Notes under the pieces: generated by a model | Told to the model about the DNA's origin: nothing | Database searches by the model: none | Seen by the model: the letters and a program-made list of their open reading frames with translations, nothing else | Translations under genes and position numbers: made by a program | Origin: Candidatus Yanofskybacteria bacterium RIFCSPLOWO2_01_FULL_49_17 | Lineage (GTDB): Bacteria; Patescibacteriota; Minisyncoccia; 2-02-FULL-40-12; GWA2-44-9 | Reading direction: 5' to 3' | DNA: 53,094 nt | Assembly (NCBI GenBank): GCA_001795695.1 | Contig: MGKO01000004.1 | Coordinates: 1 to 53,094 of the forward strand | Shown here: one piece after another, positions 1 through 53,094 of the stretch | Layout: each line of letters begins with the position of its first letter | Position numbering within the stretch: position 1 is the first letter of the stretch

Positions 1-375
1 GCTTTCGTAAGAAAGAGGAAGGTGGGGATGACGTCAAGTCAGCGTGGCCCTCTGATGCCTTGGGCTACACACATGTTACAATGGGCGTTACAATGGGTTG
101 CCAACCCGCGAGGGGGAGCTAATCCCATCAAAGGCGCCCTCAGTTCGGATTGGAGGCTGCAACTTGCCTCCATGAAGCTGGAATCGCTAGTAATCGCTGA
201 TCAGAACGCAGCGGTGAATACGTTCTCGAATTTTGGACTCACTGCCCGTCAATCTAAGGGAGCCGGGAATACCCGAAGATCCATAATTTATGTGGGGACA
301 CGGTAAGCTCGGTAACAAGAGATAAGTCGTAACAAGGCAAGGCTAGCGGAAGCTGGTCTTGGATCACCTCCTTTC
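1..375 (+). rRNA. rrs: 16S rRNA, 3' terminal part (gene begins upstream of window)
   Basis: Conserved blocks GCTACACACATGTTACAATGG, GGAATCGCTAGTAATCG, GTGAATACGTT, AAGTCGTAACAAGG, ending in GGATCACCTCCTTTC (anti-SD CCTCC). The 1390-1410 region is unusually divergent (GGACTCACTGCCCGTCAATCT). Confidence 0.9.
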
Positions 376-403
376 TATTTTTCTTTTTAGAAAAATGCAT
401 GAA

Positions 404-475
404 AGGTTAGAAGTGGGAGGCGAAAGATGGGAAGAATGATTTATCATTTTTCACATCCAACCTCTACCCTTCAAC
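404..475. repeat. Imperfect G:U-rich hairpin in the 16S trailer (H7-like)
   Basis: The arms aggttagaagtgggagg..agatgggaagaatgat and atcatttttcacatcc..cctctacccttcaac are complementary with wobble pairs. Confidence 0.5.
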
Positions 476-490
476 AAAATGAAGTCGATA

Positions 491-518
491 CCCCCACCTT
501 TCAAACGAAAGATGGGGG
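491..518. repeat. Short CCCCCACCTTTC/GAAAGATGGGGG hairpin (copy 1 of 2)
   Basis: 12-nt arms with one C-A mismatch (a G:U pair on the other strand). The same motif recurs at 38671-38698 after tuf. Confidence 0.6.
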
Positions 519-737
519 TGGCAGGTCCGATGCCGAAATCGGATTCCATTAGAGCTCGCGGTCACCTTTGGTGGCCTACCTCTAACGGGACAGGGTTCTT
601 AGCGATAGGAGCCTTGGTTCTGACTAGAACTAAAATAGTCTAGTCCCGATTGCGAAAGCAATCGTGGATCCTCGATTTTGTAACATCTAACGATTAACAA
701 AATCGGGACCGGTTAACTACGTGAAATTGCCAATGAA

Positions 738-769
738 ACACAAAACTGCTCCTAGGAGCAGTTTTGTGT
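738..769 (+). terminator. Hairpin terminator closing the 16S transcription unit
   Basis: Perfect 15-bp stem acacaaaactgctcc/ggagcagttttgtgt with a 2-nt loop. A protein gene follows, not a 23S gene. Confidence 0.55.
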
Positions 770-837
770 TCGTGGACAGTCAAACTTGTAATATCCGTGG
801 GGGGGCTACAATTAAGATAATTAAATAACTAAGAAAT

Positions 838-1269
838 ATGGACGAAACACAATACGAAGGATCAAAAGAAATGTTGTCCCCGAAAGATGCGGCAATGTCC
901 AAAATAAGGGAAGAAGCTATTGAAAAAATTAAAACAGAATCAGGGCTTAGCGAAGAAGAATTTCAGGAGATATTGGACTCATTTCACTATGGCAGTACAT
1001 ATGTGGATAATGGACAGTTCCGCTTTAGATTTAGGGGGCATGAGATTGTTGGGTATGGAGGTGTGTCTTCTCACATGAATCCAGCCAGAAAAGATGGTGT
1101 CTCTGGTATGATTTATTCTATATCTATCGATGGCAAGAAAGTTCCTGAAACTCAATTAAGAGAATTTGAAGCAAAATTTGGGCCAGTCATTAAAGGGCTT
1201 TCAATGCTTTCAAATAAAGACACAGAAGAAGTAGCTAGTCGGGAAGAAGTTGATGATTTGTTAAGATAA
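838..1269 (+). CDS. Hypothetical protein (143 aa)
   Basis: ORF track entry. No recognisable motif. Followed by a bidirectional terminator. Confidence 0.5.
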   Translation: MDETQYEGSKEMLSPKDAAMSKIREEAIEKIKTESGLSEEEFQEILDSFHYGSTYVDNGQFRFRFRGHEIVGYGGVSSHMNPARKDGVSGMIYSISIDGKKVPETQLREFEAKFGPVIKGLSMLSNKDTEEVASREEVDDLLR

Positions 1270-1274
1270 CCAGA

Positions 1275-1307
1275 ATCATAAAACCGCCCGGTGGGCGGTT
1301 TTATGAT
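1275..1307. terminator. Bidirectional terminator between convergent genes
   Basis: Stem atcataaaaccgccc / gggcggttttatgat, flanked by an A-run and a T-run. Confidence 0.75.
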
Positions 1308-1323
1308 TTAAAAATTAGAAAAA

Positions 1324-2052
1324 CTATTTGATCTGGTAGGTGATAGTGACGCTGACTACTATCTCGTTCTGGCCGACGGATATTTCCGGTCCGCCGCCTC
1401 CGCCAATGCCCCGGTCAGTGGCATACATCATCGGTATCGGATATCCGCCGGTATTCTCGGAGAAGTTCACGATGCGGCCAAGCTTGATGCCGACTTGGTC
1501 CTTGAGCTCGTCGGCTTTCTTTTTTGCGTCCTCAATGGCTTTTTGTCTGGCCTCGGTCTTTAATTTTTCAGGATCTTCAACCTGGAGGCCGAGATTGTTG
1601 ACCTGATTGGCGCCGGCCGAGACCAAACCATCCAAAACGGCGCTCACTTTCTCTAGGTCCCGGACCTTTACTTGATAGGACTGGGTGACCTGGTAACCGG
1701 TAATGGTGGCCTGTCCGCCGTAAGAAGAATATTTATATTGCGGATAAATATTATAATCCGTTGTTTTGATATCCTTCTCGTCTATTCCTTGTTTTTTCAA
1801 AAAATCAGCGACAGCTTGGGACTTTTTAGAATTCTGGTCTTGGGCTGTTTTGGAGTTAACGGCTTGGGTGACGATACTGGCTGATATCATTGCGATATCG
1901 GGCACAGCCAAAACCTTGCCCTCTCCGTTGAATGAGACCGTGTTCGTTGTCGCGGCGGTATTCCAAAGACGGTCTATCTCAACCAGAAGAAAAACGCCGA
2001 AAAGCGCTATTGTCACCGTCGCTATAATAATAAGTGGTTTGAAGTTATTCAT
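1324..2052 (-). CDS. SIMPL/DUF541 family protein (YggE-like) with N-terminal TM anchor
   Basis: Pattern PDIAMISASIV..DIKTTDYNIYPQY..ITGYQVTQSYQVKVRDLEKVSAVLDGLVSAGANQV..ARQKAIEDAKKKADEL is typical of the family. Confidence 0.75.
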   Translation of the reverse strand: MNNFKPLIIIATVTIALFGVFLLVEIDRLWNTAATTNTVSFNGEGKVLAVPDIAMISASIVTQAVNSKTAQDQNSKKSQAVADFLKKQGIDEKDIKTTDYNIYPQYKYSSYGGQATITGYQVTQSYQVKVRDLEKVSAVLDGLVSAGANQVNNLGLQVEDPEKLKTEARQKAIEDAKKKADELKDQVGIKLGRIVNFSENTGGYPIPMMYATDRGIGGGGGPEISVGQNEIVVSVTITYQIK

Positions 2053-2097
2053 GGTGACTTCTTACGGGATTCATGCAATTAGTATATCATACGTAAA

Positions 2098-2820
2098 TTG
2101 GAACCTGAAATTACCATGAAACTGCCTCATAAGACATTAGAAAAAGGTTTATTTAATAAAGGATATGGTTACGTATGCGCGGTGGATGAGGTGGGCATTG
2201 GATGCCTGGCCGGGCCGGTAGTGGTCTGCGCCGTGGGTATGACCAGTACTTTCCATAAAAAGATTCACAAGAAACTTCACAACCTGCGCGAGTCAAAATT
2301 ATTATTACCCAAACAGCGGGAGAAATTCGCCAGGTGGCTTATCGAGGACCAGCAGCTTGTCTATACTTTAGCATCCTCGTCGCCGAAAGTGATAGACAAG
2401 ATAAATATCTACCAAGCTGCGCGCCGCGCCATGCGCAGAGCAGTCCAAAAAGTATCTAGTATTTCGTATCCAGTATCCAGTACAAAAAATCAAAAAATAC
2501 CAAACACTAAATACCAGATACAAGATACTGGTATCAAGACCATGGTTCTGATAGATGGTCCTCATAAAATTTCTAAATTAGACATAGAGCAAATACCAGT
2601 AGTGAAAGGGGACCGGAAAATATTTGCCATTGCCTGCGCTTCCATTATTGCCAAGGTCCATCGCGACCACCTTATGATCAAGATGGCCAAGCGCTATCCG
2701 GGTTATGGCCTTGAAAGGCACAAGGGCTACGGCACCAAATACCACCAATCCCAGCTGGCCGCTCTAGGCCCATCCGCAATCCACCGTCGGTCATTTGCCC
2801 CAGTCCGAAAAATGCTATAA
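2098..2820 (+). CDS. rnhB: Ribonuclease HII, carrying an in-frame repeat insertion
   Basis: Motifs DEVGIGCLAGPVV, ESKLL, LIDG, GDRK..ACASIIAKVHRD, HKGYGT..H, HRRSF. About 25 extra aa lie between RAVQK and LIDG (see 2451-2536). Confidence 0.9.
   Translation: MEPEITMKLPHKTLEKGLFNKGYGYVCAVDEVGIGCLAGPVVVCAVGMTSTFHKKIHKKLHNLRESKLLLPKQREKFARWLIEDQQLVYTLASSSPKVIDKINIYQAARRAMRRAVQKVSSISYPVSSTKNQKIPNTKYQIQDTGIKTMVLIDGPHKISKLDIEQIPVVKGDRKIFAIACASIIAKVHRDHLMIKMAKRYPGYGLERHKGYGTKYHQSQLAALGPSAIHRRSFAPVRKML
2451..2536. repeat. Heptamer-periodic hairpin element inside the rnhB coding sequence
   Basis: Arms (agtatct)(agtattt)(cgtatcc)(agtatcc) and (ataccaa)(acactaa)(ataccag)(atacaag)(atactgg) are complementary with wobble pairs. 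The segment encodes VSSISYPVSSTKNQKIPNTKYQIQDTGI. Confidence 0.6.
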
Positions 2821-2830
2821 TCAAACCATT

Positions 2831-3871
2831 ATGGCTAGCATTGCAATCAACGGTTTTGGGCGGATTGGACGGGCATTTTTTAAGCTTGTCCTGACGAAGG
2901 AAGGATTGAACATCGTGGCCATCAATGACTTGGGCAATGTGGACGCACTGGCCTACTTATTGAAATACGATTCGGTTTACGGAAGATACGGCAAAGACGT
3001 CTCTGTAAAGGACGGAAAATTGGTGGTGGATGGAAAAGAGTTCCTGTTCTTGAGCGAGAAGGGTGCCGCTAAGCTTCCCTGGGGGCAGCTTGGCGTGGAT
3101 ATTGTGGTGGAAGCCACCGGCGTATTTGAAAGTTTTGAGAAGGCGGCGGTCCATCTGCGGGCCGGCGCGAAAAGAGTCGTCTTGACCTCACCGGCCAAAG
3201 ACGAAGATGGTTCGGTAAACTCACCACAAGTTCCAGCTGATGGCCGTACTGTGCTGATGGGCGTGAATGAGGATGTTCTGAAAACCTGCACCATATCTTC
3301 AAACGGTTCCTGCACCACTAACTCCGCTTCGCCGGTGATGCAGATATTGGTGGAGAAGCTCGGAGTCAAAAAAGCATTTTTAAATACTGTCCACGGCTAT
3401 ACCGCGACCCAGGCCTTGATAGACGGAGGAGCCAAGGACCATGACATGAGGCGGATGCGTTCGGCTGGCGTGAATATCGTGCCGTCCACAACCGGAGCGG
3501 TCATCGCTGTGGCAAGGGCGATTGATTCATTGAAGGGAAAATTTGACGGTGTCGCCATGCGCGTACCGGTAGTGACTGGTTCTCTTTCAGCGATAACTTT
3601 TGTCGCCTCAAGGCCGACCACGGCGGAAGAGATAAACAAAATTCTCCGCGACGCGGAAAGTGAGGATCGCTGGCAGGGGATATTCAAGACCACGAGCGAC
3701 CAACTGGTCTCCACCGACATCATCGGCGAATCCCACGCGGCCGTGGTTGACCTCACGCTGACCAAAGTCGTGGATAGCGACCTCTGCTGTGTCTACTCCT
3801 GGTATGATAATGAGTTCGGATATACTAATTCCCTTGTTGACCATGTATTAAAAATAGCAGCCAATTTATGA
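2831..3871 (+). CDS. gap: Glyceraldehyde-3-phosphate dehydrogenase
   Basis: Motifs INGFGRIGR, SNGSCTTNS (catalytic Cys), WYDNEFGY. Start taken at MASIAING rather than the upstream in-frame extension in the track. Confidence 0.9.
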   Translation: MASIAINGFGRIGRAFFKLVLTKEGLNIVAINDLGNVDALAYLLKYDSVYGRYGKDVSVKDGKLVVDGKEFLFLSEKGAAKLPWGQLGVDIVVEATGVFESFEKAAVHLRAGAKRVVLTSPAKDEDGSVNSPQVPADGRTVLMGVNEDVLKTCTISSNGSCTTNSASPVMQILVEKLGVKKAFLNTVHGYTATQALIDGGAKDHDMRRMRSAGVNIVPSTTGAVIAVARAIDSLKGKFDGVAMRVPVVTGSLSAITFVASRPTTAEEINKILRDAESEDRWQGIFKTTSDQLVSTDIIGESHAAVVDLTLTKVVDSDLCCVYSWYDNEFGYTNSLVDHVLKIAANL

Positions 3872-4152
3872 AAAAAATTGTAGAAGCTGTTTCCTATTCA
3901 TTAGCGGCTATAGATTTTATTTTTTTGTTTATTTCGGCTGCATTTGCGCTTGGTACCGGATTACAAATGAATGGCTTACTGTTCTTTATTTTATCTATTT
4001 GTTCATTAATCTTTTGGTCTCTCGGCCTGGTCTATGCAATTACAAGTAAAGCTAAAGGGGAAATATTTGTATTCTGCTTCCTATTGTTTATTTGGTTCGC
4101 GTTTTTCATGGGGTATTCAATTGCATATTTACAGAGCGTATACATTATTTAA
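3868..4152 (+). CDS. Small integral membrane protein (3 predicted TM helices)
   Basis: Hydrophobic 94-aa ORF. ATGA overlap with the gap stop codon. Confidence 0.5.
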   Translation: MKKIVEAVSYSLAAIDFIFLFISAAFALGTGLQMNGLLFFILSICSLIFWSLGLVYAITSKAKGEIFVFCFLLFIWFAFFMGYSIAYLQSVYII

Positions 4153-4175
4153 TTTTTTAGTAGAGACAATAATTT

Positions 4176-4484
4176 ATGTCTGAAAGTTATAACAAATTAG
4201 TCAGGGATAAGATTCTACAGATCTTAGATTCAAAAGGTGTTAAATATGAACGACGTGAAGCGTCGCCTGAAGAATACAAGGCAGAACTTATTAAAAAATT
4301 AAAGGAAGAGATAAAAAAATTTGTGGAAGCCGGCAGCGCCGAAGAGCTTGCTGATGTGATGGAGGTCGTTGAGGCGCTAAAAGTATTGCCGGAATACCAG
4401 AACGCAGAAGATATCCGTAAAAAGAAGTTCGATGAACGGGGCGGTTTCCAGGACCGTATCATCCTGAAAGGTGAAAAAGTATAA
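4176..4484 (+). CDS. MazG-like / PRA-PH-like nucleoside triphosphate pyrophosphohydrolase
   Basis: N-terminal YNKLVRDKI signature and an acidic helix EELADVMEVVEAL. Confidence 0.65.
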   Translation: MSESYNKLVRDKILQILDSKGVKYERREASPEEYKAELIKKLKEEIKKFVEAGSAEELADVMEVVEALKVLPEYQNAEDIRKKKFDERGGFQDRIILKGEKV

Positions 4485-4583
4485 TGTCCCAATACATTGA
4501 TAACCCGCTTTCGCCTATGAGTTACGCCTGCCTGCCTGCCGGCAGGCAGGGACGGACAGGCAAAAAGTGGAGGAGCTGGAGAT
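4484..4583 (+). pseudogene. Duplicated 5' fragment of the transketolase-N gene, disrupted by a palindrome-containing insert
   Basis: ATAATGTCCCAATACATTGATAAC..CAAAAAGTGGAGGAGCTGGAGA matches 5332-5380 (ATAATGTCCCAATATATCGACGATAAAAAAGTGGAAGAGTTGGAAA). It contains a ~55-nt insert and is out of frame afterwards. Confidence 0.7.
4531..4550. repeat. Palindrome CCTGCCTGCCGGCAGGCAGG (P1), intergenic copy
   Basis: Perfect 20-nt palindrome. Confidence 0.95.
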
Positions 4584-4635
4584 TCATTGTATTTAGCAGT
4601 AAACATAGGTATAGTTGAATCGTCTTTTACGGAAT

Positions 4636-4950
4636 ATGGCATCAAATATACAAAAAATAGTAGATACAATTGTGAGGGAGTTTAAGCCTGAAAAGGTTGT
4701 ACTTTTTGGCTCACACGCATGGGGTATTCCGAAGGAGAACAGCGATATAGATTTGCTGGTTCTTAAGAAGGACAAAAATAAAAACACTCGTGAGATGTCT
4801 ATTGATTTAGAGCGTTTATTGGCAAACCGAAACGTACCCCTTGATATATTAGTATATAAACCCGATCAAGTGGAAAAAAGGTTGCGGATAAACGATCCCT
4901 TTTTAACAAAGATTTATAAGGAAGGGAAGTTATTGTATGAACAAAAATAA
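4636..4950 (+). CDS. Nucleotidyltransferase-domain protein (MNT-type antitoxin)
   Basis: NTase motif LFGSHAWG..SDIDLLV. The track ORF starts at TTG 4615; the ATG at 4636 is preferred. Confidence 0.75.
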   Translation: MASNIQKIVDTIVREFKPEKVVLFGSHAWGIPKENSDIDLLVLKKDKNKNTREMSIDLERLLANRNVPLDILVYKPDQVEKRLRINDPFLTKIYKEGKLLYEQK

Positions 4951-5335
4951 GGACATATGTCTTGAATGGGTTGCGAAGGCAGATGAAGACCTACGTTCAT
5001 TAGAGTCGCTTCTTAAACACAAAGAAGGTTCTCCTTCTACTGGTTGCTTTCTCGCTCAACAGGCGGTAGAAAAATTATTCAAGTCATTGCTGGTACTGCA
5101 CGGAGCTGAACTTGAAAAAGTCCATGATTTAATCGTGCTTCTTAATAAAATAAAAATTTATCAGCCGGAAATAGAAAGATTTCTCGATAAGATTTTAGTT
5201 CTTACTCGTTATTATATTGAAACAAGATATCCGGGAGATTATCCAGAGTTTACCTGGGAAGAATGCAAACGGGCATTTAATACCGCAGCAGAAATAGTGG
5301 AGTTCGTTAAGGAATCTGTATTTAAGTTTGCATAA
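4937..5335 (+). CDS. HEPN-domain protein (toxin partner of MNT)
   Basis: Overlaps the MNT gene by 14 nt. Helical protein with the ETRYPGDY motif typical of HEPN. Confidence 0.7.
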   Translation: MNKNKDICLEWVAKADEDLRSLESLLKHKEGSPSTGCFLAQQAVEKLFKSLLVLHGAELEKVHDLIVLLNKIKIYQPEIERFLDKILVLTRYYIETRYPGDYPEFTWEECKRAFNTAAEIVEFVKESVFKFA

Positions 5336-6228
5336 TGTCCCAATATATCGACGATAAAAAAGTGGAAGAGTTGGAAACGAAGGCTAATGAAGCGCGGGAG
5401 CTTTTGATTGAGATGCTGACGGAGGCGGGGTCGGGGCACACGGCCGGTCCTTTGGGTATGGCCGATATTTTTACGGCATTGTATTTCCATGTCTTGAATC
5501 ACGATCCGAAAAATCCGGAGATGCCGGAGCGGGACAGATTAATTTTGTCCAACGGACACATCACGCCGATACGATATGTTGTGATGGCGATGTCGGGATA
5601 TTTCCCGATTGAAGAATTAAAGACATTGAGAAAATTTGGCACGCGCCTGCAGGGACATCCAGAGCGTGAACGATTACCCGGCGTGGAGACGACCTCCGGA
5701 CCGCTTGGTTCGGGTCTTGGTCAAGCTTGTGGTATCGCCTACGCGGCAAGAATTGACGCTAAGAAATTTAGAACTTATTGTCTGATGTCTGACGGGGAGC
5801 ATGACTCGGGGGCGCTCTGGGAATCAGTCATGTTCGCCGGCAAAAATAAATTATCAAATCTGACGGGTATTATAGACCGCAACAATATCCAGATAGACGG
5901 CATGACCGAGGACGTGATGCCATTGGAAAACCTGCGCGCAAAATACGAGGCATTTAACTGGCACGTTTTAGAAATAGATGGAAATAATATAGAAGCGTTT
6001 GTGGACGCGACACATGAAGCGGCGGCCATCTTTGAGAAACCGACGGTTATCATCGCCCATACTATCCCAGGCAAGGGCATCAAAGAAATTGAGTTTGATT
6101 ACCGCTGGCACGGCATTGTTCCGGGGATGCAGGACGTTCCCGGGGCGCCTTCTAAGGCAGAACAATCTAAAAAATTCTTGGATGAATTACGAACGTTAGG
6201 TGGTAGAATAAAAAGTGAACACCAATAA
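5335..6228 (+). CDS. Transketolase, N-terminal (TPP-binding) subunit
   Basis: Motifs GSGHTAGPLGMADI, LSNGH, SDGEHDSG, IIDRNNIQIDG. Confidence 0.9.
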   Translation: MSQYIDDKKVEELETKANEARELLIEMLTEAGSGHTAGPLGMADIFTALYFHVLNHDPKNPEMPERDRLILSNGHITPIRYVVMAMSGYFPIEELKTLRKFGTRLQGHPERERLPGVETTSGPLGSGLGQACGIAYAARIDAKKFRTYCLMSDGEHDSGALWESVMFAGKNKLSNLTGIIDRNNIQIDGMTEDVMPLENLRAKYEAFNWHVLEIDGNNIEAFVDATHEAAAIFEKPTVIIAHTIPGKGIKEIEFDYRWHGIVPGMQDVPGAPSKAEQSKKFLDELRTLGGRIKSEHQ

Positions 6229-6311
6229 TTAAAAATTTTAAATTTTGAATTATTAATTTTTAAAAATTTGAAAATAATAATTAATAATTTTTGCAAAGGG
6301 GGTGTTGTTAT

Positions 6312-6560
6312 ATGATGCAAAGCGATAATTGCAAATGTCCGCATCATAGTGTAGCAAAGCTCATAGGTCTGTTAGTGTGGGTCTCGGGCGTGCTGTTCTT
6401 CTGGTCCGCTTTCGCGGGACGGACTTTCTGGGACCTGGACGCGTTATTCTGGGCCTGGTCGGTAGTTGTTCTGTTCCTGTTGGCCAAGTCCATGCGTGGC
6501 GCTTGCCGGTGCTGCTGCGGAGAGAAGCACTGCCAAACTTGCCAGGTCAAACCGATGTAA
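6312..6560 (+). CDS. Small Cys/His-rich membrane protein (2 TM) between the two transketolase halves
   Basis: SD-like AAGGGGGTG lies 8 nt upstream of ATGATG. The ends CKCPHH and CRCCCGEKHCQTC flank two hydrophobic helices. Confidence 0.45.
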   Translation: MMQSDNCKCPHHSVAKLIGLLVWVSGVLFFWSAFAGRTFWDLDALFWAWSVVVLFLLAKSMRGACRCCCGEKHCQTCQVKPM

Positions 6561-6673
6561 ATTAGGAAAGCTCTAAACTCTAATATCTAAATCCTAAATA
6601 AATTTAAAATCCAATTTTCAGGTTTTGAACTTTGGTTATTATTTAGGGTTTAGGATTTAGTGCTTAGAATCTT
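6561..6673. repeat. H7 heptamer-periodic hairpin filling the spacer up to the tkt-C start codon
   Basis: Arms ctctaaactctaatatctaaatcctaaataa / ttatttagggtttaggatttagtgcttagaatc. Confidence 0.65.
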
Positions 6674-7672
6674 ATGTTAAATAGCGAAGCTAAACTAATA
6701 CCAGATATTACTAAACCCGAATATATACCCACCAGAGATGGTTATGGCAAGGGCGTGGTTAAAGCGGGGGATAAAGATGAGCGGGTGGTCGTGCTCTGCG
6801 CCGACCTGACCGAGTCCACCCGGTCTTTGTGGTTCAAAGAGAAATTTCCGTCTCGTTTCATTGAAATGGGGGTGGCCGAGCAGAACCTGGCTTTGGTCGC
6901 CTCGGGTATGGCCAACTACGGCAAGATTCCCTTCATCTCTTCATACGCCACTTTCAGTCCCGGCCGCAACAATGAGCAGATACGGACCAATATCACCATC
7001 AATAATGTGCCGGTGAAGATTGTCGGCGCCCATGCCGGAATTTCCGTCGGTCCCGACGGGGCCACCCACCAAGCGCTAGAAGATATCGCCTTAATGCGGG
7101 TCCAGCCGAGAATGGTTGTGGTAGTGCCATGCGACGCTGTTGAGGCGGAGAAGGCGACTTTCGCCGCGGCATTCAACAATCAACCAACATATATCCGCGT
7201 TGGCCGTGAGAAGTCGCCCGTTTTCACGACTGCCGACACGCCGTTTGAAATAGGAAAGGCAATTGTTTTGAGAGACCTGCCTGCCGGCAGGCAGGCGGCA
7301 AACACCTGTGCGATAATTGGCTGCGGGATGCTTTTGCATAACGCCCTTTTGGCGGCTGAAGAACTAATGAGCGAGGGGATTGAGTGCATGGTCATCAATT
7401 CACATACCGTCAAACCTTTGGATGAAAAAACAATAGTTGAAGCGGCGCAAAAAACCGGAGCGGTGGTAAGCGTGGAGGAGCATCAGATCGCCGGCGGACT
7501 TGGTTCGGTCGTGGCCGAATGCCTGTCCAAAAACTATCCGGTGCCGCAGGAATTCATAGGCATTCAGGACCGTTTTGGAGAATCAGGCAAGTCAGAAGAG
7601 CTTATTGAGGTCTTTGGACTGGGTAAAGAATCAATAAAATCGGCCACCAAGAAAGCTATATCCAGGAAATAA
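6674..7672 (+). CDS. Transketolase, C-terminal subunit, with an in-frame LPAGRQ palindrome
   Basis: Motifs FIEMGVAEQN, GPDGATHQALEDIA, plus the C-terminal domain. Confidence 0.9.
   Translation: MLNSEAKLIPDITKPEYIPTRDGYGKGVVKAGDKDERVVVLCADLTESTRSLWFKEKFPSRFIEMGVAEQNLALVASGMANYGKIPFISSYATFSPGRNNEQIRTNITINNVPVKIVGAHAGISVGPDGATHQALEDIALMRVQPRMVVVVPCDAVEAEKATFAAAFNNQPTYIRVGREKSPVFTTADTPFEIGKAIVLRDLPAGRQAANTCAIIGCGMLLHNALLAAEELMSEGIECMVINSHTVKPLDEKTIVEAAQKTGAVVSVEEHQIAGGLGSVVAECLSKNYPVPQEFIGIQDRFGESGKSEELIEVFGLGKESIKSATKKAISRK
7276..7295. repeat. Palindrome P1 inside tkt-C (encodes LPAGRQ)
   Basis: CCTGCCTGCCGGCAGGCAGG, read in frame as gac CTG CCT GCC GGC AGG CAG gcg. Confidence 0.95.
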
Positions 7673-7706
7673 TTTATTTTTTTATTATTTGGTTCAAGTT
7701 ATTTTT

Positions 7707-8327
7707 TTAAGATTTTTTCAGGATCTCTTTCAATCGGGCCAGGTCTTTTTCTATCTTGTCTTTTACGGTCGGGTCTTTGGTTGCATAACTCGGATGAAAA
7801 GTAGGGACCAGCTCGTAACTGCCGAAGTTGAATGTCCGGCCGTGGACGTTATCAAGCGGCTGGCGGAGGCCTACCCCATTTAAGGCAAGATTACCCAAAG
7901 TAACGACCAGTGACGGGTTCAAGCTTTTCAGCTCTTCCTTCAAAAACGCGGCATGGGCCTTGAGCTCCTTAGGCGTCGGCACCTTGCCGTTAGGGTAGTA
8001 TTTGACGAGATTGGTTACGTAGATCTTTTTTTTATCCAAGCCCACGGTTTTGAGGACCTGATGGAATAATTTCTCGGATTGGCCGGCCAGCGGCTTGGCT
8101 TCTTTTTCGCCGTCGGAGTTAAGCATTTCGCCGACAAAAACCACTTTTGCCCCGACTAAACCGCTTCCGAATATCAATTTCTTATCATTGAACTTCTTTT
8201 TCAGGGCTCTGTGGACCCTTTCAAGTTCCTCGGGGGTTGTGGTGCGGGGCGTCTTCATTGGTTCGTTCATCCCAGGGCACCGGCCTTGCGATGGCTGGAG
8301 TGTATCATTAAATCTTATTTTTTGCAA
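7707..8327 (-). CDS. Uracil-DNA glycosylase superfamily protein (family 4/5-like); start uncertain
   Basis: Motifs VVFVGEM..PLAGQSEKLF, IYVTNLVKYYP, TFHPSY. The track start is TTG and overlaps the tRNA promoter; the internal ATG (MNEPMK) is more likely. Confidence 0.6.
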   Translation of the reverse strand: MQKIRFNDTLQPSQGRCPGMNEPMKTPRTTTPEELERVHRALKKKFNDKKLIFGSGLVGAKVVFVGEMLNSDGEKEAKPLAGQSEKLFHQVLKTVGLDKKKIYVTNLVKYYPNGKVPTPKELKAHAAFLKEELKSLNPSLVVTLGNLALNGVGLRQPLDNVHGRTFNFGSYELVPTFHPSYATKDPTVKDKIEKDLARLKEILKKS

Positions 8328-8350
8328 GTTAGCCCTGTTTTTGCTATAAT
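8322..8350 (+). promoter_or_regulatory. Sigma70-like promoter for tRNA-Ile
   Basis: TTGCAA, 17-nt spacer, TATAAT, ending 14 nt before the tRNA. Confidence 0.65.
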
Positions 8351-8352
8351 TT

Positions 8353-9903
8353 TTAGGATAAAATGCGCGAGTAGTTCAGTGGTAGAACGCCTAACTGATA
8401 ATTAGGAGGTCCCAGGTTCAATCCCTGGCTCGCGCACCACGTTGGAAAAGTCAATGCCTCGCCCCGCCTTCGGCGGGTCTCGGCGACCAAATCGTACGGA
8501 TTTTTCGGGGCAAAAAGAAATTCCCGATTCCGTAAAATATGGTTCGAGCCGATGTTTTTCAGAAATGTTGTCATTTCGGAAAGATTTTCTGATTCAAGCA
8601 GATTAGCGGCTTGATTTAAGGACTTTACGAACTCACGAGCCGGTTCGAGCCAAGACAACCCTTTTGTCTCAAAGTCGGTAATTTTTTCGGTTAACTCGAT
8701 CTTTTGTGAAATGAGAATGTCTTTTTTAGCGGCGTATTCTCGTTGAGTAAGAGCGTCATCGAGATATACGTCAAGCAACTTTTGAAGTTTTGCTTCCATC
8801 TGTGATAATTGCTCTTTGAGATTTATAACTTCACTTTTGGCTTGTTCCTTTGCTTCGGTTTCTTCCGTATCCAACGCCGCCAAAACTTTCTTGGTGTCTT
8901 GGCTCGACAAAGAAACTTTTTGAAGGAAGTTTTTGATTTGAACGATAAGCTGATTTTCACCGAGATACTTTTCTTGGCACGTGCCTCGCTTCTTGGTACA
9001 GCGGTAGTAAGTGTATATACCTCCGTTGCCTTTCGCATATTGCGCAGTTATCGAGCAACCGCACGAGGCGCATTTCATAAGGCCAAGAAAAGGAAAGTTG
9101 TGTTTTCTGTCTGGGCGAATCTTGCCACGCTTAGTCATAACCTCTTGGCACAAATCAAAAAGTTTCTTTGAAATTAACGGCTCGTGTGTTCCCTCAAAAA
9201 CTTCCCCTTTGTATCTCATCAAACCAATGTAAAAGGGATTTTGGAGAATATGCTGAACATTGCTCAATGAGATTTTGTTTCCGGCATTTGTGAGCAGTTT
9301 CTTTTTCTCACACCAATTTGCGAGAGAGTTGAGTGGATATGCTCCGGTGGCGTACATCTCGAAGATTTTTCTCACTAAAGGAGATTTATCTTTATCAACA
9401 TCAATCCCTCTAGTTTTGGGATTATTGGAATATCCTACCGGAGCCCAGCTTGGCCACACTCCATTTCGTATCTTTTGGCGTAGTCCTCTTTTCACATTCT
9501 CTCGCAAATTGTCTACAAAATACTTCGATTGTCCAAAAGCAATGTTCAGCATAAATAATCCTTGCGGCGTTGGCTCAAACCAGAAGCAGGGAAATTTGAG
9601 GGAACGAATCAAGCCGCGATCCACGAAGTGAATAATCTTTCCACCGTCCACAGAATTACGCGCTAACCTGTCGGGGTGCCAAGAGATTATCCCGTCCGCT
9701 TTCCCTTGTTCCAACAATGACAACATTTCTGCGAATTTAATTCGCCCGGGTTCTTTTGCGGTTTTGGCCTCTTGGAAAGAGGCAACAATTTCAAGTTTTT
9801 CTTTGGCGGCAAATTCTTTGAGCTCAACAAGTTGAGCTTCAATGGAGAGAACTTGTCGGTCGTCTTCCTCGGTACTTTTTCTTGCGTAGATAATGTATTT
9901 CAT
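8353..9903 (-). CDS. Large serine recombinase (resolvase catalytic domain + recombinase domain + zinc ribbon + coiled coil)
   Basis: Motifs YARKSTEEDDRQVLSIEAQ (catalytic Ser), DRLARN, CASCGC..YYRC zinc ribbon, and a long coiled coil. The last ~60 codons run through repeat X and the antisense of tRNA-Ile. Confidence 0.85.
   Translation of the reverse strand: MKYIIYARKSTEEDDRQVLSIEAQLVELKEFAAKEKLEIVASFQEAKTAKEPGRIKFAEMLSLLEQGKADGIISWHPDRLARNSVDGGKIIHFVDRGLIRSLKFPCFWFEPTPQGLFMLNIAFGQSKYFVDNLRENVKRGLRQKIRNGVWPSWAPVGYSNNPKTRGIDVDKDKSPLVRKIFEMYATGAYPLNSLANWCEKKKLLTNAGNKISLSNVQHILQNPFYIGLMRYKGEVFEGTHEPLISKKLFDLCQEVMTKRGKIRPDRKHNFPFLGLMKCASCGCSITAQYAKGNGGIYTYYRCTKKRGTCQEKYLGENQLIVQIKNFLQKVSLSSQDTKKVLAALDTEETEAKEQAKSEVINLKEQLSQMEAKLQKLLDVYLDDALTQREYAAKKDILISQKIELTEKITDFETKGLSWLEPAREFVKSLNQAANLLESENLSEMTTFLKNIGSNHILRNREFLFAPKNPYDLVAETRRRRGEALTFPTWCASQGLNLGPPNYQLGVLPLNYSRILS
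8365..8439 (+). tRNA. tRNA-Ile (anticodon GAU), CCA encoded
   Basis: Cloverleaf GCGCGAG/CTCGCGC, anticodon stem CCTAA/TTAGG, loop CTGATAA, T arm CCAGG-TTCAATC-CCTGG, ACCA end. Confidence 0.9.
8440..8533. repeat. Arm X (attL side), inverted copy at 9949-10042
   Basis: 94 nt with 1 mismatch between copies. Contains the hairpin CCCGCC-TTCG-GCGGG. Confidence 0.9.
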
Positions 9904-9925
9904 AGTTTTTTGTTAATTAATGATT

Positions 9926-10214
9926 AAAATTTTTCTTTTCTGCTTCTAACGGAATCGGGAATTTCTTTTTGCCCCGAAAAATCCGTACGATTTGATCGCC
10001 GAGACCCGCCGAAGGCGGGGCGAGGCATTGACTTTTCCAACGTGGTGCAGAATACTTGAATTAGTCCGAACCGCTTTCGCCGCCTGCGGCGGCGAGGAAG
10101 TCCCCCCGCGAAAATCCGGAAAGGCGGCGGAGCCGCACGAATCAAAACCGCAAAAGAACCCGTTAAAAACATCGGCTCGAACCATATTTTGTAGAAGCAG
10201 AAAAGAAAAATTTT
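9926..10214. repeat. Internal attP-like segment bounded by perfect 23-bp inverted repeats
   Basis: The sequence aaaatttttcttttctgcttcta (9926-9948) is the reverse complement of 10192-10214. The interior is X' + TGGTGC + Y + a 26-nt block (10165-10190), and that block is the reverse complement of 8534-8559. Confidence 0.85.
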
Positions 10215-10362
10215 CATAAGGATTCTTAATGCAAGAACTCATCGAGTTTCTTTTTTATTTTGGCTTGATTTTTATTAACATTTCAGCTAATGTAACTTTG
10301 GTATTAAGCTCGATTGTCGGGCTTAAATCGTACATTCCCAACTAAAGAGAGGAGAAATACGC

Positions 10363-11265
10363 ATGGAATTACAAACTGAAGTCGCAGGCATTCGATTGGA
10401 ACATCCACTGATGAACGCAGCGGGAACATGCAAGATGTTGGAGGACGTGAAAGAGCTTTCGCGTTCAGCCACAGCGGCGGTCATGGTCGGCTCAATCACT
10501 GTGGAGCCGAGGACTGGCAACGCTGGCGATGTCTACTGGGCAGGACCGATGTTCTCGCTCAACTCGCTCGGTCTTCCGAATCGCGGTGCGCCGTATTACA
10601 GAGAGGTACTTCCCGAGATGGTCGCGGTGGCTCACGGCGAAGGCAAGCCACTTTTCGTGAGTGTGGCTGGCTTCTCACCAGAGGAGTACACAGACCTCAC
10701 GGAGTTGGCGTTCCGTGGCGGGGCAGACCTCGTGGAGCTGAACCTCGGCTGTCCCAACGTGTGGCAAGGCAGCGCGCAGAAGCGCATCGCGTGTTTCGAT
10801 CCGGCACTGGTCGCAGAAGTGCTACGCCGTGTCGAGGAGAGAGTCGGAGCCGACATGAAAGTTTCGGTCAAGATTTCTCCTTTCTCAGACCCTTTCGCAC
10901 TTGCCGAAGTGGCGCAGGTCATCGGCGCATCGAAAGTGGCGAAGGCCGTCACAACGGTGAACACCTTCCCTAACGCGTTCAGCTACAACGGCGCGAAGCC
11001 GAGAATCACGCCGGGTGGTGGCCTTGCTGGATTCGCCGGACCAGCGATGAAGCCGATCGGTCTCGGACAAGTCAGGCAACTTCGCGGACTTCTCCCGGAG
11101 CACATTCAGATCATCGGTGTCGGTGGCATCACGCACGGTCAGGACATTCAGGAGTATCGCGAGAGCGGTGCAGTAGCAACGCAAGTAGCCACCGCCTATC
11201 TCGAGCGACACGAGCAGGTGTTCAGTTCGTTCCTCGGCGAGCTCCTCGAAGTCGCGAGCGAATGA
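10363..11265 (+). CDS. pyrD: Dihydroorotate dehydrogenase, class 1A-like
   Basis: Motifs NAAGTCK, SLNSLGLPNRG, NLGCPNV (catalytic Cys), KISPF, IIGVGGITHGQD, plus SD GAGAGGAG. The gene is visibly GC-richer than its flanks; the ORF track shows 181-aa and 170-aa shadow ORFs in other frames. Confidence 0.8.
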   Translation: MELQTEVAGIRLEHPLMNAAGTCKMLEDVKELSRSATAAVMVGSITVEPRTGNAGDVYWAGPMFSLNSLGLPNRGAPYYREVLPEMVAVAHGEGKPLFVSVAGFSPEEYTDLTELAFRGGADLVELNLGCPNVWQGSAQKRIACFDPALVAEVLRRVEERVGADMKVSVKISPFSDPFALAEVAQVIGASKVAKAVTTVNTFPNAFSYNGAKPRITPGGGLAGFAGPAMKPIGLGQVRQLRGLLPEHIQIIGVGGITHGQDIQEYRESGAVATQVATAYLERHEQVFSSFLGELLEVASE

Positions 11266-11420
11266 ATCGCTCGCAGAAAATCGTCCCAACGGGACGCACA
11301 TTGGAAACAGTGTACGTCCCCTTTCTTTTTCAAAGAACAAAGAATTTGCCGCCAAGACCGAAATTCGGTAGAATTTCAGTAATCCGAATTCCGCCAAAGA
11401 AAAACTTGAAATTGTCAGCG

Positions 11421-11522
11421 GTGCGGCTCCGCCGCCTTTCCGTCCGCCAGCTGGCGGATTCGCGGGGGGAGTTCCTCGCCGCCACAGGCGGCGAAAGCGG
11501 TTCGGACTAATTCAAGTATTCT
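11421..11522. repeat. Arm Y' (attR side), inverted copy of 10049-10138, carrying a palindrome insertion
   Basis: Reverse complement of Y except for 2-3 substitutions and the 14-nt insert tccgccagctggcg at 11443-11456. Confidence 0.85.
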
Positions 11523-11541
11523 GCACCAGTAGTAAAATTTC

Positions 11542-11614
11542 GGGCCCGTAGCTCAGTTGGTAGAGCACCTCATTTGCAATGAGGGGGTCAGCGGTCCGAA
11601 TCCGCTCGGGTCCA
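11542..11614 (+). tRNA. tRNA-Ala (anticodon UGC), no encoded CCA
   Basis: Acceptor GGGCCCG/CGGGTCC with the G3:U70 identity pair, anticodon loop TTTGCAA, T arm GCGGT-CCGAATC-CGCTC. Confidence 0.9.
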
Positions 11615-11627
11615 CAAAGAATAAAAC

Positions 11628-12680
11628 ATGGCAAATCCGATAAATGTATTGATGGTCATAGTCGGCTTGGCGGTTCTGGTGATGCTCGGCATCAATCTTT
11701 ATTTGATGATTCAGACCCGGCGGAAACAGCAGCAACCCGATGATAAATATCTGGCCATTCACCAGCGCTTTGACGCGCTTTCCCAGGCCGTGAGCGAGCA
11801 ATTGGAGAAAGGCCGGCAGGCATCCGAGCGGGCCACTCTGACCGTCCATCAGCAGGTCCAGAGCTTCACCCAGAATATGACCCAGCTTCAGGAGAACTTG
11901 AAGCAGGTCCACGCCAGCGTCAAAGACGTTTCCTCGTTCCAAGAGATGTTCAAATCGCCAAAACTTAGAGGCATCTGGGGCGAACAGTCGCTAGAGGCCT
12001 CTCTCCAGCAATATTTCTCGCGCGACCTCTATGAGATGCAGCATCACTTCCGCTCCGGTGAGGCGGTTGATGCCGTTCTGAAATTGCCCAACGGCACGCT
12101 ATTGCCTATTGATTCTAAGTTCAATTGGGAGAATTTTGAAAAGATGGTCAATTCAGAAACGGACATGAACCGGGAACTATACCGCAAGGCCTTCTATGGC
12201 GATGTCAAGAAAAAGATAGACGAAATAGCCGCCAAATACATTTTGCCGTCAGAAAGCACGACTGACTTGGCTTTGATGTATGTGCCGGCTGAGACCGTCT
12301 ACTACGAGATAATCAATAACATCAAAGATGCGGATATACCAAGCTATGCCCGGGCCAAGAAAGTATTTTTGGTGTCGCCCAACACATTTGCCTTGTCGGT
12401 CTCGGCCATCAGACATTGGTTCAAGGACATAGAGTTCAACAAACAGACCAAGGATATAATGAAGCGCCTTGAACGCATCGCCACGGACGGCAATAAACTG
12501 GCCGAGGGCTTCCGCAAACTGGGCAGCCATATTTCCAACGCCAAATCGGCCTTTGACGACAGCGAAAAGCGCGTCGGTCTCTTGGTGGACCGCGTGCAAA
12601 ACGTCATTGAGATAGGCGAGTCCGCTTCCAGCGAGGAAGTCAAAAAAATAGATCCGCCAACTGGCAGACCCGTCGCCTAA
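11628..12680 (+). CDS. rmuC: DNA recombination protein RmuC
   Basis: N-terminal TM and coiled coil. Motifs [12 protein letters not shown] and [19 protein letters not shown]. The C-terminal DPPTGR comes from a degenerate palindrome copy at 12653-12668. Confidence 0.8.
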
Positions 12681-12718
12681 CATTGAATTATATAGGATAT
12701 TTTAGTACCCTATTACCT

Positions 12719-14695
12719 ATGACAATTATACAACTGGCGCTGATCGCGGCACTCGCTTCGCTTATCTACGGCGGAGTTTTAATTTGGTCGGTCCTGAAAA
12801 AATCAGCGGGGGATGAAAAGATGCAGGCCATTCAGAAGGCCATCCAGGAGGGTTCGGTGGCCTATCTTAAGCGCCAGAATCTGACCGTTCTCTGGGTCGG
12901 TCTTCCGGTGGCGGCGGTCCTTTGGAAATGGCTCGGTATGCCCATCGCTCTGGGCTTTATCATCGGCGCGGCGGCTTCGGCCGCGGCCGGTTTCATCGGC
13001 ATGATGATAGCGGTCCGTTCCAATGTTCGCGTGGCCCAGGAAGCCAAACACGGTCTGGCCCGCGCTTTCACTACCGCTTTCCGAGGCGGGGCGGTGACCG
13101 GTTTTTTTGTGGTCGGTCTGGGCCTGCTTTCAGTAACACTTTTTTATTGGTGGTCGGGCGATGTCAAAGCGCTCATCGGCCTCGGTTTCGGTTCTTCTCT
13201 TATTTCTGTCTTTGCCCGTTTGGGCGGCGGTATTTTTACCAAAGGCGCTGATGTCGGCGCGGACCTGGTCGGCAAGGTTGAACATGACATCCCGGAGGAC
13301 GACCCGCGCAACCCTTCAACCATCGCCGACCTGACGGGCGATAGTGTATCCGATTGCGCCGGAATGGCCGCCGACGTTTTTGAGACCTATGTCGTCTCAA
13401 TGCTGTCTGTCATGTTGCTGGGCACATTGCTTTTCCCTTCTCATCCAGAAGTGACGACCTTTCCTCTACTAGTCGGAGCTCTTGGCGTCTTTGCCTCTAT
13501 CGTCGGTTCGCTTTTCGTTAAATTGACTGGAGGCATCATGGCGGCCTTATACAAGGGACTGGCCGCAACCGGCATATTGGTCTTAGGAGCGTTTTACTGG
13601 ACGACCAGCACCGGCCAGTTCAATTCTTTGCGGGGAATGCCGGTGTTCTGGGCTTTGGCCATCGGCATTGCCGTGGCCGGCCTGATGGTTCTTATCACTG
13701 ATTACTACACGTCCAAGAAATTCAGCCCGGTTCAACGCATCGCTCACGCCTCCACCACCGGCCACGGCACCAACATCATCACTGGTCTGGCTGTCTCAAT
13801 GCAATCCACCGCTTTGCCGGTCCTGCTCATCGCGGCGGCTATGCTCGGCGCGTTTCTGATGGCCGGCCTTTATGGCATCGCGCTAGCCACTATCAGCATG
13901 CTCTCTTTATCTGGCCTTATTTTGGCGATTGATTCCTTCGGCCCCATTACCGACAATGCCGGCGGCATTGCCGAGATGGCCGGTCTGTCCAAAGATGTCC
14001 GTGAGGTGACCGACCCGCTTGACGCGGTCGGCAACACGACCAAAGCCGTAACCAAGGGCTACGCTATCGCCTCGGCCGGATTGGCGGCCATGGTTCTTTT
14101 CGCCGCGTATACGCAGGAGCTGGCCTCTTTCGGCAAAACCGTTTTCTTTGAACTGTCTGATATCAGAGTCCTCATCGGCTTGTTCATCGGCGGTATGATG
14201 CCTTATCTTTTTGGTTCGTTGGCGATGCAGGCCGTTGGAAAAGCGGCTTCAGCTGTCGTGGACGAGGTGCGCCGCCAGTTTCGCGAGATACCGGGCATCA
14301 TGACCGGCCACGCTAAGCCGGATTATTCAACGGCGGTGGACATCGTTACCCGGACTGCTCTTAAAGAAATGGTCCTACCGGCTTTGATACCGGTTGTCAT
14401 TCCCATCCTCGTCGGCTACTTGCTCGGGCCCGAGGCCTTAGGCGGCCTTCTGGTCGGCGTGATAGTTACCGGACTTTTTGTGGCTATCTCCATGACCTCG
14501 GGCGGAGCGGCCTGGGACAACGCCAAGAAGTTCATTGAGGAAGGAAACTACGGCGGCAAGGGCTCCGAGGCCCACAAAGCGGCCGTTACCGGCGATACCG
14601 TCGGCGACCCGTACAAAGACACGGCCGGCCCAGCGATAAACCCCATGATAAAAGTCGCCAACATCGTCGCTCTGCTCATTGCCAGATTCTTGTAA
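12719..14695 (+). CDS. hppA: Membrane-bound proton/sodium-translocating pyrophosphatase
   Basis: Motifs [68 protein letters not shown]. Start taken at the ATG (MTIIQL) rather than TTG 12683. Confidence 0.9.
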
Positions 14696-14702
14696 CCTCG
14701 CT

Positions 14703-14907
14703 CCGGCCCAGCCATTCTTCGCTGCGCTCCGCCAATTACCATCCGGCCTCCTCATCCGCCAGCTGGCGGACGCAACAAGGGCAACTCGGTCCGACCTAAG
14801 CGTCGGACCTCAAATACTCTCTCGTTTTGCTATTCGTTGGCTCATCCCTTCGGGACTGCGGATGGTGCCAATTGTCTCCACTACGCTTCAGAATGGCTGG
14901 GCCTTCG
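14703..14907. repeat. Nested palindromic MITE-like element (E3)
   Basis: Terminal repeats are ggcccagccattct (14705-14718) and its reverse complement (14890-14903). Inner pairs are caattaccatccg/cggatggtgccaattg and ggtccgac/gtcggacc. It carries palindrome TCCGCCAGCTGGCGGA at 14755-14770. Confidence 0.6.
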
Positions 14908-14932
14908 CTATTTTTTCAAAAACGTAGCGCAG

Positions 14933-15157
14933 CTAATAGCCCCTCTCACAAACTCTCGGAGGCGGTTTCAGCTCATCAAATAACAGCGTGAGCTGGCCGG
15001 ATGCCATTGAGTCCGTTCGGTTTTGTGAAACAAAACCTCAGGACGAAATAGCCATCGGCATAGACGGCTCCCGCCTTGGGCGGGATGAAACTGCCGAGAG
15101 TGAAGCGTGGAGCTTCGCTGGAAAGCTCCGACGCCGTTTTGTGAGAGGGGCTATTGG
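14933..15157. repeat. MITE-like element E1 with ~21-bp terminal inverted repeats
   Basis: Left TIR ctaatagcccctctcacaaa, right TIR ttttgtgagaggggctattgg. The interior is made of several hairpins. Related to E2 at 23166-23340. Confidence 0.65.
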
Positions 15158-15280
15158 CCGAGCGTTGTCCACATTTTGCTATGTTTTTCCTGTAGGGGTG
15201 TTAAAATTGAGGCAGATATTGGATAAAAGACCCCGCTGGCGCCCTAGAGGTTGCCGGCGTGGCAAAGAAGGGAGGTGCCT

Positions 15281-15967
15281 ATGTTGTTAGAAGTAGTACA
15301 AGCACAAGACATAGTTCGCACATCCTTGACCACTCTGTGGTCCGGGGTTGCCGGCTTCGTGCCGCGCTTGGTCGCGGCCTTGGTCGTTTTCCTCGTTGGC
15401 TGGCTCATCGCGGTGTTGCTGGGCAAACTGGCCTACCAGATCGTTAAGGTCTTGCATCTGGATGCCGGCCTCACCAGGGTTGGTTTCCGCCAGGCCTGGG
15501 AACGTTCAGGTTTCCGCCTGGACACGCCCAAGCTCTTTTATGAGCTGGTCAAATGGTTCTTCATCGTCGTCTTTTTGATGGCGGCGACGAACATCCTCGG
15601 GCTCGTTGAGGTGACTAACTTTCTGCAGACCGTAGTTCTGTACCTGCCCAATGTCATCATTGCGGCCGTGATATTGCTCATCGGTATCCTGGTGGCCAAG
15701 TTCACGGAAGGAGTGGTCCGCGCCTCGGTCAGAGCGGCCGGGTTGGCCTCGGCCAATTTCCTCGGCGCGCTGGGTAAGTGGGCCATCACCATCTTCAGCT
15801 TGCTCATCGCCTTGAACCAGTTGCAGGTAGCGGGAGACATCATCAAGATACTCATCACCGGACTCATCGCGGCGGTATCGCTCGCGGTCGGTCTGTCATT
15901 CGGTCTTGGCGGCGTCCGTCATGCCGATGAAGCGCTTGGTCGTCTGAAAAAGAGAGTCAACGATTAG
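15281..15967 (+). CDS. Membrane protein with conserved TM-helix repeats (mechanosensitive-channel-like)
   Basis: SD GAAGGGAGGTG precedes ATG 15281. Four to five TM helices with repeated ...LLIG.LVAKF... type segments. Confidence 0.5.
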   Translation: MLLEVVQAQDIVRTSLTTLWSGVAGFVPRLVAALVVFLVGWLIAVLLGKLAYQIVKVLHLDAGLTRVGFRQAWERSGFRLDTPKLFYELVKWFFIVVFLMAATNILGLVEVTNFLQTVVLYLPNVIIAAVILLIGILVAKFTEGVVRASVRAAGLASANFLGALGKWAITIFSLLIALNQLQVAGDIIKILITGLIAAVSLAVGLSFGLGGVRHADEALGRLKKRVND

Positions 15968-16099
15968 CTTATAGGTGATAGGAAATAGTTTATAGTAAAA
16001 TCATAATCGCGCTGTAAGCGCGATTATGATTTTATCTGGCTATCATCCTATAACCTATAACCTATAACCTATAACCTATAACCTATAACCTATAACCTA
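15968..16099. repeat. H7 hairpin with 7 tandem CCTATAA units and an inner terminator
   Basis: Arm 1 is cttataggtgataggaaatagtttatagt. The inner perfect 16-bp hairpin is at 15997-16033. Arm 2 ends in (CCTATAA)x7 at 16047-16095, running into the pth stop codon. Confidence 0.8.
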
Positions 16100-16690
16100 C
16101 TGTTTGAGCAGTTGTTCCAGTCGTGTCCAGCAATCCTTGAAAACCTTTTTCAGAGTTTCTCTTTCGGAGGGTTTGAACTTTGACAGAACCAGGCCGGTCA
16201 CGAACCGGTCCCTTCGGCTATCGCTCAGGGCTCTCGCTTTCGCTAACGCCCGCACGGCTAGGCCTATTCTTATGCGATAGAATTTTTTGGTTTTCAGGGC
16301 CTTGATGACGGATTCAATGCCCTTATGGCCCCCCGAATTTTTGTCAAAAGAGCTCTTGCAATGACCGAATGGAATATCTAAATCGTCGTGAACAATAATA
16401 ATATCCGCCGGCTTCACTTTATAGAAACGAGCCAGTTTGCCGACCACTTCGCCGGACTTGTTTACGTATGACAAGGGTTTGACCAGGACCACCGGCGTCT
16501 TATCAAATTTGGTCTTGCTGACTAGCGCGTTCAGCTTCTTATCCTCGGCAAAATCATTCGCGCCTAATTTCTTGGCGACCAGATCCAAAAACATAAATCC
16601 GACATTATGCCGGGTCTCGGCGTACTTTCTCCCCTGCCTGCCTGCCGGCAGGTCCGGATTACCGATGCCGATGATAAGTTTAGTAGCCAT
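16097..16690 (-). CDS. pth: Peptidyl-tRNA hydrolase with an in-frame LPAGRQ insertion
   Basis: GIGNPD[LPAGRQ]GRKYAETRHNVGF compared with the canonical GLGNPG.xY..TRHN.GF. Also HDDLD and SGGHKG. Confidence 0.9.
   Translation of the reverse strand: MATKLIIGIGNPDLPAGRQGRKYAETRHNVGFMFLDLVAKKLGANDFAEDKKLNALVSKTKFDKTPVVLVKPLSYVNKSGEVVGKLARFYKVKPADIIIVHDDLDIPFGHCKSSFDKNSGGHKGIESVIKALKTKKFYRIRIGLAVRALAKARALSDSRRDRFVTGLVLSKFKPSERETLKKVFKDCWTRLEQLLKQ
16633..16652. repeat. Palindrome P1 variant inside pth
   Basis: cctgcctgcctgccggcagg, i.e. (CTGC)3-CG-GCAGG with asymmetric arm unit numbers. It still reads LPAGRQ on the coding strand. Confidence 0.9.
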
Positions 16691-16751
16691 TAGAACTTAG
16701 CTATTAGGCCAAGCTCAAAAATCATAACAAAAAGGCCAAAATACTGCACTA

Positions 16752-16780
16752 TTGACATTGGAGCCATGCTTTGCTATAAT
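16752..16780 (+). promoter_or_regulatory. Consensus sigma70-type promoter of the DGR target gene
   Basis: TTGACA, 17-nt spacer, TATAAT, all exact. Confidence 0.7.
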
Positions 16781-16847
16781 TTACGGGCAAGTCGTAAGCT
16801 CTTTACGAATTACTGTTTCGGACAGTCATCCGGTAAAAAGAAAGGAG

Positions 16848-17756
16848 ATGGCTCCGATGTCAAAATCAAAAAAGACATTGGCTCCGTCCAGCATCGTGAC
16901 CAGCCGCGACCCGAAGGGTTTGAAGTTCACTTCCATTCCGGCGATGTCTTACGACAAAGCCCGGCTCTCCGAGGAGGAGGCCCAGCGCCTCAACGACACG
17001 CCAGGTCTGGCCGACCTGATTGACGGTTTCATCGCCAAGAACCGGCGGTTGAACCAGTACGCCAATGAGGAAGTTGGTTCTGGATACGGCTATCCCAAGG
17101 GCTTCAAGCCCAAGGATCCCATGTCACAGTCCAACGATCTGCGTCAGCTCATCGGTGGCATCGGCTTCTTTGATCAGGACTACCTGACGCTCGTGCAGAA
17201 CGGCACGGTCGCCCTGCCGGACGGAGCCGAAGGATGGTTCGCCATCCCGCGGTGGCAGAAGATCGCACCGACGTACAACGAAGCGGTGGAGAAGGTTCTG
17301 GCTCTGATTGCTTCCAAGCGCACGTTCAAGAACTGGCGTGAAGGGCAACTCGGTCCGGATCGGTTCCGACAGCATCCGCGGACGGCGCACGCGCTGGACG
17401 TCATCGCCGAACAGCAGAAGGGCGCGGACATTCTCATCATTCCGGCCCAGTTCGGCCAGCGTCACGCCGGCCGCAGCGTCCGTCGGGCTCGTGAGGTCTT
17501 CACTTCACCCGAGTTCGGTCTCGACGCGTTTAGCAACGCCGTGATGTTGCTGACACACCCGGAGCGCCTCATTGCTTGTGAGGATCTCTGGATCGATTGC
17601 GCTGGTGACGAGTACGCGCCTGCTGCCGATGGCCGGTTCAACGAGGCACCGTACTTCGACTTCTACGTCGGCTGTCTGGGGCTGGACGCGCACGTTGTGG
17701 GCAGTGCGCTCGACTTCTGTGGCTCCGCGTCTGGGTTCGTCCCGCAGGCAGTCTGA
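16848..17756 (+). CDS. DGR variable (target) protein; VR forms the C-terminal 42 codons
   Basis: AAAGGAG precedes ATG 16848, with a second ATG at 16857; the track start at 16752 lies inside the promoter. The C-terminus PAADGRFNEAPYFDFYVGCLGLDAHVVGSALDFCGSASGFVP is encoded by the VR. No N-terminal signal peptide or TM is visible. Confidence 0.8.
   Translation: MAPMSKSKKTLAPSSIVTSRDPKGLKFTSIPAMSYDKARLSEEEAQRLNDTPGLADLIDGFIAKNRRLNQYANEEVGSGYGYPKGFKPKDPMSQSNDLRQLIGGIGFFDQDYLTLVQNGTVALPDGAEGWFAIPRWQKIAPTYNEAVEKVLALIASKRTFKNWREGQLGPDRFRQHPRTAHALDVIAEQQKGADILIIPAQFGQRHAGRSVRRAREVFTSPEFGLDAFSNAVMLLTHPERLIACEDLWIDCAGDEYAPAADGRFNEAPYFDFYVGCLGLDAHVVGSALDFCGSASGFVPQAV
17619..17744 (+). other. DGR variable region (VR)
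   Basis: 126 nt aligned without gaps to TR 18135-18260. There are 18 differences, all at TR adenines. The last 24 nt (ggctccgcgtctgggttcgtcccg) are identical, an IMH-like block. Confidence 0.9.
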
Positions 17757-17821
17757 AACTTGACTGTTGGGTCATTGAATCTTTTGCAATATTGATTCTT
17801 GATCCGGCAGTGGTTCCAAAA

Positions 17822-17851
17822 GGGCTATTCACAGAATATCATGGATAGCCC
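17822..17851 (+). terminator. Hairpin after the target gene
   Basis: GGGCTAT..ATAGCCC followed by a T-rich run. Confidence 0.45.
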
Positions 17852-17870
17852 TTATTAATTTTTATATAAT
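17842..17870 (+). promoter_or_regulatory. Candidate promoter for the TR-containing RNA
   Basis: TGGATA, 17-nt spacer, TATAAT. This is the same TGGAYA-17-TATAAT form as the T1 loop promoters. Confidence 0.4.
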
Positions 17871-18134
17871 AAAATTGTTCGGCTTGCGTACAGCGGTCTA
17901 TGGATTTCTGTCGCCGAATTATCTTTCAAGAGGCCAGCCGGAATTCTTGGGGCTACGGTTTCAAGGAGCGTGCTGAATTGAGGAGATACTGCTTGTCTCT
18001 GTCTCGCGCAGATGCTCAGAAGTATACGATGGGCTCCTGCCACATAAAATTCAGGACGAGAGGACATAAGTTGCTTGAGAGCAACAGTAAACTTTGTTAT
18101 CCGGTGATGATAGATGGGCAGAGACAATAAATAA

Positions 18135-18260
18135 CCTGCTGCCGATGGCCAGTTCAACAAGGCACCGTACTTCAACTTCAACGACGACTGTCTGAAGCTG
18201 GACACGAACGATGTGAGCAATGCGAACGACAACTATGGCTCCGCGTCTGGGTTCGTCCCG
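18135..18260 (+). other. DGR template region (TR)
   Basis: Non-coding copy of the VR, rich in AAC/AAG/GAC codons in the VR frame. Contains 30 adenines, 18 of which are substituted in the VR. Confidence 0.9.
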
Positions 18261-18275
18261 AAGTCACTCCTCAAA

Positions 18276-18305
18276 AACAGTGCCTGCTTTCAAGCAGGCA
18301 CTGTT
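18276..18305. terminator. Perfect 12-bp hairpin just 3' of the TR, overlapping the avd stop codon
   Basis: AACAGTGCCTGC-tttcaa-GCAGGCACTGTT. A T-run follows on the minus strand, so it fits an avd terminator. Confidence 0.6.
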
Positions 18306-18654
18306 AAGCCTCTTTAGTAGACCTCAGCCAGCCACCGATTTGCCTTCCCAGTTCATCTATATGAGACTGCAAGATAATATATTTTTTAATGTCCAGAGCT
18401 TTTGTGTCTTTCATAAGTCTGATAAATCCTCTGAGCATACTCACTACTACACTTGTCTCCTCAATGATAGATATCCGTAGTTCTTTTTTGGTTTGTATAG
18501 CTCGGGCGATAAGACGAATAAGCTCCAAGGTGTGTAGCTCTGTCTGTTTCCAAATAGTATATTGGTCTTTGCGCGACATCGTCTCCCGATATTCGCAGAG
18601 GAGTTTATATAGGTCATACGCTTTTCGATAGATAGGGATATCAAATTCATTCAT
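18304..18654 (-). CDS. avd: Avd-like accessory protein (four-helix-bundle / 23S-rRNA-IVS protein family)
   Basis: 116 aa, basic and helical. N-terminal IPIYRKAYDLYKLL and C-terminal ..LQSHIDELGRQIGGWLRS fit the family pattern. Adjacent to TR and RT. Confidence 0.7.
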   Translation of the reverse strand: MNEFDIPIYRKAYDLYKLLCEYRETMSRKDQYTIWKQTELHTLELIRLIARAIQTKKELRISIIEETSVVVSMLRGFIRLMKDTKALDIKKYIILQSHIDELGRQIGGWLRSTKEA

Positions 18655-18758
18655 CCCGTAGGAAATTTAACTGTCCAAGATTTAACCGATACACGGTACC
18701 AGTCAAGACAAGTCACATATAAACTGTTAATAATTAATTTGTAAAAATTTCTGACGGG
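18655..18758. repeat. T2-like TIR element filling the avd/RT divergent spacer
   Basis: Termini CCCGTAGGAAATTT / AAATTTCTGACGGG. Its 104 nt matches the size class of the 105-nt T2 copies. The avd ATG abuts one end; the RT ATG lies 4 nt from the other. Confidence 0.6.
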
Positions 18759-18762
18759 ATTC

Positions 18763-19811
18763 ATGAAGATATATTATGATGTTTTTTCTAAAATAGTTTC
18801 CCTAGAGAGCTTATTTTTAGCATGGCAGGAGTTTCGGAAAGGTAAATCGGCAAAGGAAGATGTTCAACAATTTGAGTTCAATCTGGAGGAAAATATTTTC
18901 CAACTTCACGATGAGTTGGCTAACGGCTTGTATCGTCACGGACCATATGAAGGATTTTTCGTTCACGATCCCAAGCGTAGGCATATTCACAAGGCTTTGG
19001 TCCGAGATCGGGTCGTCCATCACGCTATATTTTCGGTTATCAATCCGATATTTGAGGAAACGTTCATTCCAACATCCTTTTCCTGTCGGGTGGGATTTGG
19101 CGCTCATCGAGGAGTGGCAAGATTGCATCAGATGCTTCGTTCGGTGTCCTGTAACGGAACCAGGTCTTGTTTTGCTTTGAAATGCGATATTAAAAAATTC
19201 TTTGACTCGATAGATCATAATGTCCTGCTGGACCTTATTGGCAACCGAATGAAAGATCCCTCGGCGGGAATTTTGGTGAGCGAAGTTATTAATAGTTACG
19301 CCACGAGAGAGAGAGAGAGAGCAGAAACAGCCACCGAAAAACCGGTTTGCCCATCGGTAACCTGACCAGCCAGCTCTTTGGCAATATCTACATGAACGAG
19401 TTTGATCAGTTCGTAAAGCATAAATTGCGAGTTAAGAATTATTGCCGCTACACAGACGATTTTATCATTGTTTCATCAGAAAAAGAATACTTAGAAGAAC
19501 TGATTCCGAGAATAGAAGCGTTTTTAGGAGAACGGTTGCATTTGAAGTTGCACCCTGCCAAAGTAAGTATCCGTAAGATGGGTCAAGGAGTTGATTTCCT
19601 TGGTTATGTACAATTTCTTAATCATAGATTGTTACGTGTTAAAACCAGACGTCGGATATTTAGGAAATTTAACAATCAAATATTAAAGTATCAGCAGGGC
19701 ATTATTTCTCGCGAAAAATTGAATAGTTCCTTGCAATCTTACCTTGGTGTCTTTGGCCATGCCGATACATTCAGCATTGAACAGGAATTGCTCAATTTAT
19801 TGCCCATTTGA
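18763..19811 (+). CDS. DGR reverse transcriptase, split into two frames at a (GA)8 tract
   Basis: ORF 18763-19365 carries the N-terminal RT motifs (..HIHKALVRDRVVHHAI.., FDSIDH). The frame open from 19296 to 19811 carries GLPIGNLTSQLFGNIYMNEFD (the DGR-type [IL]GxxxSQ motif) and YTDDF. Removing one GA unit fuses both into about 348 aa. Confidence 0.85.
19305..19320. repeat. (GA)8 dinucleotide tract at the RT frame junction
   Basis: gagagagagagagaga followed by g. Confidence 0.95.
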
Positions 19812-19841
19812 ATTAAGTTTTTTTTCTGTTAAAATACCCGA

Positions 19842-20444
19842 ATGCTAGAGCAAAATCCTATCGTTCCCATGCCGTCCGAGCCATCACTGCGTCAAGAACT
19901 TGGTGCGTTTGTATGGGAGACCATCAAGATAGTCGTCATCTCCCTTGTCATTATTTTTCCGATACGCTACTATCTGCTCCAGCCGTTCTTTGTGAAAGGC
20001 GCGTCAATGGAATCAACCCTTGAGGACGGCGACTACATCTTCATTGACGAGCTGTCGTATCAGTTCAACGACCCGCGGCGGGGGGATGTGGTCGTCTTCC
20101 GCTATCCCTTGGACCAGTCGCAATTTTTCATAAAAAGGGTCATCGGCCTGCCCGGCGAGACCTTGGAGATAAAGAACAATCAGGTCATCATTTACAACAA
20201 AATACACCCCAAAGGGCAAGTATTGCCGGAGCCGTATCTTGAGCCGGGCCAGCAGACCCTCGGCCAGATGCGCATCAAACTTGATGACAACGAATATTTC
20301 GTGTTGGGCGACAACCGGGCCAAAAGCTCCGACTCGCGCCGCTGGGGCGCGGTCAACCGCTCGCTCATCACCGGTCGGGCCTTTATCCGGCTCTGGCCGC
20401 TCAATGACGGCATCCGAGTTCCGCATATCAGCTATCCAATCTAG
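19842..20444 (+). CDS. lepB: Signal peptidase I
   Basis: Motifs GASMESTL (catalytic Ser), RGDVVVF, KRVIGLPGE, GDNRAKSSDSR. Confidence 0.9.
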   Translation: MLEQNPIVPMPSEPSLRQELGAFVWETIKIVVISLVIIFPIRYYLLQPFFVKGASMESTLEDGDYIFIDELSYQFNDPRRGDVVVFRYPLDQSQFFIKRVIGLPGETLEIKNNQVIIYNKIHPKGQVLPEPYLEPGQQTLGQMRIKLDDNEYFVLGDNRAKSSDSRRWGAVNRSLITGRAFIRLWPLNDGIRVPHISYPI

Positions 20445-20518
20445 GTTCTAACCATAAAATATGGACTATGGAATAAAAAATTTCCAGCTCATAATCCATA
20501 ATACGTAATCCATAATCC
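20445..20518. repeat. H7 hairpin (TATGGAN / ATAATCC units) ending at the hisS ATG
   Basis: atatggactatggaat .. ataatccataatacgtaatccataatcc ATG. Confidence 0.6.
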
Positions 20519-21811
20519 ATGAAAGCGAAGCAGATTCAATCGGTCAAGGGAATGCACGATATTTTGCCCGAGGACCAGAAGTACTGGCGCTATGTCCAAA
20601 AGAAAGCCGAGCAGCTGCTTGAATACTACGGCTTTGAGAGGATGTCCACACCGGTGCTGGAACAGGCCGAGCTTTTCATTCGCTCGGCCGGCGAGGGTTC
20701 CGATATCGTGGACAAAGAGATCTACACTCTGAAAACGAAGGGCGGGGACACTCTGGCCTTGCGGCCGGAGGCGACCGCTCCAGTTGTGCGCGCTTACCTG
20801 GAGAACGGGATGAACGTCCGTCCTCATCCGGTCAAACTTTACTTGATTGAGCCGATGTTCCGCCATGACGAGCCCCAGGCCGGACGCTACCGCCAATTCC
20901 ATCAGGTCAATGTTGAGACCATCGGTGACGCTTCGGAAGCGGTTGATGCGGAACTTATATTTTTGGGCTACAAACTGCTTGAGTCATTGGGACTTGAAAA
21001 TTTCAATGTCCAGATAAATTCTATCGGCGACCAGAACTGCCGGCCGGCCTATCTCAAGGCCTTGAAAGATTATTTCAAGAACCGCTCCAAGAAACTTTGC
21101 GCTGATTGCAAAGTACGCATGAAAGAAAACGTTCTTCGTATTTTGGACTGCAAAGAGGAGGGATGCAAAGAAGCGGCTAAAGAAGCGCCCCAAATGGTTG
21201 ATTTTCTAGATGAATCTTGCCGACTGCATTTCAAGCACGTCTTGGAATTCTTGGACGAGGCCAAAGTTCCGTACATCTTGAATCCATATTTGGTCCGCGG
21301 TCTGGATTACTACACTCGCACCATATTTGAGTTCGTGCCGGATGAACCGCCAGCTGGCGGAGCGGCCTCGCAGTCAACTCTGCTTGCCGGCGGGAGATAT
21401 GACCGGCTGATTGAACAGCTCGGCGGGGCCAAAACGCCGGCGGCCGGCTGGGCGATTGGCATTGAGCGCATCATTCTGGCCATGAAGGAAAAAGACGTTC
21501 ATGTGCCGGAATCCGGACCTAAGCCGAAAGTGTTTCTAGTCCAGCTTGGCGAGGCACCCAAGCGCAAGGCCCTGCCATTGTTTGAAAGCTTCCGCAAAGC
21601 GGGCATTGAGGCCAAGTCCTCCCTCGGCCGCGACAGCATCAAGTCGCAATTACGCATTGCCCACCGCTTAGACGTAAGATTCGCGCTGATATTCGGCCAG
21701 AAAGAAGCGTTGGAAGGAACCATCATTCTTCGCGACATGGACTCGAGTATCCAGGAAACCATTCCGTTGGAAAAGATCGTGGACGAAGTCAAAAAAAGAT
21801 TAAAGGCATAG
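20519..21811 (+). CDS. hisS: Histidyl-tRNA synthetase with an in-frame PPAGG palindrome
   Basis: Motifs GMHDILP, LRPEATAPVVRAY, FRHDEPQAGRYRQFHQ, RGLDYYT, AGGRYD. Confidence 0.9.
   Translation: MKAKQIQSVKGMHDILPEDQKYWRYVQKKAEQLLEYYGFERMSTPVLEQAELFIRSAGEGSDIVDKEIYTLKTKGGDTLALRPEATAPVVRAYLENGMNVRPHPVKLYLIEPMFRHDEPQAGRYRQFHQVNVETIGDASEAVDAELIFLGYKLLESLGLENFNVQINSIGDQNCRPAYLKALKDYFKNRSKKLCADCKVRMKENVLRILDCKEEGCKEAAKEAPQMVDFLDESCRLHFKHVLEFLDEAKVPYILNPYLVRGLDYYTRTIFEFVPDEPPAGGAASQSTLLAGGRYDRLIEQLGGAKTPAAGWAIGIERIILAMKEKDVHVPESGPKPKVFLVQLGEAPKRKALPLFESFRKAGIEAKSSLGRDSIKSQLRIAHRLDVRFALIFGQKEALEGTIILRDMDSSIQETIPLEKIVDEVKKRLKA
21347..21360. repeat. Palindrome CCGCCAGCTGGCGG (P2) inside hisS
   Basis: Reads CCG CCA GCT GGC GGA = PPAGG, located between the conserved FEF and GGRYD blocks. 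Confidence 0.9.
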
Positions 21812-21981
21812 CTTATCAGCTGACTAGCTTCCTAGCTTATTAGAATGACAGCCATTCACGGATATAAAGAGCTCATTGTATGGCAAAGATCAATGGAACT
21901 TGTGGTAGAGGTGATGAAAATGTTAAATAGTATGATTGGCAAACTAATAAGCTAATAAGCTAATATCTAATAAGCTAAACA
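21812..21981. repeat. H7 hairpin (AGCTAAT family) whose loop holds a gene remnant
   Basis: Arm gcttatcagctgactagcttcctagcttattag and arm ctaataagctaataagctaatatctaataagctaa. Confidence 0.6.
21845..21955 (+). pseudogene. Internally deleted remnant of a four-helix-bundle (23S-IVS/Avd family) gene
   Basis: The 36-aa ORF is MTAIHGYKELIVWQRSMELVVEVMKMLNSMIGKLIS. It combines the family's N-terminal (DLIVWQK..L) and C-terminal (KMLN.LI..L) signatures with the middle missing. Confidence 0.5.
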
Positions 21982-22320
21982 ATGATAGACGATGTCTTCT
22001 GTAAAATAATAAAAGGCGAGCTTAAGTCGGAAATCGTTTTAGAGAACGAAGAGTTTATCGTCATCAAAGACATCAAGCCGAACGCGCCGGTCCATCTTTT
22101 GATAATCCCGAAACAGCATTACTTCGGTCTTCACGACGCGCCGCCGGAGCTGGTCGGCCGGGCCTTTGAATTTACCAAAAAAACGGCCGAGCACGTCGGT
22201 GTAGCCGATAACGGCTACCGTTTGGTCCTTAACGAAGGCAAACATGCCGGCAAATTAGTGCCACACCTACATATTCATTTATTGGCTGGCAAAGACCTCG
22301 GCGCGAAGCTTATAAAATAA
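21982..22320 (+). CDS. HIT family (histidine triad) protein
   Basis: Motifs FCKIIKGE, DIKPNAPVHLLIIPK, HLHIHLL. Confidence 0.85.
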   Translation: MIDDVFCKIIKGELKSEIVLENEEFIVIKDIKPNAPVHLLIIPKQHYFGLHDAPPELVGRAFEFTKKTAEHVGVADNGYRLVLNEGKHAGKLVPHLHIHLLAGKDLGAKLIK

Positions 22321-22385
22321 ATTTTGAAATTGAACTCATTTTAGTATATACTCCTGGGTAAAGGAGGTATTTATGAGGTATTTAT

Positions 22386-22652
22386 ATGGTAGAAGTCAAA
22401 CGAAAACCAAATGAATCCATCGGCGGTTTATTGCGCCGATTCAACCGCTTCGTCCAACAGAGCGGCGTTTTGCTCAAAGCCAAGCGCTCCAAGTTCCGCG
22501 AAAAGACGATGACCGAGCGCAAGGAGAAGAACGCGGCTATCATGGGTCTGCATCTTTCGGAACTTCGCAAGCGTCTTGAAAAACTCGGCAAATATGATGA
22601 GGAGACATTTGATGAGGAGAAGCGCAAGATGAAACAAGAACTTGGACTATAA
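22386..22652 (+). CDS. rpsU: Ribosomal protein S21
   Basis: VEVKRKPNESIGGLLRRFNRFVQQSGVLLKAKRSKFREK. SD AAAGGAGG lies upstream. Confidence 0.75.
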   Translation: MVEVKRKPNESIGGLLRRFNRFVQQSGVLLKAKRSKFREKTMTERKEKNAAIMGLHLSELRKRLEKLGKYDEETFDEEKRKMKQELGL

Positions 22653-22722
22653 TCCTAATCTACGAATGTATCCGAATGATACGAATTCGGAGCATTCGAA
22701 TATAATTTGTAACATTCGTATT
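22653..22722. repeat. H7 hairpin (CGAATG / CATTCG units)
   Basis: acgaatgtatccgaatgatacgaattcgg / agcattcgaatataatttgtaacattcgt, ending 3 nt before the ATG. Confidence 0.55.
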
Positions 22723-23172
22723 ATGTTAAAACAACGATTGCAGGATGAACAAAAGCAGGCACTAAAAGAGGGGAATGGCTCAAAACGTACTCTGATCGGC
22801 ATGGTTCTGTCGGCCGTCAAAAATAAGGAGATAGATAAACATGGCGAACTGACCGATGGTGAAGTCATTGCCGTTATCGCTTCGGAAGTAAAAAAGAGAA
22901 AGGACTCCGCCGCCCAGTTTGAGGGCGGGGGGCGGCCCGAGCTGGCCGAGGGAGAGAGGAAGGAAATTGAGATGCTTATGCCCTATATGCCGGCCCAGCT
23001 TTCCGATGACGCCGTCCGTGAAGAGGTCAAAAAAGCCATTGCCGAGATCGGCGCGGCAGGACCCAAAGACATGGGCAAAGTTATCGCCGCGGTCATGGCC
23101 AAGGTCAAAGGCCAAGCCGAAGGCGGCAAGGTCAGCGCTATGGTCAAAGAAGAACTCACGCTCCGCCAATAG
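22723..23172 (+). CDS. GatB/YqeY domain protein
   Basis: LKQRLQDEQKQALKEG...VKKRKDSAAQFEGGGRPELAEGERKEIEML..YMP..L. The stop codon TAG lies inside the E2 terminal repeat. Confidence 0.8.
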   Translation: MLKQRLQDEQKQALKEGNGSKRTLIGMVLSAVKNKEIDKHGELTDGEVIAVIASEVKKRKDSAAQFEGGGRPELAEGERKEIEMLMPYMPAQLSDDAVREEVKKAIAEIGAAGPKDMGKVIAAVMAKVKGQAEGGKVSAMVKEELTLRQ

Positions 23173-23340
23173 TCCCTCTCGCAAAACGGCGTCAAATCTT
23201 TCCGGCGAAGATTTGCGCCTCACTCTCGCCGGTTCACCAAGCTCCAGCTATGAAATAGCCAATGATTTAATAATATCATTGGCTATTTCAATTATTGAGG
23301 AGCCGAACCGGCTCCGAGAGTTTGCTCTAAGGGCTATTGG
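23166..23340. repeat. MITE-like element E2 (same family as E1)
   Basis: TIRs ccaatagtccctctcgcaaaac / gtttgctctaagggctattgg. 23175-23215 is about 85% identical to the reverse complement of 15112-15150. Contains a perfect 15-bp hairpin at 23252-23289. Confidence 0.65.
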
Positions 23341-23550
23341 CTCCGCTTAAACTTTAGCGAAGCCAGATGGCTTTGAACTAACTTGTGAGTCCAGATTGCA
23401 CGGTTTGTCAATGACCGAGCCCCGCTTTGCGGGACGAGTGTCTTTACAAAATCTGGATGAACAGCGTAGGGAGCGAACCGCGCTGGGACGAGCGACCGAT
23501 AGTGAAAAGCCGTCTGGCGAAGCGATAATTTTATTGATAATATTTAGAAC

Positions 23551-24027
23551 ATGGTCGACCTTGTTTTTGAGAACAATTCAGAGCATCATGAGTGGCCGGA
23601 GAAATTTTTTAGTTTTGTGGTCACCAAGACGCTGGAACATCTAGGTTTAATTAGAAAAACAGGCCTGCCTGCCGGCAGGCAGGTGGAGCTGGGCGTCCAA
23701 TTAGTGACGCCACAACGGAGTCAGGAGCTCAATCTAAAACATCGGCAAAAAAATAAGCCGACGGATGTTTTATCCTTTCCGCTTGATGATGTGACCCTTG
23801 CCAAATATGATATACTGCCATTGGGCGATATTTTCATCTGCCCGGATATTGCCCTGGCCCAGGCAAAGGAACATCATGTTCCGGAAAAGGAAGAAATGGC
23901 CCGTCTCGTCATTCACGGCATTTTGCATCTTTTGGGCTATGACCATGAAAAATCACCGGAGGATGGGAAAAAAATGCTGAACCTTCAAGAAGAAATCTTA
24001 AATCAATTGTCTTTCAGAAATGGCTAA
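23551..24027 (+). CDS. ybeY: rRNA maturation endoribonuclease YbeY with an in-frame LPAGRQ palindrome
   Basis: HGILHLLGYDHE zinc motif. The palindrome at 23664-23683 encodes LPAGRQ. Confidence 0.85.
   Translation: MVDLVFENNSEHHEWPEKFFSFVVTKTLEHLGLIRKTGLPAGRQVELGVQLVTPQRSQELNLKHRQKNKPTDVLSFPLDDVTLAKYDILPLGDIFICPDIALAQAKEHHVPEKEEMARLVIHGILHLLGYDHEKSPEDGKKMLNLQEEILNQLSFRNG
23664..23683. repeat. Palindrome P1 inside ybeY
   Basis: CCTGCCTGCCGGCAGGCAGG. Confidence 0.95.
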
Positions 24028-25285
24028 GCCGCGATTAATTTCAGGCATTGATATCGGCAATTCCCAGATAAAGGTGGCTATTGCCAAAATGGAACCGGCC
24101 CGCGCAAGGCCGGACCTTTTAGGCATCGGCTCCGCTCCTTCTAATGGCTTGCGCCGAGGAATGGTCGTGGACATGGAAGAGACCATCGGCAATATCAGGT
24201 CCGCGCTTCAAAGAGCTGAAGCCATATCAGGAATCAAAGTTAAAAGAGCGTATATAGCAGTCAGCGGTCTTCACATTAAGAACCAGACCTCGCGAGGAGT
24301 TATAGCCGTATCCAGGGCCGACAATGAGATATCCCAGAGCGACATTGACCGCGTCATTCAAGCGGCTTCAGTGGTCAGCTTGCCGGCCAACCGCGAGATA
24401 GTCCATGTCATACCCAGGAATTTCATCGTTGACGGGACAGAAAACGTCAAAAATCCGCTGGGCATGAAAGGCGTTCGCCTTGAGGCCGAGGTTTGCATCA
24501 TAGATGGCCTCTCTCCCTACCTTCGCAATATCGTGAAGTGCGTCAATGAGAACGGGATTGAAGTGGCCGGTCTGGTCTTCGCGCCTCTGGCCGCTTCTTT
24601 GTCCGTATTAGACAAGAATCAGCGCGAGTACGGCGTGATACACCTTGATTTCGGTGGAGGCACGTCCTCGCTGACTGTATTTGAAGAGGCCGACCTTCTG
24701 CATGCGGCGATTCTGCCGGTCGGCTCCAAGCATATCACCAGCGATTTAGCTGTCGCTCTGCGCACTTCAATGGACGTGGCCGAGAGAGTAAAGCTGGAGC
24801 ACGGTTCGACATCAGTCAATGAGGACTCACCTCGCTTTGGCTCCGGCGGAGCGGGCGGCCGCCGGCGCGATATGATAGACCTGTCTTCGCTTATCGGCGA
24901 AGAAAAATTTGTTCTTCCCAAAAAACAACTTGTCCGCGTTGTGGATGCAAGAACGCAGGAACTTCTGGACCTTGTTTCCGCCGAGCTTAAAAAAGTTTCG
25001 CGCAACGGGATGCTGCCGGCCGGCGTAGTTGTTTCCGGCGGTGGAGCCAACCTGCCTGGCCTTCTGCCGTACATAAAAGATTCTCTGCGCTTGCCCGTCC
25101 GTTTGGCCAGGCCGATGCATCTTGAAGGTATGGTTGACGCGGCCGCCGATCCGTCATTCGCTGTGGTCACCGGCCTGATATTGTGGGGGGTTGAGCAGGA
25201 GATGGGAAGTGACCGTAAAGAATCTATCGGTTCTGTGTCCGGGGCCGGAAAATTTATGGGCTGGCTTAAGAATTTCATGCCCTAA
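24020..25285 (+). CDS. ftsA: Cell division protein FtsA
   Basis: Actin-like ATPase motifs DIGNSQIKV and DFGGGTSS, followed by ftsZ. Confidence 0.9.
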   Translation: MAKPRLISGIDIGNSQIKVAIAKMEPARARPDLLGIGSAPSNGLRRGMVVDMEETIGNIRSALQRAEAISGIKVKRAYIAVSGLHIKNQTSRGVIAVSRADNEISQSDIDRVIQAASVVSLPANREIVHVIPRNFIVDGTENVKNPLGMKGVRLEAEVCIIDGLSPYLRNIVKCVNENGIEVAGLVFAPLAASLSVLDKNQREYGVIHLDFGGGTSSLTVFEEADLLHAAILPVGSKHITSDLAVALRTSMDVAERVKLEHGSTSVNEDSPRFGSGGAGGRRRDMIDLSSLIGEEKFVLPKKQLVRVVDARTQELLDLVSAELKKVSRNGMLPAGVVVSGGGANLPGLLPYIKDSLRLPVRLARPMHLEGMVDAAADPSFAVVTGLILWGVEQEMGSDRKESIGSVSGAGKFMGWLKNFMP

Positions 25286-25447
25286 AATAACCGACAACTG
25301 ATGACATACAACTTACAACTTCAGAATAGTATCCACAGGTTTATCAACAGTCAGAATTAGCTGGCTTGCAGGCCTTTTTTATTTATGATAAGCATATGCC
25401 CAAGAGGACGAGCAGATTTGCGAGGTCCGATTGGCTGCACATGCTTA

Positions 25448-25604
25448 CCCCCTCCTTTCATCCGTTAGATGAATTAACACTGGGTTTGTGGGCATAAAAT
25501 TTAAAATACGTAAACTTAAATAATTTATCTATAGAAAGAAAGGAGGGGGTGACGATTTTGTAGCAGCTCGTCTGCTCTCGCACTTCCTCGCTGACAAAAT
25601 CGTC
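25448..25604 (+). promoter_or_regulatory. T1 element: anti-SD/SD hairpin with loop promoter and conserved leader (upstream of ftsZ)
   Basis: 5' arm CCCCCTCCTTTC (25448-25459), loop promoter TGGGCA-16/17-TAAACT (25489-25517), 3' arm GAAAGGAGGGGG (25538-25549). An 11-bp helix GACGATTTTGT/ACAAAATCGTC (25551-25561 / 25594-25604) ends at the ATG. Confidence 0.55.
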
Positions 25605-26774
25605 ATGGCTTTAACGAAACCACCATTTGAGACATTTGCCCGCATCAAGGTCATTGGCGTGGGCGGCGGAGGGACGAACGCCCTTCAGAGGATGATAGAA
25701 GCCCGCATCCACGGCGTTGAGTTCATTGCCATCAACACCGATGCCCAGGCACTGCATAATTCCAACGCTCCGGTCCGTATTCATATCGGCAAGAGCTTGA
25801 CCCGGGGCCTGGGCGCGGGCATGAACCCGGAAATAGGCCGCCAAGCGACGATTGACACTAAGGAAGAAATAAGCGCCGCGGTCAAGGGGGCAGACATGGT
25901 CTTCATCACCACCGGACTGGGCGGTGGCACCGGCACCGGCGGCGCGCCGATAGTGGCCGAGATAGCCCGCGAAGCCGGCGCGCTGGTCCTGGGCGTGGTC
26001 ACCAAACCATTCACTTTTGAGGGCGTCCAAAGGATGAAGATCGCCGAGGCCGGATGGAACGCTTTGCGCGAGCGGGTGGATTCGCTCATCACCATCCCCA
26101 ACGACCGACTTCTCTCCATCATTGACCGTAAAACGCCATTGCTTGATTCATTTGCCATCGTTGACGATGTCCTGCGTCAGGGTGTCCAGGGTATTTCAGA
26201 CCTGATAACTGTCCCCGGCATAATCAATCTGGATTTTGCCGATGTTAAAGCGGTCATGGCCAATTCCGGCTCGGCTCTGATGGGCATCGGCCACGCCAGC
26301 GGCGACGACAGAGCAGTTGAGGCGGCCAAGATGGCCATCAATTCGCCCTTGCTGGAAGTTTCCATTGACGGCGCCACCGGCGTCCTGTTCAATGTCTGCG
26401 GCGGAGCCGACATGGCCATGGCCGAGATAAATGAAGCGGCCCGCATCATCACCGAACACATCTCTGCCGAAGCCAAAGTCATCTTCGGCGCGGTGCTGGA
26501 CGACAAGTTAAAGAAAGGGGAGCTGAAGATAACGGTCGTGGCCACCGGCTTCAATAACGGCCAGCCGTCCACCTTGCGGCCGGCTTCGGTCTCCGGTTTC
26601 GGGGACATTCCCCAAAATCTTTTTGAATCAGTGAAAAAGAGCACGATATCTTCCACTAAATCTGATTCAACCAACGGAAAGACATCCAAACCGGTCAAAG
26701 AGTTTGTGGATGACTCTCTGGACGATAATCAATTTGATATACCGGCTTTTATCAGACGAAAAATAAGTAAATAA
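25605..26774 (+). CDS. ftsZ: Cell division protein FtsZ
   Basis: Motifs [28 protein letters not shown]. Confidence 0.95.
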
Positions 26775-26807
26775 CTTAAAACTCCCGCTTTCGCGGGAGT
26801 TTTAAGT
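26774..26807 (+). terminator. ftsZ terminator
   Basis: 15-bp stem acttaaaactcccgc/gcgggagttttaagt. Confidence 0.7.
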
Positions 26808-26853
26808 TATCAACACTTTCCAACTTATATACGTTCGCTACAATTGATTACCT

Positions 26854-29640
26854 ATGGAGATACTTTCTCAATCCCACATCCAAGTCGAGCTCAATATCGG
26901 CGGTTCGGACAAGGCCTCGTTCCACTGGAAACCTCTTTTTGGCGAAGTCCATCCTTACGAAAGCATCACTTGGGACCGGCGAACCGCCAAGATCACGCGC
27001 GGGGACGGGACAGTGACCTTTGAGCAGAAAGATGTGGAAGTGCCGAACTTCTGGACCCAGACCGCGACCGATATCGTGGCCTCAAAATATTTCCGCGGGC
27101 GTCTGGACGCGCCGGACAGAGAATACAGCGCCAAGCAGATGGTTGACCGGGTGGCCAAGACCATCGGCCGCTGGGGGCTGAAGGACGGCTATTTCGCTTC
27201 GGCCATAGACGCCGATCATTTCGCCCGGGACCTGACCTGGCTTTTGATAAATCAGTACGCCGCTTTCAACTCACCGGTCTGGTTCAACGTCGGTACGACC
27301 GAACACCCTCAATGCTCTGCCTGTTTCATCCTTTCCGTGGACGATAGCATGGATGCCATTCTGAAGTGGGGCCATGATGAGGGAAAAATTTTCCAAAGAG
27401 GTTCCGGCGCGGGGGCTAACTTATCCAAACTTCGCGGTTCCATGGAGCCGCTGTCTGATGGCGGATATGCTTCGGGTCCAGTTTCTTTCATGAAATTTGC
27501 TGATGGCGTTGCTAATTCAATTCGCTCTGGCGGAACGACTCGCCGAGCCGCAAAAATGGTCGTTCTGGATGTTGACCATCCTGATATAAAGGATTTTATA
27601 AACTGCAAACAGATAGTGGAAGATATGGTAAAGACGCTTACCTTGGCAGGAGTAAAAAATTCTCTGACCGGGGACATCTTTGACCCATACACGCTGCTTC
27701 CATATCAGAACGCTAATAATTCCGTTCGTGTTACCGACGATTTCATGCGTGCGGTTGAGAACGATGAGGACTGGCATCTGACAGCCCGCGTTACCGGTAA
27801 AGTGCTGGAAACGGTCAAAGCCCGTGAAATAATGAACTGGATCGCCCAGGCCGCCTGGGCCTCGGCCGACCCGGGCATGCAGTATGATACGACCATCAAT
27901 GACTGGAACACTGCGGCCAACACCGGCCGCATCAACGCCTCCAATCCTTGCAGTGAATATATGCATTTGGATAATAGCGCCTGCAATCTGGCCTCATTGA
28001 ATTTGATGAAGTTTTTGAAAGAGGGCGGCAGATTTGATACGGAGCTTTTCAGGAGAGCGGTGGATGTGATGATAATGGCCCAAGACATCCTGGTTGATAA
28101 TTCTTCATATCCGACAGTGGAGATCACCAAAAATGCGAAAGATTACCGGGAACTTGGGCTGGGCTATGCCAATCTCGGGTCCCTGCTTATGGTCATGGGT
28201 TTGCCGTACGATTCTGACCAGGGCAGGCATTTGGCCGGTCACATCACTTCGCTTTTGTGCGGCGAGGCCTATCGGATGTCGGCCATCATCGCCGACGCCA
28301 AAGGTTCATTTGCCGGCTTTCAGAAGAACCGTGAGCCGATGCTACGAGTCATCAATAAGCATCTGGACGAAGCTGAAAAATTATTCTCCACCACTCATCA
28401 GGAAAACTTCTTTGACCCGGCTCTGGAATCGGCCTCGCGGCAGGTTTGGCACGAAGCGGCCGAGATGGGAGCCAAGTTCGGTGTCCGCAATTCCCAAGTT
28501 ACGGTCTTGGCACCGACCGGCACCATCGCTTTTCTGATGGATTGCGACACGACCGGCATCGAGCCGGATATCGCTTTAATCAAATACAAAAAACTGGTCG
28601 GCGGCGGGGTGCTCAAACTTTCAAACAGTCAGGTGCCGATAGCTTTGCGCCGTTTGGGCTACACTAACGAACAGATTGCGGAGATGACCGATTATCTGGC
28701 CGAGCATGACACCGTTGAAGGCGCGCCGCATTTAAAAGAGAATGACCTGCCGGTGTTTGACTGCGCCTTCAAGGCGGCCAAAGGCACGCGGAGCATTAGT
28801 TATACGGGCCACCTGAAAATGATGGCCGCCGCCCAACCGTTCATATCTGGTGCCATTTCCAAGACCATAAACCTTCCGACCGACGCAACAATAGAAGATG
28901 TTAAAAATGTATTTATGCAAGGTTGGAAGCTGGGCCTGAAAGCTATCGCTCTGTATCGTGATGGCTGTAAGTCAGTTCAGCCGCTTAATGTCAAAAATAA
29001 CGAGGAAACAACCGCCGCCGGAGCGGTTGAAAAGACCAACGGTTATACCCGCCGCAAACTGCCGGCCGAGCGTCCGTCTATGAATCACCGGTTTGAGATA
29101 GGCGGCTTTGAGGGCTATCTCAATGTTGGTTTTTATCCCGATACAATGCAGCCGGGCGAGATGTTCATCACCATTGCCAAGGAGGGGAGCACCATTTCGG
29201 GCTTATTGGACACAATAGCGACCATGGTCTCCATTTCTCTCCAATCGGGGACGCCGCTAAAATCATTGGTCAGGAAATTCAAAGACATGCGTTTTGACCC
29301 GTCCGGTTTCACCGACAATCCGGACATTCCCACCGCCAAGTCCATCGTTGATTATATTTTCCGATATTTGGGCATGAAATATTTATTGTCGGAAGACCGC
29401 GAGGAGATATTCGGTCCGGGCACAGTTGCCATGTCCACCGATTCGTTGTTGGCCGGGTTAGCGGCCTCGGCTCCGGTATCAAAGGCAGAACTTGTTCAAA
29501 CCGGCGATAAACATATGCCTGGAGCCGTATTTAAGGCCAATGCCGATGCGCCTGTCTGCCAGTGCGGCACGCTGATGGTCAAGACCGGCGCCTGCTATAC
29601 CTGTCCGAATTGTTTTGCTTCCTCCGGTGTCTGCAGCTAA
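26854..29640 (+). CDS. nrdJ: Class II (adenosylcobalamin-dependent) ribonucleotide reductase
   Basis: N-terminal TWDRR.A.I..GDG...FEQ..VEVP..W and NPCSEY active site. 928 aa with a C-terminal CQCG..CYTCPNC zinc ribbon. Confidence 0.85.
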   Translation: MEILSQSHIQVELNIGGSDKASFHWKPLFGEVHPYESITWDRRTAKITRGDGTVTFEQKDVEVPNFWTQTATDIVASKYFRGRLDAPDREYSAKQMVDRVAKTIGRWGLKDGYFASAIDADHFARDLTWLLINQYAAFNSPVWFNVGTTEHPQCSACFILSVDDSMDAILKWGHDEGKIFQRGSGAGANLSKLRGSMEPLSDGGYASGPVSFMKFADGVANSIRSGGTTRRAAKMVVLDVDHPDIKDFINCKQIVEDMVKTLTLAGVKNSLTGDIFDPYTLLPYQNANNSVRVTDDFMRAVENDEDWHLTARVTGKVLETVKAREIMNWIAQAAWASADPGMQYDTTINDWNTAANTGRINASNPCSEYMHLDNSACNLASLNLMKFLKEGGRFDTELFRRAVDVMIMAQDILVDNSSYPTVEITKNAKDYRELGLGYANLGSLLMVMGLPYDSDQGRHLAGHITSLLCGEAYRMSAIIADAKGSFAGFQKNREPMLRVINKHLDEAEKLFSTTHQENFFDPALESASRQVWHEAAEMGAKFGVRNSQVTVLAPTGTIAFLMDCDTTGIEPDIALIKYKKLVGGGVLKLSNSQVPIALRRLGYTNEQIAEMTDYLAEHDTVEGAPHLKENDLPVFDCAFKAAKGTRSISYTGHLKMMAAAQPFISGAISKTINLPTDATIEDVKNVFMQGWKLGLKAIALYRDGCKSVQPLNVKNNEETTAAGAVEKTNGYTRRKLPAERPSMNHRFEIGGFEGYLNVGFYPDTMQPGEMFITIAKEGSTISGLLDTIATMVSISLQSGTPLKSLVRKFKDMRFDPSGFTDNPDIPTAKSIVDYIFRYLGMKYLLSEDREEIFGPGTVAMSTDSLLAGLAASAPVSKAELVQTGDKHMPGAVFKANADAPVCQCGTLMVKTGACYTCPNCFASSGVCS

Positions 29641-29647
29641 AACTAAT

Positions 29648-29676
29648 AAAAAAGGTCCCAAGATGGGACCTTTTTT
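29648..29676. terminator. nrdJ terminator (A-run / T-run flanked)
   Basis: aaaaaaGGTCCCAagaTGGGACCtttttt. Confidence 0.8.
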
Positions 29677-29702
29677 ATTAGTTTTAATCCTGCTAAAATT
29701 TA

Positions 29703-31238
29703 TTGATGCATAAGGCACAGGTGTTTGGCTATTTTCTTATCTCGTTCCTGGCGGGAGTTTTTGTCGGAAGTTTTGTGGCCAATCCGACGCGGTTCATGCT
29801 GGTGCTGATGGTTGTCGGAGCTTTTAATTTTGTGACATTCGGCAGGCGGGACCGGATGAAGGGCCTGGCCATCGGAGGATGCTTCCTCGCGGCAGCTTTG
29901 GGAGTGTTTCGCTATGGTTCCGCCAATTTCAGCCACAGCGTTCTGTCTTCATTTGCCGGCGTAGAGGCCGGCGGCAAAGGCGTGCCGGTCCAGTTGGTTG
30001 GATACATTGACGAGGAGCCATCTTTGACCTCAAGCGGCAACGCCAGCATCGTTTTTCGGGCGAAACAACTGATCGTCCCGGGCCATATCCTGAAAACAAA
30101 CGAACGCATGCTCATCATCGCTAAGGCGTTTCCGGAATATAAATTTGGGGAAACATTGACAGTCGCCGGCTCTCTGGGGCTTCCCGACAACTTCACTCCG
30201 GATTTTGATTACGTCGCGTATCTGAAGAACAGGTCCATCCGAACTACGATGTTGTTTCCAAATATTTCTCACTCGGCCTCGCCTCTTTCATTTGGAGAGC
30301 GGCTCAAGCTTAATGTTTACAGTAAATTATTCGCTGTCAAAGATAAATTTGAAAGTTCCATAAGGAATGTGATGGCGGAGCCGAATGCCTCCTACGTCAA
30401 CGGGATACTTTTGGGGAGCAGACAGGACATACCGGCCGAGCTCAAGGAAGCGTTCAACAGGACCGGGACCACTCATATCTTGGCCATCTCCGGCTATAAC
30501 ATCACCATAATCGCCCAGGCGCTCTTGGCCGCCCTGGTCTTCTTCGTCCGGCGCAGAACGGCATTCTGGCTTTCGGTCGTTTTCATTTTACTTTTCACGA
30601 TAATGACCGGAGCCGGCGCTTCTGTGGTCCGCGCGGCTATCATGGGACTTTTGCTCTTGGCCGCCAACGGCTATGGCAGGATGTATGATCCGAAGAACTC
30701 CATACTTCTGGCGGCCGGGGCGATGGTCTGGCTGAATCCGCTTTCTCTCCGTTTTGATATCGGTTTTCAATTGTCCTTTATGGCCGTCATCGGCTTGATG
30801 TATGTCCATCCGCTTCTGGAACATTTTTTCCGGCGGATGCGTTTTTCAAAGGAGGTTTACAGAAACCTGAAAGAGACGCTGCTGATGACCGTTTCGGCCC
30901 AACTGATGGTCGCGCCGCTGCTGATATATTATTTCAGACAGTTCTCCGCCGTTTCTTTACCGGCCAATATTCTGGTCTTGCCTTTGATGCCGCTTACGAT
31001 GCTGTTCGGGTTTCTGTCCGGCGCGGTCGGTTTGATACTGATGCCCTTGGGCAAGGCCCTCTCGCTGATTGCCTGGCTTCTGACCGGCTATCAACTTGGA
31101 ATCATCAAATGGCTGGGAGGGCTTTCCTGGGCGTCCCTTAAGATTTCCATGAATTGGGCGACTTTAAGCGTTATTTACATTTTGTTCGCTGTCGTTGTTT
31201 GGAACCTGCGCTCTAAAATAAATCGATATGAGATTTGA
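29703..31238 (+). CDS. comEC: ComEC/Rec2 family DNA internalization channel protein
   Basis: Polytopic membrane protein with TGTTHILAISGYNITII (family pattern G..H.LAISG.). Confidence 0.8.
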   Translation: MMHKAQVFGYFLISFLAGVFVGSFVANPTRFMLVLMVVGAFNFVTFGRRDRMKGLAIGGCFLAAALGVFRYGSANFSHSVLSSFAGVEAGGKGVPVQLVGYIDEEPSLTSSGNASIVFRAKQLIVPGHILKTNERMLIIAKAFPEYKFGETLTVAGSLGLPDNFTPDFDYVAYLKNRSIRTTMLFPNISHSASPLSFGERLKLNVYSKLFAVKDKFESSIRNVMAEPNASYVNGILLGSRQDIPAELKEAFNRTGTTHILAISGYNITIIAQALLAALVFFVRRRTAFWLSVVFILLFTIMTGAGASVVRAAIMGLLLLAANGYGRMYDPKNSILLAAGAMVWLNPLSLRFDIGFQLSFMAVIGLMYVHPLLEHFFRRMRFSKEVYRNLKETLLMTVSAQLMVAPLLIYYFRQFSAVSLPANILVLPLMPLTMLFGFLSGAVGLILMPLGKALSLIAWLLTGYQLGIIKWLGGLSWASLKISMNWATLSVIYILFAVVVWNLRSKINRYEI

Positions 31239-31839
31239 TGTCCGCATCGCCGCCGTATTTATCGTCGTCGCCCTGACCGGCTTCTATTGGGGACAAGGAT
31301 CTGTTCCGTCCGGCCAGCCGGCTCTTATCGGGCTGTTTCAGGATAATGAGCCCTTCGTAACTGATTACAGGGTCAAGGACGCGGATTGCAGGGCGGATGG
31401 TCCGTATCCAGACCATGAGTGCACACCCGGGGCCGTTTTTCCGGATGTGACAGCGGGCCAAGTTTGCGTTTCAGGTTATTCTAAGACCGTCCGCAAAGTT
31501 TCGGAATCCTTGAAAAAGCGGGTCTATCGCTCGTACGACATCGCGTATCCGCCGCCGTTCGGTTCCTATGAGCTGGACCATTTCATCCCTTTGTCCTTGG
31601 GCGGCAATAATGATATCGCCAATCTCTGGCCTTTCGCCGCCGAACCGCGGCCCGGGTTCATAGAAAAGGACCTGGTCGTCAATTATTTGCGTCAAAATGT
31701 CTGCGGCGGGGGGATGACTCTCCAAGCGGCACAGCGGGCGATCGCGACCTATTGGGTCCAGGTCTATGAGAGCATCGACGCTTCAGAAAAAGCGGAACTA
31801 AAAAAGTTGTACCCAAGCTGGGCCGAGATCCGCCGATAG
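31228..31839 (+). CDS. HNH-motif nuclease-like protein with N-terminal membrane anchor
   Basis: YELDHFIPLSLGGNNDIANLWP. Overlaps the comEC 3' end by 11 nt. Confidence 0.5.
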   Translation: MRFDVRIAAVFIVVALTGFYWGQGSVPSGQPALIGLFQDNEPFVTDYRVKDADCRADGPYPDHECTPGAVFPDVTAGQVCVSGYSKTVRKVSESLKKRVYRSYDIAYPPPFGSYELDHFIPLSLGGNNDIANLWPFAAEPRPGFIEKDLVVNYLRQNVCGGGMTLQAAQRAIATYWVQVYESIDASEKAELKKLYPSWAEIRR

Positions 31840-31879
31840 TTTATTGCAGTCCGCTGAATAAATAAGTATAATCGTAGTC

Positions 31880-32470
31880 ATGATAAAAGAACGCACCTTA
31901 GTTTTGCTGAAACCAGATTCGCTCCAGAGGTCCCAAGTCGGGGAGATAATCCGCCGGATTGAAAGGACAGGCCTTAAGCTTGTTGCTTTAAAAATGCTTC
32001 GGGCCACCGAGGAGCAGCTTTTTGAGCATTATAATAAAAACGACGGCTGGTACATGAAAAAAGGAGCTCAAAGGACCGAGCAGATGAATGCCAAGGGCCA
32101 GCCGATGACCAAAGACGTGATCGAATATGGGAAGGATGTTGTCAGGGGCAATGTTAAGTTCATGACCGCTTCGCCGCTTATCGCCATGATTTGGCAGGGC
32201 AATAAAGCTATCGGCATTGTCAAAAAAATAGTCGGCGGGACAGAGCCGCTTACTTCTGATGTCGGCACCATCCGCGGCGACCTCACCCTGGATTCATTTG
32301 AGCTTTCTGATTCAGAAGCTCGGGCTGTCCGCAATCTTATCCATTGCTCGGACGCTGAAAATGCCGAACGGGAGATGAAGCTCTGGTTCAAACCGGAGGA
32401 ACTATTTGATTACCGACACATCGCCGAGGAGATACTCTATGACATAAATCTTGACGGTTTAAGGGAATAA
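31880..32470 (+). CDS. ndk: Nucleoside diphosphate kinase (long form)
   Basis: Motifs ERTLVLLKPD, TIRGD, NLIHCSD. Confidence 0.75.
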   Translation: MIKERTLVLLKPDSLQRSQVGEIIRRIERTGLKLVALKMLRATEEQLFEHYNKNDGWYMKKGAQRTEQMNAKGQPMTKDVIEYGKDVVRGNVKFMTASPLIAMIWQGNKAIGIVKKIVGGTEPLTSDVGTIRGDLTLDSFELSDSEARAVRNLIHCSDAENAEREMKLWFKPEELFDYRHIAEEILYDINLDGLRE

Positions 32471-32599
32471 TAAAAGAATTCTCTTGTTGCTCCAAAAAAA
32501 TCATTAAAGTCAAGAGCGGTTTTTGGGTTTTTTCCCACGACTTATCAACTCTTTATCCACTTTTGTAATGACTTTGCAATTTATACGTTGTATGCTTGT

Positions 32600-32806
32600 G
32601 GCAGGCCTGAGGCATTCGTAAAAACTGTAGCTAAACTTAACATCAAGGGATCCCTATCATTGAATGTTCCTGGCGAGCGCGGTTGATTCATCAGTCAGCG
32701 TTCCGATGGGACATCCTGCGGGAACCCACTAGTTGTACCGACTTCAGCAAAGTTACGAATGCTTCGGACCGCCAACTAAAAACACCTCCCGTAGGGAGGT
32801 GTTTTT
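32600..32806 (+). ncRNA. Candidate ~200-nt rod-like ncRNA (6S-like architecture; identity unknown)
   Basis: Promoter-like ATGACT-17-TATGCT (32568-32596). The 5' end ggcaggcctgaggcattcgtaa pairs with ttacgaatgcttcggaccgcc (32753-32773). Strong terminator aaaaacacctccc-gta-gggaggtgttttt (32778-32806). Confidence 0.4.
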
Positions 32807-32815
32807 AGTTTATTG

Positions 32816-32886
32816 TCCGGCTGCCGGGAGTTGAACCCGGGTTACATGACCCCCAGCCATGCGTAATACCGTTATACCACAGCCGG
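32816..32886 (-). tRNA. tRNA-Pro (anticodon GGG), no encoded CCA
   Basis: Reverse complement: CCGGCTG acceptor, anticodon stem CATGG/TCATG with loop CTGGGGG, T arm CCGGG-TTCAACT-CCCGG, CAGCCGG-A. Confidence 0.75.
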
Positions 32887-32887
32887 A

Positions 32888-33082
32888 TTAGGCCGAGACC
32901 ATCAATCGTTTGGCTTGGGTCTTGATGCAGTCGGTACAGATACGAATGCGCTTGCCGTCCATTCGGGCCCACTGGAGGTTTACCATCGCTCGCTTGCGTG
33001 AAGTCGGATTATAATGGCCGCGCAAAAGCACGCGGGTGGTCTTCATTATCGGTTTTTTACCGCAAATAGGGCATCTAGTCAT
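32888..33082 (-). CDS. rpmB: Ribosomal protein L28
   Basis: MTRCPICGKKP......NPTSRKRAMVNLQ....DGKRIRICTDCIKT. Confidence 0.7.
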   Translation of the reverse strand: MTRCPICGKKPIMKTTRVLLRGHYNPTSRKRAMVNLQWARMDGKRIRICTDCIKTQAKRLMVSA

Positions 33083-33201
33083 TGTTCTAGGTCGTTAGGT
33101 TATAGGAATTAGGTTATAGTTAAAACTAATTTACTATCTCCTATAAACTATAAGCTGATTGCCAGAATAGCACGTTATTGCTATTCTGGCAATACAAATA
33201 C
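33083..33201. repeat. H7 hairpin (TAGGTTA / CCTATAA units) plus a 14-bp perfect hairpin
   Basis: ctaggtcgttaggttataggaattaggttatag .. ctatctcctataaactataagc, then ttgccagaatagca/tgctattctggcaa. Confidence 0.55.
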
Positions 33202-33813
33202 ATGTCCATCTACACGATCTTTGTTCTCGTCGTTTTCATCTATTCAGTTGTTATCCATGAGGTCAGCCACGGTCTGGCCGCCCAAGCGATGGGGGACGAT
33301 ACCGCTAAAAATCTCGGCCGCCTGTCGCTCAATCCTTTCAAGCATCTTGACCTCTTTGGCTCCGTTATCTTGCCGATAACCCTGCTCATTATTTCAGCCG
33401 GCGGATTCGCTTTCGGCTACGCCAAGCCGGTGCCGTATAATCCCAACAATCTGCGCGACCAGAAGTATGGCCCGATAAAAGTGGCTTTGGCTGGCCCGGC
33501 TTCCAACGTCCTTGTCGCTCTTGTTTTCGGCCTTATTCTCCGGTCTTTCCCTGATTTTGTCAGTCCCGGGGTATACGATCTTTTTGCCGGTATAGTGTTC
33601 ATCAATCTTATTCTCGCCGTTTTCAATCTGTTTCCGATACCGCCGTTGGACGGCCATTGGGTCCTGGTAACGCTTCTTCCGGCCCGTTTTTATGCCTTCC
33701 GTATTTTCCTGTATCGTTACGCAATATTCCTGTTCATTTTCTTCATTATGTTCATTTACCCCATTATTTTCCCCATAATTCCTTGGCTGGAGCGTCTGAT
33801 AATAGGTTCGTAG
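33202..33813 (+). CDS. Site-2 protease family (M50) zinc metalloprotease
   Basis: HEVSHGLAA (HExxH) and [11 protein letters not shown]. Confidence 0.8.
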
Positions 33814-33895
33814 CGGCTATTGCGTTGCTTACTTTTATCTGTTAACATACCTCTACCCATTGAATACAATTCAGGCGGGAGTCAGGTGTTTTTTT

Positions 33896-34306
33896 ATGCC
33901 AACCTTTAGACAACTTATTAAGAATCCGAGAAAAATGGCCCGAGCGAAAACCAAGTCGCCGGCTTTGACTTTTGGCATCAATACCATTCATAACCGGCCG
34001 GTCTCGTATCCGGCTCCCTTCAAGCGCGGCGTTTGCATCCAGGTCCGGACCATGACTCCGAAAAAGCCGAACTCCGCTTTGCGCAAGATCGCCCGCGTCC
34101 GCCTGACCAACGGCATGGAGGTTACGGCCTATATCCCGGGCATCGGCCACAATCTGCAGGAACACTCGGTAGTCATGCTACGCGGCGGCCGCGTAAAGGA
34201 TTTGCCGGGCGTCCGTTATCATATCGTCCGCGGCGTTCTGGATGCCGGCGGAGTAGAAGGAAGGAAACAGGAGCGTTCCAAATACGGAGCGAAAAAGGGC
34301 AAATGA
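33896..34306 (+). CDS. rpsL: Ribosomal protein S12
   Basis: [33 protein letters not shown]. Confidence 0.95.
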
Positions 34307-34377
34307 TTAGCTTTTTAGCTGATTAGCTTATTAGGGTAACCTAAAAAGCTAGTAAGCTGATAAGCTAGTAAGCTAAA
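34307..34377. repeat. H7 hairpin, AGCTAAT family
   Basis: ttagctttttagctgattagcttattaggg-taa-cctaaaaagctagtaagctgataagctagtaagctaaa, followed directly by the TTG start. Confidence 0.75.
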
Positions 34378-34845
34378 TTGAGACGTCCAGTCAAAAACAG
34401 AATTGAGATAGAGCCCGACCTGAAATATCAGAGCGTTTTGGTTTCCAAGCTCATCAATAAGATAATGAGCCGCGGCAAAAAGGCCTTAGCGACGCATATT
34501 GTTTATCGCGCCTTGGAGATATTAGAGCAGAAGACCAAAAAGCCGGCCTTGGAAGCTCTAGACATCGCCATCAATAACGCCGGACCGAACATGGAATTGA
34601 AATCGCGACGCGTCGGCGGCGCCAATTATCAGATTCCGATAGAGGTCAAACCGGAGCGCAAGACCGCCCTAGCCATCCGCTGGATGATAGAGGCCGCCCG
34701 TTCGGCCAAAGGCAAGCCAATGGAGGAGAAGTTCTCCGAGGAGATGCTGAACGCTTTCAATAACACTGGCGGCGCGGTCAAGAAGAAATTAGACACTCAT
34801 CGCATGGCGGAAGCCAACAAGGCCTTCGCCCATTTCGCCTGGTAA
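34378..34845 (+). CDS. rpsG: Ribosomal protein S7 (TTG start)
   Basis: S7 pattern: KLINKIMSRGKK..A..IVY.AL, and ANYQIPIEV. Confidence 0.9.
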   Translation: MRRPVKNRIEIEPDLKYQSVLVSKLINKIMSRGKKALATHIVYRALEILEQKTKKPALEALDIAINNAGPNMELKSRRVGGANYQIPIEVKPERKTALAIRWMIEAARSAKGKPMEEKFSEEMLNAFNNTGGAVKKKLDTHRMAEANKAFAHFAW

Positions 34846-34920
34846 GTAATCAGCTTCTTAGCTGATTAGCTGACTAGGGCAACCTAAGAAGCTAGTAAGC
34901 TGATAAGCTAGTAAGCTAAG
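34846..34920. repeat. H7 hairpin, AGCTAAT family
   Basis: Close relative of 34307-34377. Ends ..gctagtaagctaag followed by TTG. Confidence 0.75.
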
Positions 34921-37025
<2,105 letters not shown>

Positions 37026-37026
<1 letters not shown>

Positions 37027-37292
37027 TGGCTATTGAGATAAACGAATTAAAGCAGATGCTTAAGCACTCCACCGCGGTGCTTATATTGGATAACGGTGAC
37101 CCGTCTTTTGTAGTTCTGGATTACGCGACTTATAAAAGGATGCTTGAGGCCGAAACCGGCAATGGTTCGGTCACTACGGCGTCAAAAGGGCAATCATCCG
37201 AATCCGAACTCTTGGAAAGGATAAATAAAGATATTCTCGCTCTCAAGGAGCAGATAGAGGAGGAAGAAAAGAATCTCGGCCTCCAGGAGTAG
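37026..37292 (+). CDS. Small Phd/YefM-antitoxin-like protein with acidic coiled-coil tail
   Basis: N-terminal ..STAVLILDNGDPSFVVLDYATYKRM.. resembles the Phd/YefM fold signature. 1-nt overlap with the fusA stop. No toxin gene follows. Confidence 0.4.
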
Positions 37293-37397
37293 GAACAAAC
37301 TCCTTATTGTTGATAGTCCTTAAGGATGGGGTTGACGCTTCTTAGGTTTTCGTCTAAAATGGATATTGCGCATTTTAATTAAACAGGTGATAGTTTT

Positions 37398-37457
37398 TAG
37401 GAGTATAGGTTCTAGGTTACTATAAGCTATATCCTATAAGCTATAACCTCAAATCGG
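37398..37457. repeat. H7 hairpin (ATAGG / CCTAT family) ending 8 nt before the tuf ATG
   Basis: aggagtataggttctaggttactataagctatatcctataagctataacctc. Confidence 0.55.
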
Positions 37458-38660
<1,203 letters not shown>

Positions 38661-38670
38661 GTGTAACGAA

Positions 38671-38698
38671 CCCCCACCTTTCGATCTAAAGATGGGGG
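38671..38698. repeat. Short CCCCCACCTTT/AAAGATGGGGG hairpin (copy 2)
   Basis: Same arms as 491-518. Confidence 0.6.
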
Positions 38699-38716
38699 TA
38701 GTTCCTTCGTAACTAA

Positions 38717-39040
38717 ATGGCTAAGAAAACAGAAAACCACCAGCGCATCCGAATCAAACTGAAGGCCTACGACAATAAGATAATAGACAAGTCGGCGGCC
38801 CAGATCGTGGATACCATCGAGCGCAACGGCGGCCAGCCCATCGGGCCGGTGCCATTGCCGACCGAGATACACAAGTACACGGTCAACCGCTCAAGCTTTA
38901 TTGACAAGAACTCGCGCGAGCAGTTTGAGATGCGGACCCACAAGCGCCTGATAGACATTGAGAACCCGACCCCCAAGATAATCGATTCGCTGATGAACCT
39001 AAACCTCCCTGCGGGCGTCGATATAGAAGTAAAGATGTAG
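38717..39040 (+). CDS. rpsJ: Ribosomal protein S10
   Basis: [10 protein letters not shown]...[12 protein letters not shown]. Confidence 0.95.
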
Positions 39041-39307
39041 TTGTTATTTCACCTCGGTTCTGATATAATCGGAGCCGAGAATAAGGTAGCAAATACGCGG
39101 TAGTATTTATCCGGCAATGGTTCGACAGGCTCACCACAAGCGGTGGCCGAAGTTCACGAAAGTGAGAACATCGAACAAATCCGGTTTATAAAAATACATC
39201 GAGTAACAGTTATCTTAATTATTCAGAGTGGTTTCAAACCAATCTAAGTAAACCAAACAAAAACAAAGAGACCAGCTGGGCGGATGCCGGCTAGTCCGGC
39301 GTTTTTT
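39041..39307 (+). ncRNA. Candidate independent ~230-nt ncRNA unit between rpsJ and rplC (identity unknown)
   Basis: Promoter TTGTTA-17-TATAAT (39041-39069) starts right after the rpsJ stop. Internal GNRA hairpins include gttcac-gaaa-gtgagaac. Terminator GCCGG-ctagt-CCGGC plus T6 (39286-39307) ends 6 nt before the rplC ATG. Confidence 0.4.
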
Positions 39308-39313
39308 GTGAAA

Positions 39314-39937
39314 ATGAACAAGTTTATTCTAGGTATAAAAGTGGGCATGAGCCAGATATTCAAGGAAGACGGAACGGTCGTTCCGGTTACGCTTGTTCAA
39401 ATTAAGCCCAATACTGTTGTTCAGATTAAAACTACCGAAAAAGATGGCTATCAGTCCGTCCAGCTTGGCATTGGCACCAAAAAGAAATTGACCAAGCCAC
39501 AGAAGGGCCACATGAAGAATCTCGGTAATTTTGCGGTATTGAAAGAATTTAAAACTACCGCCGCCATGCCTGCCGGCAGGCAGGAGTATAAGCAAGGCGA
39601 CATTTTGGAAGCAAGTGTCTTTGCAGAGGGTGAAAAGGTCAAAGTCACCGGCACAACCAAAGGTAAGGGCTTCCAAGGTGTGGTCAAACGTCATGGGTTC
39701 CGCGGTATGCCGGCCTCTCACGGCCATCATTCGGTGATGCGCCATGGCGGTTCCATCGGTCAGCGTTTTCCCCAGCACACCCTGCCGGGCATGCGCATGC
39801 CGGGCCGGATGGGCGACAATCGCTTGACCGTCCGCGGTCTGACCGTGGTCAAAGTGGATGCCGAGAAAGGCATTATCGCCATCAAAGGCGCGGTTCCCGG
39901 TAATAATGGTTCAATTGTGCAAATTATGACTCAGTAA
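39314..39937 (+). CDS. rplC: Ribosomal protein L3 with an in-frame (M)PAGRQ palindrome
   Basis: ILGIKVGMSQIF and TKGKGFQGVVKRHGF. Palindrome at 39569-39584. Confidence 0.9.
   Translation: MNKFILGIKVGMSQIFKEDGTVVPVTLVQIKPNTVVQIKTTEKDGYQSVQLGIGTKKKLTKPQKGHMKNLGNFAVLKEFKTTAAMPAGRQEYKQGDILEASVFAEGEKVKVTGTTKGKGFQGVVKRHGFRGMPASHGHHSVMRHGGSIGQRFPQHTLPGMRMPGRMGDNRLTVRGLTVVKVDAEKGIIAIKGAVPGNNGSIVQIMTQ
39569..39584. repeat. Palindrome P1 (left arm mutated) inside rplC
   Basis: atGCCTGCCGGCAGGCAGG, read as ATG CCT GCC GGC AGG CAG. Confidence 0.85.
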
Positions 39938-39995
39938 TCTACTAATGCAACCCGTTCAGATATTCGTACATTCGTACTAGATTAGTAATTCGTAG
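39938..39995. repeat. H7-type repeat spacer (ATTCGTA units)
   Basis: ctactaatg..attcgtacattcgtactagattagtaattcgtag followed by ATG. Confidence 0.5.
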
Positions 39996-40640
39996 ATGAT
40001 GGAATATCCTTTATACAACCAAGCCGCCGAGCAAATAGGAAATGTGGAATTGGCACAGAGCGTGTTCGGTTTGCCCATGAACAAAGACCTTTTATATCAG
40101 GTCGTTACTTCCATGATTGCCAATAAGCGCCAGGTCATTGCTCACGCCAAGGGTCGCGGAGAGGTCAGGGGCGGAGGCAAGAAACCTTGGCAGCAGAAAG
40201 GCACCGGCCGGGCCCGGCACGGCTCCATCCGTTCTCCGATCTGGAAGGGCGGCGGCGTTACTCATGGTCCGACCAAAGAGCGCAATTTCAAAAAAGCGGT
40301 GAACAAAAAAATGGTCCAGCAGGCCCTGCGGGTGGCGTTGTCGGATAAAGCCCGCGGCCGGCATATTGTGGTCGTGGACAATTTCAATATCTCCAAACCG
40401 AAAACCAAAGAGCTGGCCGGCATGCTGAAAAACTTTTCAAAAGTGGTCCAGAGATTGAACAGTATTTTGTTCGTCGTCCCGGACGGCAACAATGACCTGT
40501 ACAAAGCCGCCCGCAACATCCCTTACTTGACGACCATTGAAGCCAAAAATGTCAATCCCTTGGCCGTCTCGTCTTCGAAGCATGTTTTTATGCCGAAATC
40601 AGCTTTGCAAACGATTGAAAAAAGATTAATTAGAAATTAG
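39996..40640 (+). CDS. rplD: Ribosomal protein L4
   Basis: GGGKKPWQQKGTGRARHGSIRSPIWKGGGVTHGP. Confidence 0.95.
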   Translation: MMEYPLYNQAAEQIGNVELAQSVFGLPMNKDLLYQVVTSMIANKRQVIAHAKGRGEVRGGGKKPWQQKGTGRARHGSIRSPIWKGGGVTHGPTKERNFKKAVNKKMVQQALRVALSDKARGRHIVVVDNFNISKPKTKELAGMLKNFSKVVQRLNSILFVVPDGNNDLYKAARNIPYLTTIEAKNVNPLAVSSSKHVFMPKSALQTIEKRLIRN

Positions 40641-40653
40641 CAATTTTATAGCC

Positions 40654-41034
40654 ATGACCGCTTTATTCAGAAAAAGTAAAAAAGCAGAAGAAAAGAAAGA
40701 GGTTGAAAAGCCGGCTGTTGTTGAGTCGCCAAAGACCGAGCCGTCTGGAGGTCTGACCCGGACCAATCTAACCGTTCATATCAAACGGATATATGTCAGT
40801 GAAAAAGCGACCCGTGGCAAAGGACTGAATCAATATGTATTTGAGGCCACTTCCGATGCTAATCGGCCAGAAATTAAAAAAGAAGTTGAAAAGAAATACG
40901 GCGTCCATGTTCTAAGGGTCAATATATTGAACCGCAAATCAAAGAAAGTCACCGTCGGGCGACACGAAGGGCGTCGGCCTGCTTTGCGCAAGGCCATCGT
41001 CACCTTGAAAGAAGGAGAATCAATTCCAGAATAA
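40654..41034 (+). CDS. rplW: Ribosomal protein L23 (with N-terminal extension)
   Basis: YVSEKATRG...NQYVFEATSDANRPEIKKEVEKKYGV.V..VN. Confidence 0.9.
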   Translation: MTALFRKSKKAEEKKEVEKPAVVESPKTEPSGGLTRTNLTVHIKRIYVSEKATRGKGLNQYVFEATSDANRPEIKKEVEKKYGVHVLRVNILNRKSKKVTVGRHEGRRPALRKAIVTLKEGESIPE

Positions 41035-41867
41035 TGGCTAAGAACTACAAACCAACAACTTCATCGCGCCGCCACATGCAGGGATATGATTTCTCGGGTC
41101 TTTCGGATTTGAGTCCTTTGAAATCTCGTGTCCATGGCTACAAGAAATCATACGGCCGGAATAATCAGGGCCGCATCACCGGCGGCCGCCAGGGCCGAGG
41201 CGGAGGAGCCAAACAGCTCTACCGCGAGGTTGACTTCAAGCAGGACAAGTTTAATGTGCCGGGCACGGTTGTAGCTTTGGAATACGATCCGAATCGGACT
41301 ACCCGCGTCGCTCGCGTTCACTATAAAGACGGCGACAAGCGCTACATCTTGGCTCCCCAGGAGCTCAAAGTCGGGGACACGGTCATCACTTCCGAGCAGG
41401 GCTTATTGAGGCCTGGTAACCGCATGAAGTTAAAGAACATCCCGCAGGGCTCGCTTGTTCATAATATTGAGATACATCCTTCAAGCGGCGGCAAAATGGT
41501 CCGCTCGGCCGGTTCGGCCGCTTCGGTATTGGCCAGCGAGGGCGGTTACGTCCAACTGGTGATGCCGTCATCGGAGACCCGTTTGGTCTCTGGCGAGTGC
41601 TACGCTTCCATCGGCCAGTTATCCAATCAGGAGCACAGCTCCATCTCGCTGGGTAAAGCCGGCCGCACCCGTTGGCTCGGCCGCCGGCCGAAGGTCCGCG
41701 GCACGGTCATGAACCCGGTTGACCATCCGTACGGCGGAGGAGAGGGCCGCCAGGGCCGCGGCACGCGCCGGCCGAAGACCGCGCAGGGAAAGGTCACCGG
41801 CGGCCGCAAGACCCGCAACAAGAAAAAGAAATCAAATAAGTTCATTGTCCGCCGACGCCAGAAATAG
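41034..41867 (+). CDS. rplB: Ribosomal protein L2
   Basis: GRNNQGRIT, VHNIE..PS.GGKMVRSAG, MNPVDHPYGGGEG. Confidence 0.95.
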   Translation: MAKNYKPTTSSRRHMQGYDFSGLSDLSPLKSRVHGYKKSYGRNNQGRITGGRQGRGGGAKQLYREVDFKQDKFNVPGTVVALEYDPNRTTRVARVHYKDGDKRYILAPQELKVGDTVITSEQGLLRPGNRMKLKNIPQGSLVHNIEIHPSSGGKMVRSAGSAASVLASEGGYVQLVMPSSETRLVSGECYASIGQLSNQEHSSISLGKAGRTRWLGRRPKVRGTVMNPVDHPYGGGEGRQGRGTRRPKTAQGKVTGGRKTRNKKKKSNKFIVRRRQK

Positions 41868-41932
41868 AAACTAGGAAATAGGTTATAGGAAATAGCTGTA
41901 ACCTAAAATCCTATAACCTATAAGCTAATAAT
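41868..41932. repeat. H7 hairpin (ATAGG / CCTAT family)
   Basis: A 13-nt core ataggttatagga pairs with tcctataacctat, flanked by heptamer-periodic sequence. Ends 9 nt before the ATG. Confidence 0.7.
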
Positions 41933-42286
41933 ATGTCACGAAGTTTAAAAAAGGGACCATTCGTAGATCAGAGGTTATTGAAGAAGATAGCCAATTTGAA
42001 GGCGGGCGATAAGACCGTCATCAAGACCTGGTCCCGCGCCTGTACCATTGTGCCCGAGATGATTGGATTTACTTTCGGCGTCCACAACGGCCGCATCCAT
42101 CTTCCCGTGTTCATAAGCGAGGACATGGTCGGACACAAACTGGGGGAGTTTGCCCATACTCGCAAGTTCAGCCGTCACGGCGGCAAGATGCAGCGCGAGA
42201 TGGAAGCGGCAGCCAAGCAGAAGGAGATTGATGCCGCCCAGGCCGCCAAAGCGCCGCCAGCCGAGGCAAAAGCAGAAGGAAATTGA
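41933..42286 (+). CDS. rpsS: Ribosomal protein S19 (C-terminal extension)
   Basis: [33 protein letters not shown]. Confidence 0.95.
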
Positions 42287-42352
42287 TTAGCTTATAGGAA
42301 ATAGGTGATAGAAAAACTATAACCTAAAATCCTAAAACCTAAAACCTAGAAG
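42287..42352. repeat. H7 hairpin (ATAGG / CCTAA family)
   Basis: cttataggaaataggtgatag .. ctataacctaaaatcctaaaacctaaaacctag. Confidence 0.65.
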
Positions 42353-42859
42353 ATGGCAACCGTAAAAGCACAATTGATGAACGCCCGATTGGCTCCGCGC
42401 AAGGTGCGGCTGATAGTCAATTTGGTCAAAGGCAAAAACGCCCAGGCAGCCTTAGAGCAGCTGGCTTTTGTCATACGCCGTCCGGCCGAGCCCATAGCTA
42501 AACTCATAAAATCGGCCATTGCCAACGCGACCAATAATTTCAATATGGTGGCGAGCAACTTGTACATCAAAGATTTCTATGTGGATGAGGGAGTGAAATT
42601 GAAGCGCTACCGACCGGCCGGTTTTGGCCGGACCCGCGAGGTCCACAAGAAGACCAGCAATATTCATCTGATATTGGCCGAAAAAGTGCCCGGCCTGAAA
42701 AGTGAAGCAGTTAAGAAGAAGGAAGAAAAGCACGAACATAAGATTGACGTCCAAATAAAGTCAAAGACAGATAAACCAGAAATAAAGACCGAACTGGGGA
42801 AGAAAGATAAAACCAGAGGTGGGTTCATGAGAAAAATGTTTCAACGCAAATCAATTTAA
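42353..42859 (+). CDS. rplV: Ribosomal protein L22 (C-terminal extension)
   Basis: ARLAPRKVRLIVNLVKGKNAQAALEQL and YVDEG..LKR..P...GR. Confidence 0.9.
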   Translation: MATVKAQLMNARLAPRKVRLIVNLVKGKNAQAALEQLAFVIRRPAEPIAKLIKSAIANATNNFNMVASNLYIKDFYVDEGVKLKRYRPAGFGRTREVHKKTSNIHLILAEKVPGLKSEAVKKKEEKHEHKIDVQIKSKTDKPEIKTELGKKDKTRGGFMRKMFQRKSI

Positions 42860-42900
42860 GTAATTATCCGAGAGCGAGAGCGATTGGAAATAATTGCTTA

Positions 42901-43059
42901 CCCCCTCTTTCTATCATGTATTCACAATATAGACAAAATGGTAAAAATTAATTATAATCAAACATCTTTGTCTTCTTATTAAGACAAGAAAGAGGGGGTC
43001 GCAAGTTTGTGGCAGCTCGTCTGCTCGCTGACTCGCACTTCCTCGCCGACAAACATCCG
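42901..43059 (+). promoter_or_regulatory. T1 element upstream of rpsC
   Basis: 5' arm CCCCCTCTTTC (42901-42911), loop promoter TAGACA-17-TATAAT (42930-42958), 3' arm GAAAGAGGGGG (42988-42998), and conserved leader GTTTGTGGCAGCTCGTCTGCT..CTTCCTCGCCGACAAAC ending at the ATG. Confidence 0.6.
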
Positions 43060-43719
43060 ATGGGACAAAAAATATCACCAATTTCGCTCCGCACCGGTAT
43101 TCAAAAGGATTGGCTCTCCCGCTGGTTTGGCGGCCGCAAATATATTCCTTATCTGAAAGATGACCTGAAGGTCCGTTCATTTCTTGAGAAGAAATTAAGG
43201 GGCATGAGCGTGGCCGACATTCAAATAGAGAGAGGGACCGACACCCTTAACATTATCATTACTACCGCTCGGCCGGGGCTTATCATCGGCCGCGGGGGAA
43301 CCGGCATCGAAGACCTTAAGAAATCCGTCCAGCGCCTGCTCAAAAAGAAGATAGCTGTCCGTCTTGAAGTTCAGGAAATAAAATATCCAGAATTGTCAGC
43401 CGCGGTCATGGCCGAATCAATGGTTGAGCAAATAGAGAAGCGTATTCCGTTCAGGCGGATAATGAAAATGACCTTACAGAAAATGATGTCCAACAAGCAG
43501 GTCAAAGGCGCTAAGCTCCAGATGGGCGGCCGTTTGGATGGCGCCGAGATTGCCCGCTCCGAGCACTTGGAAGAGGGTAACCTGCCGCTTCAGACCTTGC
43601 GCGCCGATATTGATTTTGCTAAGGCCACTGCTCATACAACCTACGGCACCATCGGAATCAAAGTTTGGATATACAAAGGCGAAAAATTTGAAGATGCCCG
43701 CAACGGCGGCGAGCGGTAA
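43060..43719 (+). CDS. rpsC: Ribosomal protein S3
   Basis: MGQKISPISLR, KH domain GRGG.GIE.L. The track start GTG 43009 lies inside the T1 leader. Confidence 0.9.
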   Translation: MGQKISPISLRTGIQKDWLSRWFGGRKYIPYLKDDLKVRSFLEKKLRGMSVADIQIERGTDTLNIIITTARPGLIIGRGGTGIEDLKKSVQRLLKKKIAVRLEVQEIKYPELSAAVMAESMVEQIEKRIPFRRIMKMTLQKMMSNKQVKGAKLQMGGRLDGAEIARSEHLEEGNLPLQTLRADIDFAKATAHTTYGTIGIKVWIYKGEKFEDARNGGER

Positions 43720-43730
43720 CATCTTCAAAA

Positions 43731-43886
43731 CCCCTCTTTTCAAATAAATAAAGAGGTGGACAAAATATTAAAAATAGATTAAAATATAACAGCTTAATCA
43801 CAGTAATACGATAGAAAAGAGGGAGTCGCAAGTTTGTAACAGCTCGGCTGTTCGCAAACTCACAACTCCTCGCTGACAAACATCCC
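43731..43886 (+). promoter_or_regulatory. T1 element upstream of rplP
   Basis: 5' arm CCCCTCTTTTC, loop promoter TGGACA-17-TAAAAT (43757-43785), 3' arm GAAAAGAGGGA, and the conserved leader ending at the ATG. Confidence 0.6.
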
Positions 43887-44297
43887 ATGCAACCAGCCAG
43901 AGTAAAACACACCAAGACCCATAAAGGCCGCAACCAGGCCCGCAAACAGTTCGCTACCCGCGGGACCCATTTGAGCTTCGGCAGCTTCGGCCTGAAAGCA
44001 GAAGAAGCCGCCTGGCTTAAAGCTAATCAACTTGAGTCGGCCCGAAAGGTCATGGCCCGTTTCATTCAGCGCGGAGGCAAGATCTGGACCAGGGTTTTTC
44101 CGGATAAACCGCGGACGGCCCGCAGTCCCGAATTGGGCATGGGCGGCGGCGCCGGAGGGTTGTCCCATTTCGTGGCCCCGGTCCAGATCGGCCGCGTTAT
44201 TTTTGAGATAGACGGTCTGCCGGAGGCGTCGGCCCGCGAGGCCTTGCGTCTGGGCGCCCACAAATTGCCGATAAAGACGAGGATTATTGCCCGTTAA
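43887..44297 (+). CDS. rplP: Ribosomal protein L16
   Basis: [15 protein letters not shown] and FGSFGLKA. Confidence 0.95.
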
Positions 44298-44298
44298 T

Positions 44299-44547
44299 AT
44301 GACTACCAATCAATCACAACCGAGAAAATTGCAGGGTCTGGTCACTTCCGATAAAATGACCAAAACGGTGGTGGTTTCGGTTACCCGCATGAAGAAGCAT
44401 CCCAAGTATAAGAAATTCTTCAAAGTGACCGCCAAGTTCAAAGCCCACAATCCAGATAACGCCTATCACACCGGCGATAAGGTCATCATTCAGGAAACCA
44501 GGCCTATGTCAAAAGAAAAACGCTGGCTAGTCATCAGTAAACTTTAA
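44299..44547 (+). CDS. rpsQ: Ribosomal protein S17 (follows L16 directly; no L29 gene in between)
   Basis: [26 protein letters not shown] and GD.V.I.E.RP.SK.K.W. Confidence 0.9.
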
Positions 44548-44628
44548 AGCTTATTAGCTTCTTAGCTTATCAGCTGATTAGGGCAACCTAATAAGCTAGT
44601 CAGCTAGGAAGCTAATCACCTAAAAAAT
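44548..44628. repeat. H7 hairpin, AGCTAAT family
   Basis: gcttattagcttcttagcttatcagctgattaggg-caa-cctaataagctagtcagctaggaagctaatc. About 30 bp, imperfect, with G:U pairs. Confidence 0.75.
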
Positions 44629-44994
44629 ATGTTGCAACTACGTTCAATAGTAGAAGTGGCGGACAATTCAGGCGCAAAACGCGTCGGCATTTTCAAAGTG
44701 CTTGGCGGCTCGCGCCGGCGCTACGCCCAGATCGGAGACATTGTCGTCGCTTCGGTCAAAGTGGCCGAGCCGCGCAAAAGCGTCAAGAAAAAAGATGTGG
44801 TGAGGTGCGTCGTTGTCCGCCAGAGAAATCCCTACCGCCGCAAGGACGGCACTTATGTCCGTTTTGACGCCAACGCGGTGGTTCTGTTGGACGGCATGGA
44901 GCCCAAAGGCGGACGCATCTTCGGACCGATACCGAGGGAAATTAAAGAAAAAGGGTTTAACACGATTGCTTCGCTCGCTAGCGAACTTGTATAA
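44629..44994 (+). CDS. rplN: Ribosomal protein L14
   Basis: ADNSGAK....KVLGGS.RRYA.IGD. Confidence 0.95.
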   Translation: MLQLRSIVEVADNSGAKRVGIFKVLGGSRRRYAQIGDIVVASVKVAEPRKSVKKKDVVRCVVVRQRNPYRRKDGTYVRFDANAVVLLDGMEPKGGRIFGPIPREIKEKGFNTIASLASELV

Positions 44995-44995
44995 C

Positions 44996-45100
44996 CCCGT
45001 TAGAAATCACGAACAACCATGAAAAAAATGATAAATAACCAAATAAACCAGACCAGCCACCGTTTCAAAACGGTGGACGGATTGTTTGATTTCTAACGGG
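44996..45100. repeat. T2 element copy a (105 nt, TIR CCCGTTAGAAATCA / TGATTTCTAACGGG)
   Basis: Identical to 46029-46133 and 46321-46425. Starts 1 nt after the rplN stop and ends at the rplX ATG. The inner hairpin CCACCGTTT-caaa-ACGGTGG is present. A 25-codon mini-ORF spans 45019-45096. Confidence 0.9.
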
Positions 45101-45406
45101 ATGAAGATTAAGAAGGGCGACAACGTGAAAATGCTGGGCGGGAAAGACCGGAACAAGACCGGCAAGGTTTTGGCCGTGATGCCTGCCGAAAATCTGCTGG
45201 TCATTGAGGGTTTAAATCTTGTTAAAAAACATACCCGGGCCAGAAAGCAGGGCCAAAAGGGACAGATCATCCATAAAGAACGGGCTGTCAGCGCGGCCAG
45301 TGTTGCTCTTGTCTGCAGGTCTTGCGGTAAGGCGACCCGCGTCGGCTATAAACTGACCGGTGACGCGAAAATCCGTGTTTGTAAAAAGTGTCAATCCGAG
45401 ATATAA
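45101..45406 (+). CDS. rplX: Ribosomal protein L24
   Basis: MKIKKGDNV.....KD..KTGKV. The MISNG prefix in the track is translated T2 repeat. Confidence 0.9.
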   Translation: MKIKKGDNVKMLGGKDRNKTGKVLAVMPAENLLVIEGLNLVKKHTRARKQGQKGQIIHKERAVSAASVALVCRSCGKATRVGYKLTGDAKIRVCKKCQSEI

Positions 45407-45490
45407 TCCTAATCCGCGAATGACATCCGAATGCCGCAAATACCAACCAAAAACATTCGTATCATTCGCATGAATTTGTAAATCAGCATC
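45407..45490. repeat. H7 hairpin (CGAATG / CATTCG units)
   Basis: ccgcgaatgacatccgaatgccgc .. aacattcgtatcattcgcatg. Confidence 0.6.
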
Positions 45491-46036
45491 ATGACTAGCT
45501 TACTGCAAAATTACCGAAAGAACGTCATTCCTGCCCTACAGAAAGAGTTTCATATTGGCAACGCTATGGCTGCGCCCAAGATCGTCAAAGTTACGATCAA
45601 TACCGGTGTCGGGAGATTTGCCAAAGACGACAAAACCCTGGAGCGTATTGCTAAGGACATAGCCATACTTTCAGGCCAAAAGCCGGTCTTCCGGGCGGCC
45701 AAAAAGTCCATCGCCAGTTTTAAGGTCCGGCAGGGCGTGCCAGTCGGTATTTCGGTCACTCTCCGCGGCCAGCGCATGTATGACTTCATCAGCCGTCTGA
45801 TAAATATCGCATTGCCCCGCTCCAGGGACTTTCGCGGGATTGAAACGAAGAACATAGACCGGAACGGCAATCTGAATCTCGGTCTGCGCGAGTCCAGCAT
45901 TTTCCCGGAGCTCAATTATGAGAATATGAAAGACATTTTCAGCTTGGAGGTTTCAGTCACCACCACGGCCAAGACCCATGAGCAGGGCGTGGCATTATTA
46001 AAGCACTTAGGTTTTCCAATCAAAAAATCCCGTTAG
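45491..46036 (+). CDS. rplE: Ribosomal protein L5
   Basis: PKIVKVTINTGVG and FRGI....D..GN.N.G. The stop codon TAG is supplied by the T2 terminal repeat. Confidence 0.95.
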   Translation: MTSLLQNYRKNVIPALQKEFHIGNAMAAPKIVKVTINTGVGRFAKDDKTLERIAKDIAILSGQKPVFRAAKKSIASFKVRQGVPVGISVTLRGQRMYDFISRLINIALPRSRDFRGIETKNIDRNGNLNLGLRESSIFPELNYENMKDIFSLEVSVTTTAKTHEQGVALLKHLGFPIKKSR

Positions 46037-46133
46037 AAATCACGAACAACCATGAAAAAAATGATAAATAACCAAATAAACCAGACCAGCCACCGTTTCA
46101 AAACGGTGGACGGATTGTTTGATTTCTAACGGG
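46029..46133. repeat. T2 element copy b
   Basis: 100% identical to copy a. Ends at the rpsN ATG. Confidence 0.9.
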
Positions 46134-46319
46134 ATGGCCAAAAAATCCACAATTGCCCGTTCCAATAAGAAGCCCAAGTTTTCTACCCGAACAGTCAGGC
46201 GCTGTTTCCTGTGCGGCCGCAAGGGCGGCTACATCGGCAGATTTGGTCTCTGCAGAATCCATTTTCGTGAATTGGCCAGTGCCGGACTTTTACCCGGAGT
46301 TAAAAAATCAAGCTGGTAA
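46134..46319 (+). CDS. rpsN: Ribosomal protein S14, zinc-binding short (type Z) form
   Basis: C.LCGR..G....[19 protein letters not shown]. Confidence 0.9.
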
Positions 46320-46320
46320 T

Positions 46321-46425
46321 CCCGTTAGAAATCACGAACAACCATGAAAAAAATGATAAATAACCAAATAAACCAGACCAGCCACCGTTTCAAAACGGTG
46401 GACGGATTGTTTGATTTCTAACGGG
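46321..46425. repeat. T2 element copy c
   Basis: 100% identical to copies a and b. Ends at the rpsH ATG. Confidence 0.9.
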
Positions 46426-46824
46426 ATGGACCCAATATCAGACATGCTCAACCGAATAAAGACCGCTTCAATGGCCCGTCAAGACCAGGTGATGATGCCG
46501 TTCTCAAAGATGAAATTAGCGATAGCCGATGTTCTTTTGAGTGCAGGATACATTTCCGGCGCAGAGAGAAAGAGCAAGAAACATAAAAAATCAGAGCATG
46601 AATACCTACTTATAGGATTGAAATACAACGACGGGACATCAGCCATCTCCGGTATTAGGATGATCAGCCGGCAGTCCCGACGGATGTACCTGACGGCTGA
46701 TGAGATAAAACCGGTCCGTTCCGGTCACGGTCTGGCCATCCTCTCCACCTCCAAAGGAGTGATGAGCTCCCGTGATGCCCGCAAACAGCATGTCGGCGGA
46801 GAGATAATTTGTGAAATCTGGTAA
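46426..46824 (+). CDS. rpsH: Ribosomal protein S8
   Basis: DPISDMLNRIK and GGEIICEIW. Confidence 0.95.
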   Translation: MDPISDMLNRIKTASMARQDQVMMPFSKMKLAIADVLLSAGYISGAERKSKKHKKSEHEYLLIGLKYNDGTSAISGIRMISRQSRRMYLTADEIKPVRSGHGLAILSTSKGVMSSRDARKQHVGGEIICEIW

Positions 46825-46865
46825 GCGAATGTCCAAGAGCGTAAGCGATTGGCGACAGTCGCTTA

Positions 46866-47018
46866 CCCCCTCCTTTTATCATGAATATACGAATGGACAA
46901 TAATACAAAAATAGATTATAATAACACAGTTTTTCATTTAATATAAAGATAAAAAGGAGGGGGTGACGAGTTTTATAACTGCTCGTCTGCTTCGCAACTC
47001 CTCGCAGATAAAATCGTT
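46866..47018 (+). promoter_or_regulatory. T1 element upstream of rplF
   Basis: 5' arm CCCCCTCCTTTT, loop promoter TGGACA-17-TATAAT (46894-46922), 3' arm AAAAGGAGGGGG (46952-46963). The helix GACGAgTTTTAT/ATAAAATCGTT ends at the ATG. Confidence 0.6.
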
Positions 47019-47561
47019 ATGAGTAAGATCGGAAAAAAACCAATTATTATCCCGGATAAAGTTGAGATAAACGTTAGCTCGGGTTCGGTTACGGTAAAGG
47101 GTCCAAAGGGAACATTGACCAAGAAGCTGCCGGCTAAAGTTTCGGTGGCTGTGAGCGATAAGGTGCTGAACATCAGGCCAGAAACGGTGGACCGCCAAGG
47201 CAAAATGGCCTGGGGCCTGGCCCGCGCTTTGGTCCAGAACATGATTCTCGGCGTTTCTGAAGGTTTTGAAAAAGTGCTGGAGTTCCAAGGTGTCGGTTAC
47301 AAAGCGACAGTCAAAGGAAACGACCTGGAGCTCGGGCTGGGCTATTCCCACCCGGTCACCGTTCACGGGCCGGAAGGGGTCACTTTCAAGACCGAGAAGA
47401 ACTCCATCTGCATCCAGGGCGCCGATAAAGAGCTTGTCGGAAAAGTAGCCGCCGAAATTCGCTCCCATCGCAAGCCGGAGCCATATAAAGGCAGCGGCAT
47501 TCGCTATGTGGGTGAGCATGTCCGACGTAAAGCTGGGAAGAAAGCGGCAACAGCGGCGTAA
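47019..47561 (+). CDS. rplF: Ribosomal protein L6
   Basis: SKIGKKPI.IP..V and V.VKGPKG.L. Confidence 0.95.
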   Translation: MSKIGKKPIIIPDKVEINVSSGSVTVKGPKGTLTKKLPAKVSVAVSDKVLNIRPETVDRQGKMAWGLARALVQNMILGVSEGFEKVLEFQGVGYKATVKGNDLELGLGYSHPVTVHGPEGVTFKTEKNSICIQGADKELVGKVAAEIRSHRKPEPYKGSGIRYVGEHVRRKAGKKAATAA

Positions 47562-47674
47562 TAATTAAAAATACAAAAATCAAAATGAAAAATGACAATT
47601 CAAAATTAAAAATGTTCAGCAATCCCATAATTTTGCATTTTGATATTTAAATTTTTAAATTTAAATTTATAATC
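47562..47674. repeat. AT-rich H7 hairpin ((AAAANNN)n arms)
   Basis: ..aaatcaaaatgaaaaatgacaattcaaaatt.. pairs with ..aattttgcattttgatatttaaattt... Ends at the ATG. Confidence 0.5.
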
Positions 47675-48037
47675 ATGGAAACAGGCAATAAACAACTGAA
47701 TAAAAAACGGCGCCACACTCGCATAAGAGCTAGAATATCTGGCACGGCCGAACGGCCCCGTGTCGCCGTCTTTCGAAGCAATCGTTTCATTTATGCCCAG
47801 GTGATCGATGACGCCGCAAAAAAGACCATTATCAGTTCTTCGGATATAAAATCCAAAAGGTCCAGAACGGCAAAGATCAAAAAGACCGAGAGCGCGACTT
47901 CGATAGGGAGGCAACTGGCGGCCTTAATGAAAGAAAAGGGAATAAGCGAAGCGGTCTTTGACCGCGGGGGATTCAAATACCACGGCCGGGTCAGATCATT
48001 GGCCGATGGTTTGCGCGAGGGCGGAATTAAAATCTAG
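47675..48037 (+). CDS. rplR: Ribosomal protein L18
   Basis: RRHTRIRARISGTAERPRVAVFRSNR.IYAQVIDD and DRGG..YHGRV. Confidence 0.95.
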   Translation: METGNKQLNKKRRHTRIRARISGTAERPRVAVFRSNRFIYAQVIDDAAKKTIISSSDIKSKRSRTAKIKKTESATSIGRQLAALMKEKGISEAVFDRGGFKYHGRVRSLADGLREGGIKI

Positions 48038-48073
48038 CCGCTAGTAATTAGCCATTAGCAACTAGAAAAAAAC

Positions 48074-48685
48074 ATGGAACCAGAAAAAATACAATCAGTT
48101 GAAGAGATAAAAACAGAAACGCCGGCGGCTGTTGTTCCGGCGTCTGAACAGCCGGCCAAGCAAGCTGATCAGCGCTTCGGCGGCCGGGGGCGCGGACGCG
48201 GCGGAGCGGGCGGACGCGGCGGACCCCGCCGTCGCATGCAGGGGGATCGGCCGAAATCTGAATTTGACCAACGGACGCTTGAGATCGGCCGCGTATCTCG
48301 CGTGACCAAAGGCGGCAAGCGTTTCAGCTTCCGCACCACTATCGTCATCGGCGACGGCAAAGGCAGGGTCGGCGTCGGTATGGCCAAGGGAAAAGATGTC
48401 CAGCAGTCAATTCAGAAAGCGACCAATCAGGCCAAGAAGCGCCTCATCACTGTCCCGATGATAAACGGCACCATTCCTCATCAGGTTGACGCAAAATACT
48501 CCAGCGCGGTAGTAGTGTTAAAGCCGGCCCGAGGCGGCGTTAAAGCTGGCGGTCCGGTCCGAGTGGTGGCCAAACTGGCCGGCATCCATGCTTTGACCGG
48601 CAAACTTATCAGGCGGACAAACAATAAAATAAACATTGCGATGGCCACAATTGAAGCGCTTAAAAAACTCAAAACAAGGAACTAG
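48074..48685 (+). CDS. rpsE: Ribosomal protein S5 (RGG-rich N-terminal extension)
   Basis: RVSRVTKGGKRFSFR..IVIGDGKGRVGVG.AK. Confidence 0.95.
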   Translation: MEPEKIQSVEEIKTETPAAVVPASEQPAKQADQRFGGRGRGRGGAGGRGGPRRRMQGDRPKSEFDQRTLEIGRVSRVTKGGKRFSFRTTIVIGDGKGRVGVGMAKGKDVQQSIQKATNQAKKRLITVPMINGTIPHQVDAKYSSAVVVLKPARGGVKAGGPVRVVAKLAGIHALTGKLIRRTNNKINIAMATIEALKKLKTRN

Positions 48686-48742
48686 GTGATAGGAAATAGG
48701 ATGATAGTCAGAAACTAGATTCCTATAACCTATAATCTAATT
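48686..48742. repeat. H7 hairpin (ATAGG / CCTAT family) where an L30 gene would normally sit
   Basis: ggtgataggaaataggatgatag .. ctagattcctataacctataatc. Confidence 0.6.
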
Positions 48743-49219
48743 ATGGAATTACATAATCTACAACCGAATACGCCCCGCAAGTACGGCAAGCGCGTCGGGC
48801 GCGGCGGCAAGCGCGGCACCACTTCCGGTAAAGGCACCAAGGGCCAGAAGTCGCGGGCCGGCGCCGGCGTCAAACCCGGTTTCCGCGGTGGCGACAACCG
48901 CTTGTGGCAGCTTTTCCCCAAGCAGAGGGGAGCTTCAAAGAAGCCCGGCTCTAACCGGCCGCACCGCAAACATCGCTTCTATCAGCTTCGCCACGACAAA
49001 TCCGCCGTTATAAATCTTGATGTCCTTAATCAGTTTGCCGAGGGCACCCTGGTCACCCCGGAACTATTGCTTGAAAAAGGCGTTATCATTAATACCGATA
49101 AAGGCGTGAAGATCTTGAGCGATGGAAACCTGAACCGCAAGCTGGAGTTCAAGGGCTTTGATTTCTCGGCTTCGGCCAAAGAGAAAATAATTGCTGCCGG
49201 AGGCAGCATCAGCAGCTAG
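48743..49219 (+). CDS. rplO: Ribosomal protein L15
   Basis: RVGRGGKRGTTSGKGTKGQKSR and GF.GG. Confidence 0.95.
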   Translation: MELHNLQPNTPRKYGKRVGRGGKRGTTSGKGTKGQKSRAGAGVKPGFRGGDNRLWQLFPKQRGASKKPGSNRPHRKHRFYQLRHDKSAVINLDVLNQFAEGTLVTPELLLEKGVIINTDKGVKILSDGNLNRKLEFKGFDFSASAKEKIIAAGGSISS

Positions 49220-49286
49220 CTTTTTAGCTGATTAGCTTATTAGGGTAACCTAAAAAGCTAGTAAGCTAGTAAGCTAATAAGCTAGA
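49220..49286. repeat. H7 hairpin, AGCTAAT family
   Basis: The 5' arm and loop are identical to 34311-34358. Ends ..taagctaga followed by TTG. Confidence 0.75.
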
Positions 49287-50549
49287 TTGAATAAATTCTT
49301 ACAAATATTCAAAAAGCCGGACCTGCGCAACAAGATATTATTCATCTTGGGCGTGCTCATCATCTATCGGTTGGCGGCTAACGTGCCTATTCCGTTCGTG
49401 GATGCCGCCCAGCTCCAGGCCTTCTTTGAAAATAACCGCTTCTATGGCTTGCTTTCGGCTTTGACCGGCGGCTCCATCTCCCAGTTGTCCATCGTCATGC
49501 TGGCGCTCGGGCCTTACATCTCGGCCTCTATCATCATGCAGCTTTTGACGATGATATTTCCGTCCTTGGAACAGATGTACAAATACGAGGGCGAAGCCGG
49601 CCGGGCGAAGTTCAACCAATACTCCCGTCTCCTGACCGTGCCCTTGGCCGCCCTGCAGGGATTCGGCTTCCTTGTCTCCCTCCAGCGGCAGAATGTCATC
49701 GGCTATCTGGACCCGTTCCAGTGGCTGACCGTTCTGGCCGTGGTGGTGGCCGGAAGCTTGTTCTTGATGTGGCTGGGCGAGCTTATTTCCGAAAAGAATG
49801 TCGGCAACGGCGTTTCAATCCTGATCTTGGCCGGTATCGTGGCCGGATTTCCGGTCCAGCTTCAGCAGGCCCTTTTCAAATATACGCCAGCCCTTTTCTT
49901 CAGCTACATGGCCTTCATCATCTTGGCCGTCGTGGTCATTGCCGGCGTGGTGTACATCTCCGAGGCCCAGCGCAATATTCCGGTCAATTACGCCCGGCGC
50001 ATCCGGGGCTCCAAGGTCTACGGCGGCGTGTCCACCTACTTGCCGATGCGCATCAACAACGCTGGCGTGATCCCCATCATCTTCGCTCTCTCATTATTGC
50101 TGTTCCCCAGCTTGATAGCCAATTTCTTTGCCGGCACCAAGATAGCCATCGTATCCAATGTCGCCACGTCCATCAGCAACTTCCTCCAGCCGACCGGCAT
50201 CTGGTACGCGGTGTTCTATTTCCTGCTGGTGTTCCTCTTCACCTACTTCTACACGGCCATCACTTTTGACCCCAAGTCCATTTCCGAGAACGTCCAAAAG
50301 AACGGGGGATACGTTCCCGGCATCCGGCCCGGCCCTTCCACCGCCCAGTTCCTGCATCATCTTTTGACCCGCATCACTCTGGTCGGGGCGGTATTTCTTG
50401 GTCTCATCGCTGTCCTGCCGAACATCGTCCAGGGCTTCACCTCCATCACCGACTTCGCCGTCGGCGGCACCAGCATCCTCATCGTTGTGTCGGTGGCATT
50501 GGAGGTCATGAAACAGCTGGATGCCCAGCTGTCCATGTACGAATATTAA
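49287..50549 (+). CDS. secY: Preprotein translocase subunit SecY (TTG start)
   Basis: 10-TM protein with LRNKILFILGVLIIYRL, LGPYISASII and GG.VPGIRPG. Confidence 0.95.
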   Translation: MNKFLQIFKKPDLRNKILFILGVLIIYRLAANVPIPFVDAAQLQAFFENNRFYGLLSALTGGSISQLSIVMLALGPYISASIIMQLLTMIFPSLEQMYKYEGEAGRAKFNQYSRLLTVPLAALQGFGFLVSLQRQNVIGYLDPFQWLTVLAVVVAGSLFLMWLGELISEKNVGNGVSILILAGIVAGFPVQLQQALFKYTPALFFSYMAFIILAVVVIAGVVYISEAQRNIPVNYARRIRGSKVYGGVSTYLPMRINNAGVIPIIFALSLLLFPSLIANFFAGTKIAIVSNVATSISNFLQPTGIWYAVFYFLLVFLFTYFYTAITFDPKSISENVQKNGGYVPGIRPGPSTAQFLHHLLTRITLVGAVFLGLIAVLPNIVQGFTSITDFAVGGTSILIVVSVALEVMKQLDAQLSMYEY

Positions 50550-50554
50550 TAAAA

Positions 50555-50578
50555 AGCGGGCCTCTGGCCCGCTTTTTT
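50555..50578 (+). terminator. Rho-independent terminator after secY
   Basis: AGCGGGCC-tct-GGCCCGCT followed by T5. Confidence 0.8.
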
Positions 50579-50607
50579 GTTTTCATTAAAAACGGTATTA
50601 TTCAAAT

Positions 50608-51264
50608 ATGGATACAGGTCGGAAGCAGGCAATCATACTGATGGGGCCGCCGGGGAGCGGCAAGGACACGCAAGCCGAGCTTTTGGCCCGCGAGTTAAAA
50701 TTGGAGGAAATAAAAACTTCTCATATCATAGAACAAAAATTCGCGGCCGCCGAACCGAATGATGCCGTTATGAACGAAGAGAAAAGAAAGTATAAGAGTG
50801 GGGAACTGTTGGACCAAAAATTAGTAGAGGAGTGGACATTGGAAGCCATTGCTTCAGCCGCGGCTGGCCGGGGCCTCATCGCCAATGGTTGGCCGCGCAG
50901 AGTTGAGGAGGCCCAGACCGAAGTGGAAGTGTTGGAAAAGTATTACGGCAAAAATATAAAAGTCGTTACCATCGCATTAAGCGAGGAAGAATCCGTCAAG
51001 CGCAATTCCAAGCGGCGGGTCTGTCGGGCCAACGGCCATCCTATTTTAGACCCAGATATTACCGTTTGTCCGGAGGACGGCAGCCCCCTGATTACCCGGG
51101 CTGACGATATCCCTGAAACCATCAGAAAACGTTATCAGGTCTATCTTTCCGAAACCGCGCTAATTATTGACTTTTTGACCCAAAAAGGGTATAATGTAAT
51201 TACCATAGATGGCGAGCAGTCCATAGAGGATGTGCATCGCGAGATACTGAATAAACTATGGTGA
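50608..51264 (+). CDS. adk: Adenylate kinase
   Basis: P-loop GPPGSGKDTQ. LID region with C..NGH...........CP.DG. Confidence 0.85.
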   Translation: MDTGRKQAIILMGPPGSGKDTQAELLARELKLEEIKTSHIIEQKFAAAEPNDAVMNEEKRKYKSGELLDQKLVEEWTLEAIASAAAGRGLIANGWPRRVEEAQTEVEVLEKYYGKNIKVVTIALSEEESVKRNSKRRVCRANGHPILDPDITVCPEDGSPLITRADDIPETIRKRYQVYLSETALIIDFLTQKGYNVITIDGEQSIEDVHREILNKLW

Positions 51265-51273
51265 TGCATTTAT

Positions 51274-51339
51274 CCCGTTAGAAATCCCGCCTGCGCCATG
51301 CGCAGTCCGCAGGACCTCGGGCGGGATATTTCTAATGGG
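51274..51339. repeat. T2-related short element (same termini, different core)
   Basis: CCCGTTAGAAATCCCGCC .. GGCGGGATATTTCTAATGGG followed by ATG. Confidence 0.7.
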
Positions 51340-52086
51340 ATGAAATTAAAGACACCCGAAGAAATTGAAATAATGGCCGAAGGGGGCCATATTCTTTCCG
51401 ATATCCTTGATCGGCTGGTTGTCGCGGCTAAGCCCGGAACGACCACCAAAGAACTTGACGATATTGCCCGCAAGCTTCTAAAAGAAGCCGGCGCGAAGTC
51501 CTGGTTCGTTGACCATGAAGGATTCCCAGCTTCTATTTGCACTTCAATCAACGAAGAGGTGGTCCACGGTGTTCCGTCCGATAGGATTTTAAGATCAGGT
51601 GATGTGCTTAAGATAGACTTCGGCGTCCGCTATAAAGGTTTTAACACGGATAGCGCCAGAACCGTCCTTGTCGGAGAGGCCAAAGACGCTAAGAAGTTGA
51701 AATTGATATCGGTCACTAAGCGCGCTCTTGATATCGGTATTGAACAGGCTCAAGTCGGTAATGCCCTTAAGGATATCGGACGAGAGATACAAAAATACGT
51801 AGAGTCGCAAGATTTTAACGTCGTTCGGGAATTAGTCGGACATGGGATCGGCAAAGACGTTCATGAACCGCCTCAAGTCCTGAACTATGTTTCTCCGGGT
51901 GAGGGAAAGGAAAAGTTGGAACCGGGATTGGTCATCGCCATAGAGCCGATGGTGGTCGCCGGTCATTGGAAGATAGAGGACGGAAAGGACGGCTTTTCAT
52001 TCGTGACTAAAGACGGGGGCCTGGCCGCTCAATTTGAACATACGGTTGCCATAACCAAAGACGGTCCGTTAATTCTGACAAAGTAA
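51340..52086 (+). CDS. map: Methionine aminopeptidase, type I
   Basis: Motifs VVHG.P, D.G....G...D...T, HGIG...HE, EPM. Confidence 0.9.
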   Translation: MKLKTPEEIEIMAEGGHILSDILDRLVVAAKPGTTTKELDDIARKLLKEAGAKSWFVDHEGFPASICTSINEEVVHGVPSDRILRSGDVLKIDFGVRYKGFNTDSARTVLVGEAKDAKKLKLISVTKRALDIGIEQAQVGNALKDIGREIQKYVESQDFNVVRELVGHGIGKDVHEPPQVLNYVSPGEGKEKLEPGLVIAIEPMVVAGHWKIEDGKDGFSFVTKDGGLAAQFEHTVAITKDGPLILTK

Positions 52087-53024
52087 TGACTGATTTAATA
52101 CACAAACTTATCGTTTTGCTCGTGCCCCACAAACACAATGGTTACCGGCCTCGCATCCTTGAGTCGGAATCATTCGCGGGCATGATTATCGTGCTTGTTT
52201 TTTTGAAGGTGCTTAGCATCATTTCTTACGATCAGAATCTGGGCGCGGATATTTTCAATCAGGTCACCCAGTCGGACCTTTACACTCTTACAAACAAGGC
52301 CCGTGCCGATAATGAGCTTCCGGCTCTGAAGATAAACCCGGAGTTGGAGAAGGCCGCTCAATTGAAACTTCAAGACATGGGCTCTTTCGGCTATTTCGGC
52401 CATGTCTCGCCCCAAGGCATCACGCCGTGGGCCTGGTTTGAAAAAGCGCGTTATGACTATCAGGCGGCCGGCGAGAATCTGGCCATGGATTTTAATTCCA
52501 GTTCCGATGTGATGCGGGCATGGCTTGCTTCGCCAGATCACCGACAAAATATCCTTTATCCGAACTTCACCGAGATCGGTATTGTCACCGGGACAGCCAT
52601 TATTGACGGCCGCTCTAGAACAGTTGTTGTTCAGGAATTCGGTCAACCGGTTGTAAAACCGACATCTTTACCAACTGTCAGCCCAACCCCAGTAGCCGCC
52701 GCCTTGCGAACCTTGCCGAGCCAAGCGATACATTTTGCAGGTGAGCCGGCCGGGCCAAAGCCGGCCGGGAAGACGGTCGTGGCCGGCGTCAGTCAGACCT
52801 CGCCCACCAACGAGATGACCTATCTGTCATGGTCAATGTTCCAACTTTTGATGACCCTGGCCGGTCTGGCGGCGCTGGCCCTGTTGGCCATCAACTTGTT
52901 CGCCAGGATGCATTTGCGGGCCCCGACCTTGTTGACCCGAGCTGTGATCTTGGCGCTCGTGGCTTTACTGGTGTTTGCGATGAAGGACCATCAATTTTTG
53001 ACGAGCAATATAATATTGCCATGA
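52086..53024 (+). CDS. CAP/SCP (PR-1-like) domain protein with N- and C-terminal TM segments
   Basis: Motifs L..A...A.DM....YF.H.SP.G, AGENLA, W..SP.H..N.L...F..IG. Confidence 0.65.
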   Translation: MTDLIHKLIVLLVPHKHNGYRPRILESESFAGMIIVLVFLKVLSIISYDQNLGADIFNQVTQSDLYTLTNKARADNELPALKINPELEKAAQLKLQDMGSFGYFGHVSPQGITPWAWFEKARYDYQAAGENLAMDFNSSSDVMRAWLASPDHRQNILYPNFTEIGIVTGTAIIDGRSRTVVVQEFGQPVVKPTSLPTVSPTPVAAALRTLPSQAIHFAGEPAGPKPAGKTVVAGVSQTSPTNEMTYLSWSMFQLLMTLAGLAALALLAINLFARMHLRAPTLLTRAVILALVALLVFAMKDHQFLTSNIILP

Positions 53025-53094
53025 ATCCCATAATGAACGAATCTCCGCTGATAATCCCAAGACCGCCCAGAAAATATCGTTCCATGATTATGGC

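Follow-up and report, generated by a model that had tools for sequence, protein, structure and literature searches.

The 53,094-nucleotide stretch of DNA analyzed here (the window) carries, between tRNA-Ile and tRNA-Ala genes, what is very probably a copy, in integrated form, of a compact mobile element (2.5-3.4 kb) that occurs in Patescibacteria. This copy comprises positions 8440-11522 together with a shared core, and was in all likelihood formed when its recombinase joined attP to the tRNA-Ile gene. The element is real and of the known large-serine-integrase kind, with new features. It belongs to a large Patescibacteria family that is able to use almost any tRNA gene as a landing site and is apparently undescribed; no published description was found in the literature on serine recombinases or integrases at tRNAs in Patescibacteria, CPR or Parcubacteria. 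Features of the locus are listed below, with strand where one applies.

8321-8350: promoter-like site belonging to tRNA-Ile
8353-9903, minus strand: large serine recombinase ORF, 516 aa; conserved body 8534-9903, tail crossing arm X and the core into tRNA-Ile antisense
8365-8439, plus strand: tRNA-Ile(GAU), integration target and B half of attB (ARAGORN; Rfam 75.8 bits)
8434-8439, plus strand: attL core GCACCA, tRNA nt 71-76
8440-8533: outer X arm, P' half-site and GC-rich local hairpin; its minus strand encodes recombinase tail codons 457-489
9904-9948, minus strand: recombinase leader/upstream region U, conserved block 9926-9948
9949-10042: inner X arm, inverted copy of 8440-8533
10028-10056, plus strand: putative sigma-70-like promoter over the internal attP, facing the cargo (TTGACT-17-AATACT)
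10043-10048, minus strand: core of the internal inverted attP (TGGTGC on the plus strand)
10049-10138: inner Y arm, P half-site with T-loop-like GTTCGGAC motif and local hairpin
10143-10214, plus strand: candidate second-recombinase relics in sense order, namely recombinase (rec) nt 138-157 (10143-10162), nt 1345-1370 then TAG (10165-10194) and a copy of U (10192-10214)
10250-11330, plus strand: cargo, with pyr-operon leader hairpin (10250-10349), pyrD (10363-11265) and terminator hairpin with T-run (about 11283-11330)
11338-11415, plus strand: candidate relic of rec nt 84-119, broken by a 35-nt insert with a 7-nt duplication
11421-11522: outer Y' arm, holding a 16-nt host-type palindrome (11443-11458) that is missing from the inner copy
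11523-11528, plus strand: attR core GCACCA
11542-11615, plus strand: tRNA-Ala(UGC), former neighbor of tRNA-Ile, B' side (ARAGORN; Rfam 69.1 bits)

From the end of tRNA-Ile (8439) to the start of tRNA-Ala (11542) there are 3.09 kb, with GCACCA at both bounds. This interval is made of two adjoining segments, X (the recombinase module, S1) and Y (the pyrD module, S2), each lying between inverted repeats of ~100 nt. The X repeat (8434-8533 and 9949-10048) spans 100 nt at 99% identity, while the Y repeat covers 70 nt at 97% (10043-10112 and 11459-11528) plus 10117-10138 and 11421-11442; the two overlap at the middle site by the 6-nt core. The left site is the tRNA end, GCACCA and X, the right site is Y', GCACCA and the spacer, and the reverse complement of the middle site is Y', GCACCA and X. 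This three-site relationship had been proposed in an earlier note made from the sequence alone; it is correct and far beyond chance. Probes of 29-30 nt from each arm matched no other place in the 53-kb window, and shuffled sequences give an expectation of 0 matches. The arms are common to the sites, as claimed, but extend for ~100 nt rather than ~15. The core GCACCA likewise stands at all three sites, but in the family the block held in common with the target is usually only 4 nt. The content ascribed to the insert, a large serine recombinase (minus strand) and a DHO_dh gene with a GC content of about 0.60, was found as described. What had been overlooked was that the recombinase ORF continues past arm X and into tRNA antisense sequence, and that short exact copies of parts of the recombinase gene lie in the pyrD flanks.

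The recombinase has the Resolvase (PF00239, residues 4-150, E 9.8e-22), Recombinase (PF07508, residues 172-259, E 7.5e-20) and Zn_ribbon_recom (PF13408, residues 271-325, E 5.9e-8) domains, and its N-terminus carries the motif YARKS(10)TEED of a serine-nucleophile catalytic domain. Of its relatives with solved structures, the best matches are the integrases of SPbeta (E 5.5e-12) and A118, with alignments spanning residues 5-407 and 202-382, respectively. Residues ~340-420 contain many heptad-like E/K/L/Q runs and align with the corresponding part of the SPbeta integrase; they may represent the coiled-coil motif that controls directionality from within the zinc-ribbon domain of large serine recombinases. 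A profile search gave no MerR/HTH match, and the catalytic domain begins at residue 4; an IS607-family serine transposase was ruled out for lack of an N-terminal MerR-like domain. The exact protein sequence is not on record in a sequence look-up, and no canonical promoter for the gene passed the scan. The ORF is open across all 33 arm codons in 79 of 81 loci, the exceptions being L050 and L036, the latter on a contig that ends 2 nt past the recombinase end. Because the ORF crosses attL, its last residues depend on the integration state; only those after about codon 490 change with integration.

Insertion was assessed by comparison with an unoccupied site, a check that the earlier note had suggested. 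Metagenome contig L084 contains a UDG homologue, tRNA-Ile, a 5-nt spacer (gataa) and tRNA-Ala(TGC) without an insert, so that the tRNA-Ile/tRNA-Ala site is polymorphic for presence and absence between this contig and the window. Its tRNA-Ile is identical over 75 nt, ending ...GCGCACCA, and the upstream synteny (the UDG homologue) is conserved. Note that the contig comes from a related organism and not the same one, as its tRNA-Ala and spacer differ; the empty-site junction for the window locus itself would read ...GCGCACCAGTAGTAAAATTTCGGGCCCG. Insertion would have split a once contiguous tRNA-Ile/tRNA-Ala pair and supplied the CCA end anew.

Recombinase homologues number more than 7600; the top 120 of these are 72-91% identical, and their named sources are almost all Patescibacteria groups. 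The same architecture was found in L001, L003 and about 40 genome loci, and overall in more than 40 independent Patescibacteria assemblies. The arms are not generic dispersed repeats, which would have spoken against the earlier note, since X and Y occur only beside homologues of this recombinase, in the same order, at more than 40 Patescibacteria loci. Nor is the interval ancestral, because the same element occupies the 3' ends of 29 different tRNA/anticodon types (57 loci, always the 3' end). In 47 loci the opposite-strand tRNA gene begins exactly 97 nt past the conserved recombinase end. Inverted chimeric joins around repeated sequence could in principle produce such a layout during assembly, and many homologues do sit on short contigs that end at the arms. 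However, order, spacing (+97 nt) and junctions agree across more than 40 assemblies that different projects made with different assemblers, and some copies lie inside contigs of 70-250 kb; we regard the chance of an assembly artefact as negligible.

The cores of the left, middle and right sites (L, M and R) co-vary with the tRNA end at positions 71-73 (GCAC, CCAC, GAGC, CCGC, GGACA, CTAC). In about 40 loci, L is composed of B + X and R of Y' + B', with identity blocks of 3-7 nt; the usual 4-nt block corresponds to the last two acceptor bases, the discriminator and C74. Short attP/attB identity and hybrid attL/attR sites, as for large serine integrases, are present throughout these loci. The attP left arm contains a GTTCG motif resembling that of the tRNA T-loop, and a consensus built from 47 L sites and about 40 M sites places its start 24 nt away from tRNA nt 72 in arm Y' versus 19 nt in the tRNA T-loop, i.e., 5 bp farther from the crossover in attP than the real T-loop is in the tRNA. 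The published rule for large serine integrases is that the zinc-ribbon-domain motif of attB lies nearer the crossover, by 5 bp, than that of attP (PMC3783163), and the GTTCG shift matches it. This match accounts for the ability of any tRNA to serve as target. The B' side of attB has about zero information. Recognition would proceed through the tRNA half only, with the universal T-loop (GGTTCGAnTCC) as the zinc-ribbon-domain motif and the downstream half of attB free, in which case the choice of tRNA would be set mainly by the 2-4 nt core; this core differs between element lineages. In the window, the recombinase would have joined attP (Y'-core-X) to the 3' end of tRNA-Ile by a crossover probably located within tRNA nt 71-73. 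Cues to its position diverge, dyad symmetry favoring nt 71-72 and L/R identity blocks favoring 72-73, and L034, L041 and L044 are each at odds with one option unless mutated later.

Each segment lies between long inverted repeats with a common core, and the recombinase module is reversed relative to the cargo in a few rare loci (L089, L090 and L051). Such an arrangement is what a resident two-segment inversion switch of the shufflon or phase-variation type would have, with an invertase flipping the X and Y segments and no insertion involved. That reading is very unlikely. With its 516 aa and its recombinase and zinc-ribbon domains, the protein is not a Hin/Gin-type invertase of ~190 aa, a class that was ruled out both by this size and because the unit is an insertion. 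Furthermore, the whole unit is missing from the relative's tRNA-Ile/tRNA-Ala site yet found at 29 tRNA types, and a single orientation is common to 73 of 84 genome loci. Inversion may take place at the locus, although it is not what the locus is. Tandem arrays, multi-cassette arrays and flipped isomers at L008, L026, L041, L051, L089 and L090 show ongoing rearrangement at element sites.

The cargo pyrD encodes a class-1 DHODH (DHO_dh). At the DNA level the cargo is 84% identical to the leader and pyrD found in a native locus of the order tRNA-Val-leader-pyrF-pyrD-pyrE. Judging from sequence, S2 is a cassette for the expression of a single gene, in this copy pyrD together with a leader and a terminator that belong to a native Patescibacteria pyr operon. 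The cargo is nearly always one ORF, and 36 families are represented among 42 elements. Recent swapping of cassettes between lineages is unsupported: a methyltransferase cassette common to L008 and L033 is 80% identical versus 75% for the recombinase module.

On either side of pyrD, the short copies of recombinase sequence are what a decayed copy of that gene would leave, and matching relics of a second recombinase gene occur in L001, L003, L008 and L089. An explanation in which these copies form one secondary structure with S1 was rejected, as the pairs cross each other. S2 as a whole is laid out as Y, rec nt 138-157, a deletion, nt 1345-1370 with a stop, U, cargo, nt 84-119 and Y', the cargo taking the place of rec nt 1-83; this is the anatomy of a decayed second copy of the element. 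The locus could then be two tandem elements, an X-bounded recombinase element having inserted between the tRNA and an older, decayed Y-bounded cassette, with the middle site as a scar. Since B' contributes no information to attB, a tRNA that already has an insert can be targeted once more, and tandem arrays and double cassettes do exist (L026, L041, L008 and L090). Against this, the middle core runs in the opposite polarity to the cores of attL and attR, and S1 alone at a tRNA was not clearly found, save for L051, which has S1 flanked by two tRNA 3' ends and no S2. S1 and S2 also occur together, their cores matched, at more than 20 different tRNA types, and therefore the pair moves as one unit today. 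Conservative insertion module by module in the present day was rejected for non-palindromic cores: when a core is non-palindromic, as CC or GA is, conservative insertion of a circle cannot yield the inverted polarity seen in the middle. We consider the tandem reading unlikely for the locus; it is likely an account of the unit's origin and not of its present-day behavior.

Under the preferred reading of a single integrated element, an intact inverted attP lies where S1 and S2 meet. It is conserved across the family as part of its structure; the earlier note had recorded this site without explaining it. Once integrated, an ordinary element should have no attP left, and a canonical large serine integrase should neither need nor tolerate one inside; the retained copy counts against a plain large-serine-integrase reading. 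In the integrated state, this site is the sole complete copy of a near-consensus promoter, with the -35 in X and the -10 in Y, and a promoter-like TTGAC(T/A)-17-TATTCT crosses the internal attP at the same offset in 42 of 51 elements. The putative promoter faces the cargo; it was called by consensus match only, and its conservation could reflect recombinase contacts alone.

Nested long-range helices inside the recombinase gene, among them 173-188:1329-1344 and 997-1009:1247-1259, exhibit compensatory changes with no strand bias. Their mismatches show no G-U bias towards either strand (3.7% versus 4.0%), and consensus-fold energies are -618.6 (sense) and -619.3 (antisense). RNA structure as the basis of arm identity was rejected, since mismatches between arm copies lack G-U bias (X, 23 versus 20; Y, 22 versus 18); many of these mismatches are transversions. 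One improbable account gives the element a single-stranded stage. If the circle had one strand only, the attP at its junction (Y'-core-X) and the internal inverted copy (X'-core-Y) would be exact complements over ~206 nt. The circle would fold as a dumbbell, with attP as its fully double-stranded stem and with the recombinase loop compacted by at least six nested long-range helices. Serine recombinases would then have their own equivalent of integron attC sites and of the folded attP(+) of CTX-phi. Such a stage would explain the conserved intact inverted attP, the constant match of the internal core to the lineage's target core, and pairing constraints on coding sequence at the level of DNA and not RNA.

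No circle-junction form was found among 120 homologue clusters, and all evidence comes from integrated copies. In two of the 120 clusters (P0051 and P0089) the recombinase tail reads into arm Y, both being integrated or rearranged copies. If excised, the circle would hold two identical recombinase sites in ~200-bp inverted repeats and two unique segments, in the manner of the 2-micron plasmid, and both relative segment orientations occur in nature (the window versus L089). The 2-micron plasmid differs in having a tyrosine recombinase (FLP), autonomous replication and no integration. The element contains only the recombinase and one cargo gene, and no candidate directionality factor was found within it; we know of no common sequence signature for such factors, which could be encoded elsewhere. 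No close relatives were found in IMG/VR, and there is therefore no evidence for phage origin.

Tn4451 and Tn5397 (TnpX, TndX) resemble the element in being small and cargo-bearing, with a large serine recombinase and a circular form, the junction of which is reported to create a promoter. They insert at GA-dinucleotide sites resembling their own ends, not at tRNA ends, and to our knowledge have neither an internal attP copy nor paired ~100-nt inverted repeats. Prochlorococcus tycheposons are similar in that they are said to integrate at tRNA genes and to carry cargo, in streamlined genomes without classical transfer machinery; they are reportedly larger, confined to a few specific tRNAs and equipped mostly with tyrosine recombinases and with replication modules, unlike the element here. 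We know of no report of a double inverted-repeat architecture in them. Integron cassettes are likewise single, highly diverse and mostly promoterless genes beside a recombination site, facing a platform promoter, and here too arrays can grow at the recombination-proximal end (L008 and L090). Integrons, however, use a tyrosine recombinase and attC sites that form by the folding of single strands, and their chromosomal platform is fixed, whereas here the recombinase is serine-type and the platform moves; an integron was ruled out because no tyrosine recombinase is present.

The large serine integrases of phages and ICEs (Listeria A118/LI, SPbeta SprA, Bxb1 and phiC31) have the same three-domain protein, similarity to those of SPbeta and A118 being weak but significant. 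They also have the same attP x attB logic, with hybrid attL/attR, a short identity block and a 5-bp inward shift in attB (PMC3783163). The element here differs from theirs in being only ~3 kb, without phage, conjugation or directionality-factor genes. Essentially any tRNA can provide its attB, at the 3' end, and only one half-site is informative; its core dinucleotide varies by lineage and its ORF crosses attP; and when integrated it keeps an intact inverted attP within ~100-nt perfect repeats. Archaeal SSV-type "suicidal" integrases have the recombination site inside the integrase ORF, so that integration alters the gene product (PMC7253208). These are tyrosine recombinases whose gene is split in two, whereas here only the residues after about codon 490 change.

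The family represents a very abundant, apparently undescribed vehicle for single-gene transfer in Patescibacteria. These bacteria have tiny genomes and no obvious conjugation machinery, and the element bears on how they gain metabolic genes such as pyrD. It provides a natural large serine integrase that would recognize the universal tRNA T-loop and acceptor end through one half-site, and its retargeting between tRNAs by a change of 2-4 nt in the core is relevant to the engineering of programmable integrases. Three features lie outside the current picture of serine integrases: an inverted attP conserved inside the element, a recombinase ORF that runs across an att site, and nested helices in the recombinase gene that favor neither strand. 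Each offers a testable handle on the regulation or transfer of such elements.

The three sites described between the two tRNA genes in the earlier note were borne out by the tRNA calls, by inverted repeats X and Y, by the uniqueness of their arms, and by the recombinase and pyrD ORFs.

Features of the locus (primes denote the reverse-complement sense of an arm)
8365–8439, + strand: tRNA-Ile(GAU), called by ARAGORN and Rfam
8434–8533 and 9949–10048: inverted repeat X, 100 nt, 99% identity
Within the X pair, − strand: recombinase ORF, 516 aa, domains Resolvase, Recombinase and Zn_ribbon_recom
10043–10112 and 11459–11528, plus 10117–10138 and 11421–11442: inverted repeat Y
Within the Y pair: dihydroorotate dehydrogenase gene (pyrD), GC about 0.60
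11542–11615, + strand: tRNA-Ala(UGC), called by ARAGORN and Rfam

Probes of arm X or Y found no further match in the 53 kb, where none is expected by chance. The X and Y pairs overlap by six bases at the middle site, and the three sites are therefore composed of shared halves: the left site reads tRNA end, GCACCA, X; the right site reads Y′, GCACCA, spacer; and the reverse complement of the middle site reads Y′, GCACCA, X. The gap in the outer Y copy is a 16-nt palindrome, TCCGCCAGCTGGCGGA, with further copies elsewhere in the host genome.

To search for an empty site, a metagenome collection was queried with the last 25 nt of the window tRNA-Ile, and a single contig (L084) was returned. This contig carries a homologue of the uracil-DNA-glycosylase gene found upstream in the window, and its tRNA-Ile, ending ...GCGCACCA, is identical to that of the window over its full length. 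Next come the spacer gataa and tRNA-Ala(UGC), with no insert between. The empty site looked for in the earlier note thus exists, in a different though related organism, because the tRNA-Ala and downstream genes of L084 differ. Judged from this comparison of sequences, the unit between tRNA-Ile and tRNA-Ala is an insertion.

Several other features of the window were recorded. GC-rich palindromes are dispersed at 4531, 7276, 23664 and 39567 (CCTGCCTGCCGGCAGGCAGG) and at 11443, 14755 and 21347 (TCCGCCAGCTGGCGGA). The copy at 11443 is inserted in the outer Y′ arm and not the inner one; since the outer arm alone has a host-type palindrome, the element's residence has lasted long enough for it to gain one. 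Positions 1–374 are the 3′ end of a 16S rRNA gene. The tRNA-Ile/tRNA-Ala pair lies 8 kb downstream and has a promoter-like site of its own (8321–8350), and no 23S rRNA was found within the 53-kb window; the rRNA operon is therefore unlinked. A 108–112-nt sequence in three direct copies (44996–45103, 46026–46137 and 46318–46429) ends in 14–16-nt terminal inverted repeats (CCCGTTAGAAATCA...TGATTTCTAACGGG) and resembles a miniature inverted-repeat element. A 7-nt tandem repeat (CCTATAA, seven copies) and recurring intergenic AAGCTAGTAAGCT motifs occur at 16047–16099, 34346–34376, 34889–34919 and 49255–49276.

The protein collection contained more than 7600 homologues of the recombinase. The top 120 share 72–91% identity with it, and those among them that are named come nearly all from Patescibacteria (Adler-, Kuenen-, Moran-, Lipton-, Brenner-, Jorgensen- and Yanofskybacteria and others). 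The loci analyzed comprised three contigs obtained by exact protein (L001–L003) and 80 genome loci (L004–L083). An X-homologous inverted repeat of ~100 nt flanks the recombinase gene on both sides in 55 of the 62 loci with enough flank, and its copies are mostly 97–100% identical within a locus versus only 75–90% between loci. In ~43 loci a second, Y-homologous inverted repeat (~90–105 nt) adjoins the inner X arm and encloses 0.7–2.1 kb. The middle site is Y′-core-X, inverted, in all cases, and the module orientation of the window is common to 73 of 84 genome loci. In two Adlerbacteria genomes (L002 and L011), both at the same tRNA-Phe, the inner Y arm and the adjacent relics of the recombinase gene are deleted, which destroys the internal attP; this variant resembles a decaying copy passed down vertically.

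An opposite-strand tRNA gene starts exactly 97 nt past the conserved recombinase end in 47 loci, and 87–99 nt past it in 10 more. These 57 tRNA-adjoining loci represent 29 tRNA/anticodon types and 13 amino acids. The core common to the left, middle and right sites varies with the target tRNA.

Cores and their target tRNAs
GCAC(CA): most loci
CCAC(CA): Ala, Val, Leu
GAGC(CA): Asn
CCGC(CA): Ser
CAGC and CTGC: Gln, Glu
GGACA: Arg(UCU) genes without encoded CCA
CTACA and GTACA: Glu

The shared block is typically four bases, namely nt 71–72, the discriminator and C74. Many loci lack CCA at the right junction, and the encoded CCA present after integration therefore comes from the element. With all loci combined, the crossover would fall within tRNA nt 71–73: the right edge is set by L015 and L024, L041 and L044 oppose nt 71, and the dyad symmetry of attP favours 71–72.

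Sites were then aligned on the core, using 47 left, about 40 middle and about 40 right sites. The tRNA half of the 47 left sites contains the universal GGTTCGAnTCC, and sequence 3′ of the target carries essentially zero information. Arm Y′ has a conserved motif, GTTCGnACTA, which starts 5 bp farther from the crossover than the tRNA motif. The zinc-ribbon domain of the Listeria integrase binds a 9-bp motif at attP half-site positions 16–24, and in attB the identical motif lies 5 bp nearer the centre (PMC3783163). If the crossover is at nt 72–73, the motifs described here occupy positions 15–24 in Y′ and about 10–19 in the tRNA. We infer that the T-loop serves the enzyme as the attB zinc-ribbon motif, that this half-site alone is needed, and that tRNAs are told apart mainly via the core.

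Since the downstream attB half is free, an occupied tRNA would still be a potential target. Re-targeting of this kind fits the tandem arrangements in L026, L041 and L090; at the right junction of L026, Y′ is joined to a foreign X arm. Separately, a truncated tRNA fragment missing its 5′ part abuts the outer X arm in about 11 loci (L008, L016, L018, L024, L026, L051, L057, L058, L064, L074 and L083), with a full-length tRNA just beyond. In L018, L026 and probably L051, where the two were compared, the fragment has a foreign sequence and shares its isoacceptor type with the full tRNA. Such fragments may derive from the tRNA of an earlier host and have been carried off by aberrant excision.

The internal attP is intact and lies in the opposite orientation to attL and attR; at every locus examined it bears the lineage's own core. 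In the window it forms a promoter-like site (TTGACT, 17 nt, AATACT; 10028–10056). The best sigma-70 match is at the same offset in 42 of 51 elements, with a spacing of 17 nt, reading from arm X′ into arm Y toward the cargo; variants are TTGACT, TTGCAA or TTGACA at −35 and TATTCT, AATACT or GATAAT at −10. In attL, tRNA sequence replaces the −10 half and in attR the flank replaces the −35 half, so that the middle site is the sole complete copy when the element is integrated. We favour a reading in which the internal attP arose by fusion of a recombinase module with a cassette module and has been kept because it would drive the cargo as a putative promoter. The site also appears able to recombine, judging from the layouts of three loci. 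In L051 (4799–6600) the recombinase module stands alone, without a cargo module, with a complete tRNA-Ala(CGC) on one side and a tRNA 3′ fragment in inverted orientation on the other; recombination of the internal attP with a second tRNA gene, giving a chromosomal inversion, would be expected to leave such a layout. In L089 and L090 the recombinase module is flipped relative to the cargo.

The cargo module almost always holds one ORF, pointing away from the middle site, and 36 unrelated families were found among 42 elements. These include SAM methyltransferases, a short-chain dehydrogenase, a radical-SAM enzyme, a Na/Ca exchanger, an NAD(P)HX dehydratase, DUF218, a subtilase, a deoxyribosyltransferase, and many secreted or membrane proteins. 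Homologues of the window pyrD are 85–93% identical, and many lie on ~1.2-kb contigs whose ends are probably at the repeats. One genome (L087:2042–4674) has a pyrD, 88% identical, in its native locus (tRNA-Val, leader, pyrF, pyrD, pyrE). Window 10250–10349 matches its leader and 10346–11252 its pyrD, each at 84% identity, and the leader hairpin of the native operon, GCCCGATTGTCGGGC, is kept by the window cargo. A chromosomal leader-pyrD-terminator in L085 matches window 10297–11328 at 84.6% identity. From these matches, the cargo is a gene of Patescibacteria origin that was taken, along with its own leader and terminator, from a locus beside a tRNA gene; this suggests capture from DNA adjoining target tRNAs.

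The pyrD gene is flanked by exact copies of recombinase-gene pieces (relics), all sense relative to pyrD. After arm Y the order is recombinase nt 138–157, nt 1345–1370 (with the TAG stop), the leader/upstream region of the recombinase gene, cargo, nt 84–119 with a small insert, and Y′; the relics have identical order in L001, L003, L008 and L089. Drawn as a circle, this module would be a recombinase gene in which nt 1–83 were replaced by cargo, nt 158–1344 were deleted, and an 18-nt hairpin (nt 120–137) was swapped for the Y′/Y palindrome. This single model, in which the cargo module would be a decayed second element, accounts for all five relics. Arrays with two different cassettes also occur: in L008 (199–2502) they are parted by a hairpin scar consisting of two distal Y-arm halves, one from each of two arms (1298–1410), and in L090 (346–4370) they flank a single recombinase module on both sides.

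In 79 of 81 loci no stop codon interrupts the recombinase frame over the 33 codons of the outer X arm, which encode ...PKxxYxLVAERSEAxxxLxFPxWC; the exceptions are L050 and L036, a contig ending 2 nt past the recombinase end. Past the arm, the ORF enters the tRNA antisense and stops at varying positions. Across the middle site the same frame is open for another 19–69 codons in 34 of 40 loci (...WC-(R/S)ILELVRTxFAACGG...), and the protein would therefore end differently if the element were excised or the recombinase module flipped. In the flipped copy, L089, the recombinase reads through X′-TGGTGC-Y and stops after the nt 138–157 relic; the cargo, an HNH gene, lies downstream in the same direction.

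The recombinase gene (window 8534–9903, − strand) contains perfectly complementary, properly nested segments hundreds of bases apart. At least six, of 11–16 nt, are conserved across the family (64 members), and long-range inverted matches of at least 13 nt are rare in the rest of the 53-kb window.

Nested helices (recombinase nt)
173–188 with 1329–1344
287–297 with 1288–1298
351–366 with 640–655
393–406 with 577–590
734–749 with 981–996
997–1009 with 1247–1259

For the 86 base pairs of these helices in the 64 members, 80.5% were Watson-Crick versus 25–32% when the partner was slid by 1–3 columns; note that the helices were initially defined on the window sequence. Double changes were found at pairs 184:1333 (TA in 40 sequences, GC in 9), 187:1330 (TA in 44, AT in 9), 1005:1251 (AT in 47, CG in 11) and 360:646 (CG in 17, TA in 15). 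An unbiased consensus fold of 31 sequences recovered the X stem along with eight or more long-range helices, and the interior fold energy was −331 kcal/mol versus −179 to −194 for five triplet-column shuffles. The helices exhibit no strand preference (fold energy −618.6 sense, −619.3 antisense), and mismatches of the G-U type are as infrequent on one strand as on the other. Such symmetry points to single-stranded DNA, or both strands, as the level of constraint and away from the mRNA, and it motivates the idea of a single-stranded dumbbell.

By its domains, att-site logic and motif-shift rule, all read from sequence, the recombination system is a large serine integrase system. A description of such an element was not found in the literature searched in full text for Patescibacteria, CPR or Parcubacteria serine recombinases at tRNAs; one may exist beyond that literature. 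Unlike described large serine integrase systems, the element is of minimal size and single-gene cassette design, its attB is one-sided and pan-tRNA with a core diversified between lineages, an inverted attP is retained inside perfect 100-nt repeats, and its recombinase ORF crosses the att site.

Follow-up and report, generated by a model that had tools for sequence, protein, structure and literature searches.

The window analysed here, a stretch of 53,094 nucleotides from a Candidatus Yanofskybacteria contig, was shown to contain an element of approximately 3.1 kb between a tRNA-Ile and a tRNA-Ala gene, consisting of a serine recombinase gene on the minus strand and a pyrD gene on the plus strand (Table 1). 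The full recombinase ORF (8353-9903, minus strand) encodes 516 aa with the domains Resolvase, Recombinase and Zn_ribbon_recom. The N-terminal catalytic domain of a large serine recombinase (LSR) was recognized as PF00239 at residues 4-150 (E 9.8e-22), with the motif YARKST and S10 as the serine nucleophile nearly invariant among 32 homologues, and PF07508 (E 7.5e-20) and PF13408 (E 5.9e-08) follow C-terminal to it, as in LSRs. The protein matched SPbeta integrase (PDB 9dxh, 5.5e-12), the C-terminal domain of A118 integrase (4kis, 3.9e-07) and the phrog_95 integrase profile (2.5e-83). CcrB, CcrA and CcrC were among the best NCBIfam matches, with scores far under the equivalog cut-offs (CcrB 104 bits against 900, CcrA 80 against 700), and the recombinase was not assigned to any of the three. 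More than 7600 homologues were found, bearing Patescibacteria names. Besides the cargo gene, which has a GC content of 0.60 compared to approximately 0.45 in its surroundings, the 3.1 kb contain no further gene; neither an RDF gene nor a replication gene was detected.

Table 1. Features of the element and its flanks (positions in the window)
Feature	Position	Strand	Evidence or remark
tRNA-Ile(GAT), target gene	8365-8439	+	ARAGORN; Rfam tRNA 75.8 bits
LSR, conserved part, residues 1-490	8434-9903	-	Pfam PF00239, PF07508, PF13408
X arm, attL side; minus strand encodes recombinase residues 458-488	8440-8533		Inverted repeat with 9949-10048; in 38/41 related loci
blk26, codons 449-457 (KNIGSNHIL)	8534-8559	-	Perfect 26-nt inverted copy at 10165-10190; copies co-vary across elements
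blk36 (9785-9820, codons 28-40), hairpin and blk20 (9747-9766, codons 46-53) in the recombinase gene	9747-9820	-	
Recombinase 5'-UTR block, left arm of 23/26-nt inverted repeat	9923-9948		Inverted-repeat search
Internal inverted attP-type junction X'-core-Y'	9949-10138		Position conserved; arm identity at least 97% in most relatives
Putative sigma70-like promoter over internal junction, toward cargo module	10028-10056	+	-35 TTGACT in X', 17-nt spacer with core, -10 AATACT in Y'
Sense copies of blk20 (10143-10162), blk26 (10165-10190) and UTR block (10192-10217)	10143-10217	+	
pyrD, class-1 dihydroorotate dehydrogenase, cargo gene	10363-11265	+	Pfam PF01180 1.4e-41; NCBIfam
blk36 sense copy (11338-11355 and 11391-11415)	11338-11415	+	Interrupted by 35-nt insertion 11356-11390 with 7-nt duplication
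Y arm and attR core GCACCA (11523-11528)	11421-11528		Inverted-repeat search
tRNA-Ala(TGC), right flank	11542-11615	+	13 nt past attR; ARAGORN

The attL core corresponds to the last bases of tRNA-Ile (GCACCA, 8434-8439). The original prediction had placed an inverted Y'-core-X copy between the recombinase and pyrD, and this copy was found where it had been placed, composed of X' (9949-10042), the core TGGTGC (10043-10048) and Y' (10049-10138); it is identical in sequence to the attP that excision would create. The inverted repeats of about 100 bp around the recombinase and about 90 bp around pyrD that had been described were likewise recovered, as 8434-8533/9949-10048 (X and core; 100 nt, 99%) and as 10043-10112/11459-11528 (70 nt, 97%) together with 10117-10138/11421-11442 (22 nt, 100%). 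The attR-side Y contains a 13-nt palindromic insertion (11443-11455) that is missing from the internal Y'. Chance is ruled out for these repeats because exact inverted repeats cluster at the element: 12 of the 63 repeats of at least 13 nt in the 53-kb window, including all long ones, fall into the 8-10 kb bin. By eye, the Y-proximal and X-proximal half-sites showed no convincing dyad symmetry, and no known RNA family was detected in the internal site (Rfam). The two copies of the arms are approximately 98.4% identical, which site-specific exchange alone cannot maintain; a further homogenizing process is needed.

The att core lies within the recombinase gene, where it forms codons W489-C490. 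These are the last two conserved codons, and the ORF is therefore without a stop codon of its own. Past the core, a non-conserved tail of 26 aa, ASQGLNLGPPNYQLGVLPLNYSRILS, is read from antisense tRNA-Ile down to 8353, and the same frame over the internal junction reads RILELVRTAF...EKFS. The predicted lack of a stop ahead of the core, the read-through into antisense tRNA-Ile and the RILELVRTAF alternative were thus all confirmed. Alignment of homologues, proposed as a means to locate the natural stop, showed conservation up to ...LTFPTWC followed by a different tail in each protein, the tails representing diverse antisense tRNA sequences. A conserved stop codon mutated in the window copy is ruled out, since the homologues show none before the core. 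The tail PLFENARTFF of P0031 was considered as a Y'-type tail and rejected, as the P0031 element has a degraded arm and occupies a site other than a tRNA. A likeness to SSV-type elements had also been suggested. As in the SSV1-type (fusellovirus) integrases, the crossover lies inside the recombinase ORF and integration alters the 3' end of the gene; however, those are tyrosine recombinases whose gene is split and inactivated, whereas all three domains and every conserved residue of the present enzyme are located upstream of the core, so that exchange affects nothing but the non-conserved tail past residue 490 and leaves the enzyme whole.

An empty tRNA-Ile site (L221) was found in a 99% identical host. 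It reads ...ctcgcGCAC followed by AAATT, showing that the final CA of tRNA-Ile in the window comes from the element. Downstream of it, L221 and the window differ in sequence. Natively, tRNA-Ile is therefore not followed by tRNA-Ala, and the copy in the window has undergone rearrangement. A plain insertion into a tRNA-Ile-tRNA-Ala spacer is ruled out by the other flank of L221 and by two loci that hold the halves of the window in other contexts, one with the same recombinase module and another cargo (L215) and one with the same pyrD cassette and a recombinase truncated exactly at blk36 (L210). Assemblies of the same strain were all in the orientation of the window. The 3' ends of tRNA genes are the target in approximately 50 loci, with many different tRNAs occupied, and attR of related elements frequently retains just GCAC or CCAC of the core.

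A search for the same architecture near homologues had been proposed, and it was found in 38 of 41 related loci from many Patescibacteria lineages and unrelated projects, with recombinases 62-90% identical; it characterizes a very large family in this group. The inverted X copy was present in 38 of the 41, in 31 of those with at least 97% identity. Arm sequences vary between elements, yet they match within each. The Y arms of the related loci lie 830-2200 nt apart around differing cargo, and element size is 2.5-3.5 kb. Cargo is different in every related element and includes transporters, methyltransferases, proteases, radical-SAM proteins and secreted proteins. Many related contigs end at X or Y arms, which indicates that the repeats trouble assemblers and could be taken to favour an assembly artefact, the internal copy deriving from amplification chimeras or from the mis-joining of the excised with the integrated form. 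Such an origin is effectively refuted, and we regard it as extremely improbable: L212 (99.98%) and L216 (99.97%), assembled independently from other samples, are colinear with the window over attL, the internal site and attR, and the layout recurs in unrelated projects with arms that follow the individual element. No published description of such elements was found in the literature searched. Tycheposons, elements of Prochlorococcus, mostly carry tyrosine recombinases.

Several natural variants were identified among the relatives. A swap of the tail by flipping had been predicted, and a recombinase reading into Y' was found on a full contig assembled with a k of 127, longer than the arms (P0051/L081), as well as on five further fragments (P0124, P0170, P0174, P0175, and P0188). 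A census of the flipped state with a protein query made of the C-terminus and Y' gave only short ORFs and fragments and is a qualitative result, not a count. The cargo module is flipped in L174, in agreement with the predicted inversion geometry, and cassette arrays or recombinase-less cassettes are present in L090, L129, L131, L217, and L218. The recombinase was flipped in none of approximately 50 autonomous elements from an unbiased metagenome sample and in none of 34 genome loci, and the orientation skew of the recombinase module exceeds 50:1. Circle-type junctions were absent from the 97 that could be classified, and no contig with a circle junction was found. The comparison made earlier with the flip-flop of the 2-micron plasmid (Flp/FRT) would hold for the geometry of the inferred circle, in which two inverted site-bearing copies of approximately 195 bp would divide two unique segments, one of them with the recombinase. 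An equilibrium flip-flop of the 2-micron style is not shown, because the orientation is strongly skewed. Besides, the 2-micron plasmid is a replicon with a tyrosine recombinase, Flp, equimolar isomers and inversion for copy-number amplification, whereas the present element is integrated, has a serine recombinase and contains no replication gene.

The internal junction may double as a promoter for the cargo. The hexamers listed in Table 1 are assembled only across X'|Y' and are absent at attL, and the -10 hexamer keeps A2 and T6 in 31 of 31 elements (TATTCT, AATACT, GATAAT and others) despite different Y sequences. This raises the alternative that the element is mainly a phase-variation switch of the host, in which inversion toggles expression of cargo or recombinase relative to the junction and tRNA promoters in the manner of an inverton, mobility being secondary. 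The restriction of the promoter to the junction, the many cargo ATGs placed directly after the UTR copy without a promoter of their own and the existence of flipped cargo modules agree with this. On the other hand, a sigma70-like promoter and a terminator are present within the pyrD cassette and many others, mobility of the elements is clear from the many different tRNAs occupied and the known empty sites, and flipped states are rare among assemblies. We consider a switch of this kind unlikely.

The nearly fixed orientation would also suit a static relic, the internal site being an unused fossil left when a recombinase unit and a cassette derived from it were fused or rearranged, with RecA-dependent gene conversion keeping the arms alike. 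In line with this, arm mismatches resemble random mutation, without wobble bias, and four elements (L005, L073, L024, and L046) persist although their internal site has been lost or degraded. However, the site and its core are intact in most elements, even in those with recombinases only 62% identical, the promoter-like hexamers are retained at the junction despite differing Y, and the breakpoints of flipped, swapped and stacked variants fall exactly at the cores. A relic is, on this evidence, quite unlikely.

Each cargo cassette is framed by non-coding copies of four short segments of the recombinase, and these copies co-vary with the gene. In the window, perfect inverted copies are found at 9747-9766/10143-10162 (20 nt), 9785-9809/11391-11415 (25 nt), 9803-9820/11338-11355 (18 nt), and 9926-9948/10192-10214 (23 nt; 26 nt at 96%). 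The last of these repeats and the 26-nt block at 10165-10190 had been described before as perfect copies, the latter of the KNIGSNHIL codons, which is correct; they do not, as had been supposed of the 23-bp repeat, bound an inserted copy but belong to the conserved set of recombinase blocks framing the cassette. The order and spacing of the blk20, blk26 and UTR copies are the same in approximately 30 related loci, and the UTR block stands ahead of the cargo in every element, where in many cases the cargo ATG comes right after it. The 35-nt insertion in blk36 was also found in L014 and L002, and L003, L011, L019, and L026 contain another hairpin insertion at the same place. An apparent remnant ORF at 10143-10194 (KTAKEP-V-KNIGSNHIL-stop) was rejected, its frame not being conserved because the linker length varies between subfamilies.

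Within the recombinase gene, synonymous variability in blk26 is 0.25 compared to a gene mean of 0.62. A hairpin with a 7-bp stem (9767-9783, codons 41-46) is 98.3% paired, with 85 double-change cells (0/500 shuffles), and two intragenic inverted pairs of 16 nt each were found (8560-8575/9716-9731 and 8908-8923/9155-9170). The compensatory hairpin and the long-range pairings 58-63/443-448 and 245-250/327-332 in the gene, the position of the blocks as unpaired segments between its helices, their identical circular order in the cassette and the frozen synonymous sites within them are consistent with a putative single-stranded role of arms and blocks, either as panhandle RNAs of modules sharing the UTR-blk36-blk20-blk26 junction or as an ssDNA transfer form in which the two attP copies, being inverted, pair to form a single duplex site. 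Against this, neither strand shows a G.U preference among the mismatches of the X and Y arms, and selection for an RNA panhandle on these arms was rejected for this reason; block-to-block pairings cannot be nested in any state; no Rfam family was matched; and cutting of a dumbbell stem by a serine recombinase would be expected to give hairpin-capped chromosome ends. A single-stranded role is accordingly judged very unlikely. A leader antisense RNA against the recombinase was also rejected, since the order is unfit for simultaneous pairing and block pairs cross in every state.

We therefore interpret the locus, with a probability of about 70%, as belonging to a miniature two-module type of integrative cassette element of Patescibacteria, of which the window has one copy in the configuration that predominates. 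The recombinase module is organized as core-X-UTR-rec-X'-core and the single-gene cargo module as core-Y'-blk20-blk26-UTR copy-cargo-blk36-Y-core, with the internal X'-core-Y' as the joint between them. The insertion site is a tRNA 3' end, with strand exchange probably falling within C72-A73-C74, and the CCA end is restored by the element. Because the core forms its last two conserved codons, the enzyme borrows its stop codon and a short tail from the sequence past the core, which is antisense tRNA-Ile here and would be Y' in the circle or after inversion. The three cores alternate in orientation. The direct outer pair would serve excision and integration, and the neighbouring pairs are inverted, so that recombination there would flip the recombinase module or the cargo module; recombination between elements would lead to swapped or stacked cargo modules. 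The common state, in which recombinase and tRNA are convergent and recombinase and cargo divergent, is probably quiescent. In the flipped state, the recombinase would lie downstream of the tRNA and the UTR, blk20, blk26 and blk36 blocks would become direct repeats, which may delete the recombinase and leave the recombinase-less cassettes found at the same site. The anatomy and its conservation throughout the family, the target, the empty site, the variability of the tails and the natural flipped, swapped, stacked and recombinase-less variants were all observed directly; we infer the catalysis of each event by the recombinase, the exact exchange dinucleotide, the activity of the promoter and the cause of the orientation bias.

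Canonical phage LSRs recombine attP with attB only, and attL with attR only together with an RDF; inversion between attP and attL is not known for them. This canonical behaviour and the lack of an RDF gene in the element count against the mechanism, as does the rarity of the flipped recombinase, known from five fragments and a single full contig. Judging from the natural variants, the enzyme may recombine more than one pairing of sites without a directionality factor.

The closest known system is that of the SCC/Ccr cassette elements. SCCmec and ECC, the cassette chromosomes of staphylococci and enterococci, are also LSR-driven integrative cassettes; they lie at the 3' end of one conserved housekeeping gene, occur as tandem arrays and recombinase-less cassettes at one site and encode no separate directionality factor. 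The present elements share 3'-end insertion, arrays and recombinase-less cassettes, but their target is the 3' end of tRNA genes and not rlmH, they are 2.5-3.5 kb in size with one cargo gene, and they differ by the internal inverted att copy, the inverted arms around each module, the core within the recombinase ORF and the cassettes framed by recombinase-derived blocks. In common with the serine invertase switches Hin, Gin, Cin and Pin, a serine recombinase is combined with inverted sites and with cis elements within its coding region, and the 5' part of the gene, which holds the enhancer in those systems, holds blocks and the hairpin here. Those recombinases are small, depend on Fis and the enhancer and are not mobile, whereas here an LSR, which has recombinase and zinc-ribbon domains, is encoded within an invertible module. 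Engineered phiC31 exchange (e.g., MiMIC) also uses a cassette between two inverted serine-integrase att sites that can be swapped in either orientation; it is synthetic and based on attP and attB pairs, in contrast to the natural hybrid X/Y arms and tRNA target found here.

Integron cassettes resemble the cargo modules in being promoter-less or self-contained single-gene cassettes, in forming arrays at one site and in depending on one recombinase and a platform promoter. Integrons differ by a tyrosine recombinase (IntI), attI, single-stranded attC hairpins and a platform that is not itself a mobile cassette; here, a serine recombinase, a tRNA target and inverted duplex arms of approximately 100 bp ending in a tRNA-like core were found. 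It is possible, if doubtful, that these elements are a serine-recombinase counterpart of the integron in Patescibacteria. A promiscuous LSR would then insert, in many different tRNA genes and with no need of an RDF, at the A73-C74 step, and cassettes would be scaffolded on co-evolving recombinase fragments (the UTR and codons 28-40, 46-53, and 449-457), which together with the intragenic helices might form a single-stranded structure or recognition platform governing both the choice of core pairs (integration, inversion, or cassette exchange) and the expression of recombinase and cargo.

For annotation, the element accounts for the erratic C-termini of these recombinase genes, for 'hypothetical proteins' of approximately 100 aa called over the internal site and for contig breaks beside tRNAs in these genomes. 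For recombinase biology, it presents an LSR that targets the universal tRNA 3' end, has an ORF ending in host DNA, seemingly acts on several site pairings without a directionality factor and contains cis elements in its own coding sequence, which matters for designing integrase tools. The genomes of candidate-phyla-radiation bacteria are tiny, and few routes of gene transfer are recognized for them. Because even very distant lineages have recombinases of 74-91% identity and nearly every copy of the element contains a different single gene, it is plausible that the element is a major vehicle of gene flow in Patescibacteria.

The element was found between a tRNA-Ile(GAT) and a tRNA-Ala(TGC) gene and consists of two modules: a recombinase module (core-X-UTR-recombinase-X′-core) and a cargo module (core-Y′-blk20-blk26-UTR copy-cargo-blk36-Y-core). 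X/X′ and Y/Y′ are inverted att arms, the core is GCACCA, and blk20, blk26, blk36 and the UTR block are short segments of the recombinase gene. The cargo in the window is pyrD, with a GC content of 0.60 vs about 0.45 in its surroundings. The left junction (attL) reads tRNA-Ile...GCACCA-X and the right junction (attR) Y-GCACCA-gtagtaaaatttc-tRNA-Ala. The internal site between the modules reads, in reverse complement, Y-GCACCA-X, and is thus identical to the attP expected from excision. The internal attP-like copy, the inverted repeats and the 26-nt KNIGSNHIL block of the original prediction were thereby all recovered in the window.

Features of the element and of its surroundings in the window
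Feature	Position	Strand	Details
HEPN ORF	4937-5335
Split transketolase	5335-7672		N- and C-half ORFs
Recombinase ORF	8353-9903	-	516 aa; Resolvase, Recombinase and Zn_ribbon_recom domains
tRNA-Ile(GAT)	8365-8439	+	tRNA gene call
X plus core inverted repeat	8434-8533 / 9949-10048		100 nt, 99%
blk26, codons 449-457 (KNIGSNHIL)	gene 8534-8559; copy 10165-10190		26 nt; copy is the reverse complement of 8534-8559
Long-range inverted pair, codons 58-63/443-448	9716-9731 / 8560-8575		16 nt, perfect; inside recombinase ORF
Long-range inverted pair, codons 245-250/327-332	9155-9170 / 8908-8923		16 nt, perfect; inside recombinase ORF
blk20, codons 46-53	gene 9747-9766; copy 10143-10162
Hairpin, codons 41-46	9767-9783	-	GCCTCTT-TCC-AAGAGGC, 7-bp stem; inside recombinase gene, between blk36 and blk20
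blk36, codons 28-40	gene 9785-9820; copy 11338-11355 plus 11391-11415		copy split by 35-nt insertion
5′-UTR block	gene side 9923-9948; copy 10192-10217
Perfect inverted repeat	9926-9948 / 10192-10214		23 nt
ORF across internal site	9992-10219	+	annotated as hypothetical protein
Sigma70-like promoter over internal junction	10028-10056	+	-35 TTGACT in X′, -10 AATACT in Y′
Y′/Y inverted repeat, first part	10043-10112 / 11459-11528		70 nt, 97%
Y′/Y inverted repeat, second part	10117-10138 / 11421-11442		22 nt, 100%
pyrD	10363-11265	+	between tRNA-Ile and tRNA-Ala
Insertion in blk36 copy	11356-11390		35 nt
tRNA-Ala(TGC)	11542-11615		tRNA gene call
Short GC-rich palindromes	4530, 7276, 23664, 39567; and 11443, 14755, 21347		CCTGCCTGCCGGCAGGCAGG and TCCGCCAGCTGGCGGA
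122-nt repeat	44993-45114, 46026-46147, 46318-46439		three direct copies, 93-100% identical

L212 (99.98%) and L216 (99.97%), assembled independently from other samples, were colinear with the window over all three junctions, which excludes an assembly artefact. A protein search yielded 7667 proteins with E-values up to 0.001 among 8000 candidates scored. The best 120 of these showed 72-91% identity to the window recombinase, and their source names were mostly Patescibacteria/CPR (Adler-, Kuenen-, Moran-, Lipton-, Brenner-, Jorgensenbacteria and others), a few being labelled just "bacterium" or by function. The same architecture was present near homologues, as 38 of the 41 loci with enough upstream sequence have an inverted copy of the final ~100 nt of the gene (with the core) 30-85 nt upstream of the recombinase start codon. 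In 31 of these 38 the copy was at least 97% identical to the end of its own gene, though the sequence differs between elements. A Y arm (~90-100 nt) beyond the internal core had its inverted partner 830-2200 nt away, with one cargo gene, different in almost every locus, between the Y arms; complete elements measured 2.5-3.5 kb. The X and Y arm pairs were about 98.4% identical, and their mismatches showed no G.U bias on either strand, which argues for homogenisation at DNA level and against selection for RNA pairing.

The recombinase ORF was confirmed to run without a stop into the core, both in the window and in the homologue alignment, which was almost invariant through ...LTFPTWC and completely divergent beyond (homologue lengths 486 to 656 aa). 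The alternative, a conserved stop before the X arm that is merely mutated here, was found in none of the homologues. At 80 genome loci the codons TGG-TG(C/G) were followed by the antisense sequence of many different tRNAs, and the antisense of the T-arm makes up typical tails (xxESNLRP, WESNPH and similar); thus, the core is the tRNA 3′ end and the recombinase gene by itself always lacks a stop codon. At present the tail is ASQGLNLGPPNYQLGVLPLNYSRILS; reading through the internal site would give RILELV...EKFS (56 aa), and the excised circle RILELVRTAFAACGGEELPPRIRQLADGKAAEPHR. The predicted swap of the tail by excision or inversion is real; as neither the sequence nor the length of the tails is conserved, it is probably neutral.

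A contig of a 99% identical host, L221, carries an unoccupied tRNA-Ile gene ending ...ctcgcGCAC|AAATTAAAAATTCCC, with a terminator hairpin after it. Target and element thus share GCAC, or CCAC in other subfamilies. Many attR junctions retain just GCAC/CCAC, and strand exchange would take place inside the C72-A73-C74 stretch of the tRNA gene. The element provides the remaining CA, so that a tRNA gene without encoded CCA becomes one with CCA. The downstream flank of the empty site in L221 did not match the right flank of the window. Contig L215 contains UDG-tRNA-Ile with the recombinase module and internal site of the window, with a different cargo and right flank, and L210 contains the pyrD cassette-tRNA-Ala-RmuC (99.55% identity), to the left of which lie a recombinase gene truncated exactly at blk36 and then other cassettes. 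As L215 and L210 hold the two halves separately, the window copy is itself the product of element or cassette exchange. A pyrF gene was found near the truncated recombinase gene in L210. The tRNA-Ile site is polymorphic in the same or closely related hosts, being empty (L221), occupied without recombinase by two different cargos (L217 and L218) or occupied by the recombinase with another cargo (L215). A common non-standard target, antisense VYCTKLEPIFK (GGTTCGAGCTTGGTACAATA...CACCA), was observed in L017, P0014, P0018, P0072, P0090, P0211 and L090 (~229-262); ARAGORN made no tRNA call there, and a tRNA-like gene or some other small RNA gene is possible.

Sense, non-coding copies of four short recombinase segments frame every cargo module. 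These copies vary between elements at synonymous positions, yet agree with the gene of their own element, and synonymous variability was 0.21 in blk36, 0.25 in blk26 and 0.32 in X vs 0.62 on average over the gene. In the cassette the blocks follow the order 20, 26, UTR, cargo, 36, a circular permutation of the gene order (UTR, 36, 20, 26), and the UTR copy and blk36 form the exact limits of cargo variability. Candidate explanations for their upkeep and function are binding of recombinase or regulator, a shared single-stranded junction, and homology for rearrangement. Across 67 relatives the codon 41-46 hairpin showed compensatory changes altering even amino acids (ASFQEA, ASLCEA, ASFEEA...), with 98.3% pairing and 85 double-change cells, a value reached by 0 of 500 shuffles. 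Both long-range pairs were conserved and co-varying in relatives and located at dips in synonymous variability; pairing of codons 58-63/443-448 brings blk20 next to blk26. The insertion in the blk36 copy of the window carries a 7-nt duplication (ccgccaa) and was also found in L014 and L002, while L003, L011, L019 and L026 have a different, two-hairpin insertion at this position.

The junction promoter has a 17-nt spacer with the core inside, and exists solely where X′ joins Y′, with none comparable at attL. At its -10 position A2/T6 were kept in 31/31 elements, with a varying hexamer (TATTCT, GATAAT and others), and in many elements the cargo ATG directly follows the UTR copy, without another promoter. 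Annotated "hypothetical proteins" of 70-110 aa across the internal site comprise about 100 protein clusters (P0126-P0190) and read M-RNREF...TWC-SILELVRTHFAACGGEE...; one subfamily re-reads KNIGSNHIL in frame. The DNA repeats account for the conservation of these ORFs, and nothing was found to indicate that they encode a real protein.

We consider it probable (about 0.7) that these are integrative two-module cassettes with the following mechanism. The recombinase would integrate a small circle, in which two inverted hybrid sites connect a recombinase and a cargo module, at tRNA 3′ ends. Integration would consume one hybrid site to give attL and attR and leave the other as the internal copy. 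The outer, direct cores would then permit excision, neighbouring inverted cores flipping of either module, and cores of different elements cargo exchange and stacking. Natural variants show all these outcomes (exchange, stacking, flipping and excision), with the cores as breakpoints. In the common state the recombinase gene points towards the tRNA and away from the cargo, into which the junction promoter is directed, and this state may be quiescent and stable. A flipped recombinase gene would lie downstream of the tRNA promoter with the four blocks turned into direct repeats, recombination between which would delete it. The recombinase-less L217 and L218 (window's host; tRNA-Ile|X-UTR-cargo) and L210 are consistent with this deletion route.

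The predicted REARRANGEMENTS were found among natural variants, but they were rare. In L081, assembled at k=127, which exceeds the arm length, the recombinase gene is flipped and co-directional with the cargo, reads X′-core-Y′-blk20-blk26 and encodes P0051 (a cluster of 11 sequences); all blocks are direct repeats. Besides, the recombinase 3′ end continues into Y′ in five further contig fragments (P0124, P0170, P0174, P0175 and P0188). The cargo module is inverted relative to the recombinase gene in L174, and short X′-WC-Y′-stop ORFs also point to flipped cargo. Cargo modules flank the recombinase gene on both sides in L090, and L131 and L129 are cassette arrays without recombinase starting at a tRNA-Leu 3′ end. 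Of 126 X′|Y′ junctions sampled without bias from metagenome contigs, 50 were canonical (recombinase divergent, blk20 side), 1-2 had flipped cargo beside the recombinase gene, none had a full recombinase gene reading into the junction or was a circle junction, and the rest lacked a recombinase gene or ran into a contig end. No flipped orientation was found among 34 genome loci with a located internal core. Thus, inversion and exchange do happen, but a balanced flip-flop is unsupported.

Short GC-rich perfect palindromes recur in the window and look like tiny palindromic insertion sequences. One lies in frame within the transketolase C-half ORF (LPAGRQAA), another is a 13-nt insertion that splits the outer Y arm only, between its 70-nt and 22-nt parts, and similar insertions were seen in Y′-derived ORFs of other elements. 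The self-complementary 122-nt repeat is MITE-like and intergenic, with 16-nt terminal inverted repeats (ATCCCGTTAGAAATCA). Directly upstream of the transketolase N-half lies a HEPN/nucleotidyltransferase pair, of which the nucleotidyltransferase partner was observed in L215 and L216, contigs from the same host; this arrangement is ordinary for these genomes.

By its domains and solved relatives (SPbeta and A118 integrases; also phrog_95) the recombinase is a large serine recombinase (LSR), and its best curated matches, CcrB, XisF, CcrA and CcrC, were all far below cut-offs. The likeness to 2-micron first suggested holds for the geometry, but not for the tyrosine recombinase or the balanced isomers; that to SSV-type integrases holds for the intragenic core, but not for the tyrosine recombinase or gene disruption. 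A full-text literature search, which does not cover all journals, gave no description of these elements. The functionally nearest system is the SCC/Ccr cassette chromosome, which shares with the element an LSR, a housekeeping-gene 3′ end, arrays, recombinase-less cassettes and no RDF. We file the element as a kind of LSR integrative cassette element; a more radical and rather unlikely reading would make it the serine-recombinase counterpart of an integron, with a scaffold derived from the recombinase.

Follow-up and report, generated by a model that had tools for sequence, protein, structure and literature searches.

The window, by which we mean the whole 53,094-nt stretch of DNA analysed here, belongs to a Patescibacteria (CPR) genome near Candidatus Yanofskybacteria and carries a 3.1-kb insert between the genes for tRNA-Ile and tRNA-Ala (8365-11615), which in a sister species are separated by only 13 nt (L009, 2137-2300). 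Reading along the window, the order is the 3′ end of tRNA-Ile (GCACCA), arm X, a large serine recombinase gene on the minus strand, arm X′, an inverted GCACCA, arm Y, pyrD, arm Y′, GCACCA and tRNA-Ala. In this arrangement the ends of the insert look like attL and attR, with a putative inverted attP-like X′-core-Y junction inside, and the insert as a whole is reminiscent of an integrative element that carries cassettes or can invert. Many groundwater contigs share the recombinase module at 73-86% conservation, while the gene between the Y arms varies; guessing the cargo between arm pairs from the longest ORF gave mostly spurious ORFs and was abandoned. The 3′ end of a 16S rRNA gene (1-374) lies 8 kb upstream of tRNA-Ile (8365-8439) with about ten protein genes between them, and there is no 23S rRNA gene within 41 kb after tRNA-Ala (11542-11615); the rRNA operon is split up or unlinked. 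The features of the two Y arms are as follows.

10043-10138, minus strand: arm Y, the inner inverted copy of the same arm as Y′, adjoining X′
10112-10115, unstranded: the ‘empty’ site in arm Y, AATC (GATT when read from the opposite strand); TCCGGA lies at 10115-10120
11421-11528, plus strand: arm Y′, the outer end of the serine-recombinase integrative element, adjoining tRNA-Ala

Y and Y′ are inverted arms on either side of pyrD, and apart from one site they are about 97% identical over ~100 nt. A global alignment places CCTTTCCG joined directly to GATTTTCGCGGGG in the reverse complement of Y against CCTTTCCG TCCGCCAGCTGGCG GATTCGCGGGG in Y′, reproducing the strings of a first-pass annotation of this DNA, which had described near-identical arms that differ by one palindrome. 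Specifically, the variable site reads CCTTTCCG-GATT-TTCGCG in the reverse complement of Y and CCTTTCCG-TCCGCCAGCTGGCGGA-TTCGCG in Y′. The change can be written as +14 nt and −2 T or, equally, as +16 and −4 nt, with a net gain of 12 nt either way. The ‘14 extra nt’ counted in the first pass is one valid description but not a unique one, and the event found across the arm family is a 16-nt hairpin in place of 4 nt.

We collected related arms in a metagenome scan using the arm’s flanking anchors, which are invariant by construction of the search, and found them on at least 118 contigs, mostly from Rifle and Hainich groundwater CPR assemblies. Among the matches listed, the site is 4 nt long (AATT or GATT) in 126 of 134 arm copies, and ~96% of the arms are empty overall. 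The states of the site among these matches are given here.

AATT: 111 copies
GATT: 15 copies
Other single 4-mers (AGTT, AATC, GGTT): 3 copies
TCCGCCAGCTGGCGGA: 2 copies
TCCGCCAGTTGGCGGA: 1 copy
TCCGCCAGCCGGCGGA: 1 copy
Nested form, TCCGCCAGTTGGCGGA between TCCGCC and TGGCGGA: 1 copy

The hairpin TCCGCC-NNNN-GGCGGA thus fills ~4% of the arms among the matches listed, each time on a different arm background; B-like 16-mers in these matches comprise only 4 sequences in 5 copies, the nested one besides. The usual empty state is CCG-AATT-TTCG, and TCCGGA appears only in the GATT minority of the same matches; it is not the general target. Outside the site, each filled arm has its nearest relatives among the empty arms (95.7-98.8% identity) rather than among the other filled ones, in the matches listed; this one spot therefore either received inserts several times or was overwritten by short conversion tracts, and the repeated gains here could reflect short-patch gene conversion between arms instead of independent insertions. 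The nearest relative of Y′ among the matches listed is the window’s own Y (97.5%), and the gain in Y′ is therefore very recent. On these alignments, we take the palindrome at Y′ to be a real gain.

Other properties of the arms are less distinctive. In a scan of 8.3-15.3 kb the Y arms had no Rfam match at E ≤ 1, and only two tRNAs in the window reached the gathering score; over the tRNA genes the other matches were weak, antisense matches to RF04354 below gathering. RNAalifold applied to 51 arms places the site in a loop, with covariation support absent, and the DNA folding z-scores of the arms are unremarkable. The Y arm also has a second variable hairpin site (11470-11495 and 10075-10100 in the window; columns 58-90 of alignment A1). 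Its minimal form is CTTCCTCGCC-GAAATG and its common form has 12 more nt, giving CGCCGCC-GCA-GGCGGCG; other arms have different hairpins with compensatory stems there (e.g. CGCCCCG..CGGGGCG) or a TTTTCCGGAAAA palindrome.

The palindrome gained in Y′, hereafter B, is the 16-mer TCCGCCAGCTGGCGGA, with a TCCGCC/GGCGGA stem around a 4-nt centre. A pattern search of the window, together with reading of the sequence, confirmed the four copies that had been noted before, two of them exact and two variant.

11443-11458, unstranded: B copy 1, TCCGCCAGCTGGCGGA, the ‘filled’ site of arm Y′, in place of the 4-nt GATT/AATT
14755-14770, unstranded: B copy 2, exact, intergenic, 60 nt downstream of the H+-pyrophosphatase stop codon
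21346-21361, plus strand: B copy 3, ACCGCCAGCTGGCGGA (1 mismatch), in hisS, read in-frame as PPAGG, net +12 nt
12653-12668, plus strand: B copy 4, degenerate, TCCGCCAACTGGCAGA (2 mismatches), at the 3′ end of rmuC, read as PPTGR (C-terminus DPPTGR), net +12 nt

These are the 4 matches with up to 3 mismatches in the window, where 0.24 are expected, and none of 100 shuffles reached 4. The hisS copy retains a perfect 14-nt palindrome at 21347-21360. Of the eight perfect palindromes of at least 16 nt in the window, seven belong to the B family or to a CCTGCC..GGCAGG family (A, described below). There is no excess of solo half-sites or partial copies of B in the window, which supports treating the palindrome copies as discrete units. 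We also considered that B is an intrinsic terminator (a GC hairpin followed by a U-tract) and dropped this reading because no T-run follows the copies at 11443, 14755 and 21346; the rmuC copy scores as a terminator on the antisense strand only, owing to adjacent Lys codons. The spacer that holds the copy at 14755 is about 560 nt here versus about 97 nt in the sister species L009, and at ~460 nt longer it leaves no orthologous empty site for that copy. Positions 14726 and 23160 share a GCTCCGCCAAT motif, and another repeat family, with inverted copies of ~45-77 nt at 74-82% identity, occupies 14926-15165 and 23158-23347, in two enlarged intergenic regions that are missing from the sister species. 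A diversity-generating retroelement (bAvd plus reverse transcriptase) lies at 17855-19811; its reverse transcriptase is split into overlapping ORFs (18763-19365 and 19347-19811) and is probably frameshifted, and the repeat pair 17619-17753 / 18135-18269 (84% identity) may be its variable repeat (VR) and template repeat (TR).

The coding copies provide two further comparisons of filled and empty sites. The histidyl-tRNA synthetase (HisRS) of species 87-91% identical (L008 and L009) reads FEFVPDE-NAG-SQSTLLAGGRYD, whereas that of the window reads FEFVPDE-PPAGGAA-SQSTLLAGGRYD; the best named match is Ca. Yanofskybacteria RIFCSPLOWO2_02_FULL_47_9b (87% identity). The insert is kept intact in a strain with 93.6% nucleotide identity (L452). 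RmuC relatives end in ...EEVKKIEPPVA, without the window’s insert; at the DNA level a relative (L455) reads GAA CCG followed directly by CCC GTT GCG, and the window reads GAT CCG CCA ACT GGC AGA CCC GTC GCC, an insert of 12 nt (CCA ACT GGC AGA) between CCG and CCC. All three comparable B sites (Y′, hisS and rmuC) are thus net +12 nt. In hisS and rmuC this keeps the frame, and the copies are translated (PPAGG, PPTGR). A multiple of three is expected from selection at the two coding sites, but the non-coding Y′ has the same +12. Together with the ~96% of related arms that are empty among the matches listed, the HisRS and RmuC relatives without the insert bear out the earlier view that the palindrome is gained as a unit.

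The site of the hisS insert is a variable surface loop of HisRS. In other Paceibacteria (P0035, P0042, P0048, P0073, P0100 and others) the loop between FEF and GGRYD (window 21330-21390) has other lineage-specific inserts, low-complexity peptides such as PSNSSGQGG and PSTGSGQAPSTGS... of up to ~40 aa; this loop is a general sink for GC-rich insertions.

A second palindrome, A, is the 20-mer CCTGCCTGCCGGCAGGCAGG. It has five copies in the window, four of them in genes, and all four of these read (L/M)PAGRQ.

4527-4550, unstranded: A, (CCTG)3CCGG(CAGG)2, intergenic
7276-7295, plus strand: A in the gene for the transketolase C-terminal subunit (DLPAGRQA), +21 nt relative to L009
16633-16652, minus strand: A, register-shifted, in pth (DLPAGRQG), +21 nt relative to L008 and L009
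23664-23683, plus strand: A in ybeY (GLPAGRQ), +21 nt relative to L008 and L009
39561-39582, plus strand: A, degenerate, in rplC (AAMPAGRQ), seen in the window sequence alone

Within the window, then, 4 of the 5 A copies and 2 of the 4 B copies lie inside ORFs and are translated. Aligned codon by codon with the two sister species, pth, ybeY and the gene for the transketolase C-terminal subunit each have 7 extra codons. By our own reading of these three genes, whose orthologues are 72-80% identical at the nucleotide level, excising exactly 20 nt appears to restore the orthologous flank save for a 1-nt indel within ~10 nt; in the transketolase gene without A, GGCAAA would then be read one frame off. 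Neither A nor B is present in 14-21 kb of syntenic DNA from the sister species, versus 9 copies in the window, which indicates recent, lineage-specific activity.

Filled and empty pairs of A sites elsewhere (L049, L118 and L016) differ by exactly 20 nt, with no duplication and no loss. In L049 and L118 the pair consists of a truncated 5′ tRNA copy beside an intact tRNA, and in L016 of a tandem repeat. De novo growth of the palindrome from a local CCGG or AGCT seed was rejected, since the seed is absent from these exact pairs and the same 20-mer recurs. Among the matches listed, the flanks of 123 A copies have only a weak bias (A at −1/−3, T at +1), and flank identity is 0-1 nt in 108 of the 123; 7-nt direct repeats occur in 4 copies, within tandem heptamer tracts. 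Extension of the palindrome past 20 nt is no commoner than chance predicts (79 copies stop at 20 nt, 32 reach 22 nt), and ~80% of the A copies elsewhere are intergenic, both among the matches listed; in long ORFs the LPAGRQ frame is dominant. A is found at D-arm, anticodon-arm and variable-loop positions of tRNAs, in genomes and in phages.

Two other features recur around A. Small genes for GIY-YIG nucleases have been inserted at tRNA genes, with a second copy of the 5′ part of the tRNA upstream of them (L049 2080-2490, L118 3660-4070, L130 ~5900-6140, and L097), and in several independent lineages A sits in the duplicated tRNA fragment. The window itself has intergenic inverted arrays of 7-8-nt tandem units (TTAGCTNA / TAAGCTAG around GGGTAACC; CTATAAC runs) between translation and ribosomal genes, at 21809-21962, 34298-34382, 34841-34925, 44537-44629 and 49207-49299 and also at 16035-16099, 41891-41927 and 42312-42348; in other genomes A is often inside similar heptamer tracts.

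Both palindromes are spread far beyond this genome. At least 120 GTDB species have the A 20-mer, where about 0.5 would be expected; they include many classes of Patescibacteria, Bacteroidota, Omnitrophota, Planctomycetota, Gammaproteobacteria, Bdellovibrionota and Chloroflexota as well as Nitrospirota-like (Thermodesulfovibrio-like) lineages. The Bacteroidota include the cultured Winogradskyella echinorum, Flagellimonas yonaguniensis, Longitalea luteola and Flavivirga sp., and a closed Flagellimonas chromosome. In a viral collection A is present in 35 stretches, versus none for a composition-matched shuffled palindrome. Identical B copies are found in Patescibacteria, in one gammaproteobacterial MAG and in phages; low-GC phage DNA has 15, versus 2 for the shuffled control, while B in GC-rich phages, which make up about half of the viral B matches, is at a chance-like level. 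The two palindromes also keep company: in 846 kb around the listed A copies there are 8 occurrences of B’s 12-nt core, in 7 loci, versus 0.05 expected (~150-fold enrichment), as the full 16-mer in all 8 and once only 8 nt from A. A and B are on one phage contig in only 1 of 55 cases, and a common vector is accordingly not demonstrated. No exact A or B is present in PLSDB plasmids or INPHARED phages. Identical copies come from independent assemblies (ENA, JGI and Logan). The larger result is that B is one of a pair of cross-phylum micro-palindromes: the ‘within-genome’ filled and empty pair reported at first is real, but its scope is wider, as one of two sequence-identical micro-palindromes found over many phyla. 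Within the literature searched, we found no description of A, B or the peptides LPAGRQ and PAGRQ. Other perfect palindromes were seen along the way, including eight tandem copies (period ~44 nt) of GGGACAGGTCGCGACCTGTCCC in a Bacteroidota-type locus (L124, 1890-2220) and an 18-nt palindrome with core CCGATAGCTATCGG common to three loci, of which the L074 version, TCCCGATAGCTATCGGGA, has the B-like architecture TCC...AGCT...GGA.

To judge what these elements are, it matters which part of them is maintained. Among the arm copies the 4-nt centre varies (AGCT, AGTT, AGCC) with the TCCGCC/GGCGGA stem intact. At one phage locus a 16-nt palindrome occupies the same position in all 24 relatives, with only two one-arm variants, and its alleles differ by symmetric changes (TCCGTCCATGGACGGA, TCCGCCCATGGGCGGA, TCCGCCAGCTGGCGGA, TCCTTCCATGGAAGGA, CCCGCCAGCTGGCGGG); none of the 24 is empty, all being filled with different palindromes, and some have a CATG centre, with the stem kept and CAGCTG lost. 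Retention of the stem while CAGCTG is lost favours a hairpin and disfavours a restriction-site role. It is thus the stem that is kept up, through selection or through template switching from arm to arm. Insertion also favours hairpins: 9 of 27 low-GC B copies lie at the apex of a longer perfect palindrome, extended by at least 3 nt, versus 0.4 expected, and nested copies occur as A in A (L030, L054) and as B in B (L206).

We favour a reading in which micro-palindromes are mobilised in trans, moved by a sequence-specific enzyme, and we give this about an even chance of being right. B is a discrete 16-nt self-complementary unit pasted into DNA whole, with recent additions in this genome to the outer arm of the serine-recombinase element (between tRNA-Ile and tRNA-Ala), the HisRS loop, the RmuC C-terminus and an intergenic spacer, and A and B make up a small group of micro-palindromes, identical in sequence wherever found, that occur together across many phyla and in phages. 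Insertion leaves no target-site duplication and favours the loops or apex of existing hairpins, including tRNA arms and the elements’ own copies. A hairpin-forming single strand would be copied and pasted by a trans-acting enzyme carried on mobile DNA, for which an HUH/Y1-type ssDNA transposase is the nearest model, and its target may be DNA at replication forks that is single-stranded or folded into a hairpin. The arms may then be kept complementary through intrastrand template switching, selection on the stem, or both, and selection would purge coding insertions save those with a restored frame, by 16−4 = 12 for B and 20+1 = 21 for A. What we infer in this scheme is the enzyme, the intermediate in single-stranded form and the part played by template switching.

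Several observations weigh against an enzyme. Pfam calls for 20 window ORFs, together with precomputed calls for the genes at ~10.5-31.8 kb (coverage that reaches to ~35 kb), contain no methyltransferase or restriction enzyme and no candidate transposase or nuclease, and Y1_Tnp in particular has no match among them. In the annotated surroundings of A copies elsewhere no candidate mobiliser is consistently present; the GIY-YIG mini-genes were set aside as candidates, since a regex search placed them beside only ~4 of 125 A copies among the matches listed. This lack of an enzyme, in the annotated parts of the window and consistently near copies, counts against the enzymatic reading, as does the lack of exact copies in cultured plasmid and phage collections. 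REP/RAYT families are species-specific and not identical across phyla, which argues against REP-type mobilisation, and the loss of 4 target nt suggested at two B sites is not predicted by HUH transposition. Other readings are available at Y′, as +14 nt plus an independent loss of 2 T, and at rmuC, as a simple insertion of 12 nt behind a (T)CCG that was already there. The small changes at the targets (replacement of 4 nt, 1-nt indels close by) are explained no less well by a route through repair or template switching.

The strongest competitor is such a route, that is, copying and pasting with no dedicated enzyme, which we consider distinctly less probable than mobilisation in trans. During replication or repair, a nascent strand would stall at a hairpin or AT-rich tract, take another copy of the palindrome elsewhere as its template, copy it and return (ectopic template switching or short-patch gene conversion), and new phyla would be seeded by ordinary horizontal transfer of copy-bearing DNA. 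Intrastrand template switching classically yields perfected palindromes and arms that change symmetrically, hairpin apices and nested targets are replication stall sites, and no enzyme was found in the ORFs and surroundings scanned. This route would also account for the few target bases replaced or shifted (4 nt in both Y′ and hisS, with 1-nt indels no more than ~10 nt from the three coding A copies) and for the rmuC insert, which starts immediately after a pre-existing (T)CCG that matches the element’s own start. However, the elements have clear-cut ends: each of the 8 secondary B copies is a complete 16-mer, A exceeds 20 nt only at the chance rate, and partial copies are not in excess. The three exact filled and empty A pairs have no microhomology requirement, and the spread of the same two sequences in so many phyla, with none for the shuffled control, is hard to explain in this way.

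It is improbable that A and B are instead functional sites under selection (a protein binding site, an RNA-stabilising or processing hairpin, or a DNA-uptake-type signal) that spread by gene conversion and horizontal transfer. Palindromic protein sites that cross phyla do exist, parS being an example, and a conserved stem with a variable loop, a hisS copy of B intact in a diverged strain and the presence of ComEC in the window are what such a function might leave. Yet copies lie in essential coding regions, truncated tRNA fragments, other copies and phages with no positional logic relative to genes, and sister species with the same genes carry none. Uptake and HIP-type motifs build up by point substitution, not by clean insertions of 16 or 20 nt, and the ~80% of A copies that are intergenic among the matches listed are as predicted by purifying selection against a nuisance insert.

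Enrichment linked to restriction-modification or methylation (HIP1-like), centred on CAGCTG and GCCGGC, is very improbable. The centres of B and A are PvuII- and NaeI-type sites, and GCCGGC is 6.5-fold over-represented in the window (82 observed versus 12.7 expected from base composition); this excess probably reflects codon usage (GCC-GGC, Ala-Gly), unconnected with the 20-mer. CAGCTG is neither over- nor under-represented (15 versus 12.9 expected), the AGTT, AGCC and CATG variants break it and keep the stem, the sites are created by insertion and not by substitution, and the annotated parts of the window hold no methyltransferase or restriction enzyme; the first-pass idea of a system that recognises CAGCTG is weakened. 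Chance similarity, unrelated ordinary indels or an assembly or library artefact can be regarded as effectively refuted: short GC-rich palindromes do arise in GC-rich DNA, and about half of the viral B matches look random, but the shuffle statistics, the 0 matches of the control palindrome, identical copies in independent ENA, JGI and Logan assemblies, A in cultured isolates and a closed chromosome, and frames preserved in five housekeeping genes all speak against it.

Known systems share some of these properties. The nearest precedent is the REP/BIME/REPIN group (RAYT, IS200/IS605-type Y1), whose short (20-40 nt), GC-rich hairpin repeats occur in many copies per genome with no target-site duplication and are thought to move as a single-stranded hairpin via a trans-acting enzyme. 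However, a REP is an imperfect palindrome with an asymmetric 5′ head (GTAG/GTGG type), whereas A and B are perfect, loop-less and headless; REPs are extragenic, and A and B also lie inside genes and tRNA fragments; REPs are specific to a species or genus and accompany a RAYT gene, whereas A and B are identical across phyla and phages, with no RAYT seen in the annotated parts of the window. MITEs, derivatives of DDE transposons, have terminal inverted repeats and a fixed-length target-site duplication, and neither the A pairs nor the B sites (net +12 nt) show one. Rickettsia palindromic elements (RPE) are similar in being in-frame in conserved protein-coding and RNA genes and translated as an extra surface peptide, but they are 100-150 bp and confined to Rickettsiales, whereas B has 16 nt, A has 20 nt and both are found in many phyla.

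Small GC-rich hairpins that invade AT-richer genomes are also known from Volvox organelles (PMC2670323), sponges (PMC2800124), the coding palindromes of Nematomorpha (PMC6649704) and the GC clusters of yeast mitochondria. Such organellar hairpins likewise enter coding and tRNA/rRNA regions, often at existing hairpins or other copies, with no enzyme identified; they are lineage-specific, usually longer and variable in sequence, whereas A and B are bacterial or phage-borne and fixed in sequence. HIP1 (GCGATCGC, cyanobacteria) and USS/DUS resemble A and B as over-represented short (near-)palindromic words that also occur in genes with preferred frames, but they are lineage-restricted and arise from point substitution or biased conversion, whereas A and B arise from clean insertion; HIP1 is, in addition, octamer-scale and methyltransferase-linked, whereas B’s CAGCTG core is not enriched and centre variants are tolerated. 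Quasipalindrome template-switch mutagenesis (the Ripley model; E. coli) copies a mutation in one arm to the other, as at the phage locus, but it perfects a local inverted repeat and does not on its own explain how one fixed 16- or 20-mer reaches unrelated sites and phyla. A and B work like REPs, RPEs and the organellar GC-cluster hairpins, but they fall outside the definitions of REP, MITE, RPE and HIP1.

Overall, the reading of B as a unit gained whole is right; the target and restriction-system details of the earlier reading are not. We tentatively propose, as a possibility that we think somewhat less probable than its being mistaken, that A and B represent a previously undescribed class of pan-bacterial ‘micro-transposons’: fixed 16-20-nt hairpins pasted into DNA hairpin loops by a horizontally mobile enzyme or by a universal replication or repair activity, with targets that would include essential and tRNA genes in phyla as far apart as Patescibacteria, Bacteroidota and Planctomycetota, and in their phages. 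Should they prove truly mobile, no smaller sequence-defined mobile unit would be known in bacteria, and they would be among the few to cross phylum boundaries unchanged. Their filled and empty pairs offer clean material for defining the chemistry of insertion, and the cultured Bacteroidota with A make the question open to experiment. In MAG gene calls the two palindromes are a source of frameshift plus compensation and a potential strain-resolving marker. For the organism itself, A and B add peptide loops to the essential proteins HisRS, Pth, YbeY, transketolase, L3 and RmuC.

Follow-up and report, generated by a model that had tools for sequence, protein, structure and literature searches.

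A (GA)n tract that splits the reverse transcriptase and a structured RNA around the template repeat in a patescibacterial diversity-generating retroelement

The stretch of Candidatus Yanofskybacteria DNA analysed here (53,094 nt; the window) contains a diversity-generating retroelement (DGR) whose reverse transcriptase (RT) gene is broken by a change of frame within a (GA)8 tract. Taken as a whole, the data are best explained, with a probability of about 0.7, by a DGR of the Patescibacteria (CPR) clade in which: the (GA)n tract serves as a slipped-strand on/off switch of the mutator; and a structured RNA clamps the template repeat (TR). The broader proposal is that CPR bacteria control a targeted mutator by means of a cruder (GA)n mutator, and that the same clade uses a new RNA clamp built from a 5' domain; here the balance of evidence tips only slightly in favour. 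If true, one mutator governs another, and at any given moment the ligand-binding protein is being diversified in a subpopulation only. It would also mean that DGR RNAs include an architecture not recognised before, with a 5' domain of ~245 nt that shows covariation and holds the TR at both ends. The features of the locus are listed in Table 1.

Table 1. Features of the DGR locus, in window coordinates
Feature	Position	Strand	Remarks
Promoter-like site of target gene, TTGACA-17-TATAAT, TG-extended	16752-16780	+	sigma-70-like, 12/12 matches
Target (variable) protein gene, 299 aa	16857-17756	+	RBS GGAG 16844-16847; alternative ATG 16848
VR	17619-17744	+	last 126 nt of diversified region; encodes residues 255-296 of 299
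IMH-like end of VR	17721-17753	+	24-nt adenine-free stretch identical to TR, then 9 differing nt
Hairpin AAGGGCTAT ... ATAGCCCTT, then T-rich run	17820-17853	+	read from sequence; position conserved in related loci
Promoter-like site TGGATA-17-TATAAT	17842-17870	+	10/12 matches; -10-like TATA(A/T)T conserved in related loci
Conserved structured RNA domain, ~245 nt	17884-18127	+	directly 5' of TR; RNAalifold, covariation
Long-range helix, 5'-domain strand GAGGAGATACTGC	17980-17992	+	pairs with 18260-18272
12-bp helix, 5' strand TTGTCTCTGTCT	17993-18004	+	pairs with 18116-18127; contiguous with 17980-17992 helix
12-bp helix, 3' strand GGGCAGAGACAA	18116-18127	+	closes at TR 5' edge; ends 7 nt before TR
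TR (template repeat)	18135-18260	+	30 adenines; six AAC codons in VR frame
3' clamp GAAGTCACTCCTC	18260-18272	+	pairs with 17980-17992; first base is last TR base
13-bp perfect hairpin	18276-18305		between TR and avd 3' end; T-run on minus strand
avd accessory gene, 116 aa	18304-18654	-	opposite strand to TR and RT
RT N-terminal half	18763-19304	+	up to tract; frame continues to stop 19363-19365
(GA)8 tract	19305-19320	+	loop between DIKKFFDSI and IGNLTSQ motifs
RT C-terminal half	19321-19811	+	-1 frame; GLPIGNLTSQ, YTDDF, thumb

Adenine-only differences and the genes of the locus

On recomputation, the TR and VR align without gaps over 126 nt and differ at 18 positions. Each of these is a TR adenine (18 of 30), and none of the 96 non-adenine positions has changed, in agreement with the count made in the first-pass annotation. 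The probability of all 18 mismatches landing on the 30 adenines is 3.1e-14 (hypergeometric), and the adenines are replaced by G (10), T (6) or C (2). That the two copies differ only at TR adenines means that the VR was rewritten by adenine-mutagenic reverse transcription. The sequence thus supports a genuine DGR whose VR bears the footprint of adenine-specific mutagenic retrohoming, a signature already proposed for the locus and now upheld by the adenine-only mismatches, the DGR-type RT and the Avd protein.

The VR lies inside the 3' end of the target gene, in frame with the ORF that ends at 17756, and codon positions 1 and 2 of this frame carry TR adenines. The 15 recoded codons and the richness of the TR in AAC codons were both reproduced; the example given for the recoding, AAC AAC GAC GAC to GAC TAC GTC GGC, is otherwise right but leaves out one TTC codon. 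At the 3' end of the VR, 24 G+C-rich nt are identical to the TR copy, and the following 9 nt carry non-adenine differences, so that the ends of VR and TR look like an IMH/IMH* pair. The earlier description of these 24 nt as invariant and IMH-like therefore stands as to their identity in the two copies; the invariance itself is uninformative, because the stretch contains no adenine. One additional A-to-C change lies beyond the aligned VR, at position 17745, and downstream the copies diverge at non-adenine positions. A regular-expression search for A-to-N versions of the TR on both strands found no second VR in the window.

The target gene likely starts at ATG 16857, downstream of GGAG 16844-16847. 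The ORF start given previously, 16752, falls in the -35 box of the promoter-like site, outside the coding sequence. From its sequence, the hairpin at 17820-17853 is likely the terminator of the gene. As had been noted, the target protein has no recognisable domain or signal peptide: searches against Pfam, NCBIfam and PHROG and checks for a signal peptide or transmembrane segment were all negative, and the protein looks cytoplasmic. Proteins 100% identical to it in public data are P0001 and OGN27979.1, the latter from a Candidatus Yanofskybacteria MAG. There are more than 2,800 homologues of ~290 aa; those with a named source are all from Patescibacteria MAGs, and the 120 listed contain no Pfam domain. 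Judged by these sequences, the protein is a member of a large uncharacterised family. Across 115 homologues, the highest-entropy columns correspond to the AAC/AAG/AAT codons of the TR.

AlphaFold models of the target have a pLDDT of 92.7 (full protein) and of 91.3, with a pTM of 0.90 (residues 120-299). Foldseek searches of PDB and BFVD with the model returned nothing at E <= 0.001, and a profile search of PDB sequences gave no match. The best Foldseek match, to the C-terminal domain of Bd2740, is weak (E 0.24, TM 0.35/0.52), as is one to a snake-venom C-type-lectin-like chain (TM 0.36/0.48); TvpA matches at E 7.8. In the models, the diversified residues are placed on a C-terminal beta-hairpin and adjacent strands, presumably a ligand-binding surface.

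The 116-aa protein first read as Avd-like was confirmed as such by HMM searches: it matches Pfam bAvd (PF22296) at 52.3 bits (9e-14), above the cut-off of 40, and PHROG 3206, 'Avd protein of DGR', at 1e-16. The NCBIfam model DivGenRetAVD scores 57.4 bits, under its cut-off of 80. The divergent avd-RT layout is shared by 34 of 35 related loci. Among solved structures, the closest relative of the RT is Bordetella bRT (8ub7, E 1.8e-43), with group II intron RTs at 1e-20, and the RT matches PHROG 1423 at 4e-112. The GLPIGNLTSQ and YTDDF motifs previously reported were found, with IGNLTSQ in domain 4 and YTDD, though in a separate frame from the N-terminal half; (I/V/L)GxxxSQ is the motif that defines the DGR RT clade (PMC3521204). 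RT homologues with a source name come from Patescibacteria MAGs.

As compared to the DGR of Bordetella phage BPP-1 (mtd-VR, avd, TR, brt), the element shares: adenine-specific transfer from TR to VR; a target gene that carries the VR at its 3' end; an IMH-like end rich in G+C; Avd; and an RT with IGxxxSQ and YxDD. It differs in the inversion of avd, which here lies between TR and RT, in the length-variable repeat carried by the RT, and in a target model that matches neither Mtd nor TvpA significantly. The DGR is chromosomal and belongs to the Patescibacteria (CPR) clade; because its host is a Candidatus Yanofskybacteria MAG, the element is an ordinary member of that clade. The CPR DGRs already described (clade 2 of Roux et al. 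2021; the 'CPR set' of Wu et al. 2018) are found in the same host lineage, are likewise cell-encoded and likewise have targets with no recognisable domain or transmembrane segment (PMC8144416; PMC5758913).

The split reverse transcriptase in the sampled strain

One frame, which covers 18763-19365 and reaches its stop after 200 aa, encodes RT residues 1 to ~186. The segment from GLPIGNLTSQ to YTDDF is read in the -1 frame, which is open from about 19297 to the stop at 19811 and offers no usable start codon ahead of motif 4. The element had been described as complete; this does not hold, as the RT changes frame at the (GA)8 tract, the sole dinucleotide run of at least five units in the window. 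Either (GA)7 or (GA)10 would give an in-frame RT, of 348 or 350 aa. The 120 best RT homologues listed are all single ORFs, nearly all of ~349 aa. In principle, the frameshift site could instead be an A5 run at 19337-19341, 17 nt downstream of the tract.

If the frameshift is a one-off event, the RT is a pseudogene, the VR a frozen relic, and the tract a mutation-prone spot with no regulatory role. Consistent with such a dead element, (GA)8 and the frameshift are present in all seven public contigs of the strain that span the tract, which come from different samples and assemblers and include no tract-length variant. Eight contigs encode the exact target protein, all necessarily with the same VR, and no VR variant appears at the consensus level in the 90%-identity cluster of this protein. 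Nor was an in-frame version of the RT found in a collection of 15 billion proteins, using nine hypothetical products that represent other tract lengths and an A6 repair. The activity implied by the word 'complete' is not supported, given this uniform frameshift and identical VR, and with neither tract-length nor VR variants in its own strain the element in the window could simply be dead. Three short contigs break within the VR, at 17651-17653. Against decay, however, the RT has no second lesion and, as one of 20 sequences in alignment A1, matches every invariant column there; avd is intact; and no non-adenine difference has accumulated between TR and VR.

(GA)n tracts across related elements

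In a DNA scan that ignored reading frame, no fewer than 119 loci had (GA)5-25 ahead of PIGNLT, and over related loci the tract in this RT loop ranges from (GA)5 to (GA)35. Of the 98 loci at which both RT halves are present, 20 have them in frame; the other 78 are split between the two offsets (45 and 33). The in-frame share is below the one third expected by chance (P 0.003), an under-representation that could reflect mutational bias instead of selection. Among RT loci lacking the tract, none is out of frame (0/74 from GTDB and 0/114 viral, 0/188 together); of the six GTDB loci with a tract three are out of frame, including a (GA)35 locus, and no viral contig contains a tract. Across the lineage, the RT carries this tract at variable length, and most copies are out of frame with both halves intact. 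In 16 of the 120 best homologues listed, the same loop carries in-frame RE repeats of varying length, and a single 90% protein cluster contains both intact RTs and a frame-shifted ORF.

All 43 out-of-frame loci with complete halves are without internal stops and keep YxDD, a pattern not predicted by decay. Tract length varies even between contigs whose flanks are 100% identical (8/9, 5/6, 7/8 and 11/14 units), on/off pairs among them. In one, L005 has n = 8 and an RT stop at aa 203, and L029 has n = 9 and an intact RT of 354 aa; their TRs and flanks are identical, but between the two VRs there are 19 differences, all but one of them at TR adenines, so that in this sister element the VR has turned over between samples. 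Loci in the off state still have VR/TR mismatches purely of the A type (25/25, 21/21 and 19/19, for example). For the strain analysed here, a dead element is an unlikely reading.

Taken in aggregate, the sequences suggest that the (GA)n tract, recurring in more than 100 related elements, probably switches the mutator on and off. Tract length would change by slipped-strand mispairing during replication, and the mutator would thereby be turned on and off reversibly (phase variation); the reversibility is inferred from comparing consensus sequences. At a frame-restoring n (here 7 or 10), the RT would be made, the TR RNA copied and the VR replaced. At other values of n, as in the sampled population at n = 8, the VR would be frozen.

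One alternative would be correction at the level of expression, by RNA polymerase slippage or ribosomal frameshifting on (GA)n, making the tract an attenuator and not a heritable switch. This would account for both out-of-frame states being common and the in-frame state the rarest, and for the 'fresh' adenine-only VRs of loci in the off state. The A5 run 3' of the tract would also permit a -1 slip in the window. It is nevertheless improbable: a single programmed event could not fix both +1 and +2 offsets; length change is seen directly in the DNA of otherwise identical contigs and suffices for the data; and efficient slippage during transcription, although established on homopolymer runs, is not known for GA dinucleotides.

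That the frameshifts are errors of sequencing or assembly in low-complexity sequence, with the true genes all in frame, is very improbable: dinucleotide repeats are prone to PCR stutter, and at least a dozen contigs begin or finish within 150 nt of the tract, but (GA)8 is just 16 nt long and the same in seven spanning contigs from different assemblers and samples, the tract-less RT loci from similar data are never frameshifted, and such an error would not push in-frame lengths under one third.

A slipped-strand switch has counterparts in SSR contingency genes, in which CT/GA or poly-G tracts lie in surface and restriction-modification genes of Helicobacter, Neisseria, Haemophilus and Campylobacter. 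Shared with these are: a repeat within the gene that has a unit length not divisible by three and sets the frame by its length; length polymorphism between otherwise identical sequences, here seen in related elements and not in the strain itself; and on and off frames, with the coding sequence intact to either side of the repeat. In contrast to these genes, the one switched here is a targeted mutator, the DGR RT, and not a surface antigen or methylase, and the host is an uncultured CPR bacterium.

The searchable literature, which does not extend to Paul et al. 2017 (Nat Microbiol), reportedly the main paper on CPR DGRs, contains no description of a (GA)n mutator switch and no mention of a (GA)n tract in a DGR RT or of frameshifted RTs as a clade feature; a prior description is possible. 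A DGR with a frameshift-truncated RT and yet only adenine changes between TR and VR has a precedent (PMC3521204). The RT lesions in that study are sporadic and unrelated (a nonsense mutation, an IS insertion and a frameshift), whereas here the same repeat tract is hit in more than 100 loci and is the sole lesion in each. The DGRs of CPR clade 2 are also reported to be less active than average (Roux et al. 2021; PMC8144416), as would fit an RT switched off most of the time.

Structured RNA around the template repeat

The region directly 5' of the TR folds in silico into a conserved domain. In an RNAalifold alignment of 20 loci this domain has 52 pairs, 40 of them with compensatory changes, and 96.5% of cells are paired, as compared to 37-48% with slid partners. 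The covariation score is 0.70 against 0.11-0.15 for slid partners and 0.26 for shuffled alignments, and none of 500 shuffles reaches 0.70. A sequence profile detects the domain in 37 of 80 GTDB RT loci and in none of 120 viral RT loci. No Rfam family reaches its gathering threshold in the window, and the sole match at E <= 1 is at chance level (E = 1).

Two contiguous helices would connect this domain to the bases that directly flank the TR on its 5' and 3' sides. The helix at 17980-17992/18260-18272 shows compensatory changes in 8 of 13 pairs, with GAGGAG/CTCCTC, ATTTAGG/TCTAAAT, ACAGAGA/TCTCTGT and GGGGAGA/TCTCCCC as examples. In the helix at 17993-18004/18116-18127, 99.6% of cells are paired and 8 of 12 pairs are compensatory. 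With both flanks paired in this way, the TR would form a loop that is closed off where the helices meet.

Transcription of the TR RNA probably begins near 17878, where the promoter-like site at 17842-17870 could, from its sequence, drive it, and would end at the hairpin at 18276-18305. In Bordetella, the essential structured RNA element Sp follows the TR on its 3' side; in the present locus the conserved domain is 5' of the TR and would clamp both of its ends. The retron msr-msd a1/a2 stem and the Bordetella TR-Sp duplex both place a template between base-paired flanks beside a structured non-coding domain. The arrangement proposed here is alike in setting the 3' end of the template at a junction, although it has no sequence or Rfam relationship to either RNA. 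By analogy with Sp and the a1/a2 stems, the junction is a likely binding site for RT-Avd. It is also a likely site for priming of cDNA at the TR 3' end, with a stop at the TR 5' end.

A 5' domain that pairs with both TR flanks is a topology not described for DGRs in the searchable literature, and the CPR DGR literature so covered, which leaves out Paul et al. 2017, does not mention a structured RNA 5' of the TR. The two most unusual features of the locus, namely the hypermutable (GA)n of the RT and the RNA structure that surrounds the TR, had been missed in the first-pass annotation.

The hairpin at 18276-18305 is a convergent terminator. Its predicted stability is -18.5 kcal/mol (z -5.4), equalled by none of 200 shuffles, and by eye a strong hairpin occupies the same place in roughly two thirds of related loci.

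The retroelement and its divided reverse transcriptase

The element is authentic but unremarkable within the CPR clade of diversity-generating retroelements (DGRs), and public MAGs already contain it: OGN27979.1 is 100% identical to the window's target protein, and the source is a Candidatus Yanofskybacteria MAG from Rifle aquifer data. Computational realignment reproduced the ungapped, adenine-restricted TR/VR mismatches reported in the first-pass annotation, with 18 differences that fall on 18 of 30 adenines and 0 of 96 other positions (10 to G, 6 to T, 2 to C). The probability that 18 random mismatches would all land on the 30 TR adenines is 3.1e-14. The 15 recoded codons were also recovered, the VR frame being that of the ORF ending at 17756. 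The 3' 24 nt, previously described as invariant and IMH-like, are indeed identical; that stretch contains no adenine. The first base past it (17745) carries a further A-to-C change, and beyond it the two copies diverge at non-adenine sites, as IMH and IMH* do. An A-to-N pattern search found no second VR in the window, and the search for a Bordetella-style hairpin/cruciform just 3' of VR returned a weak 5-bp stem alone, no better than shuffles.

The proteins are those of a DGR. The 116-aa product earlier called Avd-like scores above the Pfam bAvd threshold and hits the PHROG 'Avd protein of DGR', while falling under the NCBIfam equivalog cut-off. The reverse transcriptase (RT) contains the DGR-type motifs already noted by eye, IGNLTSQ and YTDD, the former fitting (I/V/L)GxxxSQ, the defining motif of DGR RTs (PMC3521204). 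Its best solved relative is the Bordetella bRT (8ub7, E 1.8e-43), with group II intron RTs far behind at 1e-20.

Features of the element in the window
Feature	Coordinates	Strand	Remarks
Sigma-70-like promoter of target gene	16752-16780		perfect match
VR	17619-17744		in frame with target ORF ending at 17756
Conserved covarying RNA domain	17884-18127		~245 nt, 5' of TR; pairs with 18260-18272
Long-range helix	17980-17992 with 18260-18272		5' arm is the 13 nt directly before the 12-bp helix; 3' arm starts at last TR base
12-bp helix	17993-18004 with 18116-18127		3' end 7 nt before TR
TR	18135-18260		aligns with VR without gaps
13-bp terminator hairpin	18276-18305		z -5.4; common to TR RNA and convergent avd
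avd	18304-18654	minus	116 aa
RT, N-terminal part	from 18763; stop at 19365		residues 1-~186; first frame
(GA)8 tract	19305-19320		contained in the RT frame break
RT from motif 4 onward	to 19811		-1 frame

The element had been taken for a complete DGR; its RT is in fact split over two frames at (GA)8, and nowhere else in the window does a dinucleotide repeat reach five units. Each of the 120 best RT homologues listed is encoded by a single ORF, almost always of ~349 aa. Removal of one GA unit from the tract would give an RT of 348 aa, and addition of two an RT of 350 aa. A split enzyme, with the halves made separately, was rejected, as no start codon precedes motif 4 in the C-terminal frame.

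The frameshift is the same in seven tract-spanning contigs of the window strain, which come from various samples and assemblers. Samples SAMN03842431, SAMN03842437, SAMN03842439, JGI 3300002502, SRR2090153 and SRR3989344 contain the strain. One VR is common to the eight contigs that encode the exact target protein, and no VR variant occurs in the 90% cluster of this protein. A collection of 15 billion proteins contains the 200-aa (GA)8 RT product and none of nine hypothetical RT products (other tract lengths or A6 repair). Exact-protein look-ups of target, Avd and the nine RT products returned no VR variant or other tract length for this strain. Taken together, the recurrent frameshift, the single VR and the presence of the (GA)8 product alone suggest that the element is off, and VR static, in the sampled population.

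Among independent assemblies of the window strain (L209, L210 and L211), three short contigs start inside VR, at 17651-17653, and two stop 9-15 nt past the tract, at 19329-19335. These breaks could reflect minor variants that broke the assembly graph, a fit that their positions make imperfect. The ends near the tract (19329 and 19335) and in VR were not counted as evidence of heterogeneity, because they do not lie exactly where a de Bruijn branch is expected. A further contig, L212, is 99.6% identical to the window over TR-avd-RT (17838-19065) and carries unrelated sequence upstream of 17838, a point within the loop of the hairpin that probably terminates the target gene. This contig is either a rearranged relative lacking the window's target gene or a chimeric assembly.

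The (GA)n tract in related loci

RE repeats of varying length occur at exactly the tract loop in 16 of the 120 best RT homologues listed. A frame-blind DNA scan of metagenome contigs, requiring (GA)5+, a 12-42 nt gap and then a PIGNLT-coding pattern, recovered at least 119 tract-bearing loci. Of the listed loci, 98 have both RT halves and carry tracts of 5-25 units; 20 of these loci are in frame, and 45 and 33 are in the other two frames. The in-frame share is therefore below the third that chance would give (P 0.003, with or without duplicates). Listed tracts outside this comparison are nearly all RT tracts of loci without the N-terminal half, the exceptions being a second tract in locus L066 and a (TC)10 run beside the L085 tract. 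Over all these CPR DGR loci (L004-L122, L144, L151, L152, L176, L179 and L189), n is 5-35 and ~80% are out of frame. The longest tract seen, (GA)35 or 70 nt, is in L176 (Candidatus Wolfebacteria RIFOXYD12_FULL_48_21, MGIW01000005.1) and is out of frame.

In two controls, RT loci without the tract are never out of frame. Among the 80 best RT loci in GTDB, 74 of 74 without the tract are in frame and three of six with it, including the Wolfebacteria MAG with (GA)35, are out of frame (Fisher P 2e-4). Of 120 viral RT loci collected with a frame-blind motif-4 pattern, 114 have both halves, all 114 are in frame, and the viral contigs contain no tract. Where tract-bearing loci have enough upstream sequence, the divergent avd-RT layout is found in 34 of 35 and the window's target family in 12 of 35; the tract goes with the RT lineage, not with the target. 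In L004-L122, C usually precedes the tract and GTAAA follows it. With GTAAA just past the tract, one off frame meets a TAA stop at once, and the in-frame reading is R-V-K/N.

Out-of-frame RTs that bear the tract are not decaying pseudogenes. None of the 43 such loci whose N- and C-terminal halves are both complete has an internal stop, and all of them retain YxDD; VR/TR differences in out-of-frame loci are purely adenine-type (e.g. 25/25, 21/21 and 19/19). Tract length varies (8/9, 5/6, 7/8 and 11/14 units) between contigs whose flanks are 100% identical, and one 90% protein cluster holds both intact RTs and an ORF that crosses the tract in another frame. In the most informative pair, L005 has n = 8 and an RT truncated at aa 203, and L029 has n = 9 and an intact RT of 354 aa. 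The two loci are identical over TR, the 1,075 nt from TR to the tract and the 527 nt past it; 19 differences separate their VRs, and 18 of these lie at TR adenines.

The intragenic repeat, its length polymorphism in identical backgrounds, the on and off frames, the intact flanking coding sequence and this one on/off pair with VR turnover make up the pattern classically seen at contingency loci that switch by slipped-strand mispairing, the switched gene here being a DGR RT. A recurrent, hypermutable (GA)n tract would toggle the RT reading frame, and the window's element would now be switched off. We infer that the tract is reversible and that its length is heterogeneous within populations. The switch predicts heterogeneous tract length, with in-frame alleles accompanying VR diversity.

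Three less likely explanations compete with the switch. The element of the window strain may be dead, an account that fits the static VR and the single tract length seen there; the intact coding sequence of out-of-frame relatives and the L005/L029 pair speak for a switch. Less probably, the frame may be corrected at transcription or translation. An assembly artefact, the least probable of the three, would have to recur across samples and assemblers.

Uncontrolled mutagenic retrohoming should be costly, and repeat-driven RT switching, if true, would provide a simple heritable control. Pipelines that demand an intact RT ORF would then undercount or mislabel tract-bearing elements. The switch would also explain why CPR DGRs (clade 2) have activity below average in metagenome surveys (PMC8144416). 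The searchable literature, a scope that leaves out the main CPR DGR paper (Paul et al. 2017), was screened for DGR RTs with repeats, frameshifts or phase variation; it describes sporadic RT inactivation only, and no such tract.

The RNA domain flanking TR

The 380-nt spacer between VR and TR is conserved across divergent loci. Aligning 20 loci yields a consensus fold with 52 pairs, and 40 of these show compensatory changes. Paired cells reach 96.5%, as compared to 37-48% with the 3' partners slid, and the covariation score is 0.70, as compared to 0.11-0.15 (slid) and 0.26 (shuffled); none of 500 shuffles attains 0.70. The long-range helix has two consistently mismatched positions and compensatory pairs such as GAGGAG/CTCCTC, ATTTAGG/TCTAAAT, ACAGAGA/TCTCTGT and GGGGAGA/TCTCCCC. 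As this helix adjoins the 12-bp helix, TR would form a loop closed by one stacked helix, beside which lies an invariant ACU.C linker. By analogy with the Bordetella Sp element and retron stems, this junction could recruit RT-Avd, prime at the TR 3' end and stop synthesis at the TR 5' end.

The TR region matches no Rfam family at gathering or permissive thresholds. A sequence profile detects the domain in 37 of the 80 best GTDB loci, whose RTs are the closest relatives, and in 0 of 120 viral RT loci. Comparison of cognate and non-cognate duplex energies for the clamp was noisy (-10.5 vs -8.2 kcal/mol) because of G+C-rich flanks and many related loci, and column-wise pair counts were used instead. 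A 33-locus alignment of TR leaders was dropped as too heterogeneous. L037, L053, L068, L084, L090, L104 and L113 carry a different, mutually alignable sequence upstream of TR (e.g. ...GGTGAATAGC...CCCTCACG...), and these roughly seven tract-bearing loci may represent a second class of TR leader RNA.

Both the (GA)n tract and the TR-clamping RNA appear undescribed, and the interest of the element lies in these two features to which it led: a recurrent hypermutable RT tract and a conserved covarying RNA. The latter offers concrete helices and invariant nucleotides for studying template selection, priming and template bounds in non-Bordetella DGRs, which is useful for mechanistic work and for building mutagenesis tools based on DGRs.

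The target protein and the surroundings of the element

Position 16752, proposed as the start of the target ORF, is instead the -35 box of its promoter. Translation likely begins at ATG 16857, preceded by GGAG, giving a 299-aa product. As first suggested by eye, this protein has no recognisable domain (no match in Pfam, NCBIfam or PHROGs) and no predicted signal peptide; it also lacks a predicted TM segment. The same absences are reported for CPR DGR targets (PMC8144416). More than 2,800 homologues of ~290 aa exist, those with a named source all being from Patescibacteria MAGs, and none of 120 among the matches listed has a Pfam domain. Column entropy in the family peaks exactly at the adenine-rich TR codons, a sign that DGR diversification acts in one register across the entire family.

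The AlphaFold model is confident (pLDDT 92.7 at full length; 91.3 with pTM 0.90 for residues 120-299) and places VR in a C-terminal beta-hairpin and the strands after it. For the C-type-lectin-like fold raised as a possibility, Foldseek gave weak hints and no significant match, either for the full model against PDB and BFVD or for the C-terminal domain against PDB. A sequence-profile search of PDB with 115 homologues found no match even at E <= 10. The family, with no significant match to a solved fold, is a large and so far uncharacterised group of diversified proteins found in episymbiotic bacteria.

Within the cassette, G+C content is 57-64% in the target gene (16850-17750) and 35-46% in avd and RT (18300-19850). 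The flanking genes are chromosomal housekeeping genes (membrane pyrophosphatase, MscS-like channel, pth, signal peptidase and hisS). The interval between the MscS-like gene and pth contains ~7.5 tandem copies of the heptamer CCTATAA (16047-16099), exactly where a run of N interrupts the public scaffold L206. The window starts with a 16S rRNA 3' end (1-374), and tRNA-Ile (8365-8439) and tRNA-Ala (11542-11615) lie 8 kb and 11 kb downstream, separated from it by ORFs; the rRNA operon is unlinked or interrupted.

Follow-up and report, generated by a model that had tools for sequence, protein, structure and literature searches.

[quoted passage not shown]

Results

A DGR with an interrupted reverse transcriptase

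The DNA analyzed here, a single stretch of 53,094 nt (the window), contains all components of a diversity-generating retroelement (DGR): a target gene with its variable repeat (VR), a template repeat (TR), an Avd gene and a reverse transcriptase (RT; Table 1). The target gene is 299–302 aa long in other assemblies, the mechanically called ORF beginning at 16752, and its product found no match when compared with Pfam. VR and TR fall within a repeat pair of 135 nt (17619–17753 and 18135–18269) that differs at 21 positions, 19 of which are adenines in the TR; the TR has 33 adenines in total, and these 19 are the ones substituted in the VR. Three of the 21 mismatches lie at 17745–17751, just beyond the VR. 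The final 25 nt of the VR (17720–17744) are identical to the TR and resemble the conserved 3' end of VRs, the IMH, which is the homing-initiation site of DGRs. The Avd protein is present as an identical copy on 19 contigs.

Table 1. Features of the DGR in the window (positions in nt, forward numbering)
Feature	Position	Strand	Remarks
DGR target (variable-protein) gene	16848..17756	+	VR at its C-terminus
VR	17619..17744	+	3' end of target gene
TR	18135..18260	+	516-nt offset from VR, downstream
Avd accessory protein gene, 116 aa	18304..18654	-	PF22296 bAvd, E = 9e-14
RT N-terminal ORF, motifs 1–3	18763..19365	+	200 aa, stop TGA 19363–19365
RT C-terminal frame: motif 4 GLPIGNLTSQ, motif 5 YTDD, thumb	19296..19811	+	-1 relative to the N-terminal ORF
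(GA)8 microsatellite, site of the frame break	19305..19320	+	inside the overlap of the two RT frames

When the two RT frames are fused, the resulting protein matches RVT_1 in Pfam (E = 1e-21), and its closest solved relative is the Bordetella bRT (8ub7; E = 3.7e-43). The RT had been taken to be of the DGR type, and its motifs, the RVT_1 and bRT matches, the Avd gene and the TR/VR pair all bear this out. DGR-clade RT motifs, an adenine-specific TR/VR pair and Avd are thus present together, but the RT frame, uninterrupted in a usual DGR, is broken at (GA)8 in every assembly.

The frame break maps to the (GA)8 tract

The N-terminal RT ORF reads through the tract and, by then out of frame, stops 45 nt beyond it; its homology to other RTs ends at the tract. 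The C-terminal frame is bounded upstream by stops at 19290–19295, remains open to 19811 and contains no ATG or GTG, indeed no start codon, before the motif-4 glycine. These positions agree with the earlier note on this DNA, which had the N-terminal ORF (18763–19365) end at 19365, the frame encoding GLPIGNLTSQ..YTDDF open from 19296, and the two overlap across (GA)8 at 19305–19320. With G19321 directly after (GA)8, the alternating run extends to 17 nt, and it is read as (RE)n without stops in all three frames.

Deleting one GA unit joins the frames into a single RT of 348 aa reading ...INSYATRERESRNSHRKTGLPIGNLTSQ..., which reproduces both the length of about 348 aa and the junction sequence that had been anticipated, and adding two units yields 350 aa. 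The frame is restored, in other words, by (GA)7 or (GA)10, and intact homologues of the RT measure ~349 aa. Junction peptides expected from the full-length RT include ...ATRERESRNSHRK.... In the downstream frame, the residues from the end of the tract onward (RERESRNSHRKTG; RERES..RK.G) resemble those of intact homologues (RERESKPRKG, RERERESKNTPRKG), which places the break in the tract itself. A -1 frameshift at the A5 run at 19337–19341 was considered as another site for the break and ruled out, since the post-tract residues already agree with those of homologues and the A5 run itself lacks conservation.

No second lesion was found in the RT: all of its motifs are intact, and so are the TR, the Avd gene and the IMH-like segment. 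Within the window, (GA)8 is the sole dinucleotide run of at least five units, and the only further simple repeats are two T8 runs.

The tract lies in a predicted disordered loop between motifs 3 and 4

AlphaFold modelled the repaired RT with a mean pLDDT of 91 and a pTM of 0.87, and the sole segment with a pLDDT below 50 comprises residues 182–188 (RERESRN). The residues encoded by the tract face a 12-residue gap in the Bordetella bRT (8ub7), that is, they form an insertion relative to bRT, and among intact homologues the loop at this position differs in length by 0–17 residues. The tract is accordingly predicted to encode a disordered surface loop of the RT. Because this loop is disordered in the model and aligned to a gap in bRT, in-frame changes of its length would be harmless, and only the reading frame would matter.

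Alignment of the 120 best full-length homologues (55–61% identity) revealed (RE)n of variable length exactly at this place in ~12% of them. A different repeat is found in the same RT loop at L255–L266, loci from other aquifer CPR genomes that carry a G10 or G9 run and in which the RT is again split at that point. Several C-terminal RT fragments from this aquifer, whose DNA carries these runs, have 'GGG' in place of 'RERE'.

Homologous tracts recur across CPR bacteria and DPANN archaea, mostly out of frame

The earlier note had called for a comparison of orthologous RTs, and this brought (GA)n to light at the same site in a large set of relatives. Sequence collections were scanned for (GA)≥5 followed, after a gap of 2–32 nt, by the coding pattern of PIGNLTSQ. 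At least 120 loci matched in species-representative genomes and at least 119 in metagenome contigs, and the viral contigs scanned with the same pattern gave 0 matches. Homologous tracts of pure (GA)n, 10–71 nt long, thus stand just before RT motif 4 in at least 239 loci, with a median length of 20 nt among the loci listed. Judged by record title, DPANN archaea account for 32 of the 120 genomic loci listed, and the remainder are mostly CPR/Patescibacteria. A few tract-bearing MAGs are labelled Gammaproteobacteria or Bdellovibrionales.

Two apparent short-tract alleles, L212 and L171, were rejected as such and left out of the counts, since their contigs begin inside the tract and their tract lengths are incomplete, and L215, in which two tract copies are joined by NN, was recognized as a scaffolding artefact. 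A clade-wide split fraction was not derivable from a search with the C-terminal half, in which all matches listed (at least 120) were short fragments, probably because candidate selection favors similar length.

Frame states were called by homology, using tblastn with intact RTs divided into an N- and a C-terminal half. Among the genome loci listed, 25 were in frame, 51 belonged to the +1 class and 39 to the -1 class; the corresponding numbers for the metagenome loci listed were 20, 40 and 40. After removal of duplicates, 45 of 206 listed loci were in frame (22%, CI 16–28%), which is below one third (p = 4e-4), these statistics being approximate because the loci are related by descent and the counts come from the matches listed. 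Loci in the in-frame (ON) state may moreover be under-sampled, since assemblies might break up at the VR where the ON state is active, and such under-assembly of active loci could contribute to the shortage of in-frame copies. With the split (OFF) state in the majority among the 206 loci, the (GA)8 locus of the window sits in the commonest state of its clade. Frame state showed no trend with tract length across the 206 non-redundant loci listed and no phylogenetic signal, nearest neighbors sharing a state with a frequency of 0.38 versus 0.35 after permutation (p = 0.23).

The tract is the fastest-changing site of the locus

One GA unit is the sole difference between L067, which is split, and L190, which has an intact ORF of 366 aa (3660 nt, 0 mismatches). 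The same is true of L272 and L138, which occupy two different OFF registers (2676 nt, 0 mismatches), and of L106 and L127 (4863 nt, 0 mismatches). The RT of the latter two also carries a TAG stop, so that this pair demonstrates mutability and not functional switching. L184/L189 and L187/L217 were discarded as clean pairs, their flanks differing somewhere along the full length. More generally, even relatives that are 0–8% apart in amino acids always differ in tract length, with tracts of 35 versus 71 nt in two Wolfebacteria. The 1.39 Mb of flanking sequence contain only 16 other dinucleotide repeats of at least five units, almost every one with exactly five. Together, these comparisons identify the tract as the fastest-changing site of the locus.

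A single allele in the aquifer population, with contig ends at the VR and after the tract

We retrieved the locus of the window, by way of its neighboring proteins, from ENA, JGI and Logan assemblies of one aquifer that had been made with several assemblers. Every assembly spanning the tract (L001/L280, L002, L003/L268/L270/L282, L004, L006, L008, L009 and L281) has (GA)8, and no tract-length variant of this locus occurs in the consensus assemblies, which represent at least six samples. L267/L279 (sample ERZ28563803) also has (GA)8 and was given less weight because its gene calls disagree with its sequence. At a second locus from the aquifer, one tract length was found across six ENA samples, and a JGI sample differed from it by one unit. 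The constancy of the tract across samples at both loci (for the second, the six ENA samples) indicates that the consensus states were stable over the time sampled.

These observations also speak to a sequencing or assembly error in the repeat, which the earlier note had listed as an alternative. Repeats are prone to miscounting, and two contigs end 9–15 nt past the tract; given, however, that an identical (GA)8 was recovered from at least six independent samples by different assemblers, that the second aquifer locus is equally reproducible in six samples, and that more than 200 loci, drawn from many studies, show this pattern, an error of this kind is scarcely credible.

The VR of this population has strongly diverged from the TR, yet it has one and the same sequence in all consensus assemblies, which are separated from one another by unrelated SNPs. 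Contig ends are not evenly spread. Seven of 27 lie in or adjoin the VR within a span of 226 nt, for which ~0.85 would be expected; they fall at 17571, 17571 and 17603 on one side and at 17651, 17653, 17653 and 17711 on the other. Three further contigs end no more than 55 nt past the tract (19329, 19335 and 19375), and sample ERZ4903137 has breaks both at the VR and after the tract. The clustering of contig ends at the VR and after the tract hints at minority variants at both sites.

Split copies are otherwise intact and under purifying selection

We compared split with in-frame copies among the loci listed. The YxDD motif is retained by 123 of the 124 split loci that have full flanks, and both halves of the RT are covered in split copies to the same extent as in in-frame copies. 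True extra stops are confined to L106/L127, L164 and L219, i.e. about three loci or ~1.5%; 'stops inside HSPs' had been noted in 23 loci and were dismissed as lesions, since nearly all of them precede the true start codon. For pairs of relatives in which both copies are split, the median dN/dS (Nei-Gojobori) is 0.08 for the N-terminal half and 0.11 for the C-terminal half. As the C-terminal half would go untranslated in a dead gene, the value of 0.11 argues that the split genes are alive. A TR/VR pair is recognizable in about two thirds of the loci of at least 4 kb, and ON and OFF loci are equal in this frequency and in the number of adenine mismatches.

Plain inactivation is one explanation to set against these results: the break would be a dead-end slip in a mutation-prone repeat, the DGR would be dying, and the repeat would be a neutral hazard of a tolerant loop. 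Consistent with such a fate, all assemblies of the window's locus are OFF, their consensus sequences share a single VR, a few relatives have extra stops, and the protein database lacks an intact allele: a search for an intact version of this RT (>61% identical) among 5.8 billion protein clusters came back empty. Against it stands the RT itself, in which additional disabling lesions were looked for and not found, next to an intact TR, Avd gene and IMH-like segment. Across relatives, 78% of the listed loci are split, yet dN/dS is ~0.1 and extra stops amount to ~1.5%, so that the split state, the commonest among the 206 listed loci, coexists with strong purifying selection on both halves. A neutral repeat should moreover gain interruptions, whereas pure tracts as long as 71 nt have survived in both CPR bacteria and DPANN archaea, and poly-G is found as another type of repeat at this very site. 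The plain pseudogene that the earlier note had considered is therefore very unlikely.

Conservation of and selection on both halves would equally be expected if the two ORFs were translated separately and an N-terminal polypeptide (fingers) assembled with a C-terminal one (palm/thumb). In 91 of 162 split loci, the window's own among them, the C-terminal frame has no ATG, GTG or TTG before the invariant motif-4 glycine (129 of 162 have no ATG), and separate translation is therefore no general solution. The stop of the N-terminal ORF, furthermore, lies at variable distances among split loci, 3–366 nt past the tract, and 22% of the listed loci are a single ORF. A split enzyme is thus highly improbable.

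Sequence after the tract and slippage during expression

The 40 nt that follow the tract have a more stable fold than control windows do (-8.0 versus -4.5 kcal/mol, p = 2e-21), part of this extra stability being due to palindromic motif-4 coding sequence. A GC-rich hairpin (often GCC-UUC-GGC) stands right after the tract in 21% of listed loci versus 3.3% of control windows, and because it is read in different frames across loci, it appears to be conserved as nucleic acid and not as protein. At the window's own locus, the GC-rich hairpin is absent after the tract, where only a 4-bp stem can form, and the tract has no conserved slippery heptamer.

Such features raise the question of whether RNA polymerase or the ribosome slips on (GA)n, so that even out-of-frame alleles produce a certain amount of full-length RT. 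In that case the length of the tract would determine how much RT is made and not an ON or OFF state, and the frame at the DNA level would be nearly neutral. Judging from the sequence, a shift of ±2 nt would re-pair AGA and GAG codons perfectly, and the tract offers no stops in any of the three frames. Bypass at the level of expression would also accommodate the post-tract hairpin and the more stable 3' folding, frame states that are near random in a gene with both halves under purifying selection, and the contig breaks at the VR, which suggest that a population with an OFF consensus undergoes some diversification. We nevertheless regard this bypass, the main rival to a switch in the DNA, as possible but doubtful. 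The frame relation differs between close relatives, unlike in every established programmed frameshift, the post-tract sequence varies among loci, and the palindromic motif-4 codons explain part of the folding excess; the window's own locus has neither hairpin nor conserved heptamer. In-frame alleles, finally, are significantly below one third, which suggests that the frame at the DNA level is not neutral.

Slippage of polymerases at dinucleotide repeats is, as far as we know, not an established phenomenon in prokaryotes. In insect endosymbionts such as Buchnera and Blochmannia, conserved frameshifts at poly(A) tracts are rescued by transcriptional slippage. These bacteria likewise combine reduced genomes with repeat-disrupted genes under purifying selection, but their frameshifts are ancient, conserved in register and based on homopolymers, whereas the repeat in the DGR RT is a dinucleotide (or poly-G) and its register is randomized even between near-identical genomes. 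Classical programmed ribosomal frameshifting, which requires a conserved frame relation, was rejected, as all three registers are common and carry no phylogenetic signal.

Slippage during expression is compatible with switching at the DNA level, and the two are not mutually exclusive. A combination of both, in which the tract acts as a three-position rheostat, with slippage by ±2 nt giving every allele some full-length RT and unit changes in the DNA setting the dose heritably, is a tentative and rather unlikely reading. The GC-rich hairpin just downstream would then help slippage in some lineages, expression of the gene would depend little on its frame in the DNA, and the tract would represent a new mode of recoding on a dinucleotide repeat, common to CPR bacteria and DPANN archaea.

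Discussion

We consider it probable that slipped-strand changes in the (GA)n tract switch the DGR RT, making it a contingency (phase-variation) locus, and that the copy in the window is OFF. The tract lies within an ORF and changes in its unit number toggle the frame, (GA)7 and (GA)10 restoring proteins of 348–350 aa; apart from the frame break the gene is intact, and purifying selection acts on it even though it is often OFF; and the tract is conserved at one site in at least 239 loci, such repeats being rare in 1.39 Mb of flanks. Relatives display the signatures of contingency loci in the form of a pure repeat at the same site, differences in its length, randomized frames and poly-G as an alternative repeat. 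Length changes in the DNA flip the frame between near-identical genomes in a gene that is kept functional, which argues for a contingency locus. The ON/OFF switch by slipped-strand mispairing put forward in the earlier note is thus supported by what is seen in relatives, namely conservation of the tract, its length changes and random frames, whereas the population of the window offers only (GA)8, and switching within it is something we infer from those relatives.

On the proposed mechanism, GA units gained or lost at replication would bring the catalytic C-terminal half into or out of frame, and a unit change would thereby turn mutagenic retrohoming ON or OFF in a heritable yet reversible manner. 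The (GA)8 allele would correspond to one of two OFF registers, from which the loss of one unit or the gain of two would lead to the ON state, and this state would supply RT activity. Rare ON cells may diversify the variable protein, and descendants slipping back to OFF would stop overwriting a useful variant and could sweep ('mutate, then lock'). If OFF lineages sweep after a good variant has been found, most population consensus sequences would be OFF. The VR in the aquifer, diversified from its TR yet identical in all assemblies, is as expected for a locked OFF state.

Familiar switches of this kind include the CT/GA dinucleotide tracts in outer-membrane protein genes of Helicobacter pylori and the homopolymer or tetranucleotide tracts of Neisseria, Haemophilus and Campylobacter. 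Phase variation by simple-sequence-repeat contingency loci within genes has been reviewed (PMC11868660, PMC3315296). The tract in the DGR RT shares with the classical loci a pure repeat inside an ORF whose unit number toggles the frame, close relatives that differ in tract length alone, and long-term selection that keeps the gene intact with many genomes OFF. It differs from them in that the gated gene is the polymerase of targeted hypermutation and not a surface or modification gene, so that the switch would control evolvability itself. It also differs in its phylogenetic depth, the homologous loop holding the tract throughout a very deep clade that takes in two domains, with CPR bacteria on one side and DPANN archaea on the other, with ~78% of the consensus sequences OFF among the loci listed and with uncultured episymbionts as hosts.

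Phasevarions, which depend on phase-variable DNA methyltransferases (PMC5909438, PMC7383803), likewise place a repeat in an enzyme gene and thereby switch an activity that acts on other loci; their enzyme family is unrelated and their output is an epigenetic regulon, whereas the output of a DGR switch would be sequence diversification of a ligand-binding protein. The DGR of Bordetella phage BPP-1 (bRT-Avd; PDB 8ub7 series) has Avd, the adenine-specific TR/VR and the (I/L)GxxxSQ form of motif 4 in common with the system described here, but its bRT has no insertion at the position of the tract and no repeat. Contingency loci in the genomes of phages T2 and T4 extend bet-hedging by repeats beyond the classical pathogens (bioRxiv 2025, PMC12633550); they involve other genes and hosts and have no link to a retroelement.

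Phase variation through repeats is well known, and so are DGRs; it is the clade-wide repeat gate on a DGR RT that appears to be new. In the searchable literature we found no account that links DGR RTs to repeats, frameshifts or phase variation, although Paul et al. 2017 (Nat Microbiol), reportedly the main survey of CPR/DPANN DGRs, may mention one.

The implications extend beyond the single locus. Annotation is affected first, since surveys that require an intact RT ORF would miss or misclassify about four fifths of the tract-bearing DGRs in CPR/DPANN lineages, and what thousands of MAGs list as 'RT fragments' are probably genes that can be switched. CPR and DPANN episymbionts are particularly rich in DGRs, and no other prokaryotic system of targeted protein hypermutation is known to us. 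If the proposed switch is real, a contingency locus governs a diversity generator, and a heritable, reversible repeat switch in the RT would be the missing layer of DGR control, one that spares useful variants from being overwritten.

Tracts and annotation of the split reverse transcriptase

In further CPR DGR reverse transcriptases (RTs) from the same aquifer as the window, a G homopolymer takes the place of (GA)n at the same loop, the disordered segment between RT motifs 3 and 4, and these RTs are likewise split at the tract. A 'GGG' signature was present in approximately 7 of 120 C-terminal RT fragments among the matches listed. Within the window, two T8 runs are the only simple repeats besides the GA tract. 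NCBI lists the C-terminal fragment (protein P0121) of the window RT (18763-19811) under the name 'hypothetical protein A2941_03070', from Candidatus Yanofskybacteria bacterium RIFCSPLOWO2_01_FUL.... This record places the window in a CPR genome of the Rifle aquifer and shows the split RT to be annotated as an unrelated hypothetical protein.

Homopolymer tracts in the window and in related DGR loci
Feature	Location	Position relative to RT
T8 run	window 19818-19825	7 nt 3' of RT stop codon
T8 run	window 8026-8033	
G10 tract in RT loop	loci L255-L264	~20-25 nt 5' of PIGN codons (within motif 4)
G9 tract in RT loop	loci L265-L266	~20-25 nt 5' of PIGN codons (within motif 4)

Host assignment, multiplicity and heterogeneity of tract-bearing loci

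Several CPR/DPANN-type RTs were located on short contigs of MAGs labelled Gammaproteobacteria or Bdellovibrionales (loci L029, L043, L106, L120, L123, L127, L134, L030 and L096), and these labels are probably binning errors rather than the true hosts. The 1.5-kb scaffold L215, in which 'NN' connects two copies of the tract plus motif 4 (594-778), looks like a scaffolding artefact in which a pair of RT genes has been fused at the GA tract of each. Two GA-tract DGR RTs, both out of frame, were found together on a single 511-kb contig, CAVRXN010000002.1 (L056 and L119), and again within one MAG (L048 and L073).

For the window population, contig ends from several samples are concentrated in or adjoining the variable repeat (VR; 17571-17711) as well as immediately downstream of the GA tract (19329-19375), with contigs from sample ERZ4903137 breaking at both sites; this clustering suggests heterogeneity within samples at the VR and the GA tract. 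Assemblies of this population are told apart by SNPs at 17597, 15688 and 22409-22425, the first of these (T/C) lying 22 nt 5' of the VR, beyond the stretch homologous to the template repeat.

When loci L274 and L138 were compared, the side carrying the accessory gene Avd (1-439 of L274) was just 86% identical (60 mismatches over 439 nt), whereas the remaining DGR was 98% identical, a divergence suggesting that the DGR cassette may have undergone recombination or have a mosaic structure.

A GC-rich hairpin between tract and motif 4

Among the matches listed, a GC-rich hairpin lies in the spacer between tract and motif 4 at 37 of the 178 loci related to that of the window, including L067, L110, L062 and L254, a six-fold enrichment over control windows; no spacer hairpin of this GC-rich type is present in the window's own RT. 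The hairpins, typically GCC-TTC-GGC or GCC-TGC-GGC with stems of 5-10 bp, mostly start 0-8 nt 3' of the tract, and the reading frame through them varies from locus to locus. The element is a candidate stimulator that could promote frameshifting or slippage.
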